A stretch of 64,000 nucleotides of DNA from Bacteroidales bacterium. GTDB taxonomy: Bacteria > Bacteroidota > Bacteroidia > Bacteroidales > UBA12481. How positions within the stretch are numbered: position 1 is the first letter of the stretch; the number at the start of each line of letters is the position of its first letter. The notes beneath the pieces were generated by a model that was given only the letters and a program-made list of their open reading frames with translations, was not told the origin of the DNA and did no database searches. Shown here piece by piece: positions 1 through 64,000 of the stretch. The DNA is taken from positions 9,565-73,564 of the forward strand of contig JAQUCP010000013.1 in NCBI GenBank assembly GCA_028686135.1, in the 5' to 3' direction. Made by a program: the position numbers and the translations under genes.

Positions 1-1069
1 CTTCCCATTCAGCATCGTCCGGCAAATGCCAGCCTGGCGGACAGATACCCTGAACCCCGCCGGGGTTGCCAGTTCCGGCAACGTCCATGGCTGCCGGCCA
101 GTTGTACAGCACACCATAGGTAGCATAGTTTTCGTGGGATTTGGCAGCCACCACATCGGTGCCCTCATATCCGTACACGTAATAGCAGGGCTCTGTTGAC
201 GAACCGGTGCCGGGCTCGGTCACTTCCGGCAAATATCTCAGGTTTTCTGCCATCCATTCCCGGTCACCGATCCTGACCGTCTGGTATGGTGTGCCATCGC
301 GAGGATCGGTAATACTCCCTCTGTAACCGCTTTCGTGCGTGGTAAAAGTCCGCGTATTGCCATATCCCGTACCATTGCTGTTGGTTGCATAAGCCCTGAG
401 ATAATAGATGGTGCCCGGTGCTAACCCGGTGATAGTGCTGACAAACGACCCTGACGCGTCACCATCCGTCGTCTTGAAATCCGACAGCGTCGGGCTCTCA
501 TGCGTACTCCAGCAGACCCCGCGGGTGGTTACGGGTGAACCGGCATCCGTGGTGAGCGTCCCGCCACAAACAGCCGACTCATCGGTGATGTCAATAACAA
601 CGGCTGTTTTCATGACCGGAACACTAACCCCGTGTCTTACGGCCGTGATCCGGAAATACAAAACATCCTGAATCCCCACCCGATTGCACCAATGCCAATA
701 ATCGAAGACAATAGAGTCTTTCTCCATCACGCGAACAACTCCCTTGCTCAATTGATCCATAGAAATAAAATAGATTTCATCGAGAGAATCATTGAGCATC
801 CAGGTAAAATCATCCTGCTCGCAGTTTATGAAATCAATACCACCCAGCCAGAATCCGGTGGCATTCTCCCTGAATATCAGGGTGCCATTCAGATCCATGG
901 GGTCCACAGAGGCGGAGGACAAATCGGTATCCTCCGAAAAAACGGGCTGAACAGAAGCAATACTCCATATTCCGACCAGAAGAGAAGGTCCATCAACCTC
1001 GGGAACCTCGGTTTTGTCACAGGCGAACAGAATTACCGTGAGGAGCAATAACAGCGAAAAGCGCTTCAT
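1..1069 (-). CDS. FISUMP-domain (Fibrobacter succinogenes major paralogous domain-like) lipoprotein; its 3' end runs off the window
   Basis: The start ATG is the complement of 1067-1069. My translation begins MKRFSLLLLLTVILFACDKTEVPEV, a signal peptide with a lipobox Cys, and stays open to position 2. The tail reads ...YGVLYNWPAAMDVAGTGNPGGVQGICPPGWHLPDDAEWE, which is the FISUMP signature. It is absent from the ORF track only because it is truncated. Confidence 0.8.
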   Translation of the reverse strand, partial: MKRFSLLLLLTVILFACDKTEVPEVDGPSLLVGIWSIASVQPVFSEDTDLSSASVDPMDLNGTLIFRENATGFWLGGIDFINCEQDDFTWMLNDSLDEIYFISMDQLSKGVVRVMEKDSIVFDYWHWCNRVGIQDVLYFRITAVRHGVSVPVMKTAVVIDITDESAVCGGTLTTDAGSPVTTRGVCWSTHESPTLSDFKTTDGDASGSFVSTITGLAPGTIYYLRAYATNSNGTGYGNTRTFTTHESGYRGSITDPRDGTPYQTVRIGDREWMAENLRYLPEVTEPGTGSSTEPCYYVYGYEGTDVVAAKSHENYATYGVLYNWPAAMDVAGTGNPGGVQGICPPGWHLPDDAEWE

Positions 1070-1216
1070 AACTAAATCTTTTACAATGCTTTAACTTGAT
1101 TTCACTTCAAAGTTAGGGGAAAAAGAAAGAAAAAGAAAATTTTTTTAAGCATATAGAATAACCATCTGAAGCTGTTAACCTTAAGAGCATTAGAAACAAC
1201 CCATGATGTTTTTTTG

Positions 1217-1224
1217 TACCTTTG
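1217..1224 (+). promoter_or_regulatory. Bacteroidota-type -7 promoter box TAnnTTTG (TACCTTTG) for typA
   Basis: This is an exact TAnnTTTG match, 22 nt upstream of the ATG at 1247. Confidence 0.5.
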
Positions 1225-1246
1225 CGCCCTCTTTTACAAAAGGTAT

Positions 1247-3028
1247 ATGTACGAAATCAGAAATATTGCGATCATCGCGCACGTCGATCACGGTAAGACC
1301 ACGCTGGTAGATCGCATCCTTCACCAGGTAAAGCTGTTCCGCGACAACCAGGAGATGGGGGAGTTGATCCTTGACAGCAACGACCTGGAGCGGGAACGCG
1401 GGATCACCATCCTGGCAAAAAATGTTTCTGTTCGATATAAAGACGTCAAGATCAACATCATCGACACCCCCGGTCACGCCGATTTCGGCGGCGAAGTGGA
1501 GCGGGTGCTGAATATGGCAGACGGGGTGCTGCTGCTGGTGGATGCCTTCGAAGGCCCGATGCCACAAACCCGCTTTGTCCTCCAGAAAGCCCTGGAGCTC
1601 AACCTGAAACCCATCGTGGTGATCAATAAAGTGGACAAACCCAACTGCAAACCGGATGAGGTTCACGAGCAGGTATTCGAACTGATGATGAACCTCAACG
1701 CGAATAATGAGCAGCTCGATTTCCCCGTGGTTTTCGGATCATCAAAGGAAGGGTGGATGAGCCCCGACTGGCGTACCCCCGCCGAGGATGTCAGCTATCT
1801 GCTCGACACCATCCTGCAGGTGATCCCACAGGCACCATTCCACGAGGGTACCCCGCAGATGATGATCACCTCGCTGGATTACTCATCCTACGTGGGCCGT
1901 ATTGCTGTTGGCCGACTGCTCCGCGGCACCCTTCAGGCCGGAATGACCGTAGCCCTGGTCAAACAAAACGGACTGATCCAGAAAGAGGTGATCAAGGAGC
2001 TATACCTTTTCGAAGGCCTTGGTAAAGAGAAAGTTAAAACTCCGGTGAGATCTGGTGAGATCATCGCCATCATGGGCCTGGAAGGTTTTGAGATCGGCGA
2101 CACCGTTGCCGATGCGGAGAACCCGGAAGCCCTGATACCGATTAAGGTGGATGAACCAACCATGAGCATGCTGTTCACCATCAATAACTCACCTTTCTTC
2201 GGTCAGGATGGTAAATACGTCACCTCCAGGCATCTCCGCGAACGCCTATACCGCGAAACGGAGAAAAATCTCGCCCTACGCGTGGAGGAAACCGAATCAC
2301 CCGAAATGCTTAATATCTTCGGTCGTGGAATCCTGCACCTCTCAATCCTGGTCGAGACCATGCGTCGCGAAGGTTATGAATTCCAGATGGGCCAGCCAAA
2401 AGTTCTCCTGAAAGAGATCGACGGCGTAACCCATGAACCCGTAGAAAATCTGGTGGTCAATGTTCCAGATCGTTTTCAAGGGCGTGTAATTGAGGCTGTT
2501 ACACAACGACGCGGCGAACTGATCAGCATCGAAACTAAAAGCGATCAAAACAGCCTGACCTTCAAAATCCCATCACGGGGACTCATCGGGCTCTCCAATA
2601 TGGTGCTGACCATGACAGAGGGTGAGGCGATCTTTGCCCACCGATTCGACTCCTATCAGCCCTGGAAAGGTGAAATCAATACCAAGCGAAACGGCGCTCT
2701 CATTGCCCTGGAAACCGGTACATCCATCGCTTATGCCATCGATAAACTGCAGGACCGAGGAACCTTTTTTATTCTGCCCGGAGAACCGGTTTACCAGGGA
2801 GAAGTCATCGGCGAACATATCCGGTCGGGCGACCTGGTCATTAACGTGTGTAAAACCAAAAAACTCACCAACATGCGGGCATCCGGATCCGACGAAAAAA
2901 CCAGTATCGCCCCGCCCCGACGCTTCTCACTCGAACAGTATATGGAGTATATCGGGGATGACGAATACCTGGAAGTAACTCCTAAAACGCTCAGATTAAG
3001 GAAGATAAACCTCAGAGTAAAAGTCTGA
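1247..3028 (+). CDS. typA: Translational GTPase TypA/BipA
   Basis: The protein starts [20 protein letters not shown] (G1 motif) and also has [14 protein letters not shown] and the NKVD G4 motif. Its length is about 593 aa. I prefer the internal ATG at 1247 over the track start at 1214, because the -7 box lies inside the longer ORF. Confidence 0.93.
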
Positions 3029-3129
3029 GCCCTGCATCTTCCGGCCTTTTCGCGATACGCTTCAGCTTTGACTTAAAAGTTGTATTTTGATGTCCGCTGT
3101 AATACATCAGCCGGCATAACCAAAGTATC

Positions 3130-5541
3130 ATGAAAAGCATCCGCCTTCTTCTCCTGATTTTATTCATCTTTCTGATTCAGAGCTGCCACTCAGACCGCCA
3201 CTCCGACGATCTGCACATTTGGTACGACCAGCCTGCAAACGCATCCATCCCGGATGATCCGAATGGCTGGAAAAATGATCCCGAATGGCTGAAAGCACTG
3301 CCTCTGGGTAACGGGAGCATCGGGGCGATGGTTTACGGTGATATCGGACTGGAGCGAATTCAGCTTAACGAAAAATCGTTATGGTCAGGCAGCCCTGCCG
3401 ATAACAATAACCCGGAAGCCTTTCCAGCCCTCGATTCCATCCGCAACCTCCTGTTTGCCAACCGCTACCGCGAAGCACATCAGCTGGCCGAACGCACGCA
3501 GGTGTGCCAGGGTGCCGGATCAGGGCAGGGCAATGGCGCCAACGTCCCCTATGGCTGCTTTCAAACCCTGGGCGATCTGTGGCTGGATTTCGAATATCAG
3601 AACAAGAATCAAGCTGAATATCAAAACTATCGAAGAGAACTAAACCTGATGGAAGGAGTGGGCCGCATCGAATATCAGCAATCGGGCGTCCAGTTCACCC
3701 GCGAAATCTTTGTCAGCTATCCCGATCAGGTGCTGGTGATCAGATTAACCGCCAATCAGCGCCGAAAAATCAGTTTCACTGCTCACCTGAACCGACCCGA
3801 AAAATTCTCCACCTACTCGGAGGGAGACCAACTGCTGATGGCCGGAACCCTGGATGATGGGCTGGGAGGATACGGGATGCACTACCTGGTCAGGCTCCAG
3901 GCAGTCAATGAGGGCGGCTCCATGGCGGTCACCGATGAGGGAGTTACCATTAGAGAGGCTGATGCTGTCACCCTATTGCTATCAGCCGGGACCGATTATC
4001 AGCTTAGCTACCCGACCTATTCGGGCGGTGAGTACGAAGCCCGGGCTAATCGCTTGATAATGAACGCTCAAAAGAAACCGTACCGACAGATCATTAAACA
4101 TCACCGGGACGATTTTTCGGAGCTAATGAGGCGGGTAGATTTCCGGATTAGTGGGGAAGTTGCAGACACCCTTCCCACCGACCGAAGGATCCTGGCTTTC
4201 AGGAAATCTCACGATGACCCCCGGCTGGTCGAAATGCTGTTTCAGTACGGGCGCTATCTGCTGGTCTCCTCCTCCCGGTCTGGCAGTCTGCCGGCCAACC
4301 TGCAGGGCATCTGGGCCAACAAGATCCAGACGCCCTGGAATGGAGATTATCACACGAATATCAATCTGCAAATGAACTATTGGCCGGTTGAGGTGGCCAA
4401 TCTTTCCGAGTGCCAGGAGCCTCTGACCCGCCTGGTTGAATCGTTGGTGGAACCGGGCAGAAAAACCGCTGAGGTTCATTATCGGGCCAGTGGGTGGTGT
4501 ATGCACCCCATTACCAATGTGTTCGGATACACCGCTCCGGGCGAGTCGCCCAGCTGGGGATTACACCTGGGAGCCGGAGCGTGGATGGTTCAACACCTTT
4601 GGGAACACTATGCCTTTACGGGTGACCGGGAATACCTGCAACAGGTTTATCCGGTCATGCAGGAATCGGCACAATTTTATCTCGACTGGCTGGTTAAGGA
4701 TCCGGTCAGCGGCAGGTTGGTATCCGGACCGGCAGGCTCACCCGAGAACTCTTTTTACGCCCCTGACGGAAGTACAGGATACCTCACGATGGGTCCTTCG
4801 CACGACCAGCAGCTCATTCGCGACCTGTTCGATAATCTGCTGGATGCCTCGGAAATTTTGGGGATTGAAGACGATCTGACTCGCCGGGTTGGGGCCGCCC
4901 GCGATTCCCTGCTGCCCACCGGCATCGGCTCCGACGGGCGGCTGATGGAGTGGGCCAGGGAATATGAAGAGCCGGAGCCTGGCCATCGGCACATGTCGCA
5001 CCTTTTCGCCCTGCATCCCGGACGGCAAATTACCCGGCACACGCCGGAATTGATGGATGCTGCTCGTAAATCCTTGGAATACAGACTAAAACATGGCGGC
5101 GGGCACACCGGATGGAGTGCCGCCTGGCTGGTTAACCTGTGGGCCCGGCTCGGCGATGGGAAACAAGCTAAACAAGCTCTTGAGGTGGTCCTTACCCGCT
5201 CCACCGCGCCTAACCTCTTTGGCCTCCACCCCCCGTTCCAGATCGATGGGAACTTCGGAGCCACTGCCGGCATCGCCGAGATGCTGCTGCAAAGCCATGA
5301 CGGCGAGATCGTTCTGCTCCCTGCCCTGCCAGATGCCTGGCCTGACGGCACCATCAAAGGACTCCGCGCCCGAAATGGATTTATCATCGATATCGAATGG
5401 AAAAACCACCAGCTGACTAACAGCAGAATCTATTCCCTCAACGGTGAGAAATGCACCCTCCGATATGGAGATCGTTGCCTGGAACTAACACTACGTGAGG
5501 GCCAGGAAATCCGATGGGATGGCACAAATTCTAATATCTAG
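3130..5541 (+). CDS. Glycoside hydrolase family 95 (alpha-L-fucosidase type), secreted
   Basis: The 803-aa protein has a signal peptide. The N-terminus HIWYDQPA...[15 protein letters not shown]...[13 protein letters not shown] and the overall size are typical of GH95. Confidence 0.8.
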
Positions 5542-5569
5542 TCGTAACTTGTAAGCAAAATCTAATAAC

Positions 5570-6247
5570 ATGCGCCTCCTCGTTGTCGAAGACGAACCAA
5601 AAGTTGCGGAACTTCTTCGTAAAGGCCTGATTGAGAATGAATTTGATGTTGACGTCGCCTCTGATGGTCCATCAGGTTACGATCTGTTTACCCGCAATGC
5701 CTACGACTTACTGATTCTGGATGTCATCTTACCAGGCATGAGCGGAATGGTGCTAAGCCGCAAAATAAGAGATTCGAACCCCTATGTCCCGATCCTGATC
5801 CTAACTGCCCTAAGTACCACCGAGGACAAGCTGGAAGGGTTCGATGCCGGAGCCGATGATTACCTGGTTAAACCCTTCGAATTCAGTGAACTGCTGGCCA
5901 GAGTGAAGGCACTGATCAAACGGGCTGGAATGGGAACGGCCAATCTGGTTATCCTGAAAGCACACGATTTGGAACTGGATGTTAATAATAAACAAGCCAT
6001 CAGGGGAGGAAAGGTTATCTCTTTGACAGCCAAGGAGTTCTCTCTACTTGAATTTCTAATCCGTAACAAAGGTCGGGTAGTGACTCGTACGGATATCGCG
6101 ACCAAAGTTTGGGAATATGACTTTGAAAGCGGCAGCAATATTGTGGACGTGTACATTAACATTTTACGCAAAAAGATCGACCGCGACTACCCGGTAAAGC
6201 TGATTCAAACACGGATTGGGATGGGTTACTACATCGAGGCAGATTAA
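5570..6247 (+). CDS. OmpR-family response regulator (REC plus winged-helix)
   Basis: The protein starts MRLLVVEDEP, has the phospho-acceptor context LLILDVILPG, and ends with a Trans_reg_C-like tail ...IQTRIGMGYYIE. Confidence 0.9.
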   Translation: MRLLVVEDEPKVAELLRKGLIENEFDVDVASDGPSGYDLFTRNAYDLLILDVILPGMSGMVLSRKIRDSNPYVPILILTALSTTEDKLEGFDAGADDYLVKPFEFSELLARVKALIKRAGMGTANLVILKAHDLELDVNNKQAIRGGKVISLTAKEFSLLEFLIRNKGRVVTRTDIATKVWEYDFESGSNIVDVYINILRKKIDRDYPVKLIQTRIGMGYYIEAD

Positions 6248-7621
6248 ATGAAGATTCGGGATAAAATAGCCCTGCAGATCCTGGCTACCGTTGGGGTTAT
6301 CCTGCTCCTAGCCTTTATCACCATCTATCTCTCCTTTTCGAGATACCGATCAGAAGATTTCTATAGTCGCCTGGAAGCCAAAGCTCAATCGGTTGGGCAG
6401 ATGCTGGTTGAGATTGATGAAGTTGACCCGACTCTTCTTTCCAAAATGGAGCAGAATAATCCCAGCCGTCTGCATAATGAGTATATCCTTGTCTTTAAGC
6501 CCAATAAAACACCAGTCTTTTCCAATGATGAACAGAACTTGATCCGGATCACAGCGGCAGATTTCAGGGTAGCCACATACGGGGATGGCGTGCGCAGAAG
6601 GCAGGGCTCTTTTCAAATTGCCGGGACCTCTTATCAGGGAAGCGAAACTGTTCTGATCGTGTTTGTTGCCGCCGAAGATGCAGACGGATTCGATCGGATG
6701 AAATCACTCAGAAACATTCTGTTATTAGTGTTTGCCATAAGCATTCTAACCTCGGTCATTGCAGCCCGGATGTTGGCGGGAAGAGCTCTGAAACCCATTC
6801 GAACCGTCATTTCTCAGGTTGACTCCATCGGGATTGCCAGCCTGAATGCACGAGTTAACGCTGGAAGCGGTCGGGATGAGATGGCTCAGCTAGCTAACAC
6901 TTTCAACAAAATGTTGGTGAGGCTCCAAAACTCTTTCGAGATGCAAAAGGATTTCATTGGCAATGCCTCCCATGAACTCAAGACCCCTCTCACTGTCATC
7001 ACCGCTGAGCTGGAAGTGATGCTGATGCAGGAACGCACCAACGAAGAGTATAAAAAAACACTCAGGTCTGTTCGGGAAGAAATCAGCAACCTGAACGAGC
7101 TGTCGGAACGCCTGCTGATGCTGGCCCAGGCCAGCTCTGCTACCAGCAGCGCTCATTTTTCTGATCTGCGGATTGATGATCTGGTTTGGCAGGCCCGATC
7201 AGAAATACTAAAACGGGATCGCCAATGCAATGTACTTTTTGAGATGCTCGACTTTTTTGACGACGAGAAATACTTCCTGGTCAAAGGCAACGAATCTCTC
7301 TTGAAAACTGCCCTAATCAACCTGATGGAAAATGGATGCAAATACTCCTTTGACCAAAAAGTTAAGGTATTGTTGTCCATGGCTCCAGGGCATATCATTC
7401 TGGAATTCAATGATAATGGCCCCGGGATTCCAGAAGAAGAGATCCCCCGAATCTTCCAACCATTTTATCGCTCCCCTTCAACCAACAAGGTCCGTGGTCA
7501 TGGTATCGGACTCACCCTGACCGAACGAATCATCACACTGCATAACGGCACCATCACAGTTAGCTGCTCTGAAGGAAAAGGAACCACTTTCAGGGTTGTG
7601 CTGACAAGCAGCTCAGTCTAA
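6248..7621 (+). CDS. Sensor histidine kinase (two TM segments, HAMP, HisKA, HATPase_c)
   Basis: The ATG directly abuts the response-regulator stop (TAAATG). It has the H-box NASHELKTPLT, the N-box LMENGCKY and the G-boxes DNGPGI and GHGIGLTL. Confidence 0.9.
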   Translation: MKIRDKIALQILATVGVILLLAFITIYLSFSRYRSEDFYSRLEAKAQSVGQMLVEIDEVDPTLLSKMEQNNPSRLHNEYILVFKPNKTPVFSNDEQNLIRITAADFRVATYGDGVRRRQGSFQIAGTSYQGSETVLIVFVAAEDADGFDRMKSLRNILLLVFAISILTSVIAARMLAGRALKPIRTVISQVDSIGIASLNARVNAGSGRDEMAQLANTFNKMLVRLQNSFEMQKDFIGNASHELKTPLTVITAELEVMLMQERTNEEYKKTLRSVREEISNLNELSERLLMLAQASSATSSAHFSDLRIDDLVWQARSEILKRDRQCNVLFEMLDFFDDEKYFLVKGNESLLKTALINLMENGCKYSFDQKVKVLLSMAPGHIILEFNDNGPGIPEEEIPRIFQPFYRSPSTNKVRGHGIGLTLTERIITLHNGTITVSCSEGKGTTFRVVLTSSSV

Positions 7622-7622
7622 C

Positions 7623-8543
7623 TTAACCACCAACACTGGCAGCCAGTCCCTGAGCAGAAAAGATGGCGATCGCCTTTTCAATCTCTTCAGATGACGGCTC
7701 AGCTAAACCGGTTAGATCATACTCCTGATCCAGCTTGTTGTGCTTGTTAATTGCGATATCGTGGTAAGGGAGAAGACTCACCGCCTTCTTTTCGCCAGCC
7801 AGCGAAGCAACGAACCGGGCCATACTCGTGAGTTCCTCCGGGTCTGTGTTAACACCATGGATAAACGGTATCCGGATATTGATCGGAACTCCGGTAGCCG
7901 CAAGAATCTGTAAATTGCTCAAAATCTTTTCGTTAGTAACACCGATAAAGCGTTTATGCTTCTCTGGATCCATCACTTTCAGATCATAAAGAAAGAGATC
8001 GGTTCGTTTGGCTACCTCTAACAGGATGTCGGTCTTAACAAACCCGGCGGTATCCACTGCACGATGAAATCCCTCACGGCCACAGGCATCCAGTAACCCG
8101 ATCAGGAAGTCCGGCTGGAGGAGCGGCTCTCCTCCTGAAACGGTGATCCCGCCAGCCGATTGGTCAATCACCAGGCGCTCACGGCGGAAGATCTTCATGA
8201 TATCTTCCACAGTGGCCTCGCGGCCCGACATTTCCATAGCCTTGGTGGGGCACACCTCCGCGCATATCCCACACAGATCGCAGCGCTCCCAATCCGTCAC
8301 AATACCATCGGATGTCAGAGTCAGGGCATTCTGCGGACAAGCTTCGACGCACGACTGACAACCGATGCATCTGGATTTGGAGTACATCTTCTGCACTTTC
8401 GGCGAGATGCTCTCCGGGTTGTGACACCATACACAGTTCAACGAGCACCCTTTGAGAAACAGGGTAATACGGATTCCCGGGCCATCGTTGATACTGTATG
8501 GCTTGATATCAAAATAGAGGGCCTTTTTCATCTGAACAGCCAT
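7623..8543 (-). CDS. Glycyl-radical enzyme activating protein (radical SAM with two auxiliary 4Fe-4S ferredoxin motifs)
   Basis: It has CSLNCVWCHNPE (CX3CX2C), CIGCQSCVEACP and CDLCGICAEVCP. The ATG at 8543 shares one base with the GRE stop codon (TGATG). The track start at 8546 is a TTG one codon upstream. Confidence 0.9.
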   Translation of the reverse strand: MAVQMKKALYFDIKPYSINDGPGIRITLFLKGCSLNCVWCHNPESISPKVQKMYSKSRCIGCQSCVEACPQNALTLTSDGIVTDWERCDLCGICAEVCPTKAMEMSGREATVEDIMKIFRRERLVIDQSAGGITVSGGEPLLQPDFLIGLLDACGREGFHRAVDTAGFVKTDILLEVAKRTDLFLYDLKVMDPEKHKRFIGVTNEKILSNLQILAATGVPINIRIPFIHGVNTDPEELTSMARFVASLAGEKKAVSLLPYHDIAINKHNKLDQEYDLTGLAEPSSEEIEKAIAIFSAQGLAASVGG

Positions 8544-11026
8544 CAAAACGATTCATTCTGAGTCCGGTCAATGATCTCCTGCTGCAAATCATCATTCATG
8601 TCGTTGAAATAATCGCTATATCCAGCCATTCGAACGAGCAGGTCTTTGTACTCTTCAGGGTGCTTTTGGGCCAGCAGCAGCGTTGCCGTATCCACGATAT
8701 TGAACTGCACATGATGTCCACCCAAGGTGAAGTAACTCCGGATGAGCTGCCCCAGCTTGGCAATATCCTGATCACGCTTGAGCAGGCTGGGCAAGAACCG
8801 CAGGTTGAGCAGCGTGCCTCCCGACTTGGTCTGGTCAAGCTTCGACAGCGACCGGATGACAGCCGTCGGTCCGTTCGTGTCACAACCATGCGATGGGGAG
8901 GTGCCGTCCGAAATCGACTTCCCGGCCAACCGGCCATTGGGAGTGGCACCCAGAACCTTACCAAAATAGATATGACAGGTGGTCGAGAGCATGTTGATGT
9001 GGAAAGTCTCCCCCTTCGTATTGGGCTTACCATCAATGGCGCGGAACAGGTCATCATACACGCGGAGGGCGATTGAATCAGCGTATTCATCGTCATTTCC
9101 GAAGAATGGAGTCCGGTTCAGGATAAACTGACGCATCTTCTCCTCACCCTCGAAATTTCGGGCCACGGCAGAGAGCAGCTGATCCATTGCAAACGTCTTA
9201 TCTTCAAACACATGCTTCTTCAGTGTGGTCAGGCTGTCGGTCACCGTTCCCAGTCCGGTGCACTGGATATAGGTAGTATTATAGCGCGGGCCGGCATCGT
9301 AATAATCGCGCCCTTTAGCGATGCAATCGTCGATCACCACGGAGAGGAACGGTGCCGGAGCATATTTGGCAAACATCCTGTCGATGTAGTTGCTAACCCT
9401 GACCTTTTGGTCCACGATAAAGTCGAGCTGTTTCAGGAAAGCCTGGTACAGCTCTTCAAAATGTTTAAACTCTTTTGGATCGCCGCAATCGATTCCTGCG
9501 ATCTTGCCGGTGACCGGGTCAACACCCCGGTTCAGGGTGACTTCCAGGATCTTTGGAACGTTCAGGTAACCCGTCAACAGGTAGGCTTCCTTACCAAAAG
9601 CTCCTACCTCGATACATCCGCTGCAGCCCCCTTCACGGGCGTCCCGGATAGATTTACCCATGCCGATCATCTCCATGATATAGACATCCGGGTTAAATAC
9701 CGAAGGGTATCCATGTCCCTGGCGAATTACTCGGCAGGCGGCGTGGAGGAATCGATCGGGGGTTTTAGAGCTGATATGCACCGAGTTACCAGGCTGGAGA
9801 ATATGCAGTTCCTCGATCACCTCAAGCATCAGATAGGATACCTCGCTCACACCATCGGATCCATCGGGTTTAACTCCGCCGATATTGATATTGGTAAAAT
9901 CGTTATAGGTGCCACTTTCGCGGGCGGTGATGCCCACTTTTGGCGGCGCAGGGTGGTTATTTACCTTGATCCAGAAGCAAGAGAGCAACTCTTTGGCCTC
10001 ATCTCGGGTAAGCTGTCCGGATGCGATCTCCTGCTCAAAGAACGGAGCCAGGTGCTGGTCGAAGTGGCCCGGGTTCATGGCATCCCAGCCATTCAGTTCG
10101 GTGATAATACCCAGATGAACAAACCAGTACATCTGGATTGCCTCCCAGAAGTTTCTTGGAGCGTTGGCAGGCACCCACCGGCACACTTCGGCAATCTTCT
10201 CCAGCTCTTTTTTGCGAGTGGGATTGGATTCTGTTGCGGCCATCTGTTCGGCCAGATCGGCGTGACGGTTAGCAAAGATCACCATGGCATCACAGGCCAT
10301 ATCCATAGCCAGCAGCTCTTCAGCCTTATCCGTGGCTTCCGGATCATTCAGATAATCAAGCGAATCACGATGTGCACGGATCCTGGCCTGAAAATCCTTC
10401 ATCCCCATCTGATAGATTTTCCCATCGAGAGCAGTATGCCCGGGAGCCCGCTGCTCCATAAATTCGGTGAAGATCCCCGCCTCATAGGCAGCTTTCCACT
10501 CCGTGGGGACATGTTTGAAAATTCGCTCACGCATGGTGCGACCTTTCCAATAGGGGATGACCTCACGTTCGTATATCTTAATATCCTCAGGATCAACCAA
10601 ATATCGCTGTTGGTCGCGTGTGTTAAGCACCTCGAAATCCTCCACAGAATGACAGTTCAGCTCCGGGAAAGTAGGCACAGCTTTCGGTTTTGGGCCCCGT
10701 TCCCCGACGATCAGCTCATCATCACCGATATAGATGGTTTTCCGGGTGCAATGGTCAACAAACTGGAGTGCCCGCATCACCGGAACAGAGTACTTTCCGC
10801 CATACTCCTTGTAAAAGGCGGTCTGGTGAAGAGCGCGTTCAATACTGATGCTGGCAGGAGTTTCTACGCTGAGCTTCCTCAGCCGCTGAATACGAGGATT
10901 CATTCCCGGGCTCGTGGAGCCGGATTTGGAATCATAAAAGTTACCCTCCGAATTTGGCTGGCGCTCGGCCAGGCAGGTCAATTCAGACTCGTTGGAAGGA
11001 TCCGTGATCGGTTGTTGTGCGTTCAT
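8543..11026 (-). CDS. Glycyl radical enzyme of the PFL2/glycerol-dehydratase-like (C-x-E eliminase) branch; substrate unassigned
   Basis: The 827-aa protein has the C-terminal glycyl motif LLVRMAGYSDYF (Gly802 is the complement of 8621-8623). The Cys loop is EGGCSGCIEVG (Cys471/Glu473). The overall sequence resembles the C. butyricum DhaB1-type enzyme as I recall it. Confidence 0.88.
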   Translation of the reverse strand: MNAQQPITDPSNESELTCLAERQPNSEGNFYDSKSGSTSPGMNPRIQRLRKLSVETPASISIERALHQTAFYKEYGGKYSVPVMRALQFVDHCTRKTIYIGDDELIVGERGPKPKAVPTFPELNCHSVEDFEVLNTRDQQRYLVDPEDIKIYEREVIPYWKGRTMRERIFKHVPTEWKAAYEAGIFTEFMEQRAPGHTALDGKIYQMGMKDFQARIRAHRDSLDYLNDPEATDKAEELLAMDMACDAMVIFANRHADLAEQMAATESNPTRKKELEKIAEVCRWVPANAPRNFWEAIQMYWFVHLGIITELNGWDAMNPGHFDQHLAPFFEQEIASGQLTRDEAKELLSCFWIKVNNHPAPPKVGITARESGTYNDFTNINIGGVKPDGSDGVSEVSYLMLEVIEELHILQPGNSVHISSKTPDRFLHAACRVIRQGHGYPSVFNPDVYIMEMIGMGKSIRDAREGGCSGCIEVGAFGKEAYLLTGYLNVPKILEVTLNRGVDPVTGKIAGIDCGDPKEFKHFEELYQAFLKQLDFIVDQKVRVSNYIDRMFAKYAPAPFLSVVIDDCIAKGRDYYDAGPRYNTTYIQCTGLGTVTDSLTTLKKHVFEDKTFAMDQLLSAVARNFEGEEKMRQFILNRTPFFGNDDEYADSIALRVYDDLFRAIDGKPNTKGETFHINMLSTTCHIYFGKVLGATPNGRLAGKSISDGTSPSHGCDTNGPTAVIRSLSKLDQTKSGGTLLNLRFLPSLLKRDQDIAKLGQLIRSYFTLGGHHVQFNIVDTATLLLAQKHPEEYKDLLVRMAGYSDYFNDMNDDLQQEIIDRTQNESF

Positions 11027-11267
11027 TTAACATTTTTTATCAATTGCTTTCATCGGGCAAAATCACCAACTAAACCCATTTGGGGGAAAAAGTACAGGCA
11101 TGGGGAAAGGCACGCTAAACCAACGCTATACCATCAGACAGCGAAAAAGGCGACGATAGGCCTTAAGAAGAGTACTATGAGTGTACGGTGCCATACAAGG
11201 CAAAATTACGAAAAAATTGATAACTCTTTTTCCTATCTTGCACGATAAAACAAATTGCACCATTCTT

Positions 11268-13421
11268 ATGAAAAAACTGACCTCTTTATTCGTAGGTATT
11301 TTGCTGATCTTTAGTACTTCAGCAAAGGCTGACGAGGGCATGTGGCTTCTGCCTTTAATTCAGAAACTGAATATGGCCAGAATGACCGAGCTAGGCCTTC
11401 AACTGACAGCCGAAGACATTTACAGTATCAACAACTCCAGCATTAAGGATGCCATCGTCATTTTTGGTGGTGGGTGTACCGGTGAGATCGTATCTGACCA
11501 AGGATTGTTGCTGACGAACCACCACTGTGGTTATGGTTCTATCCAGTCGCATTCAACCGTGGAGCATGACTACCTCACCAATGGTTTCTGGGCTATGTCG
11601 AAAGAGGAGGAACTCCCGACACCAGGCCTGGCTGTGACGTTCCTGGATTACATTGAAGATGTTACCGAACGAGTCAATGCCAAGCTGAACGACAACATGA
11701 CAGAACAGGAGCGTGCCAACGCCATTCGCCAGGAATCACAGGCCATCCAAGCCGAAGTCGAAACCAACCAGTTCCGCTCCGCCAGGGTGCAGGCCTTTTA
11801 CGGCGGCAACCAGTTCTTCCTGCTTGTTTACACCCAATACCGCGATGTTCGTATGGTGGGAGCTCCCCCGAGCTCCGTCGGCAAGTTCGGTGCTGACACC
11901 GACAACTGGATGTGGCCCCGCCAAACGGGCGACTTCTCTGTATTTCGCGTCTATATGTCAAAAGACGGCCAACCAGCAACTTACGCCCCGGATAACGTTC
12001 CGCTGAAACCTAAACACTACTTGCCGGTTTCGGTAAAAGGAGTGAAAGAAGGCGACTTCTCCATGGTTCTGGGTTATCCCGGAGGAACAACCCGGTATAT
12101 GACCTCCTTCGAAGTGGAAGATGAACTGAAACACCTCCACCCAAACCGTATTAAGATCCGGAATATCAGGCAGGAAATTATGCTCGCCGATATGCTCGCC
12201 GATCAGAAAGTAAAAATTCAATACTCATCAAAGTATTCAGGATCAACGAACTACTACAAATTCTCCATCGGGCAGTCTGCCAGTCTCAAACGGATGAAGG
12301 TGGCCGACAAAAAACGCGCTCTTGAAGAGCAGTTTGTACAATGGATCGCCAAAGATGCCGGCCTGCAAAATAAATACGGAGAAGCCCTGCCATTGATTAA
12401 AAATGCCATCGAAGGTCGGGAAATGTATAACCATGTCAATCAATACTTCTCCGAAAGCCTGCAAAGAGGAACTGAAATCATCAGCTTTGCCGGCCAGCTG
12501 GATGGCGCCCTCTCACGTATCTTGGAAAACGAAAAAGATCCTGAAAAAATTAAGGCATCGACCGATCGGATTAAGAATAACCTCGATGGGATGTTCAAAG
12601 ATTATAATATGCCAACCGACCATAAGATCACGGTGGCGATGTTCAAAGTCTTTGCCGAAGATATCGATCCTGAATTCCACCCCGATGTGTATCAATTGAT
12701 CGCCAAAAAGTATAAGGGCGATTCAAAACGGTTCGTGGATAAGATGTTCGAAACATCCATCTTCTGCGATCAGGATAAACTGATGGCTTTCTTGGATAAT
12801 CCCAGCAAAAAAGTGCTCGATAAAGACCTCGCTGTCATTGCCGCACGCTCCATCAACCAAAAAGCTGGCGAAGTCAGAAGAGAAGCAGGTCAATTCAGCA
12901 CCGACCTGGCTCGCGGACAGCGCCTCTGGATCGATGGACTGATGAAAATGCAGAAAGACCGCGTCTTCTATCCGGATGCCAATTTCACCATGAGGATGAC
13001 CTACGGATCAGTTCTCTCCTATGAACCCCAGGATGCCGTAGTGTACAAGTACTACACCACCCTCGACGGCGTGATGCAGAAAGAGGTTCCGGGCGACTGG
13101 GAATTTGATGTGCCGCAAAAACTGAAAGACCTGTATAATGCCAAAGATTATGGCATCTACGGCGAAGGCGACGTCATGAAAGTATGCTTCATCTCCAATA
13201 ATGATATCACCGGCGGTAATTCCGGATCCCCTGTCCTCAATGCTAAAGGTGAACTGATCGGACTGGCATTCGACGGTAACTGGGAAGCTATGAGCGGCGA
13301 TATCGCTTTCGAGCCAGACCTGCAGCGTACCATCAGCGTCGATGTCCGGTACGTCCTATTCATCATGGATAAATATGCCGGAGCTAAACATCTCGTCGAT
13401 GAGATGACCTTGGCCTATTAG
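11268..13421 (+). CDS. S46-family dipeptidyl-peptidase (DPP7/DPP11-like serine peptidase)
   Basis: The signal peptide MKKLTSLFVGILLIFSTSAKA is followed by the mature N-terminus DEGMWL. It has LLTNHHCG (catalytic His) and DITGGNSGSPVLN (catalytic Ser). The ATG at 11268 is preferred over the track start at 11181. Confidence 0.88.
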   Translation: MKKLTSLFVGILLIFSTSAKADEGMWLLPLIQKLNMARMTELGLQLTAEDIYSINNSSIKDAIVIFGGGCTGEIVSDQGLLLTNHHCGYGSIQSHSTVEHDYLTNGFWAMSKEEELPTPGLAVTFLDYIEDVTERVNAKLNDNMTEQERANAIRQESQAIQAEVETNQFRSARVQAFYGGNQFFLLVYTQYRDVRMVGAPPSSVGKFGADTDNWMWPRQTGDFSVFRVYMSKDGQPATYAPDNVPLKPKHYLPVSVKGVKEGDFSMVLGYPGGTTRYMTSFEVEDELKHLHPNRIKIRNIRQEIMLADMLADQKVKIQYSSKYSGSTNYYKFSIGQSASLKRMKVADKKRALEEQFVQWIAKDAGLQNKYGEALPLIKNAIEGREMYNHVNQYFSESLQRGTEIISFAGQLDGALSRILENEKDPEKIKASTDRIKNNLDGMFKDYNMPTDHKITVAMFKVFAEDIDPEFHPDVYQLIAKKYKGDSKRFVDKMFETSIFCDQDKLMAFLDNPSKKVLDKDLAVIAARSINQKAGEVRREAGQFSTDLARGQRLWIDGLMKMQKDRVFYPDANFTMRMTYGSVLSYEPQDAVVYKYYTTLDGVMQKEVPGDWEFDVPQKLKDLYNAKDYGIYGEGDVMKVCFISNNDITGGNSGSPVLNAKGELIGLAFDGNWEAMSGDIAFEPDLQRTISVDVRYVLFIMDKYAGAKHLVDEMTLAY

Positions 13422-13480
13422 GACCATCTAATTAACTCAGAAGGAATTAGGTTAAGCAAAAAACATATTTTGAATCTGAT

Positions 13481-14053
13481 ATGAAAATTAATCTGGTTGA
13501 TATCCTGACTGTTTTTATGGTCATGTTTGCCGTGATTGATATTCTTGGAAGCATTCCTATCATTCTGAGTATTAAAGCAAAAGGAGGCAAGATAAAAGCC
13601 GGCCAGGCGACATTCGTGTCCCTGGCCGTCTTCCTCGCCTTCCTGTTTGTCGGAGAACAAATTCTCGGCCTGTTTGGCGTTGATGTCTCTTCCTTTGCCA
13701 TTGCAGGATCATTAATCATCTTTATCATGGCATTGGAGATGCTCCTTGGACACGAATTTTTTAAAAATGACGCTCCCGAAGGAGCCTCCATCGTGCCCAT
13801 CGCCTTCCCCCTGATCGCTGGTGCCGGATCTATTACCACCCTAATCTCCCTTCGGTCGCAATACGATTATATTAACATCATTATCGCCCTGATCCTTAAC
13901 ATGATAGTGGTTTACATCGTCCTCAAAGCGACCTATCGATTCGAGCGTTTCCTCGGTCCGACAGGACTGGTGATTTTGAAGAAGTTTTTCGGGATTATCC
14001 TGTTGGCCATTGGAATCAAGCTGTTCATCTCAAATACCGGGATACAGATTTAG
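13481..14053 (+). CDS. MarC-family (UPF0056/NAAT) integral membrane protein
   Basis: The 190-aa protein has six hydrophobic segments. It carries FAIAGSLIIF and PIAFPLIAGAGSIT motifs typical of the MarC family. Confidence 0.75.
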   Translation: MKINLVDILTVFMVMFAVIDILGSIPIILSIKAKGGKIKAGQATFVSLAVFLAFLFVGEQILGLFGVDVSSFAIAGSLIIFIMALEMLLGHEFFKNDAPEGASIVPIAFPLIAGAGSITTLISLRSQYDYINIIIALILNMIVVYIVLKATYRFERFLGPTGLVILKKFFGIILLAIGIKLFISNTGIQI

Positions 14054-14129
14054 TGCAGGAGAGCGGAGGAGGGATACCGCCAGCTCCTGATTCATCCCGA
14101 AATTTTTCCAGAAGGGGCAGGAGGGAATC

Positions 14130-14609
14130 ATGAAAATTACCATTCACACGGACGGAGCAGCGAGGGGAAATCCCGGGCCAGGCGGCTACGGGGTGGTGCT
14201 CCAGGCGGGCAATCATCGTAAAGAGCTGTCGGCCGGATACCGTCTGACCACCAATAACCGGATGGAGCTGCTGGCGGTCATCGTTGGGCTGGAAGCCCTG
14301 AAAAAAGAGAATCGCGAAGTCACCATCTATACTGATTCACGCTATGTTGCAGATGCGGTTGAAAAAGGATGGGTCTTCACCTGGGAGCGTAATCAGTTCA
14401 AAAAGAAGAAGAACCCTGACCTCTGGCAACGGTTTCTTGAGGTGTACCGGCAACACCGGGTCCGGTTTGTCTGGGTCAAAGGACATGCCGATCATGTCGA
14501 AAATATTCGATGTGACCAATTGGCTGTGGAAGCTTCCAATCGCAAGGAGCTGCTGGCGGATACCGTTTATGAGTCAGGCCTCGCAGCAGATCAGGGAAAT
14601 CTTTTTTAA
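14130..14609 (+). CDS. rnhA: Ribonuclease HI
   Basis: The protein has MKITIHTDGAARGNPGPGGYG, NNRMELLAV, IYTDSRYV and VKGHADHVENIRCDQLA, covering the DEDD catalytic positions. Confidence 0.9.
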   Translation: MKITIHTDGAARGNPGPGGYGVVLQAGNHRKELSAGYRLTTNNRMELLAVIVGLEALKKENREVTIYTDSRYVADAVEKGWVFTWERNQFKKKKNPDLWQRFLEVYRQHRVRFVWVKGHADHVENIRCDQLAVEASNRKELLADTVYESGLAADQGNLF

Positions 14610-14653
14610 CTTGCGCAACTCATAGTTCTTATCATTTTACAAACAGAACCCAT

Positions 14654-17600
14654 ATGAATTTCAACCGGATCAACAACATAATCGGCTGGGTAGTGTTCGC
14701 TATCGCTGCGCTGGTTTATCTCATGACCATTGAACCCACGGCTTCCTTCTGGGATTGTGGTGAGTTTATTGCCACTGCCCAGAATATGGAGATCGGGCAC
14801 CCCCCGGGCGCTTCCTTTTGGATGCTGCTGGGAAAATTCTTTTCTCTGTTTGCCTTTGGTAATGGTATGGCTGTGGCGAAAACCATGAATATCATGTCGG
14901 CACTCGCCTCCGCCTTCACCATCCTGTTCCTGTTCTGGACGATCACCCACTTGGCACGGAAAATATTCGCAAAAGAACCTAAACTATCTCAAGGTCAGCT
15001 CTTTGCAATCATGGGAGCAGGCGTTGTCGGAGCTCTGGCTTATACTTTCTCCGATTCATTTTGGTTCAGCGCTGTCGAGGCCGAAGTGTACGCCATGTCA
15101 TCCCTCTTTACCGCTGCCGTATTCTGGGCAATCCTTAAATGGGAAAGCGTGGCTGATGAACCGGGAAGCGACCGGTGGCTACTCCTAATCGCCTATCTGA
15201 TGGGCCTCTCCATCGGCGTTCATATTCTGAACCTGTTGGCTGCCCCGGCTATCGTGCTGGTTTATTACTACAAAAGATATCCGGTTACCCGCAAAGGCGT
15301 GGCAACCGCCCTCCTTGCCTCGGTGCTGCTGCTGGCGATCATGCTCTATGGCGTCATCCAGCTTACCCTCAAAATTGCCACCTGGTTTGAGTTGTTCTTC
15401 GTCAATACAGTGGGACTCCCCTATAATGCTGGCGCCATTATTTTCCTTATTCTCTTGATCGCCGCTCTTGCCTACGCGGTCATCCGTAGTCAGCAAACCG
15501 GTAAAGTGATCCTCAAAACACTGCCACTGAACACCGTGTTCCTGATGGTCACCTTCATCATGATCGGATACTCCTCCATCCTGATTATCCCGATCCGTTC
15601 GGCAGCAAACCCTCCACTGGATGAGAATAACCCCGATAACACCCTTAGCCTCCTCTCTTACGTCAACCGCGAAGTGTATGGCCAACGACCCCTGATCTAT
15701 GGTGAGTATTTCAACGCGCCGGTTGAGAATTATAAGGATGGGAAAAATATTTATTACAAAAAGGATGGAAAATATGCCGTAGCGGATACCCGCACAAAAT
15801 ACGAGTACGACAAACGGTTCATGACCCTATTCCCAAGGATGTACAACAGCCAAGATCCAAGGTATGCTCAGGATTACAAAAACTGGGGCAAGATCAAGGG
15901 AAGACCTGTCACCGTCGCCGGAATGGACGGCCAAAATGAGATTCGAAACGTGCCTACCTTCGGTGAAAACCTGCGGTTCTTTATTAATTACCAGCTCGGC
16001 CATATGTATTTCCGGTATTTCATGTGGAACTTTGCCGGTCGGCAGAATGATGAACAGGGATTCGGCGATATCCGTAACGGGAACTGGATCACCGGTATCA
16101 AATTCCTCGATGCCATGCGATTGGGACCCCAGGATAACCTCCCAAAAAGCGTCACTGAAAACAAAGGACGAAACAAATACTTTGCTCTCCCGCTGATCCT
16201 CGGACTCATAGGTGCCTGGTTCTTCTTCAAGCGTGAGAAGAAGGGGTTCTGGATTGTCACCCTGCTGTTTGTCATGACGGGGATTGCCATCATCGTCTAT
16301 TTAAATGAGGTACCTCGAACGCCCAGGGAACGGGATTATGTCTATGTCGGGTCCTTTTACGCTTTCTCCATCTTTATTGGGATGGGTGTTCTCTATCTTT
16401 TTGATCTATTGAACAAAAAGCTCAAGACTAGCCTCTCAGCAGTAATCGCCACCGTGGCAGCCCTTGCCTTGGTGCCGGGGATCATGGCTGCAGAAAACTG
16501 GGACGATCACGACCGCTCCGGGCGCTACACCTCCCATGATTTTGCCTATAACTATCTCATTGGCCTGGATGAAAACGCCCTGATCTTTACTAACGGCGAT
16601 AACGACACCTTCCCGCTATGGTACATCCAGGAAATAGAAGGATTGCGTACTGATGTTAGAGTGTGCTGTATGCCTTTCCTTCCTCAGGATTGGTATATCG
16701 ACCAACTAAAAAGGAAATATTACGAATCAGAACCGCTGCCCCTCTCGATGGAATTTGAGCAGTACCGCCAGGGTAAGCGGGGGTTGGTTCCCATCATCGA
16801 CCGGGTGAAACGACCTACCAGTCTGAAGCAGGTCATGGAATTTGCCCTAAGCGATGATCCTGGTGCTATGGTACCCTCCAGCACCGGCCGACAGTTTAAC
16901 TATCTCCCCGCCGGCACCTTTGTGATCCCTGTTGATCGTGAAAAAGTCGTCGCCAATGGTACCGTCAGCCCCGAACGAGCCGCCGAAATCGATTCCGTCA
17001 TCGTCTGGAGCATGCTACGCGAAGGCGAAGAGCAGGGTAATGTCTATAAAGATGAGTTTGTGATGCTCGACATCCTGGCTCATAACGACTGGGAAAGGCC
17101 ACTATACTATACCACTCCCGGACAATCTGGTTCAGTAAAACTGGATAACTACCTGGAACTCCATGGGTTAAGCTTCCGGCTCATCCCCATCAGGGGCGAA
17201 CGCGCAACCTCCCTTGATGGCCAAGTAAATACCACCATCCTGTACGACAATCTGATGAACAAATTCCGGTACACTAACTTCAACAACCCTAAGGTGTACC
17301 AGGATGAGAACTGCCGCCGGATGATGCAAAACCTGAAAAACAATTTTAACCGCCTGGCTGAAACCCTGATCGTAGAGGGCCAACCGAATAAAGCAGTTGA
17401 GGTACTCACCAAGCTCGAGGAGGTCATTCCAAAGGATGTCCTGGGTTATACCTATCTGGATGTTGACAATGTGGATCTGTGGTATCAGGCTGGTGACCGA
17501 ACCAGGGGGCTGATGGAAGCCAGGAATGTTTTTGAATATATACGGGATCAAATGGATTACTTCATGAATCTCCCGTCAAGATACGTGCTGGCCATGAACC

Positions 17601-17752
17601 AGGATATTCAGTTCACCTTCGCCTATGAACTACAGCCCCTGCTTCAAATCCTGGAGAAGCATGACGAACAGGAGCTTTACAAAGAGGTAGAAGCCAAGTT
17701 CAACGATTATTACAACCGCTATCTGACCCTGACAGGTAGTGGGCGCCGATAA
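14654..17752 (+). CDS. DUF2723-family polytopic membrane protein (TMEM260/PMT-like putative glycosyltransferase; labelled GT117 in some databases, from memory)
   Basis: The 1032-aa protein starts ...EPTASFWDCGEFIATAQNMEIGHPPGA. It has about 10 or more TM segments followed by a large soluble C-terminal region. Confidence 0.7.
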   Translation: MNFNRINNIIGWVVFAIAALVYLMTIEPTASFWDCGEFIATAQNMEIGHPPGASFWMLLGKFFSLFAFGNGMAVAKTMNIMSALASAFTILFLFWTITHLARKIFAKEPKLSQGQLFAIMGAGVVGALAYTFSDSFWFSAVEAEVYAMSSLFTAAVFWAILKWESVADEPGSDRWLLLIAYLMGLSIGVHILNLLAAPAIVLVYYYKRYPVTRKGVATALLASVLLLAIMLYGVIQLTLKIATWFELFFVNTVGLPYNAGAIIFLILLIAALAYAVIRSQQTGKVILKTLPLNTVFLMVTFIMIGYSSILIIPIRSAANPPLDENNPDNTLSLLSYVNREVYGQRPLIYGEYFNAPVENYKDGKNIYYKKDGKYAVADTRTKYEYDKRFMTLFPRMYNSQDPRYAQDYKNWGKIKGRPVTVAGMDGQNEIRNVPTFGENLRFFINYQLGHMYFRYFMWNFAGRQNDEQGFGDIRNGNWITGIKFLDAMRLGPQDNLPKSVTENKGRNKYFALPLILGLIGAWFFFKREKKGFWIVTLLFVMTGIAIIVYLNEVPRTPRERDYVYVGSFYAFSIFIGMGVLYLFDLLNKKLKTSLSAVIATVAALALVPGIMAAENWDDHDRSGRYTSHDFAYNYLIGLDENALIFTNGDNDTFPLWYIQEIEGLRTDVRVCCMPFLPQDWYIDQLKRKYYESEPLPLSMEFEQYRQGKRGLVPIIDRVKRPTSLKQVMEFALSDDPGAMVPSSTGRQFNYLPAGTFVIPVDREKVVANGTVSPERAAEIDSVIVWSMLREGEEQGNVYKDEFVMLDILAHNDWERPLYYTTPGQSGSVKLDNYLELHGLSFRLIPIRGERATSLDGQVNTTILYDNLMNKFRYTNFNNPKVYQDENCRRMMQNLKNNFNRLAETLIVEGQPNKAVEVLTKLEEVIPKDVLGYTYLDVDNVDLWYQAGDRTRGLMEARNVFEYIRDQMDYFMNLPSRYVLAMNQDIQFTFAYELQPLLQILEKHDEQELYKEVEAKFNDYYNRYLTLTGSGRR

Positions 17753-17804
17753 GCCTGGATTTCAGGGATTGCCTCCGTGGCCTGACCGGCTGGAAAGGTT
17801 GGCA

Positions 17805-18923
17805 TCAAATATATCCCGGAAATTCCAGGTGAACAGGCCCTTTGCCACCTTGTATCTCCCTGGCTAACTGCAACGTATCGGTGAACAGGTGGACCTCATT
17901 GCGAATGGTGATCCCGGTCAGGCCCCGAAGTGCCTCCATAGCCGGATCATCCTCATGGATATGAATCTGAATCAGCGAATATTTGCCTCCCAGGTTCTCG
18001 TTATTGATCGATCGAATCAACGAAGCTAACGCAGCCGTGGAATCATCATGAGCCCACAAGGCCAGGGTGAGCTGAGGCAGAGGCTGATTGTTACTGATGC
18101 GCGCCGGCATCCGGGTAAACAGTGAGACTAAGCGGATCAGCGTAGTCACCAATCTGATTGGCAGCTGCTTTCGGGTTACCCAATAACGCTTGAACGGCTC
18201 CTCGTCCCAGGCTGCCACCACTGCCTTGATCTTGCCATCCAGCCGGGCCACACGAAAAGCACTCAGGTCAAGCCCTCTAATTTCGCGTGTGTAAGCAAGC
18301 AACTGCTCCTCCGTTATCCTGGGTGCCAATCGATATTTCGAATAAAAACGATTGTATAAAGCCACCAGCTCAGGAATATCCCCCGGCTCAGGTACTCCAA
18401 TCGAAAACCGTGGGTCGGGGCGCCGAAAACGAATCGGAACAATATTAAATATCTTATTATCACCCAAGTACAGAGAAGCCGGAATGCCTCCGCGACCTTT
18501 GGTGAAAGCCATAGGAGCCTCATTATTCTTCAATAAGGTAGCTAATCCAAGCCTCACCCCACTGTTCCGCTCCCGCTCCAACACCGGTTTCACCATCCGA
18601 TAGGCCGTGATCCCCTGTCGAAAATCCGGATCTAGCCTGAAATCAAGAAAATAAGCCGTCCTTAACGGTTCATCCCGAAAGTAGAGATCAAAATGTAGCA
18701 CCCCAAGAAGACCAACCACCCGGTCAGCCGATTTGGCTATCGCATGATAAGACTTCTGATCCAACAGCCGATGCATCCGGTTAAACTGCGGAGAACGATC
18801 AGGATACATGGAGATGATGCCCGCTTGAATACAGCGGGGAGATAACTCCAAAACCCCCTTGTTATCGGAGTCTTCGGCCCAGGAAATCTGAATACTCGGT
18901 ATTGTTTTAGTTTTGTTCGGCAT
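17805..18923 (-). CDS. Hypothetical two-domain GNAT-like acyltransferase (paralogue A)
   Basis: This 372-aa protein is clearly alignable by eye with the ORF at 36896-38011. Matching blocks include ISWAEDSDN / LSWRAIGDSEN, DRSPQF / DRSPDLF, RVVGLLGV / RLVGFVMI, KIFNIVPI / RIFNILVL, DIPELVALY / DVPEIVRLL, AVVAAWD / GVCSAWD and EDDPAMEALRGL / EGDPLMEATRGF. Confidence 0.55.
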   Translation of the reverse strand: MPNKTKTIPSIQISWAEDSDNKGVLELSPRCIQAGIISMYPDRSPQFNRMHRLLDQKSYHAIAKSADRVVGLLGVLHFDLYFRDEPLRTAYFLDFRLDPDFRQGITAYRMVKPVLERERNSGVRLGLATLLKNNEAPMAFTKGRGGIPASLYLGDNKIFNIVPIRFRRPDPRFSIGVPEPGDIPELVALYNRFYSKYRLAPRITEEQLLAYTREIRGLDLSAFRVARLDGKIKAVVAAWDEEPFKRYWVTRKQLPIRLVTTLIRLVSLFTRMPARISNNQPLPQLTLALWAHDDSTAALASLIRSINNENLGGKYSLIQIHIHEDDPAMEALRGLTGITIRNEVHLFTDTLQLAREIQGGKGPVHLEFPGYI

Positions 18924-19074
18924 AACCGATTTTTCGACTGATGAATTTACTATTCTTAAACGGATTTAGAAACAACCCCCGATTAAACCACTCCAGTAAG
19001 AAAAAGGCATCCCCATTTACAAAATAATTGAACGGGTCTTTAGTTCATCAAGTTGTAAACTAAGTAAGGTTTTC

Positions 19075-19082
19075 TACCTTTG
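19075..19082 (+). promoter_or_regulatory. TAnnTTTG -7 promoter box (TACCTTTG) for the efflux operon regulator
   Basis: This is an exact motif, 19 nt upstream of the ATG at 19102. Confidence 0.5.
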
Positions 19083-19101
19083 CTGTCCAATTTTTCAGGA
19101 T

Positions 19102-19566
19102 ATGGCAACAGAGGAACAGTTGATGCAGCAACGAATGCTGGTAGAAGAAGTTGGTCGATATTTCGACCAGGAGGGCCACCAACCCATAGCCGGTCGGATT
19201 CTGGGGTTACTGCTGGTCATGGACAAAGAGCTTTACACGTTTGACGAGATCATCGAGGAGTTGAAAATCAGTAAAAGTTCAGCCAGTATTGTCCTCCGAA
19301 ATTTACAGATCAGAGGTAGCATTGAGTACATAACTTTGCCGGGCGATCGGAAGCGGTACTATCGGTTTAAGACCATTGATCCGATCACGCTGTTGAATGA
19401 ATTTGAACGTAAGCTCATCATTCTCAAAGAGATGTCGGAGACTATCGGCCGGTTAAAAAGCAATCCGGAGTCGAGAAACACCGTGTTCCTGCGGGAGATG
19501 TGTCAGATGAGCGACTTTTTCCTGAGCCGGATGAACCATATCAAAGAACAGTATAAAAATCAGTAG
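19102..19566 (+). CDS. MarR/GbsR-like winged-helix transcriptional regulator
   Basis: The 154-aa protein has an HTH region FDEIIEELKISKSSASIVLRNLQIRGSIEY. It is the first gene of the TolC-MFP-RND string. Confidence 0.7.
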   Translation: MATEEQLMQQRMLVEEVGRYFDQEGHQPIAGRILGLLLVMDKELYTFDEIIEELKISKSSASIVLRNLQIRGSIEYITLPGDRKRYYRFKTIDPITLLNEFERKLIILKEMSETIGRLKSNPESRNTVFLREMCQMSDFFLSRMNHIKEQYKNQ

Positions 19567-19576
19567 AGAAGTGTTT

Positions 19577-20959
19577 ATGAAGATAAGAATATTGGCCGCT
19601 GCACTCATCCTGTTTCCCGGAGTGCTCATGGCCCAGACCAAAGGTTTGAAGCTGAACATTCAGGACGCAAAAGATTATGCGCTTCAGAACAACAAGACTT
19701 ATCAGAATGCTCAAGATGATGTTGCCTTGGCAGAAACGCAGATCAAGGAGGCTCGTAGTTCCGGACTACCGCAGATACAGGGGAGTCTGGAATACATGAC
19801 CTATTTTAATTATGAGTTTGATTTTCCCATGGGTGGAGGCGAAACTGAACCCCCTGATATCAACTATTCGCTACTGGATGCTGGTGATTTCGAGATCTTT
19901 AAGATCCTGGAGCAGTTCACAGCACCCAGCACTGGAAACACAATCCTGATGGGCGATCAGGCTAGTGCAAATGTCCAAGTATCTCAGCTGATCTTTAGCG
20001 GTCAATTCTGGGTTGGGATGGAACTTGCCAAACTGGGCGCAGAAATTCAGAGGAAAAGTCTATCACTAACAGCATTAGACATCAAGCAGCAGGTTACGAA
20101 TACGTGCCACCTAATCCTCGTCTCCGAAAAACTGTTGGATGTGATTACTGCCAACGAAGATAACCTGATGGAGGTTGCCCGGCATACCGAAAATATGTAC
20201 AAAGCCGGTCTGGCTGAATCAACCGATGTTGATCAGATTCAGATTAATATCTCGCAGCTTTCGAATTCAAGGAAAGCCATGGAGCGCAATCTGGAACTCA
20301 ATTTCAACATGTTACGGATGCTCCTGGGTGTCGATCCTGGCACCCCGATCGAACTGACTGAGTCGCTCGATACCATCCTGGCCAGAATCAACCAAAACGA
20401 GGTGTTTGGCAGCCGGTTCAATCTGGCAGATAACCTCAATTATCAGATCATGATGAAGCAGGGAATCCTCGGGGAGAAAAACCTCAGCATGCAGAAATGG
20501 GCTTATGCTCCAAACCTGGTGGGGTTTTACACGTACAAAAAAAAGCTCCTCACGACCGCTTTCGACTTGAGTCCTAATCATGCAGCCGGGTTTACCCTGA
20601 ACGTTCCTATCTTTTCCAGCGGAGCGCGTAGCGCACAAACATCAAGAGCTAAAATCGAACTGGAAAAGATAAAACGATCAACTGAACTGCTGGAACAACA
20701 GCTGGAACTGCAAAGAAACCAGCTGAGCTTCTCCCTGAACAGCGCATACGAAAATTATCAAACCCAGAAAGAGAGTGTCGATGTGGCCCGCCGCCTGTTG
20801 GCCAGCATTCAAAATAAATATCAGCAGGGGCTAATTTCTAGCCTTGAATTAACCCAGGCCAATTCCAACTACCTGCAGGCTGAGAATAATTACCTCTCCT
20901 CTGCCCTGGAATTGCTCCAGTCGAAACTCGAAATGGATAAACTGTGCAACCAACTTTAA
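19577..20959 (+). CDS. TolC-family outer-membrane efflux protein
   Basis: It has the signal peptide MKIRILAAALILFPGVLMAQ and a two-repeat OEP architecture. It lies in an operon with the MFP and RND genes. The ATG at 19577 is preferred over the GTG at 19571. Confidence 0.85.
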   Translation: MKIRILAAALILFPGVLMAQTKGLKLNIQDAKDYALQNNKTYQNAQDDVALAETQIKEARSSGLPQIQGSLEYMTYFNYEFDFPMGGGETEPPDINYSLLDAGDFEIFKILEQFTAPSTGNTILMGDQASANVQVSQLIFSGQFWVGMELAKLGAEIQRKSLSLTALDIKQQVTNTCHLILVSEKLLDVITANEDNLMEVARHTENMYKAGLAESTDVDQIQINISQLSNSRKAMERNLELNFNMLRMLLGVDPGTPIELTESLDTILARINQNEVFGSRFNLADNLNYQIMMKQGILGEKNLSMQKWAYAPNLVGFYTYKKKLLTTAFDLSPNHAAGFTLNVPIFSSGARSAQTSRAKIELEKIKRSTELLEQQLELQRNQLSFSLNSAYENYQTQKESVDVARRLLASIQNKYQQGLISSLELTQANSNYLQAENNYLSSALELLQSKLEMDKLCNQL

Positions 20960-20980
20960 CCCGATAATACATCTTTCAAC

Positions 20981-22030
20981 ATGAAATCATTGATAAAAAA
21001 CGGACTGCTTGCAATCATCCTGATTGGCACCTTTTCCTGCAGTCAGACCGGACCAGCAAAACAAACTGGTGAAACGGACGGCCCGACCGCCAGTATCCCG
21101 GTAAAAACAACAAAAATCAGCAGCCAGAGCCTGACTCGAACCCTGGAATACACCGCTAACCTTGTGGCATTCAAAGAGATAAATTACGCACCCTCCTCTC
21201 CCGGCCGAATCGACCAAATCAAGGTTGAAGTAGGAAGCCGGGTGAAAAAAGGGGACATTCTGGTGGAAATTGATAAAACACAATTGATCCAAGCCAAAAC
21301 TCAACTAGCCAGCGCTCAGGACAATTTACAGCGTATCGATACCCTGTACAAGCTTGGAAGCATCTCCGAGCAACAGTACGAAGCAGCCAAAACTCAATAT
21401 GATCTGGCACTTTCCAACGTGGATTATCTAACCCGAAACACAACCCTCAAATCCCCAATTACCGGGATTGTCACCGGTAAATATTTTGAAAATGGCGAAC
21501 TCTATTCGGGTGCACCCAACACCGCCGCAGGGAAAGCTGCAATCCTCTCTCTGATGCAGATCAATCCTTTAAAAGCAATTGTCAGTATCTCTCAAACTTA
21601 TTATGAATCAGTGAAAAACGGGATGAAAGCCTCCATCTCCAGTGACATAATTAAGGACCAAAACTTCGAAGGACGGATCATCAATGTTTATCCAACCCTC
21701 GACCCGGTAACCCGGACTTTCAAGACCGAGATCCTGGTTGACAACCCACAGGAGACCCTTCGCCCGGGAATGTTTGTCACCATCCGCATCGAACTGGGTG
21801 AAGAAGAAACACTGGTCGTTCCGGCAAATGCTGTCCTGAAACAATCCGGCACTAACATTCGGTATCTATTTATTAATGAGAACAATACAGCACGTCGGAT
21901 CGAAGTTGAAATCGGCACCAGGCTGAATAATCAGATCGAAGTGATCTCCTCAGAACTGAAAGAGGGGATGGAGCTGATTGTGGAAGGCCAGGCCCGACTG
22001 CTTCAGGGATCCACAATTCATGTTATTTAA
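20981..22030 (+). CDS. Efflux RND periplasmic adaptor (MFP/HlyD family) lipoprotein
   Basis: The lipobox is LIGTFSCSQ. It has a biotinyl/lipoyl-like hairpin KVEVGSRVKKGDILVEID and a coiled-coil segment. Confidence 0.88.
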   Translation: MKSLIKNGLLAIILIGTFSCSQTGPAKQTGETDGPTASIPVKTTKISSQSLTRTLEYTANLVAFKEINYAPSSPGRIDQIKVEVGSRVKKGDILVEIDKTQLIQAKTQLASAQDNLQRIDTLYKLGSISEQQYEAAKTQYDLALSNVDYLTRNTTLKSPITGIVTGKYFENGELYSGAPNTAAGKAAILSLMQINPLKAIVSISQTYYESVKNGMKASISSDIIKDQNFEGRIINVYPTLDPVTRTFKTEILVDNPQETLRPGMFVTIRIELGEEETLVVPANAVLKQSGTNIRYLFINENNTARRIEVEIGTRLNNQIEVISSELKEGMELIVEGQARLLQGSTIHVI

Positions 22031-22063
22031 CTATTTACTTTCTCCGATTAACGAAAACGTCCA

Positions 22064-25000
22064 ATGAGTATTTATAAAAGTGCCGTAACCAAACCCGTCA
22101 CTACCATCATGGTGTTCCTGGCGGTTATGGTATTTGGCTTCTACTCCCTAAGCAATTTGCCGATCGATCTGTATCCGGATATTGAATTTCCGGCGATCAC
22201 GGTAGTTACCTCCTACAGGGGAGCCAGTGCCGCCGATATCGAGAATAACATTTCCAAACCGATGGAATCCTCCCTCAATGCCATTGATGGTCTTAAGGAG
22301 ATCTCCTCGGTATCCCGCGACAATATCTCGATCGTATCGCTCGAATTTGAATATGAAACTGACCTCAACGAGGCAGCCAATAATATCCGGGATGCCCTGT
22401 CAATCCTGGAAAACGTGCTACCGGAAGAGGCCGACAACCCCATGATCCTGAAACTTCGGGCCAGCATGATGCCAATCCTGATGTTCGCAGTCACCGCCGA
22501 TGAGAGCTATCAGGGCATCGAAAAAACTCTGGAAACATTCATTGTTAACCCGTTGAACAGAATCGAGGGGATTGGATCAATTAACGTCATCGGCCAACCA
22601 GAACGCCAAATCTCGATCGAATTCGACCCACGAAAACTGGAGGCTTATAACCTCAGCGTGGAACAGGTTGGGAATGTGATCGCTGCCGAAAACATGAACA
22701 TGCCGGCAGGAAATCTCAAAATGGGCCAGATGGATTATCCGTTGCGCATCGAAGGAGAATTTCAGAATTCCGATCTGATCAGCGACTTGGTGCTTGGAAG
22801 TTTTAACGGACAAGCGATTTATCTGAGAGATGTCGCTACCGTCCGCGACTCCATCCGGGAGATGTCGATCGATGAGAAAATCAACGGCCAGACTGGTGTT
22901 CGACTCATGGTGACCAAACAATCCGGGGCCAATACGGTGAAAGTAGCCCGCGAAGTCAACCGCGAAATCAAACGGTTGGCAGCCAACCTACCGCCGGACA
23001 TCCAGATCCAGCCCATCATGGACAGCAGCACGTTCATAAAGGGATCGATCAACAACCTGACTGACACCCTTTTGTACGCACTCCTGTTTGTCACCCTCGT
23101 GGTCCTCTTCTTCCTCGGCCGCTGGCGTGCCACCTTTATCATCATCCTGACTATCCCGATATCCCTGATCGTAGCCTTCATCTACCTGTTCGTTTCGGGT
23201 AACTCTATCAACATCATCTCACTCTCCGCCCTGTCTATAGCAATTGGTATGGTCGTTGATGATGCGATTGTGGTCCTGGAGAATATCTCCAAACATATCG
23301 AGCGGGGGAGCACCCCACGCGAAGCAGCCATTTATGCTACCAACGAGGTTTGGCTAGCCGTTATCGTCACCACCCTCACCGTTCTGGCAGTCTTCTTCCC
23401 AATGACATTGATAAAAGGTCTAACCGGAGTGATGTTCAGGCAGTTAGGATGGATCGTGTCGATCACGGTTGTCACCTCCACGATTACCGCTATCAGCCTT
23501 ACCCCGATGCTTAGCGCGAAAATGCTGAAAGTTCGGAAAACCACTAAAAAACCGATCTACGACCGCACCATCATTCCGCTGCTCGATAAGTTGGATGGAT
23601 TTTATGCCCGATCGCTGAAATGGAGTTTGCGGCACAAACGATTTGTGACCATAGCCGCATTTGCCATCTTTATCGGGAGTATGTTTCTAGCCGGCAAACT
23701 GGGGACAGATTTCATGCCCCAGTCGGACGAAGGGCGACTCTCCATCACCGTTGAACTTCAACCTGGTACCCGTTATGAGAAATCCGCTGAATTTGCCCGT
23801 GATTTTGAAGGGTTCCTGAAAGGAATGGACGAGGTAGTCCTGATCTCTGCATCCGCCGGTGCTGATGATGAAGCAGGTATCCAGGCTCTCTTCCAGGGAT
23901 CGGGCTCAAACATAGCCAACTTCACCATCCGGCTACTCGATCGCGAAGACCGGACCCGGACAGTCTGGGACATTGGAGAAGAGATGCGTGTCAAACTGGA
24001 AAGTTACCCCGAAGTGACTCAGTTTAACATCAATACGGGCGGTAACATGATGGGTTCCAACTCAGTAGATCTGGAAATCTACGGATTTGACCTGGATGAG
24101 TCAACCCGACTGGCCAATGAACTGGAAAAAAAGATCAAAGAACTGGAAGGGGCGCGTAACGTACAGATCAGTCGGGAACCGGCACGGCCCGAGCTGCAGG
24201 TTGAACTGGACCGGGTGAAGATGGCCTCGGTCGGTCTTAATACCGCCATGGTTTCCACTGCGTTATACAATAGAGTGACCGGAATGACTGCTACCCGATA
24301 CCGCGAAGAAGGTAACGAGTACGATGTTGTCATCCGGTTAGCCAAGGAATATCGCAGTTCGATCACGGATATTGAAAACATTGCCCTGCAAACAGCCTCC
24401 GGTGCAACCGTCCGCCTTGGTGAGGTTGGCCGGGTCGTGGAACACTGGTCGCCACCAAACATCGAGCATAAACGACTGGAACGCCTGGTCACTGTCTCGG
24501 TCACTCCGTATAAAGTATCCACTGGACAAATGGCCATGCAGTTGGAGCAACTGGTGAAAGAGACTCCGATGCCCCAGGATTTCCTGATCGACATCGGAGG
24601 GTCATACAAAGATCAGCAGGAAGGATTCCAGGATATCGCATTACTATTGGTTCTCAGTCTAATACTGGTGTATCTTGTGATGGCCTCCCAGTTTGAATCA
24701 CTCAAAATGCCATTTATCATCATGTTCTCCATCCCGTTTGCCTTCTCCGGCGCCATCCTGGCTCTGTACATCACCAATACAAGCCTCAGCCTCATTGCCG
24801 CTCTGGGGATGGTTATGCTGGTAGGTATTGTGGTGAAGAACGCTATCGTGCTGGTTGACTACATTAACCTGATGCGCGACCGGGGTTACGAGCTAAACGA
24901 GGCTATCATCCTCTCCGGCCGGTCGAGGCTGCGCCCCGTGCTCATGACAGCCCTGACCACCATTCTAGCTATGATCCCCTTGGCTCTAAGCCAAGGAGAG

Positions 25001-25168
25001 GGGTCTGAACTCTGGAGCCCGATGGGTATCTCCGTGATGGGTGGACTGATATTCTCCACCATTGTCACCATGATCATCGTTCCGGTGGTGTATCGCGTAT
25101 TCGCCGCCAAAGGGGAGCGCGACAAACAGAAAAAGATTCGCCGCAAGTTTGATTTCCTGGATAAATAG
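22064..25168 (+). CDS. RND efflux permease (AcrB/HAE1 family)
   Basis: The 1034-aa protein has 12-TM topology with two large periplasmic loops and conserved GMVVDDAIVVLENI and VGIVVKNAIVLVDY motifs. Confidence 0.93.
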   Translation: MSIYKSAVTKPVTTIMVFLAVMVFGFYSLSNLPIDLYPDIEFPAITVVTSYRGASAADIENNISKPMESSLNAIDGLKEISSVSRDNISIVSLEFEYETDLNEAANNIRDALSILENVLPEEADNPMILKLRASMMPILMFAVTADESYQGIEKTLETFIVNPLNRIEGIGSINVIGQPERQISIEFDPRKLEAYNLSVEQVGNVIAAENMNMPAGNLKMGQMDYPLRIEGEFQNSDLISDLVLGSFNGQAIYLRDVATVRDSIREMSIDEKINGQTGVRLMVTKQSGANTVKVAREVNREIKRLAANLPPDIQIQPIMDSSTFIKGSINNLTDTLLYALLFVTLVVLFFLGRWRATFIIILTIPISLIVAFIYLFVSGNSINIISLSALSIAIGMVVDDAIVVLENISKHIERGSTPREAAIYATNEVWLAVIVTTLTVLAVFFPMTLIKGLTGVMFRQLGWIVSITVVTSTITAISLTPMLSAKMLKVRKTTKKPIYDRTIIPLLDKLDGFYARSLKWSLRHKRFVTIAAFAIFIGSMFLAGKLGTDFMPQSDEGRLSITVELQPGTRYEKSAEFARDFEGFLKGMDEVVLISASAGADDEAGIQALFQGSGSNIANFTIRLLDREDRTRTVWDIGEEMRVKLESYPEVTQFNINTGGNMMGSNSVDLEIYGFDLDESTRLANELEKKIKELEGARNVQISREPARPELQVELDRVKMASVGLNTAMVSTALYNRVTGMTATRYREEGNEYDVVIRLAKEYRSSITDIENIALQTASGATVRLGEVGRVVEHWSPPNIEHKRLERLVTVSVTPYKVSTGQMAMQLEQLVKETPMPQDFLIDIGGSYKDQQEGFQDIALLLVLSLILVYLVMASQFESLKMPFIIMFSIPFAFSGAILALYITNTSLSLIAALGMVMLVGIVVKNAIVLVDYINLMRDRGYELNEAIILSGRSRLRPVLMTALTTILAMIPLALSQGEGSELWSPMGISVMGGLIFSTIVTMIIVPVVYRVFAAKGERDKQKKIRRKFDFLDK

Positions 25169-25181
25169 GAAGATACAAAAC

Positions 25182-25475
25182 ATGAAAGCAGTACTGATTA
25201 TCTTTAACCAAGCCCATACCGAGCGGATCGATTTTATGATCGATCGGTTGGATATAAGAGGCTACACGAAATGGGATACCGTCCAGGGGCGAGGCTCCGT
25301 TGACGGGGAGCCCCGCATGGGCACCCATACCTGGCCGGAAATGAATTCATCGGTTTTAACTATCGTTGAGGAAGAGAAGGTTCCCGATCTGTTGGCGGGC
25401 GTAAAAAAGCTCAATGCCATCAATGAGGAGGTGGGCATCCGGGCTTTTGTCTGGGACATCCTGGAGTCCGTTTAA
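25182..25475 (+). CDS. Small transporter-associated protein (PII-like; resembles what I recall as the PG0541 family)
   Basis: The 97-aa protein starts MKAVLIIFNQAHTERIDFMIDRLDIRGYTKWDTVQGRG... It starts 14 nt after the RND stop codon. The family name is from memory only. Confidence 0.5.
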   Translation: MKAVLIIFNQAHTERIDFMIDRLDIRGYTKWDTVQGRGSVDGEPRMGTHTWPEMNSSVLTIVEEEKVPDLLAGVKKLNAINEEVGIRAFVWDILESV

Positions 25476-25492
25476 ACTGCTATCTTTGATTC

Positions 25493-26608
25493 ATGACCCC
25501 AAAAGAGCGACTCCTCACGGCCCTGAACCGTGGAAAACCCGACCGGCTGCCTGTCTCTATTCATCAATGGCAAGCCTACCATCTCGACCAGTACATGGGC
25601 GGCATCAGCGATCTGGATGCCTTCCGGCTCACCGGTTTAGATGCCCAGATCCAGTATGTGGAAGAGATGGATCAGTTCTGGGTGATTGACCCCGATATGG
25701 ATCGGTTTAATACCAAAACCTGGCGGGACATCCCGGTAGTTATTAACCGGGATCCCGATCAACGGATTGTGCATCACACCATTGATACTCCCGAAGGAAC
25801 ACTCACCTACAAAACCGAGAGTAACCGTAAAACCACCTGGGTTACCGAGTATCTGATCAAACATGATGAGGATATTGAACTGATACGCAAGTATATGCCA
25901 GCACGAAGGCTGGCCCTAGAGCCAGTGGCCAAGCGGTACGATGAGGTGGGTGATGAGGGGATTCTTCGGGGTTATGTCTGGGGCGACCAGGCCGGATGCT
26001 GGCAACATGCCGCCTGCCTGTACGATATCACAGCCCTGATTTACGCCACCTTTGAGAAACCCGACTGGGTTCATGCTTTGATGAAGATTCTGCTGGACAA
26101 GAAACTCACCTTCATCGAATCTATGAAAGGAGCCAAGTTTGACCTGATCGAAACCGGCGGTGGATCAGCCTCCTCAACCGTTATCTCCCCGGCGCTCTTT
26201 GAAGAGTTCTGCCTTCCCTACGACCGTCAAATGCATGATGCCCTCCACGATCTGGGCTTTTTGATCTCCTACCACACTTGTGGCGGAACTGTTGGTATCG
26301 AAGAACTGATCATTCAAACCGGTACCGATGTTTCGGAAACTTTAGCCCCCATCAGCGTCGGAGGGAACCAGGAACCCTGGGATTTCAAACGCAAAGTGGG
26401 CGATCGCCTCGCCGTGATCGGCGGTGTCGATCAGTTCAGCACCCTGGGCGAAGGTCCGGTGGAGAAGATCCAACAAAACGTACGGGAACTATTCGAAAAG
26501 GTTGGGCCAGATGGTGGCTATGTATGCGCTGCCTCCGACCATTTCTTTGATTGCCCACCGGAGCACCTGGTTGCCTTTGCTTTGGCAGCCCGGGAATGCC
26601 GTTATTAA
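25493..26608 (+). CDS. Uroporphyrinogen-decarboxylase (URO-D) family protein, MtaA/CmuA-like, function unknown
   Basis: The 371-aa protein starts MTPKERLLTALNRGKPDRLPV and has ...YHTCGG..., which is typical of PF01208-type proteins. Confidence 0.7.
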   Translation: MTPKERLLTALNRGKPDRLPVSIHQWQAYHLDQYMGGISDLDAFRLTGLDAQIQYVEEMDQFWVIDPDMDRFNTKTWRDIPVVINRDPDQRIVHHTIDTPEGTLTYKTESNRKTTWVTEYLIKHDEDIELIRKYMPARRLALEPVAKRYDEVGDEGILRGYVWGDQAGCWQHAACLYDITALIYATFEKPDWVHALMKILLDKKLTFIESMKGAKFDLIETGGGSASSTVISPALFEEFCLPYDRQMHDALHDLGFLISYHTCGGTVGIEELIIQTGTDVSETLAPISVGGNQEPWDFKRKVGDRLAVIGGVDQFSTLGEGPVEKIQQNVRELFEKVGPDGGYVCAASDHFFDCPPEHLVAFALAARECRY

Positions 26609-26648
26609 TAACAAACTCTCGTCACCGAAATCCTCCAATAGCCCCCTG

Positions 26649-28409
26649 CTAATTCAGGCGCGCAACCGGATATCTGGCCACCCATTTATTCGCTAACCCC
26701 AGCTTGGTGTAAGCAAAATACATCTGAGCCATACGGTTGCCTGCCAGCTTCGGATCAGCTGCAACAGCTTCATCCAACAGTCGCCGAGCCCCTGGATTCT
26801 CATTCAAATAGGCAAAGATTCGGTCTTCAAGCACCGGATGTGGCGAGAACCACTCACGATCCTCAAGACAAGGATCAAAGAAATTCCAACGGAAGTAAGA
26901 ATCGGGTGCCTCTGGTTCTAACATGTTCACAATAAAGTAGTTCGACTCCTGATTTACAGGAACCAGATAATCGCCACGATAGTATTGGATTCGCTGGATC
27001 TCCTTGCGGGTGGTGAAACGATCGTGAAAATGGTGGCCATTACTTGGTCGAGCCGACCACACCAAGTTGTCGATGTAATAAACCTCCACTTCCATGAGCG
27101 AGTCGCGGTCGAGACGGATCATCTCAATCTGGTTGATTTTGAGACGTTCAATCACTTCACTCCAGGCTTGGGGTACCACATAAAAATTGGGAGCAGTGAC
27201 CATCTTGGATGGTTTATACTCATCATAAAAGGGAATAGTGGTGGTAAAAGGTTTGCTGTAGTCATAAATCGACCGCACTTCGCCAGTCAGCGGACTGATG
27301 TCGGTTCCACGTTCAAAGCCTCTAAATTCAATGGTTTCGAATTTGGAGCTATCCAACTCATAATCCAGAGGAAACTCTCTTTTCGTCTTAGCCATCTGCC
27401 GCGATTCTTCTCTTACCTGGAGAATGGCATCCGTGTTCTCATTGGAAAATCCGATCATAGTAATCATGAAATGATACAATCCTTTTACCCGGTCAACATA
27501 GGGTTGATAGCACAGGTTCTCGATCATCTGCGGTAGTGAATGAAAGAGGAGAGTATATCCGGTGGAGAAGCGAGGAGTCTGCACATAAGATTCAATTCCC
27601 TCCTCGGGCGACTGGTTAGTGTACTCAGCGTAGGGGATCATTGGATAGGGCGTAGTAGCCATTTTTTTGTACATCGCCGGGATCATGGTACCCTTAAAGA
27701 AACGTCCTACTGGCTCAGGCATGCTATTGTGCTGTGCAGGTAAATAAGTGACAACATGCTGATGATCAGATCCATTCGTTGCATGAGTATCTAGAAAAAT
27801 ATCGGGATCCCACTGACGGAACAGTTTTACGAACGATTTGGCATTTTCTGTGTCGAGCTTCACAAAATCCCGATTCAGGTCGAGGTTCTTCGCATTTCCG
27901 CGGTAGCCAGGATTGGTAGGCTCCGGCTGGTTGGTCCGGTGCCATGGGTTCTGGTAAAGCAGTCCACCAATGCTATACACTGGAATGATGCACACCACCG
28001 TGCTATCGAGCAGCTGACGCATCCCGTTGTGATTCCGGAGGATGTCATCTGCCACGATCATACTGGCCTCCATGCCGTCAGGTTCGCCCGGATGGATGGC
28101 GTTCATAATCATCACAATGGTCTTCCCCGATTTCCGGATCCGATCAGGATCAAACTGCCGGTCGGCACTCATCACGAACAGATGTAATGGCTTGCCGCAA
28201 TCGGTAAGACCGCCCTCCAACAACCTTGCTTCGGGCCAGGCCTCATCCAGTTTCTGATAATTGGCAATAACTTCATCATAGGTGGATGATATCTTCTGTT
28301 CATAGTTGAGTTGGACTAGAGGCTCATGATCAATAGCTTGCTTAGAGGAAGAGTTGCAACCACCAAAAATTATTGCAGTTAACAAAAGTAGGGAGAGATT
28401 GCGTAGCAT
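26649..28409 (-). CDS. M14-family zinc carboxypeptidase lipoprotein with a C-terminal extension
   Basis: The protein starts MLRNLSLLLLTAIIFGGCNSS (lipobox). It has the HxxE zinc motif in NAIHPGEPDG and a later DTHA. The ATG at 28409 is preferred over the track start at 28490. Confidence 0.8.
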   Translation of the reverse strand: MLRNLSLLLLTAIIFGGCNSSSKQAIDHEPLVQLNYEQKISSTYDEVIANYQKLDEAWPEARLLEGGLTDCGKPLHLFVMSADRQFDPDRIRKSGKTIVMIMNAIHPGEPDGMEASMIVADDILRNHNGMRQLLDSTVVCIIPVYSIGGLLYQNPWHRTNQPEPTNPGYRGNAKNLDLNRDFVKLDTENAKSFVKLFRQWDPDIFLDTHATNGSDHQHVVTYLPAQHNSMPEPVGRFFKGTMIPAMYKKMATTPYPMIPYAEYTNQSPEEGIESYVQTPRFSTGYTLLFHSLPQMIENLCYQPYVDRVKGLYHFMITMIGFSNENTDAILQVREESRQMAKTKREFPLDYELDSSKFETIEFRGFERGTDISPLTGEVRSIYDYSKPFTTTIPFYDEYKPSKMVTAPNFYVVPQAWSEVIERLKINQIEMIRLDRDSLMEVEVYYIDNLVWSARPSNGHHFHDRFTTRKEIQRIQYYRGDYLVPVNQESNYFIVNMLEPEAPDSYFRWNFFDPCLEDREWFSPHPVLEDRIFAYLNENPGARRLLDEAVAADPKLAGNRMAQMYFAYTKLGLANKWVARYPVARLN

Positions 28410-28547
28410 GACATTTGAAAATTTAGTTTTGGTAAAAATAGCGAACTTCCAAGGTTTTCTCCATGCCCTTCTGGTTTTTGATCTAATCATGTGGGGAATT
28501 CTGCATGGGAGGCCGAACTAAGCAGTAGCAGCTCTTGAGCAGCGGGG

Positions 28548-29162
28548 TTAACTCCATAAAGCCTTTATAATCACAAAGATACCGAATGCTATCAGAATAA
28601 CACCGGTAATACGGAACAGTTTTGTCATCAGGTTTTCGTTGACCAGGCGGCGGAGTTTTGCAGAGAATACGATTTTCAGGACATCAAACAAGATGAGAGT
28701 CAGGATTGTAGCTGAAAAATAGTAGAGGATCTGGATACCGGTCAACTTCATGATTGTCACCACGAAAGTCATGGTAGCAAACCAAAACACGAGTACTCCG
28801 GGGTTAAGGGTATTGATAGCGAACCCTTTGATTAGGAGGATGGCAGCCCCTTTACCCGCAAGGGGTTTAACCGTTTCGGTAGGTTTGCGTAGGAAATAGG
28901 TAAGGCCAAAAAAGAGGAAAGCAGCGGCAGCAATCAACTTAAAAACAATGTTATGAGCCAGAGGCTGCATCAGCTCTGCAGCACCATAATAGGCCAGAAC
29001 GATGCATCCAATATCGCTGATCCAAACTCCGGCGTTAAGCAGCAGGGCAGCCCAGACACCTCTTCGCAAAACCGTCTCCATGACAGTGAAAAAGGTTGCT
29101 CCAACATAAACGGTTAAAAGAAGTCCCGTTAGTATTCCTTTTAGCAGAATCAGAAAAATCAT
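28548..29162 (-). CDS. LysE/RhtB-family amino-acid exporter
   Basis: The 204-aa protein has six TM segments. It has an N-terminal LLKGILTGL...G motif and NPGVLVFW typical of the LysE family. Confidence 0.75.
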   Translation of the reverse strand: MIFLILLKGILTGLLLTVYVGATFFTVMETVLRRGVWAALLLNAGVWISDIGCIVLAYYGAAELMQPLAHNIVFKLIAAAAFLFFGLTYFLRKPTETVKPLAGKGAAILLIKGFAINTLNPGVLVFWFATMTFVVTIMKLTGIQILYYFSATILTLILFDVLKIVFSAKLRRLVNENLMTKLFRITGVILIAFGIFVIIKALWS

Positions 29163-29209
29163 ACCCCTAGGCTATTTTTGTAAGAATTTGGGTATCATGT
29201 AATTAGTGA

Positions 29210-30751
29210 TTATCGGGATCTATTTTTCCATTGATCGATAAAGCGTTCCCAATCTTCGGCGTGACCGTTCAGGACTCTTGGGAATTTGTGTTGCCCCCCC
29301 TCTTTGCCTTTATGCTTTAGAAAATCGTAGAAAAGTTGGTTTGGCAGGATTTCGACCAGCACCTCTTTCAGGGCAGCTTTCCGTTCAACAGCATAATCAT
29401 CGTTAACCGACTTCAGGGCTTGGTCGAGTCGTTCCCTGATCTCATCGGGAGAGACCATCGCCTCATCGATTCCGAGGTACCATTTGTGGGCGAAAAGGCC
29501 TTGGTAAGCCATCCCCTGAACGGTAAACTCCCTGATGTCAAATCCGATATCTTCAGAAACAATATGCAATGCTTTAGTCATATTATCAACTGACAGATGT
29601 TCACCGCACAGGCTCAGGAAGTGTTTTGTCCGGCCGGTTATGATAATTTCCGCCCTTTCCTTGTTGGTAATTTTCACTGTATCTCCGATCAAATATCGCC
29701 ATGCTCCAGCGCAGGTAGAGATCAGCAGGGCATACTCTTTACCTTCTTGGACATCTCTGAGGGTCAGTACTTCTGGGTTTTCCACCAGTGTTCCGTCGGT
29801 TGTAAAGTTACTCTGATCAAAAGGAACAAATTCGAAGAAGATCCCATTATTCAAGACCAACTGCATATCGGCACCCTTATCGCGCTGAAAAGCCAGAAAA
29901 CCTTCAGACGCCAAGTAAGTTTCCAGGTAGATGATTTCCTGACCGAGGAGTCGGTTAAAGCTTTTCAGGTAGGGTTCCAGGCTAACGCCTCCGTGGGCAT
30001 ATACTTTAAAATTCGGCCAGATATCATGGATATGGTTAAGGCCATATCGTGCGATCACCTTTTCCAGGAGGATTTGCACCCAAGCAGGCACACCAGAGAT
30101 CCCTCCGATATCCCATTCAGGAGCTTTTTCCACCATCTTATCGATTTTGGTTCCCCAATCCCGCTCACGTGCGAGTGGTCTGCCGGGTTTGTAAAAGCTA
30201 TTGAACCAAAAAGGTAGCCTTCCCGCCATGATTCCGCTCAGATCACCCTCAAAATAGGTAGCCATTTTGTTCAGGGTAGTGGATCCACCGAGCATCAGTA
30301 CTGATTTCTCGTAAAAGCGTGGAGGAAGGTCGTATTCAGCAAGGGCCAACAACTGGCGAATGCCAACCTTGCGAATGGCACGAATCATATCATTGGTGAG
30401 CGGAACACGTTTTGATGAATCGTTAGAGGTACCAGAGGTGAGACCAAAATATCTCACCGTCCCAGGCCAGCAAACATTACGTTGCTCGCCCTTTAGCAAC
30501 TTATGCCACCATTCGGCATAAATCTTTTCGTAATTAAAAATTGGGACCTTCTGTTGAAACCGGGCAACCGGATCTGATAATAAAAGAATCTCATCGAAAT
30601 CGTAGGCTTGGCCAAACTGAGTGTTCCGTGCTTTGCTTAATAATTTCTTGAGGGTTTTTTCCTGAATTTCGTGTCCGATAACATGCTTCTTCTTAATACT
30701 GGCGCTGGTCTTTTTAACCACACCATTAAGCAAAACTCCGACTACTGCCAT
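29210..30751 (-). CDS. Bacterial GH3 ('auxin-responsive promoter') family acyl-acid amido synthetase-like adenylating enzyme
   Basis: The protein is about 513 aa. It has YFGLTSGTSNDSSKRVP (a P-loop-like ANL motif), and its overall layout matches bacteroidetal GH3-family proteins. The ATG at 30751 is preferred; the track start at 30775 is a TTG. Confidence 0.75.
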   Translation of the reverse strand: MAVVGVLLNGVVKKTSASIKKKHVIGHEIQEKTLKKLLSKARNTQFGQAYDFDEILLLSDPVARFQQKVPIFNYEKIYAEWWHKLLKGEQRNVCWPGTVRYFGLTSGTSNDSSKRVPLTNDMIRAIRKVGIRQLLALAEYDLPPRFYEKSVLMLGGSTTLNKMATYFEGDLSGIMAGRLPFWFNSFYKPGRPLARERDWGTKIDKMVEKAPEWDIGGISGVPAWVQILLEKVIARYGLNHIHDIWPNFKVYAHGGVSLEPYLKSFNRLLGQEIIYLETYLASEGFLAFQRDKGADMQLVLNNGIFFEFVPFDQSNFTTDGTLVENPEVLTLRDVQEGKEYALLISTCAGAWRYLIGDTVKITNKERAEIIITGRTKHFLSLCGEHLSVDNMTKALHIVSEDIGFDIREFTVQGMAYQGLFAHKWYLGIDEAMVSPDEIRERLDQALKSVNDDYAVERKAALKEVLVEILPNQLFYDFLKHKGKEGGQHKFPRVLNGHAEDWERFIDQWKNRSR

Positions 30752-30918
30752 TTGTTTGGGATAAGTATCGGGCAAAAATATACTTTTTTTCCTAATTATT
30801 TACCGAAACCATCCCCGGCTGGGCCAAGCAGTTGCAAAGACTGGGGGTTTTAATGTTAAGCATTTTGCTATTGGAATGGGTTTCGACTCAGGGCAAACCT
30901 TGGTATTTCCAGTTTCCG

Positions 30919-30926
30919 TACCTTTG
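30919..30926 (+). promoter_or_regulatory. TAnnTTTG -7 promoter box (TACCTTTG) for trkA-trkH
   Basis: This is an exact motif, 21 nt upstream of the ATG at 30948. Confidence 0.5.
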
Positions 30927-30947
30927 TAGTTTTACTCATTTATCAAA

Positions 30948-31619
30948 ATGACTGGGAAAAAGATTGCGGTAATCGGCCTCGGCCAGTTTGGTCGGGCTAT
31001 TTGCACGGCTCTGACAAACTCCGGAGCAGAAGTGCTGGCTATCGATGCGCGCGAAGAGGTGGTTGACTCCTTTGCCGATAAAGTCACCTCGGCCGTTGCA
31101 CTGGATGCCACGGACAAAAAAGCGCTCCTGAAGGTGAACATCACCGACATGGATGCAGTGGTGGTAGCAATCGGGCAGGATATGGAGCAGCTGCTGCTCT
31201 GTACCGTCCTGCTTCTGGAGCTGAAGGTCAAACGTGTTATCGCACGTGCTACAGGCAAACGTGCCCGGCTGATCCTCGAAAAGATCGGTGCCCACGAAGT
31301 CCTCAGCCCGGAAGAGGAATTTGGACAGATCGTGGCCGAACGTCTGACAAATCCCAATCTCGTTTCCTACTTACAACTGCCTGATAATTATCGGATTGCA
31401 GAAATTACTCCGCCTCGGCAAATCATTGGCCGGACAATTGGGAATATCAGCCTAAGGGAAAAATACCGTCTCTCCTTAATAACGGTAAAATCCATCCATG
31501 ATGAGGGAAGCCATATCGAAGGGGTTGTTGACTACGAATTCAGGATCGAAAACTTCCATACCCTGGTGGTGTTCGGGCTTAACCGCGATCTCGACCGGTT
31601 TGTGACTATCAACGAATAA
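30948..31619 (+). CDS. trkA: TrkA/KtrA-type K+ uptake regulatory subunit (RCK N plus C domains)
   Basis: It has the Rossmann motif KIAVIGLGQFGRAI and a TrkA-C-like C-terminal half. Confidence 0.85.
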   Translation: MTGKKIAVIGLGQFGRAICTALTNSGAEVLAIDAREEVVDSFADKVTSAVALDATDKKALLKVNITDMDAVVVAIGQDMEQLLLCTVLLLELKVKRVIARATGKRARLILEKIGAHEVLSPEEEFGQIVAERLTNPNLVSYLQLPDNYRIAEITPPRQIIGRTIGNISLREKYRLSLITVKSIHDEGSHIEGVVDYEFRIENFHTLVVFGLNRDLDRFVTINE

Positions 31620-31628
31620 CCCGGGCTC

Positions 31629-33446
31629 ATGACCTCACTAAAGGAGATCATTCAGAGCTTCAGGGAAAAAGTCAACCTGAGGCTTTTCGAAAGCAAAGAA
31701 CGCGTCCTAAAGATTCTAACCTGGCTTACCCTGCTATTTTCACTCGGGTCGCTCGTTGCTATCGTCTATTATTATGGATACCCGCAAACCCAAGAATCTC
31801 TGCATGTTGTCCACCTGTTCATCCGGCTGAGCCTCTGGTTTTATATCCTGAAATATTTGATTCGTATCTTCTATGATTTCCACCCGGGGATTTTTATTCG
31901 CGAAAACCGGATGGACGGGATCGTCTTTTTATTTTTGGTCGCCGAACAGGTTCTCTATTTCACTACCGGAGGAGACTACTTCAACAAACTGTTTTCCAGG
32001 CTAATAGACCTCCAATTGGGCGACATCTCGATTCTGGCAGTCCAATTATACTTTTTTATCATCGTCGCGGCTGAACTGGGAAAGGCGGCCTTAAAGATTT
32101 CTAAACTCAGGTTTACCCCAGTTCAACTGCTGGTTCTCTCTTTTCTCGGGCTGATCCTGTTTGGCACAGTGCTATTAAACCTCCCAGAGATGACAACTGC
32201 CGGGATCTCATTCGTCGACTCCCTGTTTACTTCAACCAGTGCGGTCTGCGTGACTGGCCTAGTGGTGGTTGACACCGCCACCGCTTTCACCCACAAAGGC
32301 CACTGGGTAATCATGATCCTGATCCAGCTCGGGGGAATCAATATCCTGGCATTCGCCGCCTTCTTTGCAATTTTCTCTAAGGACTCAGCCAGCCTCAAAT
32401 ACCAGTCGCTCATCAAAGATTTACTCGATACCAGCGAGATGTCAAAATCCAGATCTGTCCTGGGGAATATTATTCTTTTCACCTTGATAATCGAAGCAGT
32501 AGGAATTTTGGCGATGTATTTTTCTTGGGGCAGCAGTGTAGCTTTTGAAGGAGAACGGCACCGCCTCTTCTATTCCTTCTTTCATGCCATCTCCGGATTT
32601 AACAATGCCGGATTCAGCCTCTTCAGCAACAATCTGTACGAAGAGAGCATCCGCCACAACTGGCATGTGCAATCGGTGATTGTGGCTTTGGTCTTTCTGG
32701 GTGGTATCGGATACCCGGTGTTGAACGATCTGGCCACGCTGCCCCGAAGAAAGATACGTTGGCGGGTGTTCTGGAACTACCTTTCCCCGGGATCCAGAAT
32801 AGCCCTCCGAACCACATTCATGCTCTACGGAGCCGGAATGATATTCTTCTTCCTGTTTTATCCATTCGATCTGGGTAGAACTTTCGAGCCCGAACGCCTC
32901 CTTCAGAGTCTTTTCCATTCCGTGATGTCCCACACTGCAGGATTTAACTCTTTGGATATCAGTAGGTTTACTCAACCACTTGTTGTCCTGTTTATGTTGC
33001 TGATGGTCATCGGAGCCTCCCCGGGATCCACCGGCGGGGGGATTAAAACCACCACCTTCGCCGTAGTGGTTAAATCTATCATCTATGGAGTCAGAGGACA
33101 TCGCAACGTGGTCTTTTTCAAACATTCACTCTCCTCGCAGGTCATCCAGCGTGCTGTCTCCATCACCATGTTTTATGCCCTCTTTTTTATCGTGGGCATT
33201 ACCCTGCTAACCATTCTGGAGCCTGACTTACCGCTATCATCCCTGGCTTTTGAGCAAATTTCGGCCCTATCAACAGTCGGGTTAAGCCTAGGCATCACCC
33301 CGTCGCTCAGCGAGCTGAGCAGAATCGTGATTGCCTTATCCATGTTTATTGGTCGTATTGGAACCCTGACGATCATTATGGCTCTGCTTAAGAAAGTCCA
33401 GGTGGTCAATTATACCTATGCCCACACCGAGGTGCAAGTAGGGTAA
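31629..33446 (+). CDS. trkH: TrkH/KtrB-family K+ transporter membrane subunit
   Basis: The 605-aa polytopic protein has selectivity-filter-like motifs: TSAVCVTGL, SGFNNAGFS, HTAGFNS and STVGLSLG. Confidence 0.85.
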   Translation: MTSLKEIIQSFREKVNLRLFESKERVLKILTWLTLLFSLGSLVAIVYYYGYPQTQESLHVVHLFIRLSLWFYILKYLIRIFYDFHPGIFIRENRMDGIVFLFLVAEQVLYFTTGGDYFNKLFSRLIDLQLGDISILAVQLYFFIIVAAELGKAALKISKLRFTPVQLLVLSFLGLILFGTVLLNLPEMTTAGISFVDSLFTSTSAVCVTGLVVVDTATAFTHKGHWVIMILIQLGGINILAFAAFFAIFSKDSASLKYQSLIKDLLDTSEMSKSRSVLGNIILFTLIIEAVGILAMYFSWGSSVAFEGERHRLFYSFFHAISGFNNAGFSLFSNNLYEESIRHNWHVQSVIVALVFLGGIGYPVLNDLATLPRRKIRWRVFWNYLSPGSRIALRTTFMLYGAGMIFFFLFYPFDLGRTFEPERLLQSLFHSVMSHTAGFNSLDISRFTQPLVVLFMLLMVIGASPGSTGGGIKTTTFAVVVKSIIYGVRGHRNVVFFKHSLSSQVIQRAVSITMFYALFFIVGITLLTILEPDLPLSSLAFEQISALSTVGLSLGITPSLSELSRIVIALSMFIGRIGTLTIIMALLKKVQVVNYTYAHTEVQVG

Positions 33447-33452
33447 CAAGAT

Positions 33453-33468
33453 TGTAACATTTGTTACA
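33453..33468. promoter_or_regulatory. Perfect palindrome TGTAAC-ATTT-GTTACA (TGTAA-N6-TTACA), a candidate CRP/FNR-family operator for nrfHA
   Basis: The palindrome is seen directly in the sequence. It lies 70 nt upstream of the nrfH ATG and 7 nt after the trkH stop codon. Confidence 0.4.
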
Positions 33469-33537
33469 TAAGAGATTAGAGGTACAGGGTATTTTTAATT
33501 CCAGAAGTTTGTATCTTTTGGACCTTAGAACCTGACT

Positions 33538-34122
33538 ATGCGCATTATCCGGTTTTTCATTCCGCCTCCGGCCTGGCGATTGCCGGTCATCCTGGCACTA
33601 GCTGTCTTCTCAGGTCTTTTTGTGTTTGCCTTTTATGTTTCCAAAGCCCCCTCCTATCTTTCTGATAAACCGGAGACTTGCGTTAATTGCCATATTATGG
33701 CTCCACAGTATGCTACCTGGTCGCACAACTCACATCGTCAATACACTCATTGCAATGACTGCCACGTACCTCATAATAATATCCTGAACAAATACTACTT
33801 TAAGGCAAAAGACGGGATGAGGCATGCTACCATGTTCACTCTCAGGCTGGAACCGCAGGTTATCCACATCAAAAAAGCAGGCCAAAAGGTGGTCCAGAAT
33901 AACTGTATCCGGTGCCATGAGGACCTCCTGACAGAGGATCCAATTAAAGACCTCACCCGCCAGGCTCACGATTACCGGAAAGAGCGGCAATGCTGGAGCT
34001 GCCACCGGGAGACCCCTCACGGGCGGGTTAACAGCCTCTCGAGTGTTCCCTATGCCCGCGTACCCCTGCCCCAAAGCCCGGTACCAGATTGGCTTAAAAA
34101 ACTGTTGAAAAACGAACAATAA
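33538..34122 (+). CDS. nrfH: Cytochrome c nitrite reductase small subunit NrfH (tetrahaem NapC/NirT family)
   Basis: It has an N-terminal TM helix and four CXXCH motifs: CVNCH, CNDCH, CIRCH and CWSCH. Confidence 0.92.
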   Translation: MRIIRFFIPPPAWRLPVILALAVFSGLFVFAFYVSKAPSYLSDKPETCVNCHIMAPQYATWSHNSHRQYTHCNDCHVPHNNILNKYYFKAKDGMRHATMFTLRLEPQVIHIKKAGQKVVQNNCIRCHEDLLTEDPIKDLTRQAHDYRKERQCWSCHRETPHGRVNSLSSVPYARVPLPQSPVPDWLKKLLKNEQ

Positions 34123-34130
34123 CTACCCCG

Positions 34131-35603
34131 ATGAAATCGATACCCGAATTACTCAAAGAAAAACCCTGGCTCGGCTGGCTCATTTTTGGCGGAACACTCG
34201 CAATCGTTTTCCTCCTCGGACTCATTGCCTCCTCCATCGTCCAACGTAGAGCAGAAGCCAGTTTTGCGTACGCCCCTCTGAACGAATTCTCGCAGTTTGA
34301 ATCCAATAGCGCCGTCTGGGGAGAGAATTACCCGCGCCAGTATCAATCTTACCTAAGAACTGCAGATACTTCATTTACAAGTCAATATGGCGGCTCAGCC
34401 ATGCGAGACATGCTGGAAGAGGACCCGCGCTTGGTAGTTCTGTGGGCTGGATACTCTTTCTCCAAAGAGTATAACCAGGGCCGCGGCCATCAGAACGCCA
34501 TCACCGATATCCATAATATCCTCCGAACCGGCGGTCCAGGCCCGGGAAAACCAAGCCCTCAGCCTAACACCTGCTGGACATGCAAAGGTCCGGATGTTCC
34601 CCGCCTGATGAATGAACTGGGCATCGCCGAGTTTTATCGAGGCACCTGGGATACCAAAGGCTCAGAAGTGACTCACCCCATCGGTTGTGCCGACTGCCAC
34701 GATGCGAAAACAATGAACCTGAGAATATCCCGACCTGCACTGGTGGAAGCCTACGAAAGACAAGGCAAGGATATCACCCAAGCCTCCCATCAGGAGATGC
34801 GGAGCCTGGTCTGCGCCCAATGCCACGTCGAATACTATTTTAACAAAAATAAAGTCGAAGGTGTTGACTATCTGACATTTCCGTGGGACAAAGGCACTAG
34901 CGTCGATTCAATAGAGGCCTATTATGATCAGTATGAATTTTCCGACTGGACCCATGGAATCAGCAAAGCTCCGATGTTGAAAGCACAGCACCCCGATCAT
35001 GAGCTGTTCCTGATGGGAACCCACTCCAGCAGAGGCGTTGCCTGTGCCGATTGCCATATGCCTTACAAAAGTGAAGGAAGCCAAAAATTCACCGACCATC
35101 ACGTCCAGAGTCCGCTGAATAATGTCGCTAACTCATGCCAGGTCTGCCACCGAGAAGAGACCGACAAACTGGTCCAGGATGTATATTTTAGACAGGAAAA
35201 GCTGGTAGAAAATCGCGATAAACTCGAAATTCTGCTCGTCAAAGCGCATGTCGAAGCCGGGAAAGCCTGGGAACTAGGTGCTGATGAGGAAAAAATGAAA
35301 CCGATTCTTCACAATATTCGCCGCGCCCAGTGGCGCTGGGACTTCGTTGCCGCCAGCCATGGTGCATCATTCCATGCACCAGTCGAAACAGCCCGAATCA
35401 TAGCCGCCGGGATTGACCTGGCTGGCCAAGCCCGCGTTGAACTGGCCCGCACCTTGTCCAACCTGGGATGGACCCACGAGGTACCCTACCCTGATATTGA
35501 TACCAAAGAGAAAGCCCAGAAGTATATTGGGCTGGACATGAAGGCATTAAACGAAGAAAAAAACCAGTTCCTTCGCGAGGTATTACCCGAGTGGACCAAG
35601 TAA
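34131..35603 (+). CDS. nrfA: Ammonia-forming pentahaem cytochrome c nitrite reductase NrfA
   Basis: The active-site haem motif is CWTCK (34572-34586). It also has CADCH, CAQCH, CADCH and CQVCH. Confidence 0.95.
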   Translation: MKSIPELLKEKPWLGWLIFGGTLAIVFLLGLIASSIVQRRAEASFAYAPLNEFSQFESNSAVWGENYPRQYQSYLRTADTSFTSQYGGSAMRDMLEEDPRLVVLWAGYSFSKEYNQGRGHQNAITDIHNILRTGGPGPGKPSPQPNTCWTCKGPDVPRLMNELGIAEFYRGTWDTKGSEVTHPIGCADCHDAKTMNLRISRPALVEAYERQGKDITQASHQEMRSLVCAQCHVEYYFNKNKVEGVDYLTFPWDKGTSVDSIEAYYDQYEFSDWTHGISKAPMLKAQHPDHELFLMGTHSSRGVACADCHMPYKSEGSQKFTDHHVQSPLNNVANSCQVCHREETDKLVQDVYFRQEKLVENRDKLEILLVKAHVEAGKAWELGADEEKMKPILHNIRRAQWRWDFVAASHGASFHAPVETARIIAAGIDLAGQARVELARTLSNLGWTHEVPYPDIDTKEKAQKYIGLDMKALNEEKNQFLREVLPEWTK

Positions 35604-35642
35604 AAACAAAAGCCACCGGCGTGGATTTTGAATATTTCAATC

Positions 35643-36881
35643 ATGAGTGAATTGAAAAATTTGTTGATATTGGCGGAAGCCATTGTCAGAGGCGAAAACG
35701 GCAAACCTTACTATGAACGATATCGGTCGGAGGTGGAGCGTGTAACTCCAGAGCAGGTGATCAGCCTGGTGGATGAGCTGATGAAGAAAGGCTACCCGGT
35801 AGAGCAAATGCAGGAGGGTGTAAACAAATTCCTTAACCTCTTCCATAAAGCACTCGATTCACATCCGGTACCCCAGCCGGAATCAGGCAGTTTCCTCGAC
35901 TTTCTGATGCAGTCAAATCAGGAGATGGCTCAACGCCTGGATAGGCTGAAACCTTTGATCCGACTGATAAACGGGAAATTACCCGACCAAGATCCGGACT
36001 TACCCGAGACAATAAACAATATGCGGGAAATCCTCGAAGACCTGAAAACGTTCGAGCGTCACTACCTGATCAAGGAAAACATCTTGTTCCCGGCGATCGA
36101 AAAACATTGGCCCGATTACCGCTGCGTCCAGCTCATGTGGGCTTTCCATGATGATATCCGAAAAAATATCCGGGAAGCCATCGAGACCCTTCAGGAGGAA
36201 AAAATCAATCTGCCATCCCTGAACTATTTGTTCGGCAGCATCTTCTTTAATATGCTCGCCATCCGATTTCGGGAAGAAAGAATCCTCTTCCCAGTCATGC
36301 TGAAAACCATGCCCGACTCCTTGATGAGCCAACTACTGGAGGAAGCCGGGGAGATCGGATTTGCCTATTCTAAACGACTGGATATGAATACTGTAAACGA
36401 CAATCCCAAAAACCCGAAAAGTCATAAAGAGGATGATTCAGACATCAGCCAGAAGGAAGCAGGCACTTTCCATCTGCCCACGGGTAGCTTCTCAGAGGAA
36501 GAGATACTGGTCATTCTGAACACCTTACCCGTTGACTTAACCTTTGTGGATCGAAACGATAAAGTCAAGTATTTTTCGCAAGGGCCGCACCGGATATTTA
36601 CTCGTAGCCGATCGATCATTGGCAGGGATGTCAGGCTGTGCCATCCGCCCGCGAGTGTGGACATCGTGGAAAGAATTCTGGAAGATTTCAAGAGTGGCCG
36701 CACCAGCCATGCTCCTTTTTGGATTCAGATGAATGGACGGTTTATCTACATCGAATACTATGCTCTCCGTAACGAACAGGGAGAATATCTCGGCACCTTG
36801 GAAGTATCGCAGGACCTGACGGAGTACCGGAAGCTGGAAGGTGAGCAGCGGTTGCTTTCTTATCAGGAAAAACAGGGGTAA
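35643..36881 (+). CDS. DUF438 / hemerythrin-like / PAS three-domain protein
   Basis: The N-terminus VTPEQVISLVDELMKKGYPVEQM... is DUF438-like. The central part HYLIKENILFPAIEKHW...WAFHDDIRKNI is an HHE hemerythrin-like cation-binding region. The C-terminus LPVDLTFVDRNDKVKYFSQG...GTLEVSQDLTE is a PAS domain. The ATG at 35643 is preferred over the TTG at 35628. Confidence 0.75.
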   Translation: MSELKNLLILAEAIVRGENGKPYYERYRSEVERVTPEQVISLVDELMKKGYPVEQMQEGVNKFLNLFHKALDSHPVPQPESGSFLDFLMQSNQEMAQRLDRLKPLIRLINGKLPDQDPDLPETINNMREILEDLKTFERHYLIKENILFPAIEKHWPDYRCVQLMWAFHDDIRKNIREAIETLQEEKINLPSLNYLFGSIFFNMLAIRFREERILFPVMLKTMPDSLMSQLLEEAGEIGFAYSKRLDMNTVNDNPKNPKSHKEDDSDISQKEAGTFHLPTGSFSEEEILVILNTLPVDLTFVDRNDKVKYFSQGPHRIFTRSRSIIGRDVRLCHPPASVDIVERILEDFKSGRTSHAPFWIQMNGRFIYIEYYALRNEQGEYLGTLEVSQDLTEYRKLEGEQRLLSYQEKQG

Positions 36882-36895
36882 TTAAAGCAAAGCGA

Positions 36896-38011
36896 CTACG
36901 TCAGGGCGATATCCAGGAAAATTTTGGAGCAATCGATCTTTTCTTTCTCGATCAAATCAGGTTCAGCCATGCCAGCGAGAATGTGTGAATCCAAAGGCTG
37001 ATAGAAGAACCCTCTGGTCGCTTCCATCAATGGGTCGCCTTCATAACTGCCAATCTGTACCAAGTTGTATCCCTTCCGGCGGGCCAAAGAGTAAATGTGT
37101 ATCAGCAAAGCTCTCAGAATCTGAGGATTGCGACCCTCTACACCGTAATCATTGATGACTAATTCACGAAAATAATCGCCAGGTTTCGGGAGTGATGGCA
37201 ATCGGAATACCGGGGTGAGCATTCGGTAGAAAAACCTAACCCAGGCAAAGCGGCCATGATAAGCCATTACCCTGAGTTTTCTGATCCGGCGAAGATCCCA
37301 GGCTGAGCATACCCCAACAATGCGGTCATCACGTTCGGCCAGATAATAATCTTCGATGGTAAACCCAGGGCGAGCTTCGATGGTCTTGAGGAGCTCTTCC
37401 GGAGTCATTACCGGCCCAAAAAGACGATTCCGATACTCCCCGTCCAGCAGCCTGACAATTTCGGGTACATCCTGGAGCGTGGCCCGGCGTATGGTGTAAC
37501 CTTTTATGGGTTTTTTTGGCAGCAAAACCAGAATATTGAATATCCTGTTTATTCCAATAGAAGCTGAGAAAGGGATAAAAGGAAACTTACTGATCCGTCT
37601 TCCGATCATTGGCTCGGTGTTCTTGTTTCCCCTCAGGGTGGTAGCAAATCCGAATTTCAGGTCTTGGAGGGTCTCTTTAAAAAGAGGTTCCGAAACCCGG
37701 TAATACCATCCCCTTTTACGGGCCTCTTTGCGGATGTACAGATTAGACAGATAGCCAATCTGCCGTGGTATGCCATTAACATACAATATTTTATGGCCTA
37801 TCATCACAAATCCCACGAGACGCTCTTCCTGGAAAAAGCCATAGCATTTATACGAATCAAAAAACCGTTTGGGCACAGCAAATAGGTCAGGCGACCGATC
37901 GAGACACAGCGTTAACCCGTCAGATTCCATCGGCGAATCCAGCAGAATATCGAGCATCTCATCGTTCTCAGAATCCCCAATCGCCCTCCAGGAGAGCGAA
38001 GAGGTCCGCAT
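36896..38011 (-). CDS. Hypothetical two-domain GNAT-like acyltransferase (paralogue B)
   Basis: Both halves look like GNAT domains: IRKEARKRGWYY and IRRATLQDVPEIVRLL...SLARRKGYNLVQIG. It is homologous to 17805-18923. With the ATG at 38011 the length is 371 aa against 372 aa for the paralogue. The track start at 38119 adds 36 residues that have no counterpart. Confidence 0.55.
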   Translation of the reverse strand: MRTSSLSWRAIGDSENDEMLDILLDSPMESDGLTLCLDRSPDLFAVPKRFFDSYKCYGFFQEERLVGFVMIGHKILYVNGIPRQIGYLSNLYIRKEARKRGWYYRVSEPLFKETLQDLKFGFATTLRGNKNTEPMIGRRISKFPFIPFSASIGINRIFNILVLLPKKPIKGYTIRRATLQDVPEIVRLLDGEYRNRLFGPVMTPEELLKTIEARPGFTIEDYYLAERDDRIVGVCSAWDLRRIRKLRVMAYHGRFAWVRFFYRMLTPVFRLPSLPKPGDYFRELVINDYGVEGRNPQILRALLIHIYSLARRKGYNLVQIGSYEGDPLMEATRGFFYQPLDSHILAGMAEPDLIEKEKIDCSKIFLDIALT

Positions 38012-38188
38012 TTTTGGTTTATCGGCAAGTTTTGGTTCAGGCTCAGGAAATAGGTTCAGAGCTAGTTGCATCCTCATCAAAATGATCAACGAAAGATAGC
38101 AAAACAAATGATCCAGCATTTCGATGGAATGGGGTGGCTCCCGAAATCCGGGAATAATTTCTAAATTGGTGACCTCGTAAAACGCACC

Positions 38189-39667
38189 ATGAGCAGATCA
38201 AACCTGGAACGATACTTCAATCGATTTCGCAGAAAAACAGTAGGTTACAACAAGTGTTACCGATCACCTTACGGCTGGAAAAAGATGATTTATGCCGACT
38301 GGATTGCCAGTGGTCGGCTGTACGGACCAATTGAACGGCGGATGAGTCAAATCATTGGTCCTTGGGTAGCCAACACGCATACCGAAACCAGTGAGTCGGG
38401 TACACTAATGACCAAAGCCTATCACTACTCACACCAGTTGATCAAGAAGCATGTAAATGCCGGGCCGAATGATGTGATTTTGACAGCTGGTTCAGGCATG
38501 ACAACCATGGTGAACAAGCTCCAGCGCATTCTTGGGCTCCGCACTTGCGGGAGGCTTTCCGGAAGCGAATGTCTAAACTGTTCCGAAAAACCAGTTGTTT
38601 TTCTGACACACATGGAGCATCACTCCAACCATATGTCGTGGAACGAATCCAATGTGGATGTCGTACTGCTCGATCCGGATCCCGACCTGCTCATTTCTCT
38701 TGATGAGCTGGAAAACAAATTAAAAAAATACCAGGATCGCAAGCTGAAGATTGGTGCGTTTACAGCCTGCTCCAATGTCACAGGGATTGAGACTCCCTAC
38801 CACCAGATGGCTAAGCTGATGCATGAACACGGTGGGATCTGTTTCATCGATTTTGCTGCCTCAGCCCCGTATGTTAAGATTGATATGCATCCCGCTGATC
38901 CTATGGAGAAGTTGGATGGGATCTACTTTTCACCGCATAAATTCCTCGGTGGTCCGGGATCCTCGGGTGTGCTGATCTTTGATGCATCGCTTTACACGCG
39001 CCAGACCCCTGACAACCCTGGTGGGGGCACCGTTGACTGGACGAATCCATGGGGCGAGTATAAGTATATCGATGACATTGAGTTACGCGAAGATGGCGGC
39101 ACGCCAGGATTTTTACAGGCTATGCGCGCTGCTCTGGCTGTCAGGCTTAAAGAGCAAATGGGTGTAGAAAAAATGCGCGCCCGGGAGGATGAATTGCTTG
39201 AGTTGGCGTTTAGCGAAATGAACAAGATTCCAGGCCTTCATATCTTGGCTGATCAAGTTAAACATCGCCTGGGAGTCATCTCGTTTTATATCGATGGGAT
39301 CCATTTCAACCTGGTAGTCAAACTGTTATCCGACCGTTACGGTGTCCAGGTTCGTGGTGGCTGTGCTTGCGCCGGCACGTACGGACACTTCCTGCTCAAT
39401 GTCAGTCATGATGACTCCCGTCGGATTACCGACCTCATCAACCATGGAGATCTCTCGCTAAAGCCAGGTTGGGTAAGGCTCTCCCTACATCCAACCATGA
39501 CAACTGCAGAGCTTCGCACCGTGATCAAAGCTTTGAGGGAGATTCAGGCTAATCATCAAGTCTGGGGACAAGATTATGAGTACAACAACCACAACAACGA
39601 ATTTCGGCACAAGCACCAACTGGCCGACCGGATGGAAGTGGTTTTACCTTGGTTTGATGCTATCTGA
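38189..39667 (+). CDS. Aminotransferase class V-fold PLP-dependent enzyme (cysteine desulfurase/selenocysteine lyase-like, function unknown)
   Basis: The 492-aa protein has ...ILTAGSGMTT..., FSPHKFLGGPGSSGVL (PLP-Lys context) and a C-terminal RGGCACAG. Confidence 0.7.
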   Translation: MSRSNLERYFNRFRRKTVGYNKCYRSPYGWKKMIYADWIASGRLYGPIERRMSQIIGPWVANTHTETSESGTLMTKAYHYSHQLIKKHVNAGPNDVILTAGSGMTTMVNKLQRILGLRTCGRLSGSECLNCSEKPVVFLTHMEHHSNHMSWNESNVDVVLLDPDPDLLISLDELENKLKKYQDRKLKIGAFTACSNVTGIETPYHQMAKLMHEHGGICFIDFAASAPYVKIDMHPADPMEKLDGIYFSPHKFLGGPGSSGVLIFDASLYTRQTPDNPGGGTVDWTNPWGEYKYIDDIELREDGGTPGFLQAMRAALAVRLKEQMGVEKMRAREDELLELAFSEMNKIPGLHILADQVKHRLGVISFYIDGIHFNLVVKLLSDRYGVQVRGGCACAGTYGHFLLNVSHDDSRRITDLINHGDLSLKPGWVRLSLHPTMTTAELRTVIKALREIQANHQVWGQDYEYNNHNNEFRHKHQLADRMEVVLPWFDAI

Positions 39668-40982
39668 ACACCTGTCTTAGGAGTACGCCAAACCGCGGGC
39701 GACGGCCATGGATGATGATATTGGCACGGAACAGGCGCCCCCCGATCCAGACCGACAGAATCGTGAATAACACCACTCCCACCAAACCAACCACCAACTG
39801 CCAGACCGGAATAGTCACCTGGGTAGCCTGACGAATTAACATCAACATCGGGGTAAAGGGAGGGAATAGAGAAGCCCAGGTAGCCAGCCCGCCCAGAGGG
39901 TTCTGAATCACCGGCATCACCATAAACATCGGCAAAATCAAAGGTAACATCGCCGGAAACTGAATGGCCTGAGCATCTTTTGAATCGTTGCATATCGCTC
40001 CAAGCCCGGCAAAAGCACTGCCAACCATGATAATGTGCAAGAGCATATAAATAAAAAACCATGGCAGAATCGAATAAGGAATGAGATCAGCCATCTCAAA
40101 TCGGTTCATCATCAAGATCCCCCCAAGAATATAAATAATGGTGGTAGTCAACGATACAGCTAGGCCACCTAACACCTTGCCCATCATAAACTGCGTAGGT
40201 GATACCGACCCCAGTAAAACCTCAGCGATTCGCTCACTCTTCTCTTCCATCACAGCATTAAGCAGTGTTGCAGCTGACATCATGATACTGATAAACATCA
40301 GAAACAAAAGCACATAAGGAACTACAATAGCCTCGAACTCATTCGATTTCCGGGCATCTTTGATCCCTCCGGTACGACTGTCCACACGGCTTAAACCCAT
40401 CCGTTCCAAGTTGATGGTGCTAAAAAGGTCACTCACAACCGTGGCATCTAAGCCAAGCTCCTCAACCCGGATCTGGCGCAGTCTATCATTCAAAACATAC
40501 CCAATCCAACTTCTGGCTTCATCCATCAGCGATTGTTCCGAGTAATAAGCCGCTCTCGAAGCCTCATGCCCCGGAACGGGATGCAGAATATCCGGTCCAA
40601 CCGTCAAAAATGAGGTAATCTCTTTCGACCTGACCCGGTCTGATAACTCCAATTTCTGGCGCTCCGGATCCGCCTCATTCAGCTCGATCAACTCAATGTA
40701 ATAGGCAGGAGCTTTCTTTTCACCGGTGGCGGAATCCAAGACAAAATTTTGGTTGCGCATTTCAGCGCTCTCCACCAAATGCTGCCCCACCAGCCCCGAT
40801 TGGTCTATCACTGCAATCCGCTTATCCGTGAGATCCACTTTATCCTGGGTGAGAGCCATCACGATAAATCCTCCACCCATGAAAATAGGAAGCAGCAACA
40901 TTGTGATAATGAACCCTTTGGTTCGAACAGCTGCGATATATTCGCGCTTAGCGATGACAAGTGTCTTATTCATTTTGGTCAT
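39660..40982 (-). CDS. ABC-2 type transporter permease (NatB-like)
   Basis: The 440-aa protein has one N-terminal TM segment, a large extracytoplasmic loop and a C-terminal five-TM bundle. It is coupled to the upstream ATPase gene. An alternative ATG lies at 40973. Confidence 0.75.
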   Translation of the reverse strand: MTKMNKTLVIAKREYIAAVRTKGFIITMLLLPIFMGGGFIVMALTQDKVDLTDKRIAVIDQSGLVGQHLVESAEMRNQNFVLDSATGEKKAPAYYIELIELNEADPERQKLELSDRVRSKEITSFLTVGPDILHPVPGHEASRAAYYSEQSLMDEARSWIGYVLNDRLRQIRVEELGLDATVVSDLFSTINLERMGLSRVDSRTGGIKDARKSNEFEAIVVPYVLLFLMFISIMMSAATLLNAVMEEKSERIAEVLLGSVSPTQFMMGKVLGGLAVSLTTTIIYILGGILMMNRFEMADLIPYSILPWFFIYMLLHIIMVGSAFAGLGAICNDSKDAQAIQFPAMLPLILPMFMVMPVIQNPLGGLATWASLFPPFTPMLMLIRQATQVTIPVWQLVVGLVGVVLFTILSVWIGGRLFRANIIIHGRRPRFGVLLRQVFR

Positions 40983-41883
40983 TTCTTTGCGGTTTGGCTA
41001 TACGGATAAAGATATCCTCGAGCGATGGCGAAGCCATCTCAAAGCGTGTCAATCGGTTACGTGTGATCAGCCCTGCAAGCACCTGTTGTGGATCGGTACC
41101 CGGTTTGAGCCTCACCTCCTGCAGGCGGCCAAAATCATGAACCCGGTCGATTCCGTCAATTCCACTGAAATCAACCGCTCCCTCCGCCACTGATACCCGC
41201 AGAGTGTCTTGTCCGAACTGCTCTTGAATCGACTGAAGAGTACCGTCGAGCACCTTCTTTCCGCGGTATATCATAAAGATAAAATCGCACATCTTTTCCG
41301 CTACAGTCATGTCGTGGGTGCTAAAGATCACGGTGGACCCGGTCTTGCGCAAATCCAGGATCACCTCCCGGATCAGCTCTGCATTTACCGGATCAAGCCC
41401 GCTAAAGGGCTCATCCAGAATAACCAGCTCAGGCTTGTCAATAATGGTGACAATAAACTGAACCTTCTGGCTCATTCCCTTGCTCAGCGTTTCGAGCTTC
41501 TTTTTAGCCCATGGAGCCAGGTCAAAGCGCTCCAGCCAATAATCAGCCTCCTTCCCGGTATTGGATACCCCCTTCAACTCCGCGTGAAACTGAATCAGCT
41601 CTCGAAGCCTCATTTTACGGTATAGACCGCGCTCCTCGGGCAGATACCCGATCCGCGCAATCTGACTGCCCGACTGCTCTCTACCAAAAATCCGGATGGA
41701 GCCCCGATCTGGATATAAAATATTCATGATCATTCTGATCGTGGTGGTTTTTCCCGATCCATTCGGTCCGATAAAACCATAAATGCTCCGCTCAGGAACT
41801 TTCAAGGCCAGGTCATCCACCGCAACATGATGATCAAAGGTTTTCGTAACCCCCTGAATTTCAATAATATCACTCATAAGCAT
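40966..41883 (-). CDS. ABC transporter ATP-binding protein (NatA-like)
   Basis: It has Walker A GPNGSGKTT, the signature LSKGMSQKV and Walker B LVILDEPFSGLD. Confidence 0.9.
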   Translation of the reverse strand: MLMSDIIEIQGVTKTFDHHVAVDDLALKVPERSIYGFIGPNGSGKTTTIRMIMNILYPDRGSIRIFGREQSGSQIARIGYLPEERGLYRKMRLRELIQFHAELKGVSNTGKEADYWLERFDLAPWAKKKLETLSKGMSQKVQFIVTIIDKPELVILDEPFSGLDPVNAELIREVILDLRKTGSTVIFSTHDMTVAEKMCDFIFMIYRGKKVLDGTLQSIQEQFGQDTLRVSVAEGAVDFSGIDGIDRVHDFGRLQEVRLKPGTDPQQVLAGLITRNRLTRFEMASPSLEDIFIRIAKPQRNDQNE

Positions 41884-41957
41884 ATCTAAAGATCGTACAG
41901 ACTATCTATTCTCTGCAATTAGATTGCCTGTTAAGATGATTGTTACAAATCGGAATT

Positions 41958-43325
41958 CTATTCCAGAATCAGTTCGATAACCGGGATTTCGACCGCAGGT
42001 TTAACCACGGGTAGTTTCAGGTTCAAATCCTCCTTTTTCACATCAACCTTGATCCAATAACCCTGGGGTGCAGTGATGGCAATTTCGGATCCGTCGTGCA
42101 GGAACTGGGCATATTTGACTTTACCCTTGTAACCTGGCAGGTTGAAATTCTGCAGGGGGTATTCGATCAGGTGAATATACAATCGGTTCGTTTGAGGATT
42201 ATAGGTTAGCAGGCAGTGTTCAGGCACCTGAAACTCTTCGGGGGCCTGAGTGCAACCATAGATCGATCGGCTGTTAAACTTCATCCATTCACCCATGGAG
42301 TTAAGGGCTTCAACTGCACGATAATCAAAAACTCCACGCGCTGTAGGTCCGACGTTCAGCAGGAGGTTTCCACCCTTACTGACCGATTCGATCAGAAGGC
42401 CAAGCAGTTGACGGGAGTCTTTCCAGGTCATCTCATCCCGGTGATAACCCCAGGAGCCACTAAAAGTCTGGCAGGTTTCCCATGGGATTCTCTTGCCATC
42501 CAAGGTTGGCCACTCGGGCACTTTAAACTGCTCGGGAGTAGTAAAATCCCAGCCATCAACATAATCTTTCAAGTCGAGCCGATCGTTGACGAGGATGCCG
42601 GGCTGCAGCTCCCTGACCATTTTCAGCAGCTCGACTGATCCCCAATCCTCGTGTCCTTTGCCATGCTTTCCTGGGAAGGAATAATCGAGCCAGATGATAT
42701 CAATCTTTCCGTAATTGGTTAACACTTCACGCACCTGATTATGAAGATATTCGCGATAGCGGTCCCAATTCTTCCCTTGATTGAGCTTAGCGTACTCCTC
42801 ATCAGAAGTAGTACGTTGCGGATGAACGCGATCCACCGTATAATCCGGGTGATGCCAATCGATCAGAGAGAAATAGAACCCCACCTTCAGTCCTTCGGCA
42901 CGGAAAGCCTCCACAAACTCCCCCACTAGATCACGTCCGATGGGAGTATTCGTAGCCTTATAATCAGTGTACTTTGAATCGAACAAACAAAACCCTTCGT
43001 GATGTTTAGCGGTCAACACCACGTACTTCATTCCGGCCATGCGGGCCATCCGGGCCCATTCGGCGGGATTATAGAGATCGGGATTGAAGAGTTCAAAATA
43101 CTTCTGATAAGCTTCATTATCCATTCGCTCATGGTTCTTCACCCATTCGTGGCGTGCTGGGAGAGCATATAATCCCCAGTGGATGAACATCCCGAAGCGG
43201 TCATGAGTCCACCAGGCCATTCGTTCGGCCTTTTGCTGTTCGGTTTCGTTCCCAAGTTTCTTCTGTGGAAATGCGGCAACCCCTGCAAAAAACAGGATCA
43301 GCAGGAGGGATAGTACTTTTTTCAT
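41958..43325 (-). CDS. Glycoside hydrolase family 29 alpha-L-fucosidase, secreted
   Basis: It has a signal peptide, then WWTHDRFGMFIHWGLYALPA and ...YVVLTAKHHEGFCLFDS..., both GH29 hallmarks. Confidence 0.88.
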   Translation of the reverse strand: MKKVLSLLLILFFAGVAAFPQKKLGNETEQQKAERMAWWTHDRFGMFIHWGLYALPARHEWVKNHERMDNEAYQKYFELFNPDLYNPAEWARMARMAGMKYVVLTAKHHEGFCLFDSKYTDYKATNTPIGRDLVGEFVEAFRAEGLKVGFYFSLIDWHHPDYTVDRVHPQRTTSDEEYAKLNQGKNWDRYREYLHNQVREVLTNYGKIDIIWLDYSFPGKHGKGHEDWGSVELLKMVRELQPGILVNDRLDLKDYVDGWDFTTPEQFKVPEWPTLDGKRIPWETCQTFSGSWGYHRDEMTWKDSRQLLGLLIESVSKGGNLLLNVGPTARGVFDYRAVEALNSMGEWMKFNSRSIYGCTQAPEEFQVPEHCLLTYNPQTNRLYIHLIEYPLQNFNLPGYKGKVKYAQFLHDGSEIAITAPQGYWIKVDVKKEDLNLKLPVVKPAVEIPVIELILE

Positions 43326-43357
43326 GATATTGGATTTGGTTTACTGTTAGCGATCTG

Positions 43358-44143
43358 TTAGTGTGTTTCAGTAGGGGTGCTTTCTCCGGATAGGGTTAAT
43401 CGGGTTACCGGCGCAAGGTTTGGATTACGTTCCAAGTGGAAAAAGTAGTTTTCACATGTTAACGCATTGTAAACGAATATCTTACCACTCAGAATATTTC
43501 CAATTCCCAGGATCAGCTTAACTACCTCAGTAGCTTGAATCGTCCCGATCAGACCGGCAATGGTTCCGAAGATCCCGCCCTCAGAAGTGGAGGGGCTCTC
43601 TCCTGCAGAGGGAGGTTCGGGGAGAAGGCAGCGGAGTGTAGGTCCGCCCTGGTAATTTAAAACCGTAACTTGTCCTTCGAACTGATAAACAGCCCCATAC
43701 ACCACCGGTTTATTCATCAGAACGGCGGCATCATTGATCAGAAATCGCACGGGAAAGTTATCGGTACAGTCCACCACAATCTGATAATTTTCCATGATGG
43801 AGCAGACATTTTCGGGAGTGAGTTTTCCTGGCCACACGCGGATTTGGGCCTCCTGATTCATTTCCCGGAGCCTTGCAGCAGCTCTTTCTGCCTTTGGCAA
43901 CCCAACCTCATCAGCGGCATAGAGCACCTGACGATTTAGATTGGACGCATCGATCCGGTCAAAATCAACAATCCCGATATGCCCTATTCCAGCTGCTGTC
44001 AGATACTGTAAGACCGGACTTCCGAGGCCTCCGGCTCCGATGACCAGTACGCGGGCTACTTTAAGCTGTTCCTGTCCTTTGATGCCAATTTCCGGGATGA
44101 GTATTTGCCGGCTATAGCGCTTTTGTTCGGAGGGGGTTAGCAT
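43358..44143 (-). CDS. HesA/MoeB/ThiF-family adenylyltransferase (E1-like)
   Basis: The protein has RYSRQILIPEIGIKGQEQL, the nucleotide-binding loop VLVIGAGGLGSPV, and DFDRIDASNLNRQ. Confidence 0.85.
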   Translation of the reverse strand: MLTPSEQKRYSRQILIPEIGIKGQEQLKVARVLVIGAGGLGSPVLQYLTAAGIGHIGIVDFDRIDASNLNRQVLYAADEVGLPKAERAAARLREMNQEAQIRVWPGKLTPENVCSIMENYQIVVDCTDNFPVRFLINDAAVLMNKPVVYGAVYQFEGQVTVLNYQGGPTLRCLLPEPPSAGESPSTSEGGIFGTIAGLIGTIQATEVVKLILGIGNILSGKIFVYNALTCENYFFHLERNPNLAPVTRLTLSGESTPTETH

Positions 44144-44179
44144 GGTTAAGTCGTTGAAAGTGTAAATGTAACGAAAAAG

Positions 44180-44569
44180 TCAATCGGTTTTTTCATCCGA
44201 CCCGCCGGTTGTTGGCAGCACCCAACCCATCACAATAGTACCAATCAGCCCAATCACCAGGATGATGATACGTGGCACCCAAGTTTTGATTAAAAGGGTG
44301 ACAGAGAGCAGAATCATGACCCACATCAACAGGAGTGAGCGCATCTTCACTTTTCTCGACAATCCTTTCGTCTCCTGCCACTCTTGAATGTATCGTCCCA
44401 GACGCGGATGATTTATCAGCCTTTGATACAGACGGTCAGACCCACGGAGATAGCATCCGGCAGCGAGCAAGAGGAAAGGGGTCGTTGGGAGCCCCGGCAC
44501 AAAAATCCCTAACACTCCCAAGCCTAAAAACAGGGAGCCAGCAATAATCCATAGGGGTTTTCTCACCAT
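44180..44569 (-). CDS. DUF454 (YbaN-like) small inner-membrane protein
   Basis: The 129-aa protein has LGVLGIFVPGLPTTPFLLLAAGCYLRGS and ...ETKGLSRKVKM.., a typical YbaN-family layout. Confidence 0.7.
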   Translation of the reverse strand: MVRKPLWIIAGSLFLGLGVLGIFVPGLPTTPFLLLAAGCYLRGSDRLYQRLINHPRLGRYIQEWQETKGLSRKVKMRSLLLMWVMILLSVTLLIKTWVPRIIILVIGLIGTIVMGWVLPTTGGSDEKTD

Positions 44570-44581
44570 GAGTGTAAAAGT

Positions 44582-44616
44582 AAAAAAAACGGCCGGTTCA
44601 ATTCTGACCGGCCGTT
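44582..44616 (-). terminator. Rho-independent terminator of the regulator-catalase-peroxiredoxin operon
   Basis: Read on the minus strand, the sequence is AACGGCCGGT-cagaattga-ACCGGCCGTT followed by TTTTTTTT. That is a 10-bp GC-rich stem plus a U-tract, 18 nt after the peroxiredoxin stop codon. Confidence 0.8.
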
Positions 44617-44633
44617 CCTCTTAATCCTGACTC

Positions 44634-45341
44634 TTACTTTTTGAGGACCTTCTTCATCACTTCATCCTTATCCAACTTCTTCGTGCAGAAGAACCAGTCG
44701 TAACAGGTCATTTCACCTTTACTTTCCATCCGCTCTTTGGCTGTTCCACAGGAACCAGCAGTCGGGACAATCACATCATCACCCGGACGCCAGTCGGCCG
44801 GCATGGCTACGCCAAACTCATCAGCAGCTTTCAGCGCGATCAGCACACGGTACAGCTCATCAAAGTTACGACCGAGGCTCAAGGGATAATAAATGATGGT
44901 ACGAATGATTCCCTTGGGGTCAACAAAGAATACGGCACGAACGGCCTTGGTGTTGCTTTCACCTGGCATCAACATACCGTATTTATTGGCCACTTCCATC
45001 GTAATATCTTCAATCAGAGGGAATTTCACTTCCACATCCTTCATCCCCTTGTACTCAATCTTCTCCTTGATAGTCCTTAGCCAAGCAATATGGCTATAAA
45101 GTCCATCGACCGAAAGACCAACCAGCTTACAGTTTGCCTCTTCGAACTGCTTTTCCATGGTGGCAAAAGTCATGAACTCAGAGGTGCAAACCGGTGTAAA
45201 ATCGGCCGGATGGCTGAAAAGAATTACCCAGCTACCCTTGTAGTCGTTCGGGAAGTGGATATTACCCTGGGTGGTAACTGCTTTAAATTCGGGAGCCGCA
45301 TCGCCAATACGTGGCATGGCAAAAACTTCTTTTGATTCCAT
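44634..45341 (-). CDS. Peroxiredoxin (Prx6/1-Cys-like subfamily of AhpC/TSA)
   Basis: It has PRIGDAAPEF, the peroxidatic site FSHPADFTPVCTSEF, and a Cys-containing C-terminal tail. The start is at 45341 (MESKE) or 45317 (MPRIGD). The track start at 45389 would overlap the catalase gene. Confidence 0.88.
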   Translation of the reverse strand: MESKEVFAMPRIGDAAPEFKAVTTQGNIHFPNDYKGSWVILFSHPADFTPVCTSEFMTFATMEKQFEEANCKLVGLSVDGLYSHIAWLRTIKEKIEYKGMKDVEVKFPLIEDITMEVANKYGMLMPGESNTKAVRAVFFVDPKGIIRTIIYYPLSLGRNFDELYRVLIALKAADEFGVAMPADWRPGDDVIVPTAGSCGTAKERMESKGEMTCYDWFFCTKKLDKDEVMKKVLKK

Positions 45342-45375
45342 TTTTATAGATTTAAATATTTGTAAATTATAATTG

Positions 45376-46839
45376 TTAAATCTTGACATTCAATCCTTTG
45401 GCTATCAGTATAGCCAAGTCCGGGTCGGCCTGATGAAAATGGCCGAGCTGCCGTTGGATGATTTCATCTCGTTTGGGGCCTGAGATACCGTTCATGGCAT
45501 CCACGATATTCCCCACAGTATTGATTTGTTCCTTCTCGGTCATCACCTTCCGGAATAGCAGGCCTGGCTGAGTAAAATGATCATCATCATTTTCATTCCG
45601 ATCATAAGCATCAGCGGGTTTGCCATCCAGGGGGAGGGGACTTTCACGGTAGGTTATGTCGGCTTCGATGCTATCGAAGCTGTTAGGGTAATAATTTGGA
45701 GCAGCGCCACCATTGCCATCGACATTCATCTGACCGTCGCGCATGTAATGATTTACTGGATTCAACGGCCGATTGACCGGGATTTGATGGTAATTGGCTC
45801 CCAAGCGATAGCGATGGGCATCCGGATAGGCAAAGATCCTACCTTGCAACAGTTTGTCGGGCGATAGTCCAATGCCATCAATGGTGTGAGAAGGGGCAAA
45901 AGCTGCCTGTTCTACATCGGCAAAATAGTTTGCCGGAATCTCATTCAATTCCATGACACCCACATCAATCAGAGGAAACTCACTATGTGGCCAAACTTTT
46001 GTGATATCAAAAGGATTCCACTTGAACAGGCGCGACTGCTCCTGAGTCATCACCTGGATCTTAAGGGCCCATTTGGGAAAATTTCCATCAGCAATTGCTT
46101 CTACCAGATCGCGTTGGGCATAATCGGGATCAGTTCCTTTTAGTTCCTCCGCCTGCTGACGATTAAGGGTGCGGTTTCCCTGAAGGGTTTTAAAATGAAA
46201 CTTGACCCACACCCGCTCGTCCCGGCCGTTAATCATTGAAAATGTGTGACTTCCATAGCCGTTCATGTGGCGATAGCCATCGGGTGTGCCGCGGTCGCTA
46301 TACAAAATCATCACCTGATGTAGGGTTTCGGGGTTCAGACTGAAGTAGTCCCAGGTCATGGTTGCACTCTTCAGGTTGGTTTTCGGATCCCGCTTTTGGG
46401 TATGGATAAAATCCGGGAACTTTTTGGGGTCTTTGATGAAAAAAACTGGTGTGTTATTCCCAACCAAATCCCAGTTTCCCTCTTCGGTATAAAACTTGAC
46501 TGCAAATCCTCTCGGATCCCTCTCGGTATCAGCGCTTCCCTTCTCTCCGCCAACCGTTGAAAAGCGAACAAAAACGCGACACTGGTTCCCAACCTTACTC
46601 AACAGTTCCGCTCTGGTATAGCGGCTTATATCATTCGTAACGGTGAATGTGCCAAAGGCACCGGCTCCTTTTGCATGGACCACCCGCTCAGGAATACGTT
46701 CCCGGTTGAAGTGAGCCAACTTTTCATGCAGATAATAGTCCTGAAGCAGGATCGGCCCCCGTGGACCGGCTGTCTGGCTGTCCTCGACCTCGTGATAAGG
46801 CCGGCCAGCAGTAGTGGTAAGCTTCTTTTTTTTGTCCAT
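45376..46839 (-). CDS. Monofunctional haem catalase (small-subunit clade)
   Basis: It has RERIPERVVHAKGAGAFG (distal His), ...FDITKVWP... and ...RIFAYPDAHRYRLG (proximal Tyr region). The length is 487 aa. Confidence 0.95.
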   Translation of the reverse strand: MDKKKKLTTTAGRPYHEVEDSQTAGPRGPILLQDYYLHEKLAHFNRERIPERVVHAKGAGAFGTFTVTNDISRYTRAELLSKVGNQCRVFVRFSTVGGEKGSADTERDPRGFAVKFYTEEGNWDLVGNNTPVFFIKDPKKFPDFIHTQKRDPKTNLKSATMTWDYFSLNPETLHQVMILYSDRGTPDGYRHMNGYGSHTFSMINGRDERVWVKFHFKTLQGNRTLNRQQAEELKGTDPDYAQRDLVEAIADGNFPKWALKIQVMTQEQSRLFKWNPFDITKVWPHSEFPLIDVGVMELNEIPANYFADVEQAAFAPSHTIDGIGLSPDKLLQGRIFAYPDAHRYRLGANYHQIPVNRPLNPVNHYMRDGQMNVDGNGGAAPNYYPNSFDSIEADITYRESPLPLDGKPADAYDRNENDDDHFTQPGLLFRKVMTEKEQINTVGNIVDAMNGISGPKRDEIIQRQLGHFHQADPDLAILIAKGLNVKI

Positions 46840-46887
46840 TGGGTGTTGTATTAGGTTAAGTTAACTATGTGATTTTATGTTCTTTAA

Positions 46888-47352
46888 TTAAGCAATCGAA
46901 CTCTTTCGATCAACCCTGATCGAGCGATGCTTGGATGGATCTTCAAACCGTCCACTAATCTGCAATCTGACCTCATCTATGGTGAATCCAGGAATGGTGT
47001 GCTCCTCGAAATAGAGTTCCAGCATCCGAGTCAACTCCTCGTTGTAATAATCCTCAATAGAACTACAATCGGTACAATAGATGTGATGATGTGGATCAAG
47101 AAAGATATCGTACCGCATCACATCACTCTCGGTTTTTACTTTCATCACCATACCCCTTTTAACAAGGGTCTCCAGGATGTGATAAATAGTTCCGGTGGCA
47201 ACGTTTGGCTGGGTTTTATGAACAATGCTGGCCACCTCCTCTACGGTAGGATGAGATCTCAGAGAAAAGAGAGCCTCCACTACCGCCAACCGCTGCGGAG
47301 TAATCCGCATCCCATGCTCGCTCAACAAATTCCTGATTTTTGTTTTATCCAT
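46888..47352 (-). CDS. Fur-family metalloregulator (PerR-like by context)
   Basis: It has ITPQRLAVVEAL, an HTH region, and the HHHIYCTDC motif. It is the first gene of an operon with catalase and peroxiredoxin. Confidence 0.8.
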   Translation of the reverse strand: MDKTKIRNLLSEHGMRITPQRLAVVEALFSLRSHPTVEEVASIVHKTQPNVATGTIYHILETLVKRGMVMKVKTESDVMRYDIFLDPHHHIYCTDCSSIEDYYNEELTRMLELYFEEHTIPGFTIDEVRLQISGRFEDPSKHRSIRVDRKSSIA

Positions 47353-47382
47353 TGGTTTTTACTTAAGAATCGTTCCTAATAA

Positions 47383-47409
47383 GAAACATTTTAAAGTACA
47401 AAATGTTTC
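47383..47409. promoter_or_regulatory. Perfect 10-bp inverted repeat GAAACATTTT-N7-AAAATGTTTC, a candidate operator in the divergent regulator/GH3 promoter region
   Basis: The repeat is seen directly in the sequence. It lies 31-57 nt upstream of the Fur-family gene start at 47352. Confidence 0.4.
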
Positions 47410-47432
47410 CGGCATATCAAAAAATCATTTGA

Positions 47433-47440
47433 TACTTTTG
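47433..47440 (+). promoter_or_regulatory. TAnnTTTG -7 promoter box (TACTTTTG) for the GH3 beta-glucosidase gene
   Basis: This is an exact motif, 18 nt upstream of the ATG at 47459. It is embedded in a tandem TTTGATAC / TTTGATAC repeat (47428-47444). Confidence 0.5.
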
Positions 47441-47458
47441 ATACTAAACTGGTTGGCC

Positions 47459-50119
47459 ATGAAACGATTTTTTCTCATTCTGATCATTTCCCTTATTGCA
47501 AGCGGGATTCAAGGGCAGACATACCGTAACTCGGAAGCTCCGATAGAGGAGCGGGTTCGTGACTTAATCAAGCGGATGACACCAGAGGAGAAGTTTTGGC
47601 AATTGTTTATGATACCTGGGGATCTCACCATTGGCAAGGAGAAGTTAATGACGGGCATCTTCGGGTTTCAGGTATCGACGGAGGGGCGGTCGGCTGGAGC
47701 CACACAGCAGCTATTAAACTACAGTCCAGGGGCTTCTGCTGGTGAGGCAGCCCGTCAAATCAATGAGATTCAGCGGTTCTTCCGGGAGGAGTCGCGGCTG
47801 GGTATCCCGGTGATTCCTTTTGATGAGGGGCTGCATGGACTGGTGCGGCGGGGTGCCACCTCGTTTCCCCAGGCTATCGGGCTAGCTGCGACCTTCGATA
47901 CGGAGCTGGTGGGGCGGGTAGCGCGGGCGATCGCTCGCGAAAGCCGCTCCCGTGGCATCCGCCAGATCCTCTCGCCAGTGATCAACATCGCATCCGACGT
48001 GCGCTGGGGGCGCGTGGAGGAGACCTACGGCGAAGATCCATTCCTGGCCTCGGAAATGTCGGTGGCCTTCGTCTCGGAATTCGAAAACCTGGGCATCATC
48101 ACCACACCAAAACACCTCATCGCAAATGTGGGCGACGGCGGTCGCGATAGCTACCCAATCCATTTAAGCGAACGATACCTCCGCGAGATTCACCTACCCC
48201 CATTCGCAGCTAGCTTCAATCGGGGCGGGACCCGCTCAGTGATGACATCCTATAATACTTACGACGGACAATTTTGTTCTGGAAATGCCTGGATATTAAA
48301 TCGTTGGCTGAAAGAAGAGATGCATTTCGATGGGTTCGTGATCTCCGATGCTAATGCTGTCGGTGGAGCTAATGTCCTCCACATGACCGCCCAAGAGTAT
48401 TGGCAATCGGGGGCTGACGCCATGAACGGTGGACTGGATGTAATCTTCCAGACCTCGCACGATCACGGCGCATTGTTCATCGATGGTTTTCTCAACGGAG
48501 CGATCCCACAGGAGGTGATTGACCAAGCGGTAGCCCGAGTGCTGAAAGCCAAATTTGAGCTCGGGCTGTTCGAAGATCCCTATGTCGATCCGGCAGAAGC
48601 GGAACGACTGAACGGTCATCCTGAGCATCGCGAAGTGGCTCTCGAGGCCGCCCGAAAATCTATCGTCCTGCTTAAAAATGAGAAAGACATCCTCCCCCTG
48701 GCCACCAACTCTCAAAAAATAGCTGTCATCGGCCAGGATGCCATGGAAGCCCGCCTGGGCGGATACAGCGGTCCGGGGATCAACAGAATATCCATCCTGG
48801 AAGGCCTCCGTCAACGGTGCCAAGGAACCAGCACGGAAATATTCTATGCCCCCGGTGTTCCAAGAGAAGAAGCAGCCCTGATACCGGTGCCACCATCTGC
48901 CCTGTTCCACCAGGATGGATCGGGAAGAAAACAAGGGCTTAAAGGACTCTATTACAACAATATAAGCTTTGAAGGAGATCCGGTAATCAGCAGAATCGAC
49001 CCCCAGATCCGGTTTCAATGGACCCTGTTCGGCCCCGACCAGGCCAAGACAGGCAACCAGTTTTATTCGGTCAGATGGAGCGGACAGCTGTTATCCCCCG
49101 GATCGGGCACCTGGCGTATCGGGATTGATGGCAACGATGGGTACCGTCTGTTCATCGATGATGAGCTGGTGATCGACAACTGGGTAAAACGGACCAAAGG
49201 AGTAGTGACGGTTCCCTACCGGTTTGAGTCGGGAAGAGTGTATGACATCCGCATCGACTATTATGAGCCTGCCGGAAATGCCTGGTTCAGCCTGGTGTGG
49301 GACAAAGGTATCAACCCTTCGGATTCCGCTCTGGCTGAAGCTGTTGCACTGGCTACGAAGGCTGATCTGGCACTGATAGTAGCTGGCATTGAGGAGGGAG
49401 AGTTCCGCGATCGGGCGCTGCTGGGACTGCCGGGGCGGCAAGAGGAGCTGATCCGGCGGGTGGCTTCAACCGGAAAACCGGTTATCGTCGTGCTCGTTGG
49501 GGGTAGCGCAGTAACCATGTCGGAGTGGCTGGATGATGTGGACGGGCTGTTGGATGTCTGGTATCCCGGAGAAGCCGGTGGCCAAGCCGTGGCGGAAGTG
49601 CTGTTTGGCGACTACAATCCCGCCGGGCGCCTGCCAGTGACCTTCCCGGTACACGAAGGCCAGTGCCCGCTGGTATATAACCATAAACCTACCGGCCGGG
49701 GCGACGACTATCTCAATCTGACCGGGCAACCCCTGTTTCCTTTTGGCTTTGGGTTGAGTTACACCACATTCGATTATCAGGATATTCGGCTCGAGCATCA
49801 TTCGGTAAAAGCTGGCGAGAGCACCAAACTCTCCTTCACGCTCACCAACAGTGGACCGGTGGCTGGTGAAGAGGTCGTGCAGCTGTATATCCGGGATGAT
49901 TACGCCTCCCTAGCGCGTCCGGTTCTGGAACTCAAAGGTTTTCAGCGTGTTAGCCTGAATCCGGGTGAATCCAGGGTTATCACCTTCGACATCACCCCCG
50001 ATCTGCTGATGATGTTGGATATCAATCTCAAACCCGTAATTGAGCCTGGCACCTTCACCCTAATGGTGGGAGGATCATCGAAAGACTTGAGACTGAAGGT
50101 GGCGCTGTCAACTCTCTAG
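47459..50119 (+). CDS. Glycoside hydrolase family 3 beta-glucosidase/xylosidase with an inserted PA14 domain, secreted
   Basis: It has the signal peptide MKRFFLILIISLIASGIQG and the GH3 N-domain GFVISDANAV (nucleophile Asp). A PA14-like segment GLKGLYYNNISFEGDPV...YDIRIDYYE is present, followed by a C-terminal Fn3-like domain. Confidence 0.88.
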   Translation: MKRFFLILIISLIASGIQGQTYRNSEAPIEERVRDLIKRMTPEEKFWQLFMIPGDLTIGKEKLMTGIFGFQVSTEGRSAGATQQLLNYSPGASAGEAARQINEIQRFFREESRLGIPVIPFDEGLHGLVRRGATSFPQAIGLAATFDTELVGRVARAIARESRSRGIRQILSPVINIASDVRWGRVEETYGEDPFLASEMSVAFVSEFENLGIITTPKHLIANVGDGGRDSYPIHLSERYLREIHLPPFAASFNRGGTRSVMTSYNTYDGQFCSGNAWILNRWLKEEMHFDGFVISDANAVGGANVLHMTAQEYWQSGADAMNGGLDVIFQTSHDHGALFIDGFLNGAIPQEVIDQAVARVLKAKFELGLFEDPYVDPAEAERLNGHPEHREVALEAARKSIVLLKNEKDILPLATNSQKIAVIGQDAMEARLGGYSGPGINRISILEGLRQRCQGTSTEIFYAPGVPREEAALIPVPPSALFHQDGSGRKQGLKGLYYNNISFEGDPVISRIDPQIRFQWTLFGPDQAKTGNQFYSVRWSGQLLSPGSGTWRIGIDGNDGYRLFIDDELVIDNWVKRTKGVVTVPYRFESGRVYDIRIDYYEPAGNAWFSLVWDKGINPSDSALAEAVALATKADLALIVAGIEEGEFRDRALLGLPGRQEELIRRVASTGKPVIVVLVGGSAVTMSEWLDDVDGLLDVWYPGEAGGQAVAEVLFGDYNPAGRLPVTFPVHEGQCPLVYNHKPTGRGDDYLNLTGQPLFPFGFGLSYTTFDYQDIRLEHHSVKAGESTKLSFTLTNSGPVAGEEVVQLYIRDDYASLARPVLELKGFQRVSLNPGESRVITFDITPDLLMMLDINLKPVIEPGTFTLMVGGSSKDLRLKVALSTL

Positions 50120-50141
50120 ATTTATCATTTCCAGAGAGTTG
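50109..50141. terminator. Possible bidirectional hairpin between convergent GH3 and GH27 genes
   Basis: The sequence is CAACTCTCT-15 nt-AGAGAGTTG, a 9-bp perfect stem overlapping the GH3 stop codon. There is no clear U-tract on either strand, so confidence is low. Confidence 0.3.
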
Positions 50142-50157
50142 ACGTCGCTCCTATTAT

Positions 50158-52110
50158 TTATTTGATTTTCACTAGCACCACTCCGTGGTAGGGTACCATC
50201 GCTTTGAATCCATCGGCGAACTCGCCCAGATCCTGTTGGCGCCACAGATCGCGGACCTTACAGGTACCCGAGAGCCCGAGTTCATTCCAGGTGATGGAAA
50301 TCTCACGACCGCTGACCTCCTGATCCCAGACAAAAGCATCCACGGGGGATTGTGCTCCGGTGTAGAATAGTCCGACAGCCTTGGAACCATCGGCAAGCGT
50401 TCGGGCCCACACTTCCACGCCTGGCTCCTGGCGTACGGGAACAGCTTGTTGCCCAAGCGGATCCTGGTTCACCGCCAACACTTCATCGTTAGTCAGCAGG
50501 TTCAGGGTAAACGGATCCATTGCTGTCATGTCACAGCCAATCAGCAATGGTGAAGCCAGCAGGGACCACAAGGAGATGTGCGTGTACTGTTCATCCGGCG
50601 TCAGGCGCGAGTCGCGCAGCGACGGTCCCCAGCCTACCTTCCCAACAACCAGCATATCAGGGTCGTTCCAATGACCCGGACCGGCGTTTGGTGCCATATC
50701 AATCTGAGCAAAACCGATGCCGGCCATGCTGTTCCATGAGTCGGTGATGTCGCCGGTGGTTCTCCACAGGTTCCCCCCAACACTATCACCCCATTCCCAA
50801 ACGCGACCCATGCCGTATTGACAAAGGCTGTACACAATGTCGCGATCCACCCGGTCGAGATACCCACGCATCAACAGATAGGGTTTTTTCAGCTCATCCC
50901 GGTTGGGATTCGGAGCCACCTTGCTATATCCGCACCAGTCATACTTGAGGTAGTCGATACCCCATCCAGCCCATGTTTTAGCATCCTGATATTCATGCTG
51001 ATAGCTTCCGAGATATCCTCCACAGGTGAGGCCTCCGGGTGAAGAGTAAATCCCTAGTTTCAGTCCGAAGGAGTGGCAGTAATCGGCCAGGGCCTTCATA
51101 TCAGGAAACTTATCGTTAGCCAGCAGTTCGCCCGAACCGGTACGTTCGGCAGCTTCCCAGCCATCATCGATGTTGATATAACTCCAGCCGTGATCAGCCA
51201 GTCCGCTGTTGATCATTGCATCGGCAGCAGCCTTAACTTTATCCTGATCGACACTCAGACCCCAGACATTCCAAGAGTTCCATCCCAGCGGGGGTGTCAA
51301 GGCCAACCCTGCGCCGGTTGTGAGTGTCAAGGTAAAAGTATCTTCACCTGATTCATTTCGGGCAACAATTTCCAATGGGTAATCCCCTTTCGCCGGAGCT
51401 TTTCCGCTGATCACACGGCTCTCGGAGTTGAATGAGAGGCCTGATGGTAATCCACTGATATTTAATTCTATCGGAGATTTCCCTGTCACAGGAACACGAT
51501 AAATCACCGGTTTACCGGGAGTAGCACCCAACACGGAAGGTCCGTTGATGCGAGGCTGGTCGGGCACCGGAGGCGTAAGAATGTAGGCCTCCTGTTGAAT
51601 AGGTTCAACAGCAGTAGGTTGATTCTTGACAAAATCAATTCGTGCATCGATCCAATTGGCGTGATCGTAATTGATATTATCGCCACCATCAGAAATATAG
51701 AGGGCTAATTTCTTGATTCCTTTGATATTCACATCGATGGGTTTAGCCGGATCACCGGGCTTCATCACCCCACTCTGCCAGAGGATCTGCTTGTCGCCCA
51801 AAACAAAAAACTCCACGGTAGCCAGGCGGCCGCTCTCGTCGTCCACTCCAACCATTGCTGAAAATCGGCGACCATTGCCATCGAGGTTCAGCATATACTT
51901 GAAGATAGAATGAACTCCAATTCCGCGTTCATAAGTAACTCCGGCGATGGTCAGGGGATTACCCTCAACGCTTTGATTGATACCGATATCGCCCCATCCG
52001 GTCTCCATTTTGCTGATATCCATTTCATCGAGCCAGACGGTTTGTACATTAGATTGGCACGCCGGCAGAAGAATAGCCAGCAGCAGTAAAGGAAATAATC
52101 GTTTCATCAT
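50158..52110 (-). CDS. NPCBM-domain plus GH27 alpha-galactosidase lipoprotein
   Basis: The protein starts MMKRLFPLLLLAILLPACQS (lipobox). The N-terminal WLDEMDISKMETGWGD...GVTYERGIGVHS segment is an NPCBM/NEW2 domain. GH27 motifs are PPLGWNSWN, YINIDDGW and YLKYDWC. Confidence 0.85.
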   Translation of the reverse strand: MMKRLFPLLLLAILLPACQSNVQTVWLDEMDISKMETGWGDIGINQSVEGNPLTIAGVTYERGIGVHSIFKYMLNLDGNGRRFSAMVGVDDESGRLATVEFFVLGDKQILWQSGVMKPGDPAKPIDVNIKGIKKLALYISDGGDNINYDHANWIDARIDFVKNQPTAVEPIQQEAYILTPPVPDQPRINGPSVLGATPGKPVIYRVPVTGKSPIELNISGLPSGLSFNSESRVISGKAPAKGDYPLEIVARNESGEDTFTLTLTTGAGLALTPPLGWNSWNVWGLSVDQDKVKAAADAMINSGLADHGWSYINIDDGWEAAERTGSGELLANDKFPDMKALADYCHSFGLKLGIYSSPGGLTCGGYLGSYQHEYQDAKTWAGWGIDYLKYDWCGYSKVAPNPNRDELKKPYLLMRGYLDRVDRDIVYSLCQYGMGRVWEWGDSVGGNLWRTTGDITDSWNSMAGIGFAQIDMAPNAGPGHWNDPDMLVVGKVGWGPSLRDSRLTPDEQYTHISLWSLLASPLLIGCDMTAMDPFTLNLLTNDEVLAVNQDPLGQQAVPVRQEPGVEVWARTLADGSKAVGLFYTGAQSPVDAFVWDQEVSGREISITWNELGLSGTCKVRDLWRQQDLGEFADGFKAMVPYHGVVLVKIK

Positions 52111-52167
52111 GTTTAGTTTTTTACAAAAATACAAGGAAGTAATGAATAAAATATTGCCAAGGGCACC

Positions 52168-53625
52168 TTACTGTAGCAGCCGGCAGGCTCCTTCCAGGGC
52201 ATCGCGGTTGGTGGTGACCATGGTAAGCTTGTCGCCAGCCCGAAGAACAGTGGAACCGTTAGGTGCCAGGTACTCTTCGCCACGCTGGATCAAGATGATA
52301 AGAGCCTGTTCCGGGAGATTCAGGTCGATAATTTTGCGCCCAATCACGGAGGACCCCAATGGAATATCGATATCAATTTTCTGATAATGAGGATTTTGCC
52401 CAAGAATAAGGTCAGTTGCAGTCATGGCTTTGACTCTATGCGGTAACGCAACCCGGAGCCATTTGGCTACCGGAGTGAGAGTTGTGCCCTGTATTAGGAC
52501 CGAGGCAATAGAAATGCAAAAAACGATATTAAAGATCATATCAGCCTTTTCAATGCCGGCAAGTAAAGGATAGGTGGCAAATACAATCGGGACCGCTCCC
52601 CGCAGTCCTACCCAAGAGATAAACCAGCGCTTGTTGCTCCTCATTTTAAAAGGTGCCAGGCTAATAAAGACACTTAAGGGCCGGGCTATTAGAATCTGGA
52701 ATAGAGCGATGAGCAAACCAATTCCCAGAACGGGCAAAATCTTACTTGGAAACGCCAGTAGCCCCAATGTGAGGAACAAAATGATCTGCATCAGCCAGGC
52801 GAGGCCGTCAAACATCTTGATGATGGTCTTCTTGTGAATCAACTCTTTGTTTCCCAAGTAGATAGCTGAAAGATAGATCGCTAAAAATCCATTTCCCCCC
52901 AAAGCATTGGTGACGGAAAAAGTAAGATACATCCAGGTGATCGCTAAGACTGGGTAGAGCCCCTCGTATATTAGGTTAATCCGATTGATGATCCACTGGC
53001 CGGCGAATCCGAAACCAAAACCAAGAGCCACCCCGAGCGACATTTGGAGGGCAAAAAGCGGGAGAATACTCCAGATGCTTTTATCGGGCTGCATAATTAG
53101 TCCCATGAAAGCGATCGTCAGGAGATACGCCATCGGGTCGTTACTGCCACTCTCAAGCTCAAGAACCGGACGGAGGCTACCTTTCAACGCTACACTCTTG
53201 GTTCGCAAGATGGAGAACACCGCTGCGGCATCAGTGGAGGAGACAATTGCCCCAAGCAGGAACCCCTCCAGAAGATTTAAATCAGTCACCAACCAAACAA
53301 ACAACCCCACCGACAATGCTGTCAGCAAAACCCCCAGGGTTGACAACGTAAATCCCTGCCAGACAACGGGCTTCACCACCCGCCAGTCGGTTTCTAACCC
53401 TCCAGCAAACATGATCACATTAAGCGCCATGATCCCAACAAACTGAGCGATTCCGGCATTGTTAAACTGGATCCCACCAAGACCTTCCGATCCGGCAATC
53501 AGTCCAATCACGACAAACAGAATCAGAATCGGGATACCGGTACGGTAGGAGGTCTTGCCTGCCAACACACTGGCAAACATCAGAATGGAACCAATCAACA
53601 GGATATTTTCGGGCGACAAGCTCAT
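52168..53625 (-). CDS. K+/H+ antiporter (CPA1, NhaP2/CvrA-like) with a C-terminal TrkA-C/RCK_C domain
   Basis: It has a polytopic N-terminal Na_H_exchanger-like region. The C-terminus ...IPLGSSVIGRKIIDLNLPEQALIILIQRGEEYLAPNGSTVLRAGDKL is a TrkA-C domain. The ATG at 53625 is preferred; the track start at 53634 is a TTG. Confidence 0.82.
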   Translation of the reverse strand: MSLSPENILLIGSILMFASVLAGKTSYRTGIPILILFVVIGLIAGSEGLGGIQFNNAGIAQFVGIMALNVIMFAGGLETDWRVVKPVVWQGFTLSTLGVLLTALSVGLFVWLVTDLNLLEGFLLGAIVSSTDAAAVFSILRTKSVALKGSLRPVLELESGSNDPMAYLLTIAFMGLIMQPDKSIWSILPLFALQMSLGVALGFGFGFAGQWIINRINLIYEGLYPVLAITWMYLTFSVTNALGGNGFLAIYLSAIYLGNKELIHKKTIIKMFDGLAWLMQIILFLTLGLLAFPSKILPVLGIGLLIALFQILIARPLSVFISLAPFKMRSNKRWFISWVGLRGAVPIVFATYPLLAGIEKADMIFNIVFCISIASVLIQGTTLTPVAKWLRVALPHRVKAMTATDLILGQNPHYQKIDIDIPLGSSVIGRKIIDLNLPEQALIILIQRGEEYLAPNGSTVLRAGDKLTMVTTNRDALEGACRLLQ

Positions 53626-53759
53626 GGCCAACAAAATACAAAAAAATGAGACACGTCAGAGCCCTTGGCTAAGAGTAAGATAAATGATCCCTAGAAAGAA
53701 ATAATAGCAAGAGATGTGGATGTTTTTTAATATATTCGTTACAAGTAAGCCAACAGAAT

Positions 53760-53996
53760 ATGGAAAAACCATTGTTTCTATTGTTTTCCGGTAGTGAAGT
53801 AGAGGTCCTTCTTCTGAAAGAGGAACTGGCACAGAACAATATTGCTTCGATGACCCGTGATGACTTTCAGATGGGTGTCAAAGCTGGATTTTTCGGTGGC
53901 ACTCCATCCACGATCGATGTTTACATCTATGAAGAGGACAAGGAGAGGGCCAATCAGGTACTACAGGGATTTCTGAATGCCCGAGCAGCGGAGTAA
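53760..53996 (+). CDS. DUF2007-like small putative signal-transducing protein
   Basis: The 78-aa protein has a pattern of ...SEVEVLLLKEELAQNNIASM...IDVYIYEEDKERA, which resembles DUF2007. Confidence 0.5.
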   Translation: MEKPLFLLFSGSEVEVLLLKEELAQNNIASMTRDDFQMGVKAGFFGGTPSTIDVYIYEEDKERANQVLQGFLNARAAE

Positions 53997-54900
53997 GGTA
54001 TTCGGAATTGGTGAAACAGTCCTGGATGTCATCATCCGCAATTCGGGGTCTGTTTCAGCTACACCGGGCGGGTCAATGCTCAATGGGATAGTCTCGCTGG
54101 GTCGATCTGGTGTGCCAGCTTTCTTCATCAGTGAGTACGGCCTCGATCAGGCGGGTGATCTGATCGACCGATATCTTCGGGAGAGTGGCGTCGATACCTC
54201 ATGGGTCTATCGTTACCCAACTGGAAAAACAGCCCTGGCACTGGCATTCCTCGATGAGAATATGGATGCCCACTACACTTTTTACCGCGATTTTCCCGAA
54301 AAACGCCTCGATATCCGCCTTCCGGTAGTAGGTCAGGACGACATCTTTCTCTATGGCTCTTATTATGCTATCTCTCAAGATATTAGGCCTATCACAAAAA
54401 CCTTTATCCAGGAGGCCAACCGCAATGGAGCTTTGCTGATCTATGATCCTAACTTCCGCCGTGCTCACCTCCACGAACTCGAACGATTGAAACCATCGAT
54501 TATCGAAAACATCCAAATGGCCAGTCTAATCAAAGGCTCCAATGAAGATTTCCACAACATTTTCGGCACCAACGGCCCAAACGAAGCCTGGGAGGCCATC
54601 CGGAACCTTTGCCCCAATCTGGTTTTTACAGCCAACACGCAAGGGGTTTATTTGAGAACTTCCTCATTATCAAAACACTATAAAGTCCCGACGATCACCC
54701 CCGTCAGCACCATCGGTGCCGGGGATAACTTTACCGCCGGGATGATTGTGGCCATTCACCAAAACCATCCGGGTGGACTGGCCCAGGGAGTCGCCAGTAT
54801 CAATTCTGATGAGTGGGACCACATCATTTCAATGGGGATCCACTATGCCACAGAGGTTTGTCTATCTACCGAAAACTCAGTTTCCCAAGGGTTTTATTGA
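53977..54900 (+). CDS. PfkB-family carbohydrate kinase (fructokinase-like)
   Basis: It has FGIGETVLDVI, ...PGGSMLN... and the C-terminal ATP/anion-hole motif TIGAGDNFTAG. It overlaps the preceding small ORF by 20 nt. Confidence 0.82.
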   Translation: MPEQRSKVFGIGETVLDVIIRNSGSVSATPGGSMLNGIVSLGRSGVPAFFISEYGLDQAGDLIDRYLRESGVDTSWVYRYPTGKTALALAFLDENMDAHYTFYRDFPEKRLDIRLPVVGQDDIFLYGSYYAISQDIRPITKTFIQEANRNGALLIYDPNFRRAHLHELERLKPSIIENIQMASLIKGSNEDFHNIFGTNGPNEAWEAIRNLCPNLVFTANTQGVYLRTSSLSKHYKVPTITPVSTIGAGDNFTAGMIVAIHQNHPGGLAQGVASINSDEWDHIISMGIHYATEVCLSTENSVSQGFY

Positions 54901-57900
54901 ATCTCCTTCACCGCTCGCTCGATCTGAGGATCATTCCCTGTAACCCGGTCGAGGAAAGTCTGCTTAACATAAACATCCGGCTTCACCCCGGTTTTTTCCA
55001 GGTTCTGGCCATCGAGGGTATAGCAACCCCAAGCAGGAATCCGGTAAAAAGATCCGTCAACCAATCCCTTGCCCGAGGTGAAAATGATCCAGCGGTATGT
55101 CTCCGTGCCAATAACTGTTCCCAAACCCAGCTGCTTAAATCCGGCGGCAGTCATCTCAGCATCACTGAGCGATTGCTCATTGATCAACACCACAATCGGA
55201 TGATCGGCTGGGGCGAAGTTCGACTGACCAGCCAGCTTTCCTCCACGGAATTTCCATTGCATATAGGTCTTCTGCTGCAGAAAACGCAGGACATCATCAT
55301 GCACATTGCCACCCGTATTGTAACGCAAATCAAGAATCAACCCCTCTTTCCCCTGTAATTCACGGGTCATCGTGATAATGAAATTATTTAACTCCCCACC
55401 ACCCATATTCTTCATGTGAACATAGGCTATTTTGTTGTTGCTGAGCTTATTGACAAGGCTTCGATTGCCATCTATCCATTCATCATACAGGTACTGACTC
55501 AAGTTACCAGCCGAAACAGGTCTGATTTTGACATCAAACTCCTGGCCCTTCCGGCTGAAGGTGAGGAGCAGTTCCTGAACCATTGCCGGGCGATAGAAAT
55601 AGTAGTCGCGGGGCAGCTGTTTGTTGACCCTGACCTGATCAACTGCCACCAGCTCATCACCTTTGCGTATGTCAATACCGGTATGCTCCGAAGGACCTCG
55701 TGCCACGATACGTTCTACTTCATAGGGATTGGCGGTACTCCAGATAAGACCAGTTTCCAAAGTGGTGTAGCTGAGCTGTAACCGCTCTTCTTCGCCATTG
55801 CTGGTGAAGCCCATGTGGGATGAGTTCATCTCACCCAGCATATCGGTCATCAGCATCCTAAAATCATTACGATTGTTCACGTAGGGAAGATGGGCCTCAT
55901 ACTGCTTCCGATACCCTTTCCAGTCAACCCCGTGAAGATCATCATCATAAAAATTCTCCTCCAGGTTTGCCCAGGTCTCGTCAAACATCTGCTTGAATTC
56001 GCTCTGCAAATCGCGCGTGAAGCTGAAATTCATATCGATCTTCTCCGCCTTGCTAGCATCCCCATTCAACTTGTAGATGGTTCCGGATGCAAGGGCATAC
56101 AGCTTGTCACCCGAGCGAATCAACCCACCACCTGAGGGCAATCCCTCGATTTTCGTCGTTTTCGGTTGTTCCCACGGATCAAGCACGGTTTTCCATAATG
56201 CCCGTGCTCCTTTATCGTGATTGGAGGAGAAAAACAGGGTGATCTTATCGCCTTTACTCGTCATTAACAATCCTCCCTGCGATCCAAATGAAGGACCAAT
56301 CTGTTCTATACGTTCCCAGATCCGGTCGGTGTTGATGGTGATCTCAGCCACTGAATCCTTTTTGGCATTCGTAGAATCCTTGATAAACAGCTTGTTGAAC
56401 TCATCCATCCGGTAGGGCTTATCGAACCGATCAAGGGCCATCCGGTAAATATGAGCCTCTCCGCCTCCAGAAGGGTAATTAGGCTTTAATCTACTGGTGG
56501 TAAAGTAGATATACTTACCATCGGGGCTCCACACCGGTCCGTTCTCGGAGATGCCGGTTTCAGTCAGATTGGTCACCGCACCGGTGTTCAGATTGCACAC
56601 AAAGACATCCTCTTCAAAATCCCGCTTTGCAGTGAATAAGAGGTAGTTGCCATCAGGAGAAAATTCGGGCTGACCGTTTTGAAACCCCCAAAATTCATCA
56701 GTGACTAGGCGTTTGCTCTCAAAGGTTTTAAGGTCAAGCAGCCTGAGCTCATCGCGACCGCTGATATACGCCGCGCGGGTTCTCTTCTCATTCAACGCCA
56801 GGTCGCGGTTATTCCGATGGTCCTTGGTATGTTGTTTCATTCCCCCGCTTCCGTCAGCAGCTATCGTAAACCAGTTGAGATACCCCTCCCAGGTTTGATT
56901 AAAAAGCAGGGTCTTGTTGTCCTCTAGCCATTTGACCGACATGACTCGTTCGAATCCGGGCTGGTCGCGCTCGATCTGTCGGATGAATTTGCCCCCGATA
57001 TCACTCACAAACAGTTCGCCCCGCGAGATAAAAGCAATCTTTTTCTGATCGGGCGATACATCAAAGTTGGAGATTTTTCCCGCGATAGTGAAGTTTTTTT
57101 CCACGGGAAGGATCGGATTACGGATGATATGGATTGCAGGCTTGACAGGCTTTTCCGTTTGTGTATCAAGAATATAGATCTGATAGTCTCGTTCATAAAC
57201 CACTTTTGAACCATCGGCACTGACGCATGGCCGAATCACGGAGGTTTTAAAGGAGGTCACCGTTTGCACCTGCCCATCTGTGAGTTTGCACAAGTTGTAC
57301 TCCCCGTTGAGGCGGTCAGACACAAACCAGACTGTTCCATTGCGATCGATGGTAGCCCACATGTCCTTTCCCGGGTGGTTGGTATGTTGATGATATTCAT
57401 TGGTTTTGGGGTTCCACGACTGGATATCGGGGTTAAACTCTCCGCGGTATCTTTTACGGTGGGCCATGCTGGAGCTTTCCCAGGTGTCGTTAAAGAACAG
57501 CTCCCCGGTTTTGGGATGTTCTACCACGTTGTGGATCTTGTTAAAATAGTGACTAACAATCTCTTCCGGATCACCCCCTGTAGCCTGGACTCGCCAGGTG
57601 CTTCCATTGGTGCGATTGGTGTTGAAATAGATCCATTGGGAATCCCAGCTCCACCCTTCCACCTGGTCGTTAGCAGCATGGAAGGTTATTTGTCTGACCT
57701 CCCCGCCCTCCATGGGAAGCACGAACACGTCAGCATTACCGAACTGCCTGGCAGAAAAGGCGATCCACCGTCCGTCGGGGGAGATCCGGGCATGCGTTTC
57801 ATAGCCCGGCATGGCAGTCAGACGCGTAGTTTGGCTGGTGGCCAAATCCGTTTTCCAGAGGTCGCCTTCGTAACTAAACACTATTGTTTGGCCATCCGGT

Positions 57901-58001
57901 GAAAGAGCAGGAAAGGAGAGAAAACGAGGCTCTTCGGCCTTGGCGCTGAACGAAATCAGCAGACAGAAGAGTAATAAGCTAAAAAATGGAGTGGTACGCA
58001 T
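54894..58001 (-). CDS. Tricorn-like S41 peptidase (TolB-like beta-propellers, PDZ and S41 catalytic domain), secreted
   Basis: The 1035-aa protein starts FPALSPDGQTIVFSYEGDLW after the signal peptide. It has repeated SPDG propeller motifs, a PDZ-like GDELVAVD segment, and the C-terminal S41 motifs LILDLRYNTGGN and LINEQSLSDAE. Confidence 0.85.
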   Translation of the reverse strand: MRTTPFFSLLLFCLLISFSAKAEEPRFLSFPALSPDGQTIVFSYEGDLWKTDLATSQTTRLTAMPGYETHARISPDGRWIAFSARQFGNADVFVLPMEGGEVRQITFHAANDQVEGWSWDSQWIYFNTNRTNGSTWRVQATGGDPEEIVSHYFNKIHNVVEHPKTGELFFNDTWESSSMAHRKRYRGEFNPDIQSWNPKTNEYHQHTNHPGKDMWATIDRNGTVWFVSDRLNGEYNLCKLTDGQVQTVTSFKTSVIRPCVSADGSKVVYERDYQIYILDTQTEKPVKPAIHIIRNPILPVEKNFTIAGKISNFDVSPDQKKIAFISRGELFVSDIGGKFIRQIERDQPGFERVMSVKWLEDNKTLLFNQTWEGYLNWFTIAADGSGGMKQHTKDHRNNRDLALNEKRTRAAYISGRDELRLLDLKTFESKRLVTDEFWGFQNGQPEFSPDGNYLLFTAKRDFEEDVFVCNLNTGAVTNLTETGISENGPVWSPDGKYIYFTTSRLKPNYPSGGGEAHIYRMALDRFDKPYRMDEFNKLFIKDSTNAKKDSVAEITINTDRIWERIEQIGPSFGSQGGLLMTSKGDKITLFFSSNHDKGARALWKTVLDPWEQPKTTKIEGLPSGGGLIRSGDKLYALASGTIYKLNGDASKAEKIDMNFSFTRDLQSEFKQMFDETWANLEENFYDDDLHGVDWKGYRKQYEAHLPYVNNRNDFRMLMTDMLGEMNSSHMGFTSNGEEERLQLSYTTLETGLIWSTANPYEVERIVARGPSEHTGIDIRKGDELVAVDQVRVNKQLPRDYYFYRPAMVQELLLTFSRKGQEFDVKIRPVSAGNLSQYLYDEWIDGNRSLVNKLSNNKIAYVHMKNMGGGELNNFIITMTRELQGKEGLILDLRYNTGGNVHDDVLRFLQQKTYMQWKFRGGKLAGQSNFAPADHPIVVLINEQSLSDAEMTAAGFKQLGLGTVIGTETYRWIIFTSGKGLVDGSFYRIPAWGCYTLDGQNLEKTGVKPDVYVKQTFLDRVTGNDPQIERAVKEIQ

Positions 58002-58123
58002 TGGTTTGATTATGATATTTTATTTACCGACATCTACTTGGCCGAATTTAGCAAGTTATCAGGATATAAAATCTTTTGTGCAACTTTTCCCATAGGTCGG
58101 GTTAGGAAGCGAAGAAGCCTTCC

Positions 58124-58131
58124 TATCTTTG
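58124..58131 (+). promoter_or_regulatory. TAnnTTTG -7 promoter box (TATCTTTG) for the DUF3795 gene
   Basis: This is an exact motif, 26 nt upstream of the ATG at 58158. Confidence 0.45.
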
Positions 58132-58157
58132 TCTCAACAAATCAAAGAACCATTTCA

Positions 58158-58445
58158 ATGAACACCTTATCTGTCTGTGGCTTAATCTGTGCCGAGTGCG
58201 AATTCTATCAAAAAACCTGTGACGGCTGCTATGCGGTTCAGGGCAAGACTTTCTGGGCTCTCGAGATGATGCCGGCAAAAGTATGTCCACTCTATCAATG
58301 TGCGATCAATGAACGGGGTTACGAAAGTTGTGGCGACTGTGCTGAGCTTCCTTGTGCCAACTTCCGGGAAATGAAGGATCCATCGCTAACGGATGAGCAA
58401 CACGAACAATCGCTGAAGGAACGAATTGACCGGCTGCGCAGTTAA
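58158..58445 (+). CDS. DUF3795-like cysteine-rich small protein
   Basis: The 95-aa protein starts MNTLSVCGLICAECEFYQKTCDGCYAVQGK and continues ...CPLYQCAINERGYESCGDCAELPC. The ATG at 58158 is preferred over the track start at 58038, because the -7 box lies inside the longer ORF. Confidence 0.65.
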   Translation: MNTLSVCGLICAECEFYQKTCDGCYAVQGKTFWALEMMPAKVCPLYQCAINERGYESCGDCAELPCANFREMKDPSLTDEQHEQSLKERIDRLRS

Positions 58446-58522
58446 CCAATAACCGGTCAGGGTTTTTGCTTTTTAGCCGAAACTTTCCACCTTTGACTCT
58501 GACCTTGGTTAATTGTTTGGCT

Positions 58523-60733
58523 ATGCGTAATCTCAATTCTTTTGAAGCACTTTCGGGCCGTCGTTTATTTACGTTTGCCCTTCCATTTCTTATTGGGCTG
58601 ATCCTCCTCAACCTCTACCCTACACCATCCGAGGCGCAGATAGTTTCTGGATGGCGTTTTCATGGCCCGGGTGTCACCGGTGGCCGAATTCGCGACATTA
58701 AAGTGGTTCCGGGGAACCCCGATCAGATCTACGTTGCCGCTGCTACGGGCGGTGTGTTCAAATCCACCGATGATACCCGGAGCTGGGCTCCCATTTTCGA
58801 TGGCTCAGGATCGACCTCACTATCGATAGGTGATATGGCGATCGACCCGCATCATCCCGAGGTGATCTGGGTTGGCACCGGCGAAGCCTCCGGGGAGCAG
58901 AGTGCCGCCTCCGTGGGTGACGGGATTTATAAATCCACCGATGGCGGAGCCAGCTGGCAATGCATGGGGCTTCGTCATGTGCGGCACATCGCCAGGATCC
59001 AGGTGAGCCAGGCCGACCCGGATGTGGTCTTCGTGGCTGCCACAGGCGCCCGGTGGGGCGACTGTGAGGAGCGGGGACTTTATCGCACCCGCGATGGCGG
59101 TAAATCCTGGGAAAAAGTACTATATATCAACGAATTAACCGGATTTTCCGATGTTGCCCTGACACCTGACGGCCAGACTGTCTTTGCCTCTGCCTGGCAT
59201 CAGTACCGTAACGCTTGGGCTCATCTCCAGCGGGGGCCCCACAGTGCGCTCTACCGCTCAGTGGATGGCGGCAACACCTGGGAAAAGGTGACCAAAGGAT
59301 TTGCCGAAGAGAATATGGGCCGCATCGCTCTTGCCATCGCACCCAATAACCCCAGGAAAGTATATGCCTGCGTAGAATCTGAAAAAGGAGGGTTCTACCG
59401 ATCGACAAACGGCGGAAAATCGTGGAAGCTAATGAACACTAAAGCATCCACAAGTTATTGGTATGGAAAACTTTATGTCCATCCAAACAATGACGACCAG
59501 GTTTTTGTCATGGGGGTAATGGTACTCCAAACCACAGATGGTGGAAAGACCTTTAACCTGATGCCAACGCGCAACGTTCATGTGGATCATCACGCCCTGT
59601 GGATCGATCCGCGCAATCCCGGGCGTCGACTGCTGGGGAACGACGGAGGACTATACCAGACGGCCGATGGCGGCACCAGCTGGACTTTTATCAGCAACCT
59701 CAAAATTGGACAATATTATGCCATCAGCATAGATAACCGAAAGCCCTACTGGATTTATGGCGGACTGCAGGACAATGGAGTCTGGGGTGGCCCATCGCAA
59801 CTGGCAGGAGGAGGAGAACCAGCTGATAGTGATATCATTAGTGTGTGTGGTGGTGATGGTTTCTGGTCGGCTACTGACCCCATCGATTCCTGCATTGCCT
59901 ACGGCGAATCGCAATATGGATGGATAGTGTGGTATGATCACCGTACCAGCCGGCGGCACCGAATTCAGCCCAGAAACCCAGATCCGGAAAACCCCTACCG
60001 GTTCAATTGGAATGCCCCATTCATCATCTCAACCCACCCACCCTATCCACTTTATCTGGGTGGAAATAAACTGCTCCGATCAGACGATCGACGTGGCAAC
60101 TGGCAGGAGGTGAGCCCCGATCTATCAAGAAATAGAGATCTGAATAACAGAACGATACAAGGTCTCAAACCGGTGATCAAACCTTACGCTTCGATCACGG
60201 CTTTGGCCGAATCACCGATTAAGCCGGGGATTATCTATACCGGCACGGATGATGGAAATCTGTTTATGACTCCGGATGGTGGAACCACCTGGGTTGACCT
60301 GTCGGGTGGGCTGCCCGTACCAAAAAATCGCTTCTGGACCAGGCTGGTCTGCTCAAGACATGATGAGGGAACGGTCTATGCTGCCTGTGCAAGGTATTAC
60401 GAAGCCAACGATTTTACTCCATATCTGTTTCGGAGCACTGATTTCGGGAAGAGCTGGGAAGTGATCACCCACGGAATGCCGGCAGAGGCTGTCGTCAGGG
60501 GCTTTGCCGAGCATCCACTTCACCCGAATTTGCTCTTCTGCGGCATTCACAATGGACTGTTGATCAGCGATGATACAGGGAAATCCTGGCATCGCGCACC
60601 AGATTTGATTCCTGTTGCCATTGATGATATCCGGATTGCCATGCCGGATCACGAACTAGTGCTGGGATCGTATGGCCGGGGCCTCATCATTGGAAAACTG
60701 AACCCTTCGTTACTTGAACAATCTGGTGAATAA
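58523..60733 (+). CDS. BNR/Asp-box repeat, sortilin/Vps10-like (GH74-like) double beta-propeller protein, secreted
   Basis: It has a signal peptide ending PSEAQ and many Asp-box repeats: KSTDDTRSW, KSTDGGASW, RTRDGGKSW, RSVDGGNTW, RSTNGGKSW, QTTDGGKTF, QTADGGTSW, MTPDGGTTW, RSTDFGKSW and SDDTGKSW. Confidence 0.8.
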   Translation: MRNLNSFEALSGRRLFTFALPFLIGLILLNLYPTPSEAQIVSGWRFHGPGVTGGRIRDIKVVPGNPDQIYVAAATGGVFKSTDDTRSWAPIFDGSGSTSLSIGDMAIDPHHPEVIWVGTGEASGEQSAASVGDGIYKSTDGGASWQCMGLRHVRHIARIQVSQADPDVVFVAATGARWGDCEERGLYRTRDGGKSWEKVLYINELTGFSDVALTPDGQTVFASAWHQYRNAWAHLQRGPHSALYRSVDGGNTWEKVTKGFAEENMGRIALAIAPNNPRKVYACVESEKGGFYRSTNGGKSWKLMNTKASTSYWYGKLYVHPNNDDQVFVMGVMVLQTTDGGKTFNLMPTRNVHVDHHALWIDPRNPGRRLLGNDGGLYQTADGGTSWTFISNLKIGQYYAISIDNRKPYWIYGGLQDNGVWGGPSQLAGGGEPADSDIISVCGGDGFWSATDPIDSCIAYGESQYGWIVWYDHRTSRRHRIQPRNPDPENPYRFNWNAPFIISTHPPYPLYLGGNKLLRSDDRRGNWQEVSPDLSRNRDLNNRTIQGLKPVIKPYASITALAESPIKPGIIYTGTDDGNLFMTPDGGTTWVDLSGGLPVPKNRFWTRLVCSRHDEGTVYAACARYYEANDFTPYLFRSTDFGKSWEVITHGMPAEAVVRGFAEHPLHPNLLFCGIHNGLLISDDTGKSWHRAPDLIPVAIDDIRIAMPDHELVLGSYGRGLIIGKLNPSLLEQSGE

Positions 60734-60763
60734 ATTGTCAAACACTATCGATCAATCATCACT

Positions 60764-61606
60764 ATGAAATTCATCGGAGCTCATGTCACTACAGAAGGTG
60801 GTGTTGAAAATGCACCACTCAATGCCCATAAGATTGGCGCCAATGCTTTTGCGCTATTTCTTAAAAATCAACGGCAGTGGGTTGTCAGGCCATACACGGC
60901 AAAAACCATCGATGCTTTCAGGAAAAACCTGGACGATCTCGGTTTTAAGCCAGAGCAGGTGCTGCCTCATGATGGATATCTGATCAACCTGGGGAGCCCG
61001 GATCCCGAGATGCTGGAGAAATCCAGGGCGGCCTTCCTGGACGAGATGCAGCGGGCTGAGCAGTTGGGGCTCGACCGGCTGAACTTTCATCCCGGCAGTC
61101 ACTTGAAAAAGATCTCGGAAGAAGAGTGTTTACAGGTCATTGCCGAATCCATCAACATCACCCTGGACAAAACGAAAGGTGTAACAGCTGTGCTTGAAAT
61201 CACAGCCGGCCAAGGCACCAATGTAGGCTATTCATTTGAGCACCTGAGGTATATCATCGACCGGGTTGAGGATAAGAGCCGGATCGGAGTCTGCATTGAT
61301 ACCGCACACAGCTATTCGGCCGGGTATGATTTAAAGACTCCGGAGGGATTCGACAAGACACTCAAAGCTTTCGACGAGATCATCGGATTCGGTTATCTGC
61401 GAGGAATGCACCTGAACGACTCCAAAAAAGAGTTCGGTTCACGGGTTGATCGTCACGAAAGCCTTGGAAACGGCACACTCGGATGGAACCCTTTCAGGCG
61501 AATGATGCAGGATAGTCGGTTCGACCAGATGCCACTGATTCTAGAAACTCCGAATCAGGATATCTGGGCTGCCGAAATCGCTGCCCTGAGGGAAATGGCT
61601 GGCTAA
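60764..61606 (+). CDS. nfo: Deoxyribonuclease IV (endonuclease IV, AP endonuclease)
   Basis: The protein starts MKFIGAHV and has [32 protein letters not shown] and ILETP, the metal-ligand motifs of the Nfo family. Confidence 0.92.
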
Positions 61607-62037
61607 AGCCTCTTCAAAGTACCATTGCCAGCTTGAATCTTCCGCGCCAGCCGCTGGATTGTCTCAATTTCAGCCATCCTGACCAGATCCGCCCGGATTC
61701 TGGTAAAATCATCGTGTAACGGACAGGGATTATCCGGATCACATTTCCCAAGGCCTAGCAGGCACCCTTCAAAGAAATCCTCTCCCTGAAAGGTATCGAT
61801 CACACGGGATAGCTTAAGCTCCTCGGCATCCCTGGCAAAAAAGAATCCACCACCTTTGCCACGGATCGACATGAGCAGCTTGCGCCGCGCCATTGTCTGG
61901 AGAATTTTTGCCGTGAATTGGACGGGGGCACCGATCGCTTCGGCAACCTCCCTGAAACCGGGCCTATGACTGTTATCATTGCTTATGGCAACATATATCA
62001 GTGCCCGTACAGCATACTCTGTTGTTTTTGACCACAT
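61603..62037 (-). CDS. Rrf2-family transcriptional regulator with a putative Fe-S ligand set
   Basis: It has [12 protein letters not shown] and an HTH region. The motif [18 protein letters not shown] gives C-X6-C-X5-C-X2-H, which resembles the IscR/NsrR cluster ligands. Confidence 0.82.
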
Positions 62038-62307
62038 ATTACTTCACCCTAAAAGTTCACGTCAAATATACAATCCTATTTATGAATTCAGGAAAACATT
62101 TGTCATTTATTTAAAGACCAACTATTCATCAATCAGCTACTTCCGTATCAGAACGTTCGCTTTCCATTGACTAACAAGAACCTTACCTACTGAAAGAATA
62201 ATTAGTCAAAATTTTCATGAATAATTATGCAAGACTTTTCGGACTTCAGGTAGCCCTTGTTTGACCGGATCAGTTAAAATACTTTCCTTTGCGGGCAAAT
62301 TATCGTC

Positions 62308-63189
62308 TTGAAACCCGAAATCCGAGGATACGGTTACGCCTTTCTTGCAACAACAGCTGGTTCAACGGTTTACATTTTTAGTAAAGCCGCACTGGACGAA
62401 GTGAGCCTAGCTCAGTTCGGTGTCTATTGGTTCACGATGGCCATCCTCTGGAACAGTCTCTTCACCCTCCGGTCGGCCGAGCACCGGAGGCTCCCTAAAT
62501 TATCTGGAAGCATGATCAAGGTTCTGATTACCATAGGATTAATCGAACTTGTTGCTACCGGAAGTTTTTATATGGCAATCTCTATTTCCGAGAATCCATC
62601 CATTCCTTCTTTCCTGCGTAATCTCGAGTACATATTCGTGACGTTGATGGGAGTAATCCTTTTGGGAGAGCGATTTGTCGGTATTCAGAAAATCGGAGTG
62701 GTATTAACCTTTGCCGGAGCTATGGTGATCAGCTATCAGAAGGGAGGCACACCAGCTTCCTATCTATCGGGCAGTGCCGGACTGATGCTGGTCTCCACTC
62801 TTTTTTATGGTATCCGAACCATCACCGTCAAGAAAAACATCCAGCGAGTCTCTCCCACCATTTTAGCCATCAACCGGGCAATCTTTCTTTTAGGAATGGC
62901 CACGGTTCTTTTGCTCGTGTGGCAACAAAACCTTAAGATTCCGGGCTCCGCCCTACTCAACATCATGGCTGGCTCCTTTCTCGGCCCCTTCCTTACCTCC
63001 CTGGGTCAGTACAGCGCCCTGAAATATATCCCCGCCTCCCGCGCTGCTATCATCCAAAGCAGCACCGCCCTGTTCGTAGTCCTGGGTGTTTTTATCTACT
63101 TCGGTCGCCTGCCAATGCTCTATCAAGTCATCGGTGGACTCCTGACTGTCGCCGGAGTGATCCTGCTGTTTAAGGCAAAGAGAAATTAA
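62308..63189 (+). CDS. EamA/DMT-superfamily transporter (10 TM segments)
   Basis: The 293-aa protein contains two EamA repeats. The only in-frame start candidates after the upstream TAA (62275-62277) are ATT, ATC and TTG (62308), so it probably uses a non-ATG start. Confidence 0.78.
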   Translation: MKPEIRGYGYAFLATTAGSTVYIFSKAALDEVSLAQFGVYWFTMAILWNSLFTLRSAEHRRLPKLSGSMIKVLITIGLIELVATGSFYMAISISENPSIPSFLRNLEYIFVTLMGVILLGERFVGIQKIGVVLTFAGAMVISYQKGGTPASYLSGSAGLMLVSTLFYGIRTITVKKNIQRVSPTILAINRAIFLLGMATVLLLVWQQNLKIPGSALLNIMAGSFLGPFLTSLGQYSALKYIPASRAAIIQSSTALFVVLGVFIYFGRLPMLYQVIGGLLTVAGVILLFKAKRN

Positions 63190-63200
63190 ACCTGACAGGT

Positions 63201-63240
63201 TTTAGACCTGACAGGTTTTTAAAAACCTGTCAGGTTTAAA
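63201..63240 (+). terminator. 40-bp near-perfect palindrome; a hairpin terminator after the EamA gene
   Basis: The sequence is TTTAGACCTGACAGGTTTTT|AAAAACCTGTCAGGTTTAAA, with every position pairing and a single G-T wobble. An additional direct copy of CCTGACAGGTTTT lies at 63191-63203. Confidence 0.65.
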
Positions 63241-63305
63241 ACCTTTTCTCCCTCCATTTGTTTACCTATTGGTCTTGAATTTAACTAATTAAGTGCAAAA
63301 CTTTT

Positions 63306-64000
63306 ATGGAAAACAAGGAGTTAGCCAAGATGTTTGAAGCGGAGAACCAAGAATGGATCGATTCGCTAGATTATATCATAGAAAATGAGGGTTCTGAACG
63401 CGCCAGAGAGATTCTTTTGATGCTCCAGTCCCGCTCACAATTGAAAGGGATTGACTTTACCTATCAGGGTAATACTCCCTATATCAACACCATTCCAGCA
63501 TCGAAAGAGAAACCCTACCCTGGTAGCCGGGAAATCGAGCGAAAGATCAAGAGCATCATCCGCTGGAATGCCATGGCGATGGTGGTCAGAGCTAATAAGG
63601 AATCCGATGGCATCGGTGGACACATCTCCACCTTTGCCTCCAGTGCAACGCTTTACGAGGTAGGCTTCAATCACTTCTTCCGAGGCGGAGACGACGGACG
63701 GCGACCTGATCTGGTGTACATCCAGGGTCATGCCGCCCCCGGAATCTATGCCAGAGCTTTCCTCGAAGGACGACTCACGGAACATGACCTGAAAAACTTC
63801 CGTCGCGAGCTCAAAGAGGGCGGCGGACTATCCTCATACCCCCATCCCCGCTCCATGAAAGAGTTCTGGCAGTTCCCAACAGTCTCCATGGGCCTCGGTC
63901 CACTCATGGCAATCTACCAGGCAAGGTTTAATCGCTATCTGGAGGATAACGGACTGATACCTAAATCAGACCAGAAAGTCTGGGCCTTCCTCGGCGATGG
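63306..64000 (+). CDS. aceE: Pyruvate dehydrogenase E1 component, homodimeric type (5' part; continues beyond the window)
   Basis: My translation reads MENKELAKMFEAENQEWIDSLDYIIENEG...YINTIPASKEKPYPGSREIERKIKSIIRWNAMAMVVRAN...GGHISTFASSATLYEVGFNHFFRG...VYIQGHAAPGIYARAFLEGRL..., which matches the AceE N-terminal region. It is absent from the track because it has no stop codon in the window. Confidence 0.88.
   Translation, partial: MENKELAKMFEAENQEWIDSLDYIIENEGSERAREILLMLQSRSQLKGIDFTYQGNTPYINTIPASKEKPYPGSREIERKIKSIIRWNAMAMVVRANKESDGIGGHISTFASSATLYEVGFNHFFRGGDDGRRPDLVYIQGHAAPGIYARAFLEGRLTEHDLKNFRRELKEGGGLSSYPHPRSMKEFWQFPTVSMGLGPLMAIYQARFNRYLEDNGLIPKSDQKVWAFLGD

Follow-up and report, generated by a model that had tools for sequence, protein, structure and literature searches.

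On which substrate does the glycyl radical enzyme (GRE) encoded at this locus act? The original prediction had described a context-less GRE with its activase and left the substrate unassigned, offering two guesses: a dehydratase for fucose-derived 1,2-propanediol, or an enzyme for a peptide-derived substrate of the hydroxyproline type. Our comparisons indicate that the gene pair very probably encodes a trans-4-hydroxy-L-proline dehydratase (HypD) together with the radical-SAM activase dedicated to it. Hydroxyproline (Hyp) is an amino acid of collagen, and HypD removes water from it anaerobically. In the window, that is, the whole 64-kb stretch of DNA analysed, the pair comprises the following features:

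7623..8543, minus strand: putative hypD-AE, a 306-aa radical-SAM activating enzyme for the glycyl radical (start ATG at 8543)
8250..8369, minus strand: two CX2CX2CX3C ferredoxin-like cluster motifs of the activase, C60-C70 and C89-C99 (numbered from the TTG at 8546; Fer4 matches)
8424..8447, minus strand: CX3CX2C of the activase, radical-SAM [4Fe-4S] site, C34/C38/C41 (from the translation, same TTG-8546 numbering)
8543..11026, minus strand: hypD, putative trans-4-hydroxy-L-proline dehydratase (GRE), 827 aa (Pfam, NCBIfam, 6VXC alignment)
8621..8623, minus strand: Gly802 codon, glycyl radical site, within RMAGYS (C. difficile Gly765)
9608..9616, minus strand: CxE thiyl loop, Cys471-Ile472-Glu473 (C. 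difficile Cys434-Val435-Glu436)
9896..9916, minus strand: Ser371, Asp376 and Phe377 (HypD Ser334, Asp339 and Phe340)
10082..10087, minus strand: Trp314-Asp315 (HypD Trp277-Asp278), invariant in 120/120 homologues
10904..10969, minus strand: clade-specific N-terminal extension, residues 20-41, consensus PERxPxAEGNFY-x6-IGPG, not in C. difficile HypD

The GRE and its activase

The 827-aa ORF combines a PFL-like barrel domain (PF02901, E 8.5e-230) with a C-terminal glycine-radical domain (Gly_radical, PF01228, E 3.2e-33), which places it in the GRE superfamily, and its translation contains both LLVRMAGYSDYF and DAREGGCSGCIEVGAFGKE. The glycyl fingerprint of GREs, RVxG[FWY], reads R-M-A-G802-Y here, a conservative V-to-M change. 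Gly802 is kept by all 120 close homologues; 118 of them have Met in place of the usual Val, and two retain Val. The thiyl loop lies within GGCSGCIE, found in all 120, where the Cys471 codon is the complement of 9614-9616 and that of Glu473 the complement of 9608-9610; the resulting C-x-E motif, G-C471-I-E473, is that of the GRE 1,2-eliminases (PFL2/DhaB1 branch). On these points the original prediction was accurate throughout: the 827-aa GRE followed by an activase, the motifs and their coordinates, the real and clade-wide Met in the glycyl motif, and the assignment to the C-x-E eliminase branch all hold.

Immediately downstream, the ATG of the activase (8543-8541) shares one base, its A, with the hypD stop codon TGA (TGATG at 8541-8545), and the activase is translationally coupled to hypD. 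Its Pfam content is a Radical_SAM domain and two Fer4 motifs. With 325.9 bits it clears the threshold of 174.35 for TIGR02494, a subfamily of GRE activases; of the equivalogs it matches the HypD activase, NF043069, best, but its 343.8 bits lie below the cut-off of 425. JGI gene prediction for the source contig agrees with our ORFs, at 827 and 306 aa for this pair and 717 aa for the peptidase gene on the other side of hypD.

The GRE carries about 37 more N-terminal residues than C. difficile HypD, some 22 of which are conserved in the clade. We considered a true start at Met42, which would give a C. difficile-like length, and rejected it in view of the clade-wide conservation of residues 20-41 in the protein sequence: the extension is kept in about 115 of the 120 homologues, and tblastn matches in other genomes begin at query residues 17-21.

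Comparison with characterised GREs

Among curated families, the window protein reaches 1173.8 bits with the HypD equivalog NF043068, whose cut-off is 1100, with profile positions 2-783 of 784 covered, and the next NCBIfam family scores 620. The remaining GRE equivalogs fall far under their cut-offs: HpsG with 569 for 1000, HpfG with 460 for 1000, and CutC, the choline TMA-lyase (TIGR04394), with 496 for 1050, which puts the enzyme outside the CutC family. Relatives at 77-79% identity, such as those of Maribellus sediminis and Draconibacterium, are named trans-4-hydroxy-L-proline dehydratase by NCBI.

Solved structures give the same ranking. The top match is HypD of C. difficile (6VXC/6VXE), reportedly described by Levin et al. 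in 2017 and Backman et al. in 2020, with 970 bits and an E-value of 1e-290, while no other solved GRE exceeds 495: CutC scores 495, glycerol dehydratase (1R8W) 487, the N-methyl-hydroxyproline dehydratases 8IOF and 8ID1 425 and 421, diol dehydratase (5I2A) 418, isethionate lyase 412 and HplG 396. An AlphaFold2 model of the GRE, built from a 38-sequence alignment, had a mean pLDDT of only 62.6, with values below 50 in the core of the barrel and in the two radical loops, because the available homologues are all at least 77% identical. We judged this model unusable and therefore worked from the alignment to the C. difficile crystal structure 6VXC, which pairs 785 residues at 51.3% identity with no gap.

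Does the active site support the assignment? Fourteen HypD residues, whose roles in Hyp binding, catalysis or charge stabilisation come from the structure and from mutagenesis (PMC7077986), could be mapped: F152, R156, H160, W277, D278, K326, S334, D339, F340, C434, E436, Y450, T645 and G765 in C. difficile numbering. All 14, whether catalytic, substrate-contacting or charge-stabilising, are identical in the window protein and unchanged throughout the 120 close homologues. Four of them, His160, Asp278, Asp339 and Glu436, are HypD-specific catalytic residues, each essential by mutagenesis (PMC7077986), and their equivalents here are H197, D315, D376 and E473. Asp278 is the proposed catalytic acid/base contacting the amine and hydroxyl of Hyp, and Asp339 is water-bridged (PMC7077986). 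In the Hyp site, Ser334, Tyr450 and Thr645 bind the carboxylate, Phe340 (which stacks on the proline ring), Phe152 and Trp277 pack against the ring, and Arg156 and Lys326 serve for charge (PMC7077986); they correspond to S371, Y487, T682, F377, F189, W314, R193 and K363, again without exception in the clade. Ser371 is the HypD-specific residue at a position occupied by Phe in GD (Phe333), PD (Phe338), CutC and IslA.

Beyond these residues, the window protein shares with C. difficile HypD its domain architecture, the length of the homologous core and the Gly/Cys/Glu radical machinery, and the activase likewise lies directly downstream with a three-cluster architecture. The differences, in addition to the N-terminal extension, are GCIE for GCVE and RMAGY for RVAGY, and the host, represented by a JGI metagenome contig, is a Bacteroidota-like organism of the environment. 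The GRE thus belongs to the HypD family and conserves each residue of the mechanism, clustering tightly with a characterised enzyme and keeping all of its substrate-binding residues. The idea of a context-less GRE with an unassigned substrate has to be given up on the strength of the equivalog score, the 6VXC match and the residue set. Of the two original guesses, the one of a hydroxyproline-type, peptide-derived substrate is upheld.

Neighbourhoods of hypD

Around the pair, the window contains the following features:

3130-5541, convergent with the hypD pair and downstream of it, about 2 kb away: GH95 (Pfam)
5570-6247, convergent, downstream of the hypD pair: response regulator (Pfam)
6248-7621, convergent, downstream of the hypD pair: histidine kinase (Pfam)
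11027..11267, no strand: 241-bp intergenic spacer separating the divergent hypD and S46 genes, presumed to hold the promoters
11268..13421, plus strand: S46 dipeptidyl-peptidase, 717 aa, signal peptide, DPP7-type S1 pocket (Peptidase_S46, E 6e-257)
41958-43325, elsewhere in the window: GH29 (Pfam)

This arrangement, with GH95 and a two-component system convergent and S46 divergent, is the one originally proposed. The intergenic region matches no Rfam family, nor did the Rfam scan find an RNA element anywhere in the window. A promoter and terminator scan of 7300-11400, which does not model Bacteroidota promoters, gave no convincing sigma-70 promoter in the hypD-S46 interval. The peptidase has Dpp7 as its best NCBIfam match (858 bits, under the 1200 cut-off). 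Its best PDB matches are to DPP11, which is Asp/Glu-specific; we rejected that identity, since the protein has Gly where PgDPP11 has Arg673 and its top NCBIfam family is Dpp7.

Microcompartment shell genes, aldehyde or alcohol dehydrogenases and a P5C reductase are absent by Pfam from the ORFs scanned in the 64-kb window (listed ORFs of at least 150 aa, plus smaller ones from both end gaps, four short gaps of 324-490 bp lying outside the scan), as the original prediction had it. No gene for a Hyp or peptide transporter or for an enzyme consuming P5C adjoins the pair, so the window gives no view of the downstream pathway. The clostridial Hyp-to-Pro Stickland module (hypD-hypD-AE-proC) is recognised by an adjoining P5C reductase, and there is none here. 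Unlike the C. difficile system, the window lacks an adjacent proC and any proline reductase context, and therefore Hyp probably does not serve as a Stickland electron acceptor in this organism. An adjacent proC is no defining feature of HypD itself: most hypD genomes have no neighbouring P5C reductase gene, a lack that is the norm outside Clostridiales (PMC6219649).

We compared the window with 80 related loci by all-versus-all ORF clustering and by a Pfam census of genes within two positions of hypD. The activase is the sole conserved neighbour: it is present in 78 of the 81 loci, mostly directly downstream, with a few ORFs between the two genes in about seven. Neither a P5C reductase or dehydrogenase nor a proline reductase or dedicated transporter family recurs near hypD in the 80 related loci, and the list of the 25 commonest families, drawn from the 219 genes up to two positions away, contains no P5C reductase. 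The window's GH95, histidine kinase and response regulator form singleton clusters, found in none of the 80 loci. S46 genes, in two distinct arrangements, stand no more than two genes away from hypD in 6 of 81 loci. Exopeptidases (S46, M24, M1, M28) often stand beside hypD in the clade, an enrichment that comes from a local, biased test, and one genome has an M24B Xaa-Pro peptidase between hypD and the activase. Such neighbours fit a peptide-derived amino-acid substrate. Our literature search found no report of a link between HypD and S46 or other peptidases.

Proposed reaction and alternative readings

On the model of the homologous C. difficile enzyme, the activase would cleave S-adenosylmethionine at its CX3CX2C [4Fe-4S] cluster and remove hydrogen from Gly802 of HypD to generate a stable glycyl radical there. 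The radical would move from Gly802 to Cys471, whose thiyl form would abstract the C5 hydrogen of a Hyp molecule held through its carboxylate by Ser371, Tyr487 and Thr682, with Phe377 stacked against the ring. Asp315, His197 and Glu473 would then deprotonate the amine and protonate the 4-hydroxyl, which would leave as water, before the hydrogen is given back to C4 to yield delta-1-pyrroline-5-carboxylate (P5C). We infer from this conservation that the window enzyme is a Hyp dehydratase, the characterised reference being only 51% identical. The P5C formed would probably go to a housekeeping reductase or dehydrogenase for P5C whose gene lies outside the window, and the Hyp probably comes from Hyp-containing peptides that are imported or trimmed in the periplasm, with the adjacent secreted S46 dipeptidyl-peptidase possibly acting as the peptide-supplying partner of HypD.

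Could the substrate be a relative of Hyp rather than Hyp itself? A distinct environmental subfamily acting on another hydroxyproline isomer, an N-alkylated hydroxyproline or a Hyp dipeptide would account for the clade-wide PERxPxAEGNFY extension, the Ile and Met substitutions in the two radical motifs and the modest identity to the assayed enzyme, and several hydroxyproline-type GREs with differing stereo- or N-methyl specificity are known (PMC13450708). The D-Hyp and N-methyl-Hyp GREs have in common with our protein the superfamily, the CxE loop and related pyrrolidine substrates, but they are distant from it (396-425 bits against 970 for HypD) and it is the HypD residue set that the window protein holds. 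As both substitutions are conservative, the curated HypD threshold is passed and all 14 first- and second-shell Hyp-site residues are identical and clade-invariant, we regard a different substrate as improbable. A true orphan GRE, with a substrate beyond inference, is less probable still. The 64-kb window does lack proC, transporter and dehydrogenase genes of an accessory pathway, but most hypD genomes lack a neighbouring proC as well (PMC6219649), and the equivalog score, the structural match and the complete residue set speak against this reading.

A 1,2-propanediol or glycerol dehydratase serving fucose-derived propanediol would give a role to the fucosidases GH95, about 2 kb off, and GH29, also in the window, and such enzymes share with the window GRE the PFL2 eliminase branch, its C-x-E loop and a radical 1,2-elimination logic. 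Yet diol and glycerol dehydratases, like CutC, reach only 418-495 bits against 970 for HypD, Ser371 stands in place of their active-site Phe, and the HypD-specific Asp315 and Asp376 are present. The GH95 gene and the two-component system are convergent, and so lie outside the hypD transcription unit, and they recur in none of the related loci; neither microcompartment nor aldehyde dehydrogenase genes accompany the pair in the window. The residue and neighbourhood comparisons effectively refute this reading, to which we give next to no credence, and the caution of the original prediction in not transferring a glycerol dehydratase function was justified.

Taken on its sequence, the HypD pair is an ordinary copy of a known anaerobic system. 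It carries little weight for enzyme discovery, HypD being a characterised, structurally solved and widespread GRE that standard annotation pipelines would name correctly here. The useful outcome is a negative one, in that a false 'orphan GRE' lead is removed and missing accessory genes are shown to be typical for hypD outside Clostridiales. A broader scenario, which we put forward tentatively and consider doubtful, is that in sediment and environmental anaerobes hypD and its activase form a mobile two-gene module that has repeatedly landed beside, or recruited, exopeptidases (DPP7-type S46, M24B, M1, M28) freeing hydroxyproline from peptides of collagen or plant glycoproteins, and that the PERxPxAEGNFY segment might mediate a subfamily-specific interaction. 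As a modest by-product of the analysis, the secreted and cytoplasmic exopeptidases that recur beside hypD are candidates for the release of Hyp from peptides, a step flagged as open in the HypD literature (PMC6219649).

Family assignment and active site of the gene pair

The glycyl radical enzyme (GRE) and its activase are encoded by consecutive ORFs:

8543-11026, minus strand: GRE ORF, 827 codons, with Pfam PFL-like and Gly_radical domains
7623-8546, minus strand: activase ORF, directly after the GRE ORF, with Pfam Radical_SAM and Fer4 domains

Translation and Pfam searches bore out all the motifs, coordinates and neighbours in the original prediction, including the overlap of the two genes. 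The GRE carries the glycyl motif LLVRMAGYSDYF, with Gly802 on the complement of 8621-8623, and the thiyl loop DAREGGCSGCIEVGAFGKE, in which Cys471 is encoded at 9614-9616 and Glu473 at 9608-9610 (minus strand). The translated activase contains one CX3CX2C and two CX2CX2CX3C motifs, and its ATG overlaps the GRE TGA by one base (TGATG at 8541-8545). JGI gene calls for the 112-kb source contig (metagenome 3300001682) match both ORFs. The pair is flanked downstream by a convergent histidine kinase, response regulator and GH95 gene, and upstream by a divergent S46 peptidase gene.

The GRE scores 1173.8 bits on the NCBIfam equivalog for trans-4-hydroxy-L-proline dehydratase (HypD; curated cut-off 1100), while other GRE equivalogs fall far under their cut-offs: sulfopropanediol dehydratase (569/1000), CutC (496/1050) and indoleacetate decarboxylase (395/1100). 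Among all solved structures, the top match is Clostridioides difficile HypD (6VXC/6VXE, 970 bits), with 785 residues aligned without a single gap at 51.3% identity. The next-best solved GREs reach about half this score: 495 bits for CutC, 487 for glycerol dehydratase, 418 for diol dehydratase and 412 for isethionate lyase. Those of hydroxyproline type are no closer, with 425 and 421 bits for the N-methyl-hydroxyproline dehydratases HpzG and HpyG, and 396 bits for the D-hydroxyproline lyase HplG. The activase passes the general GRE-activase model and scores under the threshold of the specific HypD-AE equivalog.

Residues defined by structure and mutagenesis in C. difficile HypD (PMC7077986) were mapped onto the window protein, whose numbering is that of C. 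difficile plus 37. They comprise catalytic residues (His160, Asp278, Asp339, Glu436, Cys434, Gly765), carboxylate binders (Ser334, Tyr450, Thr645), residues packing against the ring (Phe152, Trp277, Phe340) and charge stabilisers (Arg156, Lys326). All 14 are identical in the window protein and invariant across its 120 closest database homologues. Three of them are family-specific and thus separate HypD from other eliminases: the Ser334 position is a conserved Phe in glycerol and diol dehydratases, CutC and IslA, while Asp278 and Asp339 are reported to be strictly conserved in HypD and not in other GRE eliminases (PMC7077986). The Met of R-M-A-G-Y (118 of 120 homologues) and the Ile of G-C-I-E (120 of 120) are conservative, clade-wide changes, with nothing peculiar to the window gene.

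Judging from these sequence comparisons, the pair is very probably a functional HypD and HypD-AE acting on trans-4-hydroxy-L-proline. The view that the substrate could not be assigned is thus superseded: the original prediction had said that it would be overturned if the protein grouped closely with a characterised GRE and kept every one of its substrate-binding residues, and both are what we observe. Its caution against a glycerol dehydratase function was well placed, and its suggestion of a peptide-derived substrate of the hydroxyproline type agrees with the equivalog and active-site matches.

By homology to C. difficile HypD, from which the reaction scheme is taken (PMC7077986), the activase would use SAM to form a radical on Gly802, to be relayed to Cys471. 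The Cys471 thiyl radical would then take a hydrogen atom from C5 of hydroxyproline. Asp315, aided by His197, Glu473 and a water network via Asp376, would remove the amine proton and protonate the departing 4-OH, and return of the hydrogen atom to C4 would yield delta-1-pyrroline-5-carboxylate (P5C). The HypD machinery is conserved; we infer its activity, the origin of the hydroxyproline and the fate of the P5C.

Genomic context of hypD in related loci

HypD is common in Bacteroidetes (PMC6219649). We collected 80 related loci (76-87% identity) from MAGs and isolates, and clustered their ORFs jointly with those of the window. Represented among these loci are Maribellus, Draconibacterium, Carboxylicivirga, Tangfeifania, Ignavibacteriota, Desulfuromonadales, Campylobacterota, Anaerolineae and KSB1, among others. 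The activase is the sole conserved neighbour (78 of 81 loci, window included), mostly directly downstream. Neither a P5C reductase nor a P5C dehydrogenase turned up in a Pfam scan of the 64-kb window (listed ORFs of at least 150 aa and smaller ORFs in the two end gaps; four short gaps excepted), which also showed no microcompartment genes and no obvious hydroxyproline transporter. The absence of accessory genes beside hypD is no anomaly: most genomes with hypD are reported to have no proC next to it (PMC6219649).

Could the neighbouring fucosidase point to fucose-derived 1,2-propanediol, as also proposed originally? The histidine kinase, response regulator and GH95 gene all form singleton clusters with no counterpart in the 80 related loci, which removes the sole support for this link; the proposal was not borne out. 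Downstream of the activase, where the window has the two-component system, the closest relatives (L002, L004, L005 and L006, 84-85% identity) carry a convergent multihaem cytochrome gene (NapC/NirT-like, about 499 aa); the downstream context of the window thus appears to be a recent rearrangement.

HypD proteins 76-80% identical to that of the window occur in genomes assigned to Verrucomicrobiota, Campylobacterota (among them a complete chromosome of Arcobacter), Desulfuromonadales, Anaerolineae, Deferribacteres and KSB1 (loci L013, L014, L020, L022, L027, L032, L047, L048, L061 and L077). Such identity across many phyla suggests that the hypD-activase cassette spread horizontally among sediment anaerobes.

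In three Bacteroidales loci (L035 at 13438-15518, L055 and L060), the activase is directly followed on the same strand by genes for a lyase of the DHDPS family and an aminotransferase of class V. The top NCBIfam match of the aminotransferase is aspartate-glyoxylate aminotransferase, below cut-off. The two are reminiscent of HOGA and AGXT, which act together in the aerobic conversion of hydroxyproline to glyoxylate, although HypD would remove the 4-OH. A 678-codon ORF (9212-11248, plus strand) runs antisense to the window hypD, and shorter antisense ORFs cluster across 68 of 81 loci; these are most likely no real genes, being a codon-usage by-product of a highly conserved gene.

Exopeptidase neighbours and the host

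The hypD neighbours that recur across loci are mostly exopeptidases, no single one being conserved. S46 dipeptidyl-peptidases occur in six loci; the gene lies upstream of hypD and divergent in four (the window, L002, L005 and L009), and downstream in the same orientation in two (L015 and L018). Xaa-Pro aminopeptidases/dipeptidases (M24 with AMP_N) are found in six, five times on the same strand, and in L016 (12454-13848) one lies between hypD and the activase. M1 aminopeptidases occupy four loci (including L054, L064 and L065) and M28 aminopeptidases with a PA domain six (including L021, L040, L049 and L051). Exopeptidases flank hypD on the same strand in L016, L038, L052, L054 and L066, and likewise in the M1 and M28 loci named here. 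Overall, 20 of 22 occurrences of these clusters lie at most two genes from hypD, and two further out. In unbiased Pfam censuses of the 219 genes lying no more than two positions from hypD, about 15 belong to the four families; the control set, 126 genes at positions 4-6 of the same loci, contains at most one member of each. The association is suggestive, since the loci are not independent phylogenetically and the families in the cluster-based test were picked after the data were seen. The pattern fits a peptide-derived substrate, and the flanking M24, M1 and M28 enzymes are candidates for releasing hydroxyproline.

The window S46 peptidase is a plausible, if unproven, partner of HypD:

11268-13421, plus strand: S46 dipeptidyl-peptidase gene, true start at the ATG at 11268, with signal peptide MKKLTSLFVGILLIFSTSAKA

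It is closest overall to solved structures of the Asp/Glu-specific DPP11 (627 bits). Asp/Glu specificity is countered by three observations: Arg673, which specifies it in DPP11, is replaced by Gly (AFDGNWE), as in DPP7; the top NCBIfam match is Dpp7 (858 bits, under the cut-off of 1200); and the full-length S46 neighbours in L002, L005, L015 and L018 have Gly there too. On these grounds, a broad or hydrophobic P1 preference seems more likely.

Other genes in the window suggest an aerotolerant, peptide-degrading, nitrite-reducing host of Bacteroidota type:

33538-35603, plus strand: nrfH/nrfA-type cytochrome c nitrite reductase
44634-47352, minus strand: peroxiredoxin, catalase and Fur-family cluster
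26649-28490, minus strand: M14 carboxypeptidase-like protein
54894-58001, minus strand: tricorn-like S41 protease, 1035 aa

A 372-aa ORF (17805-18923, minus strand) has no Pfam match, and a 407-aa ORF (36896-38119, minus strand) has GNAT matches only, all sub-threshold.

The N-terminal extension

The window HypD has about 37 additional N-terminal residues relative to the C. difficile enzyme, which include a conserved motif:

10904-10969, minus strand: P-E-R-x-P/A-x-A-E-G-N-F-Y-x6-I-G-P-G, HypD residues 20-41

This motif, located ahead of the C. difficile HypD start, is kept in about 115 of the 120 close homologues, which span several phyla, and tblastn detects the extension in other genomes; the upstream start is therefore real and the extension under selection. 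The AlphaFold model is weak (mean pLDDT 62.6, below 50 in the extension).

The pair displays every testable defining feature of HypD, with the sole exception of the activase score against the HypD-AE threshold, and NCBI already names relatives with 77-79% identity trans-4-hydroxy-L-proline dehydratase. The enzyme is therefore already known and its accessory-free context typical; what novelty is left is confined to the association with exopeptidases and to the N-terminal extension.
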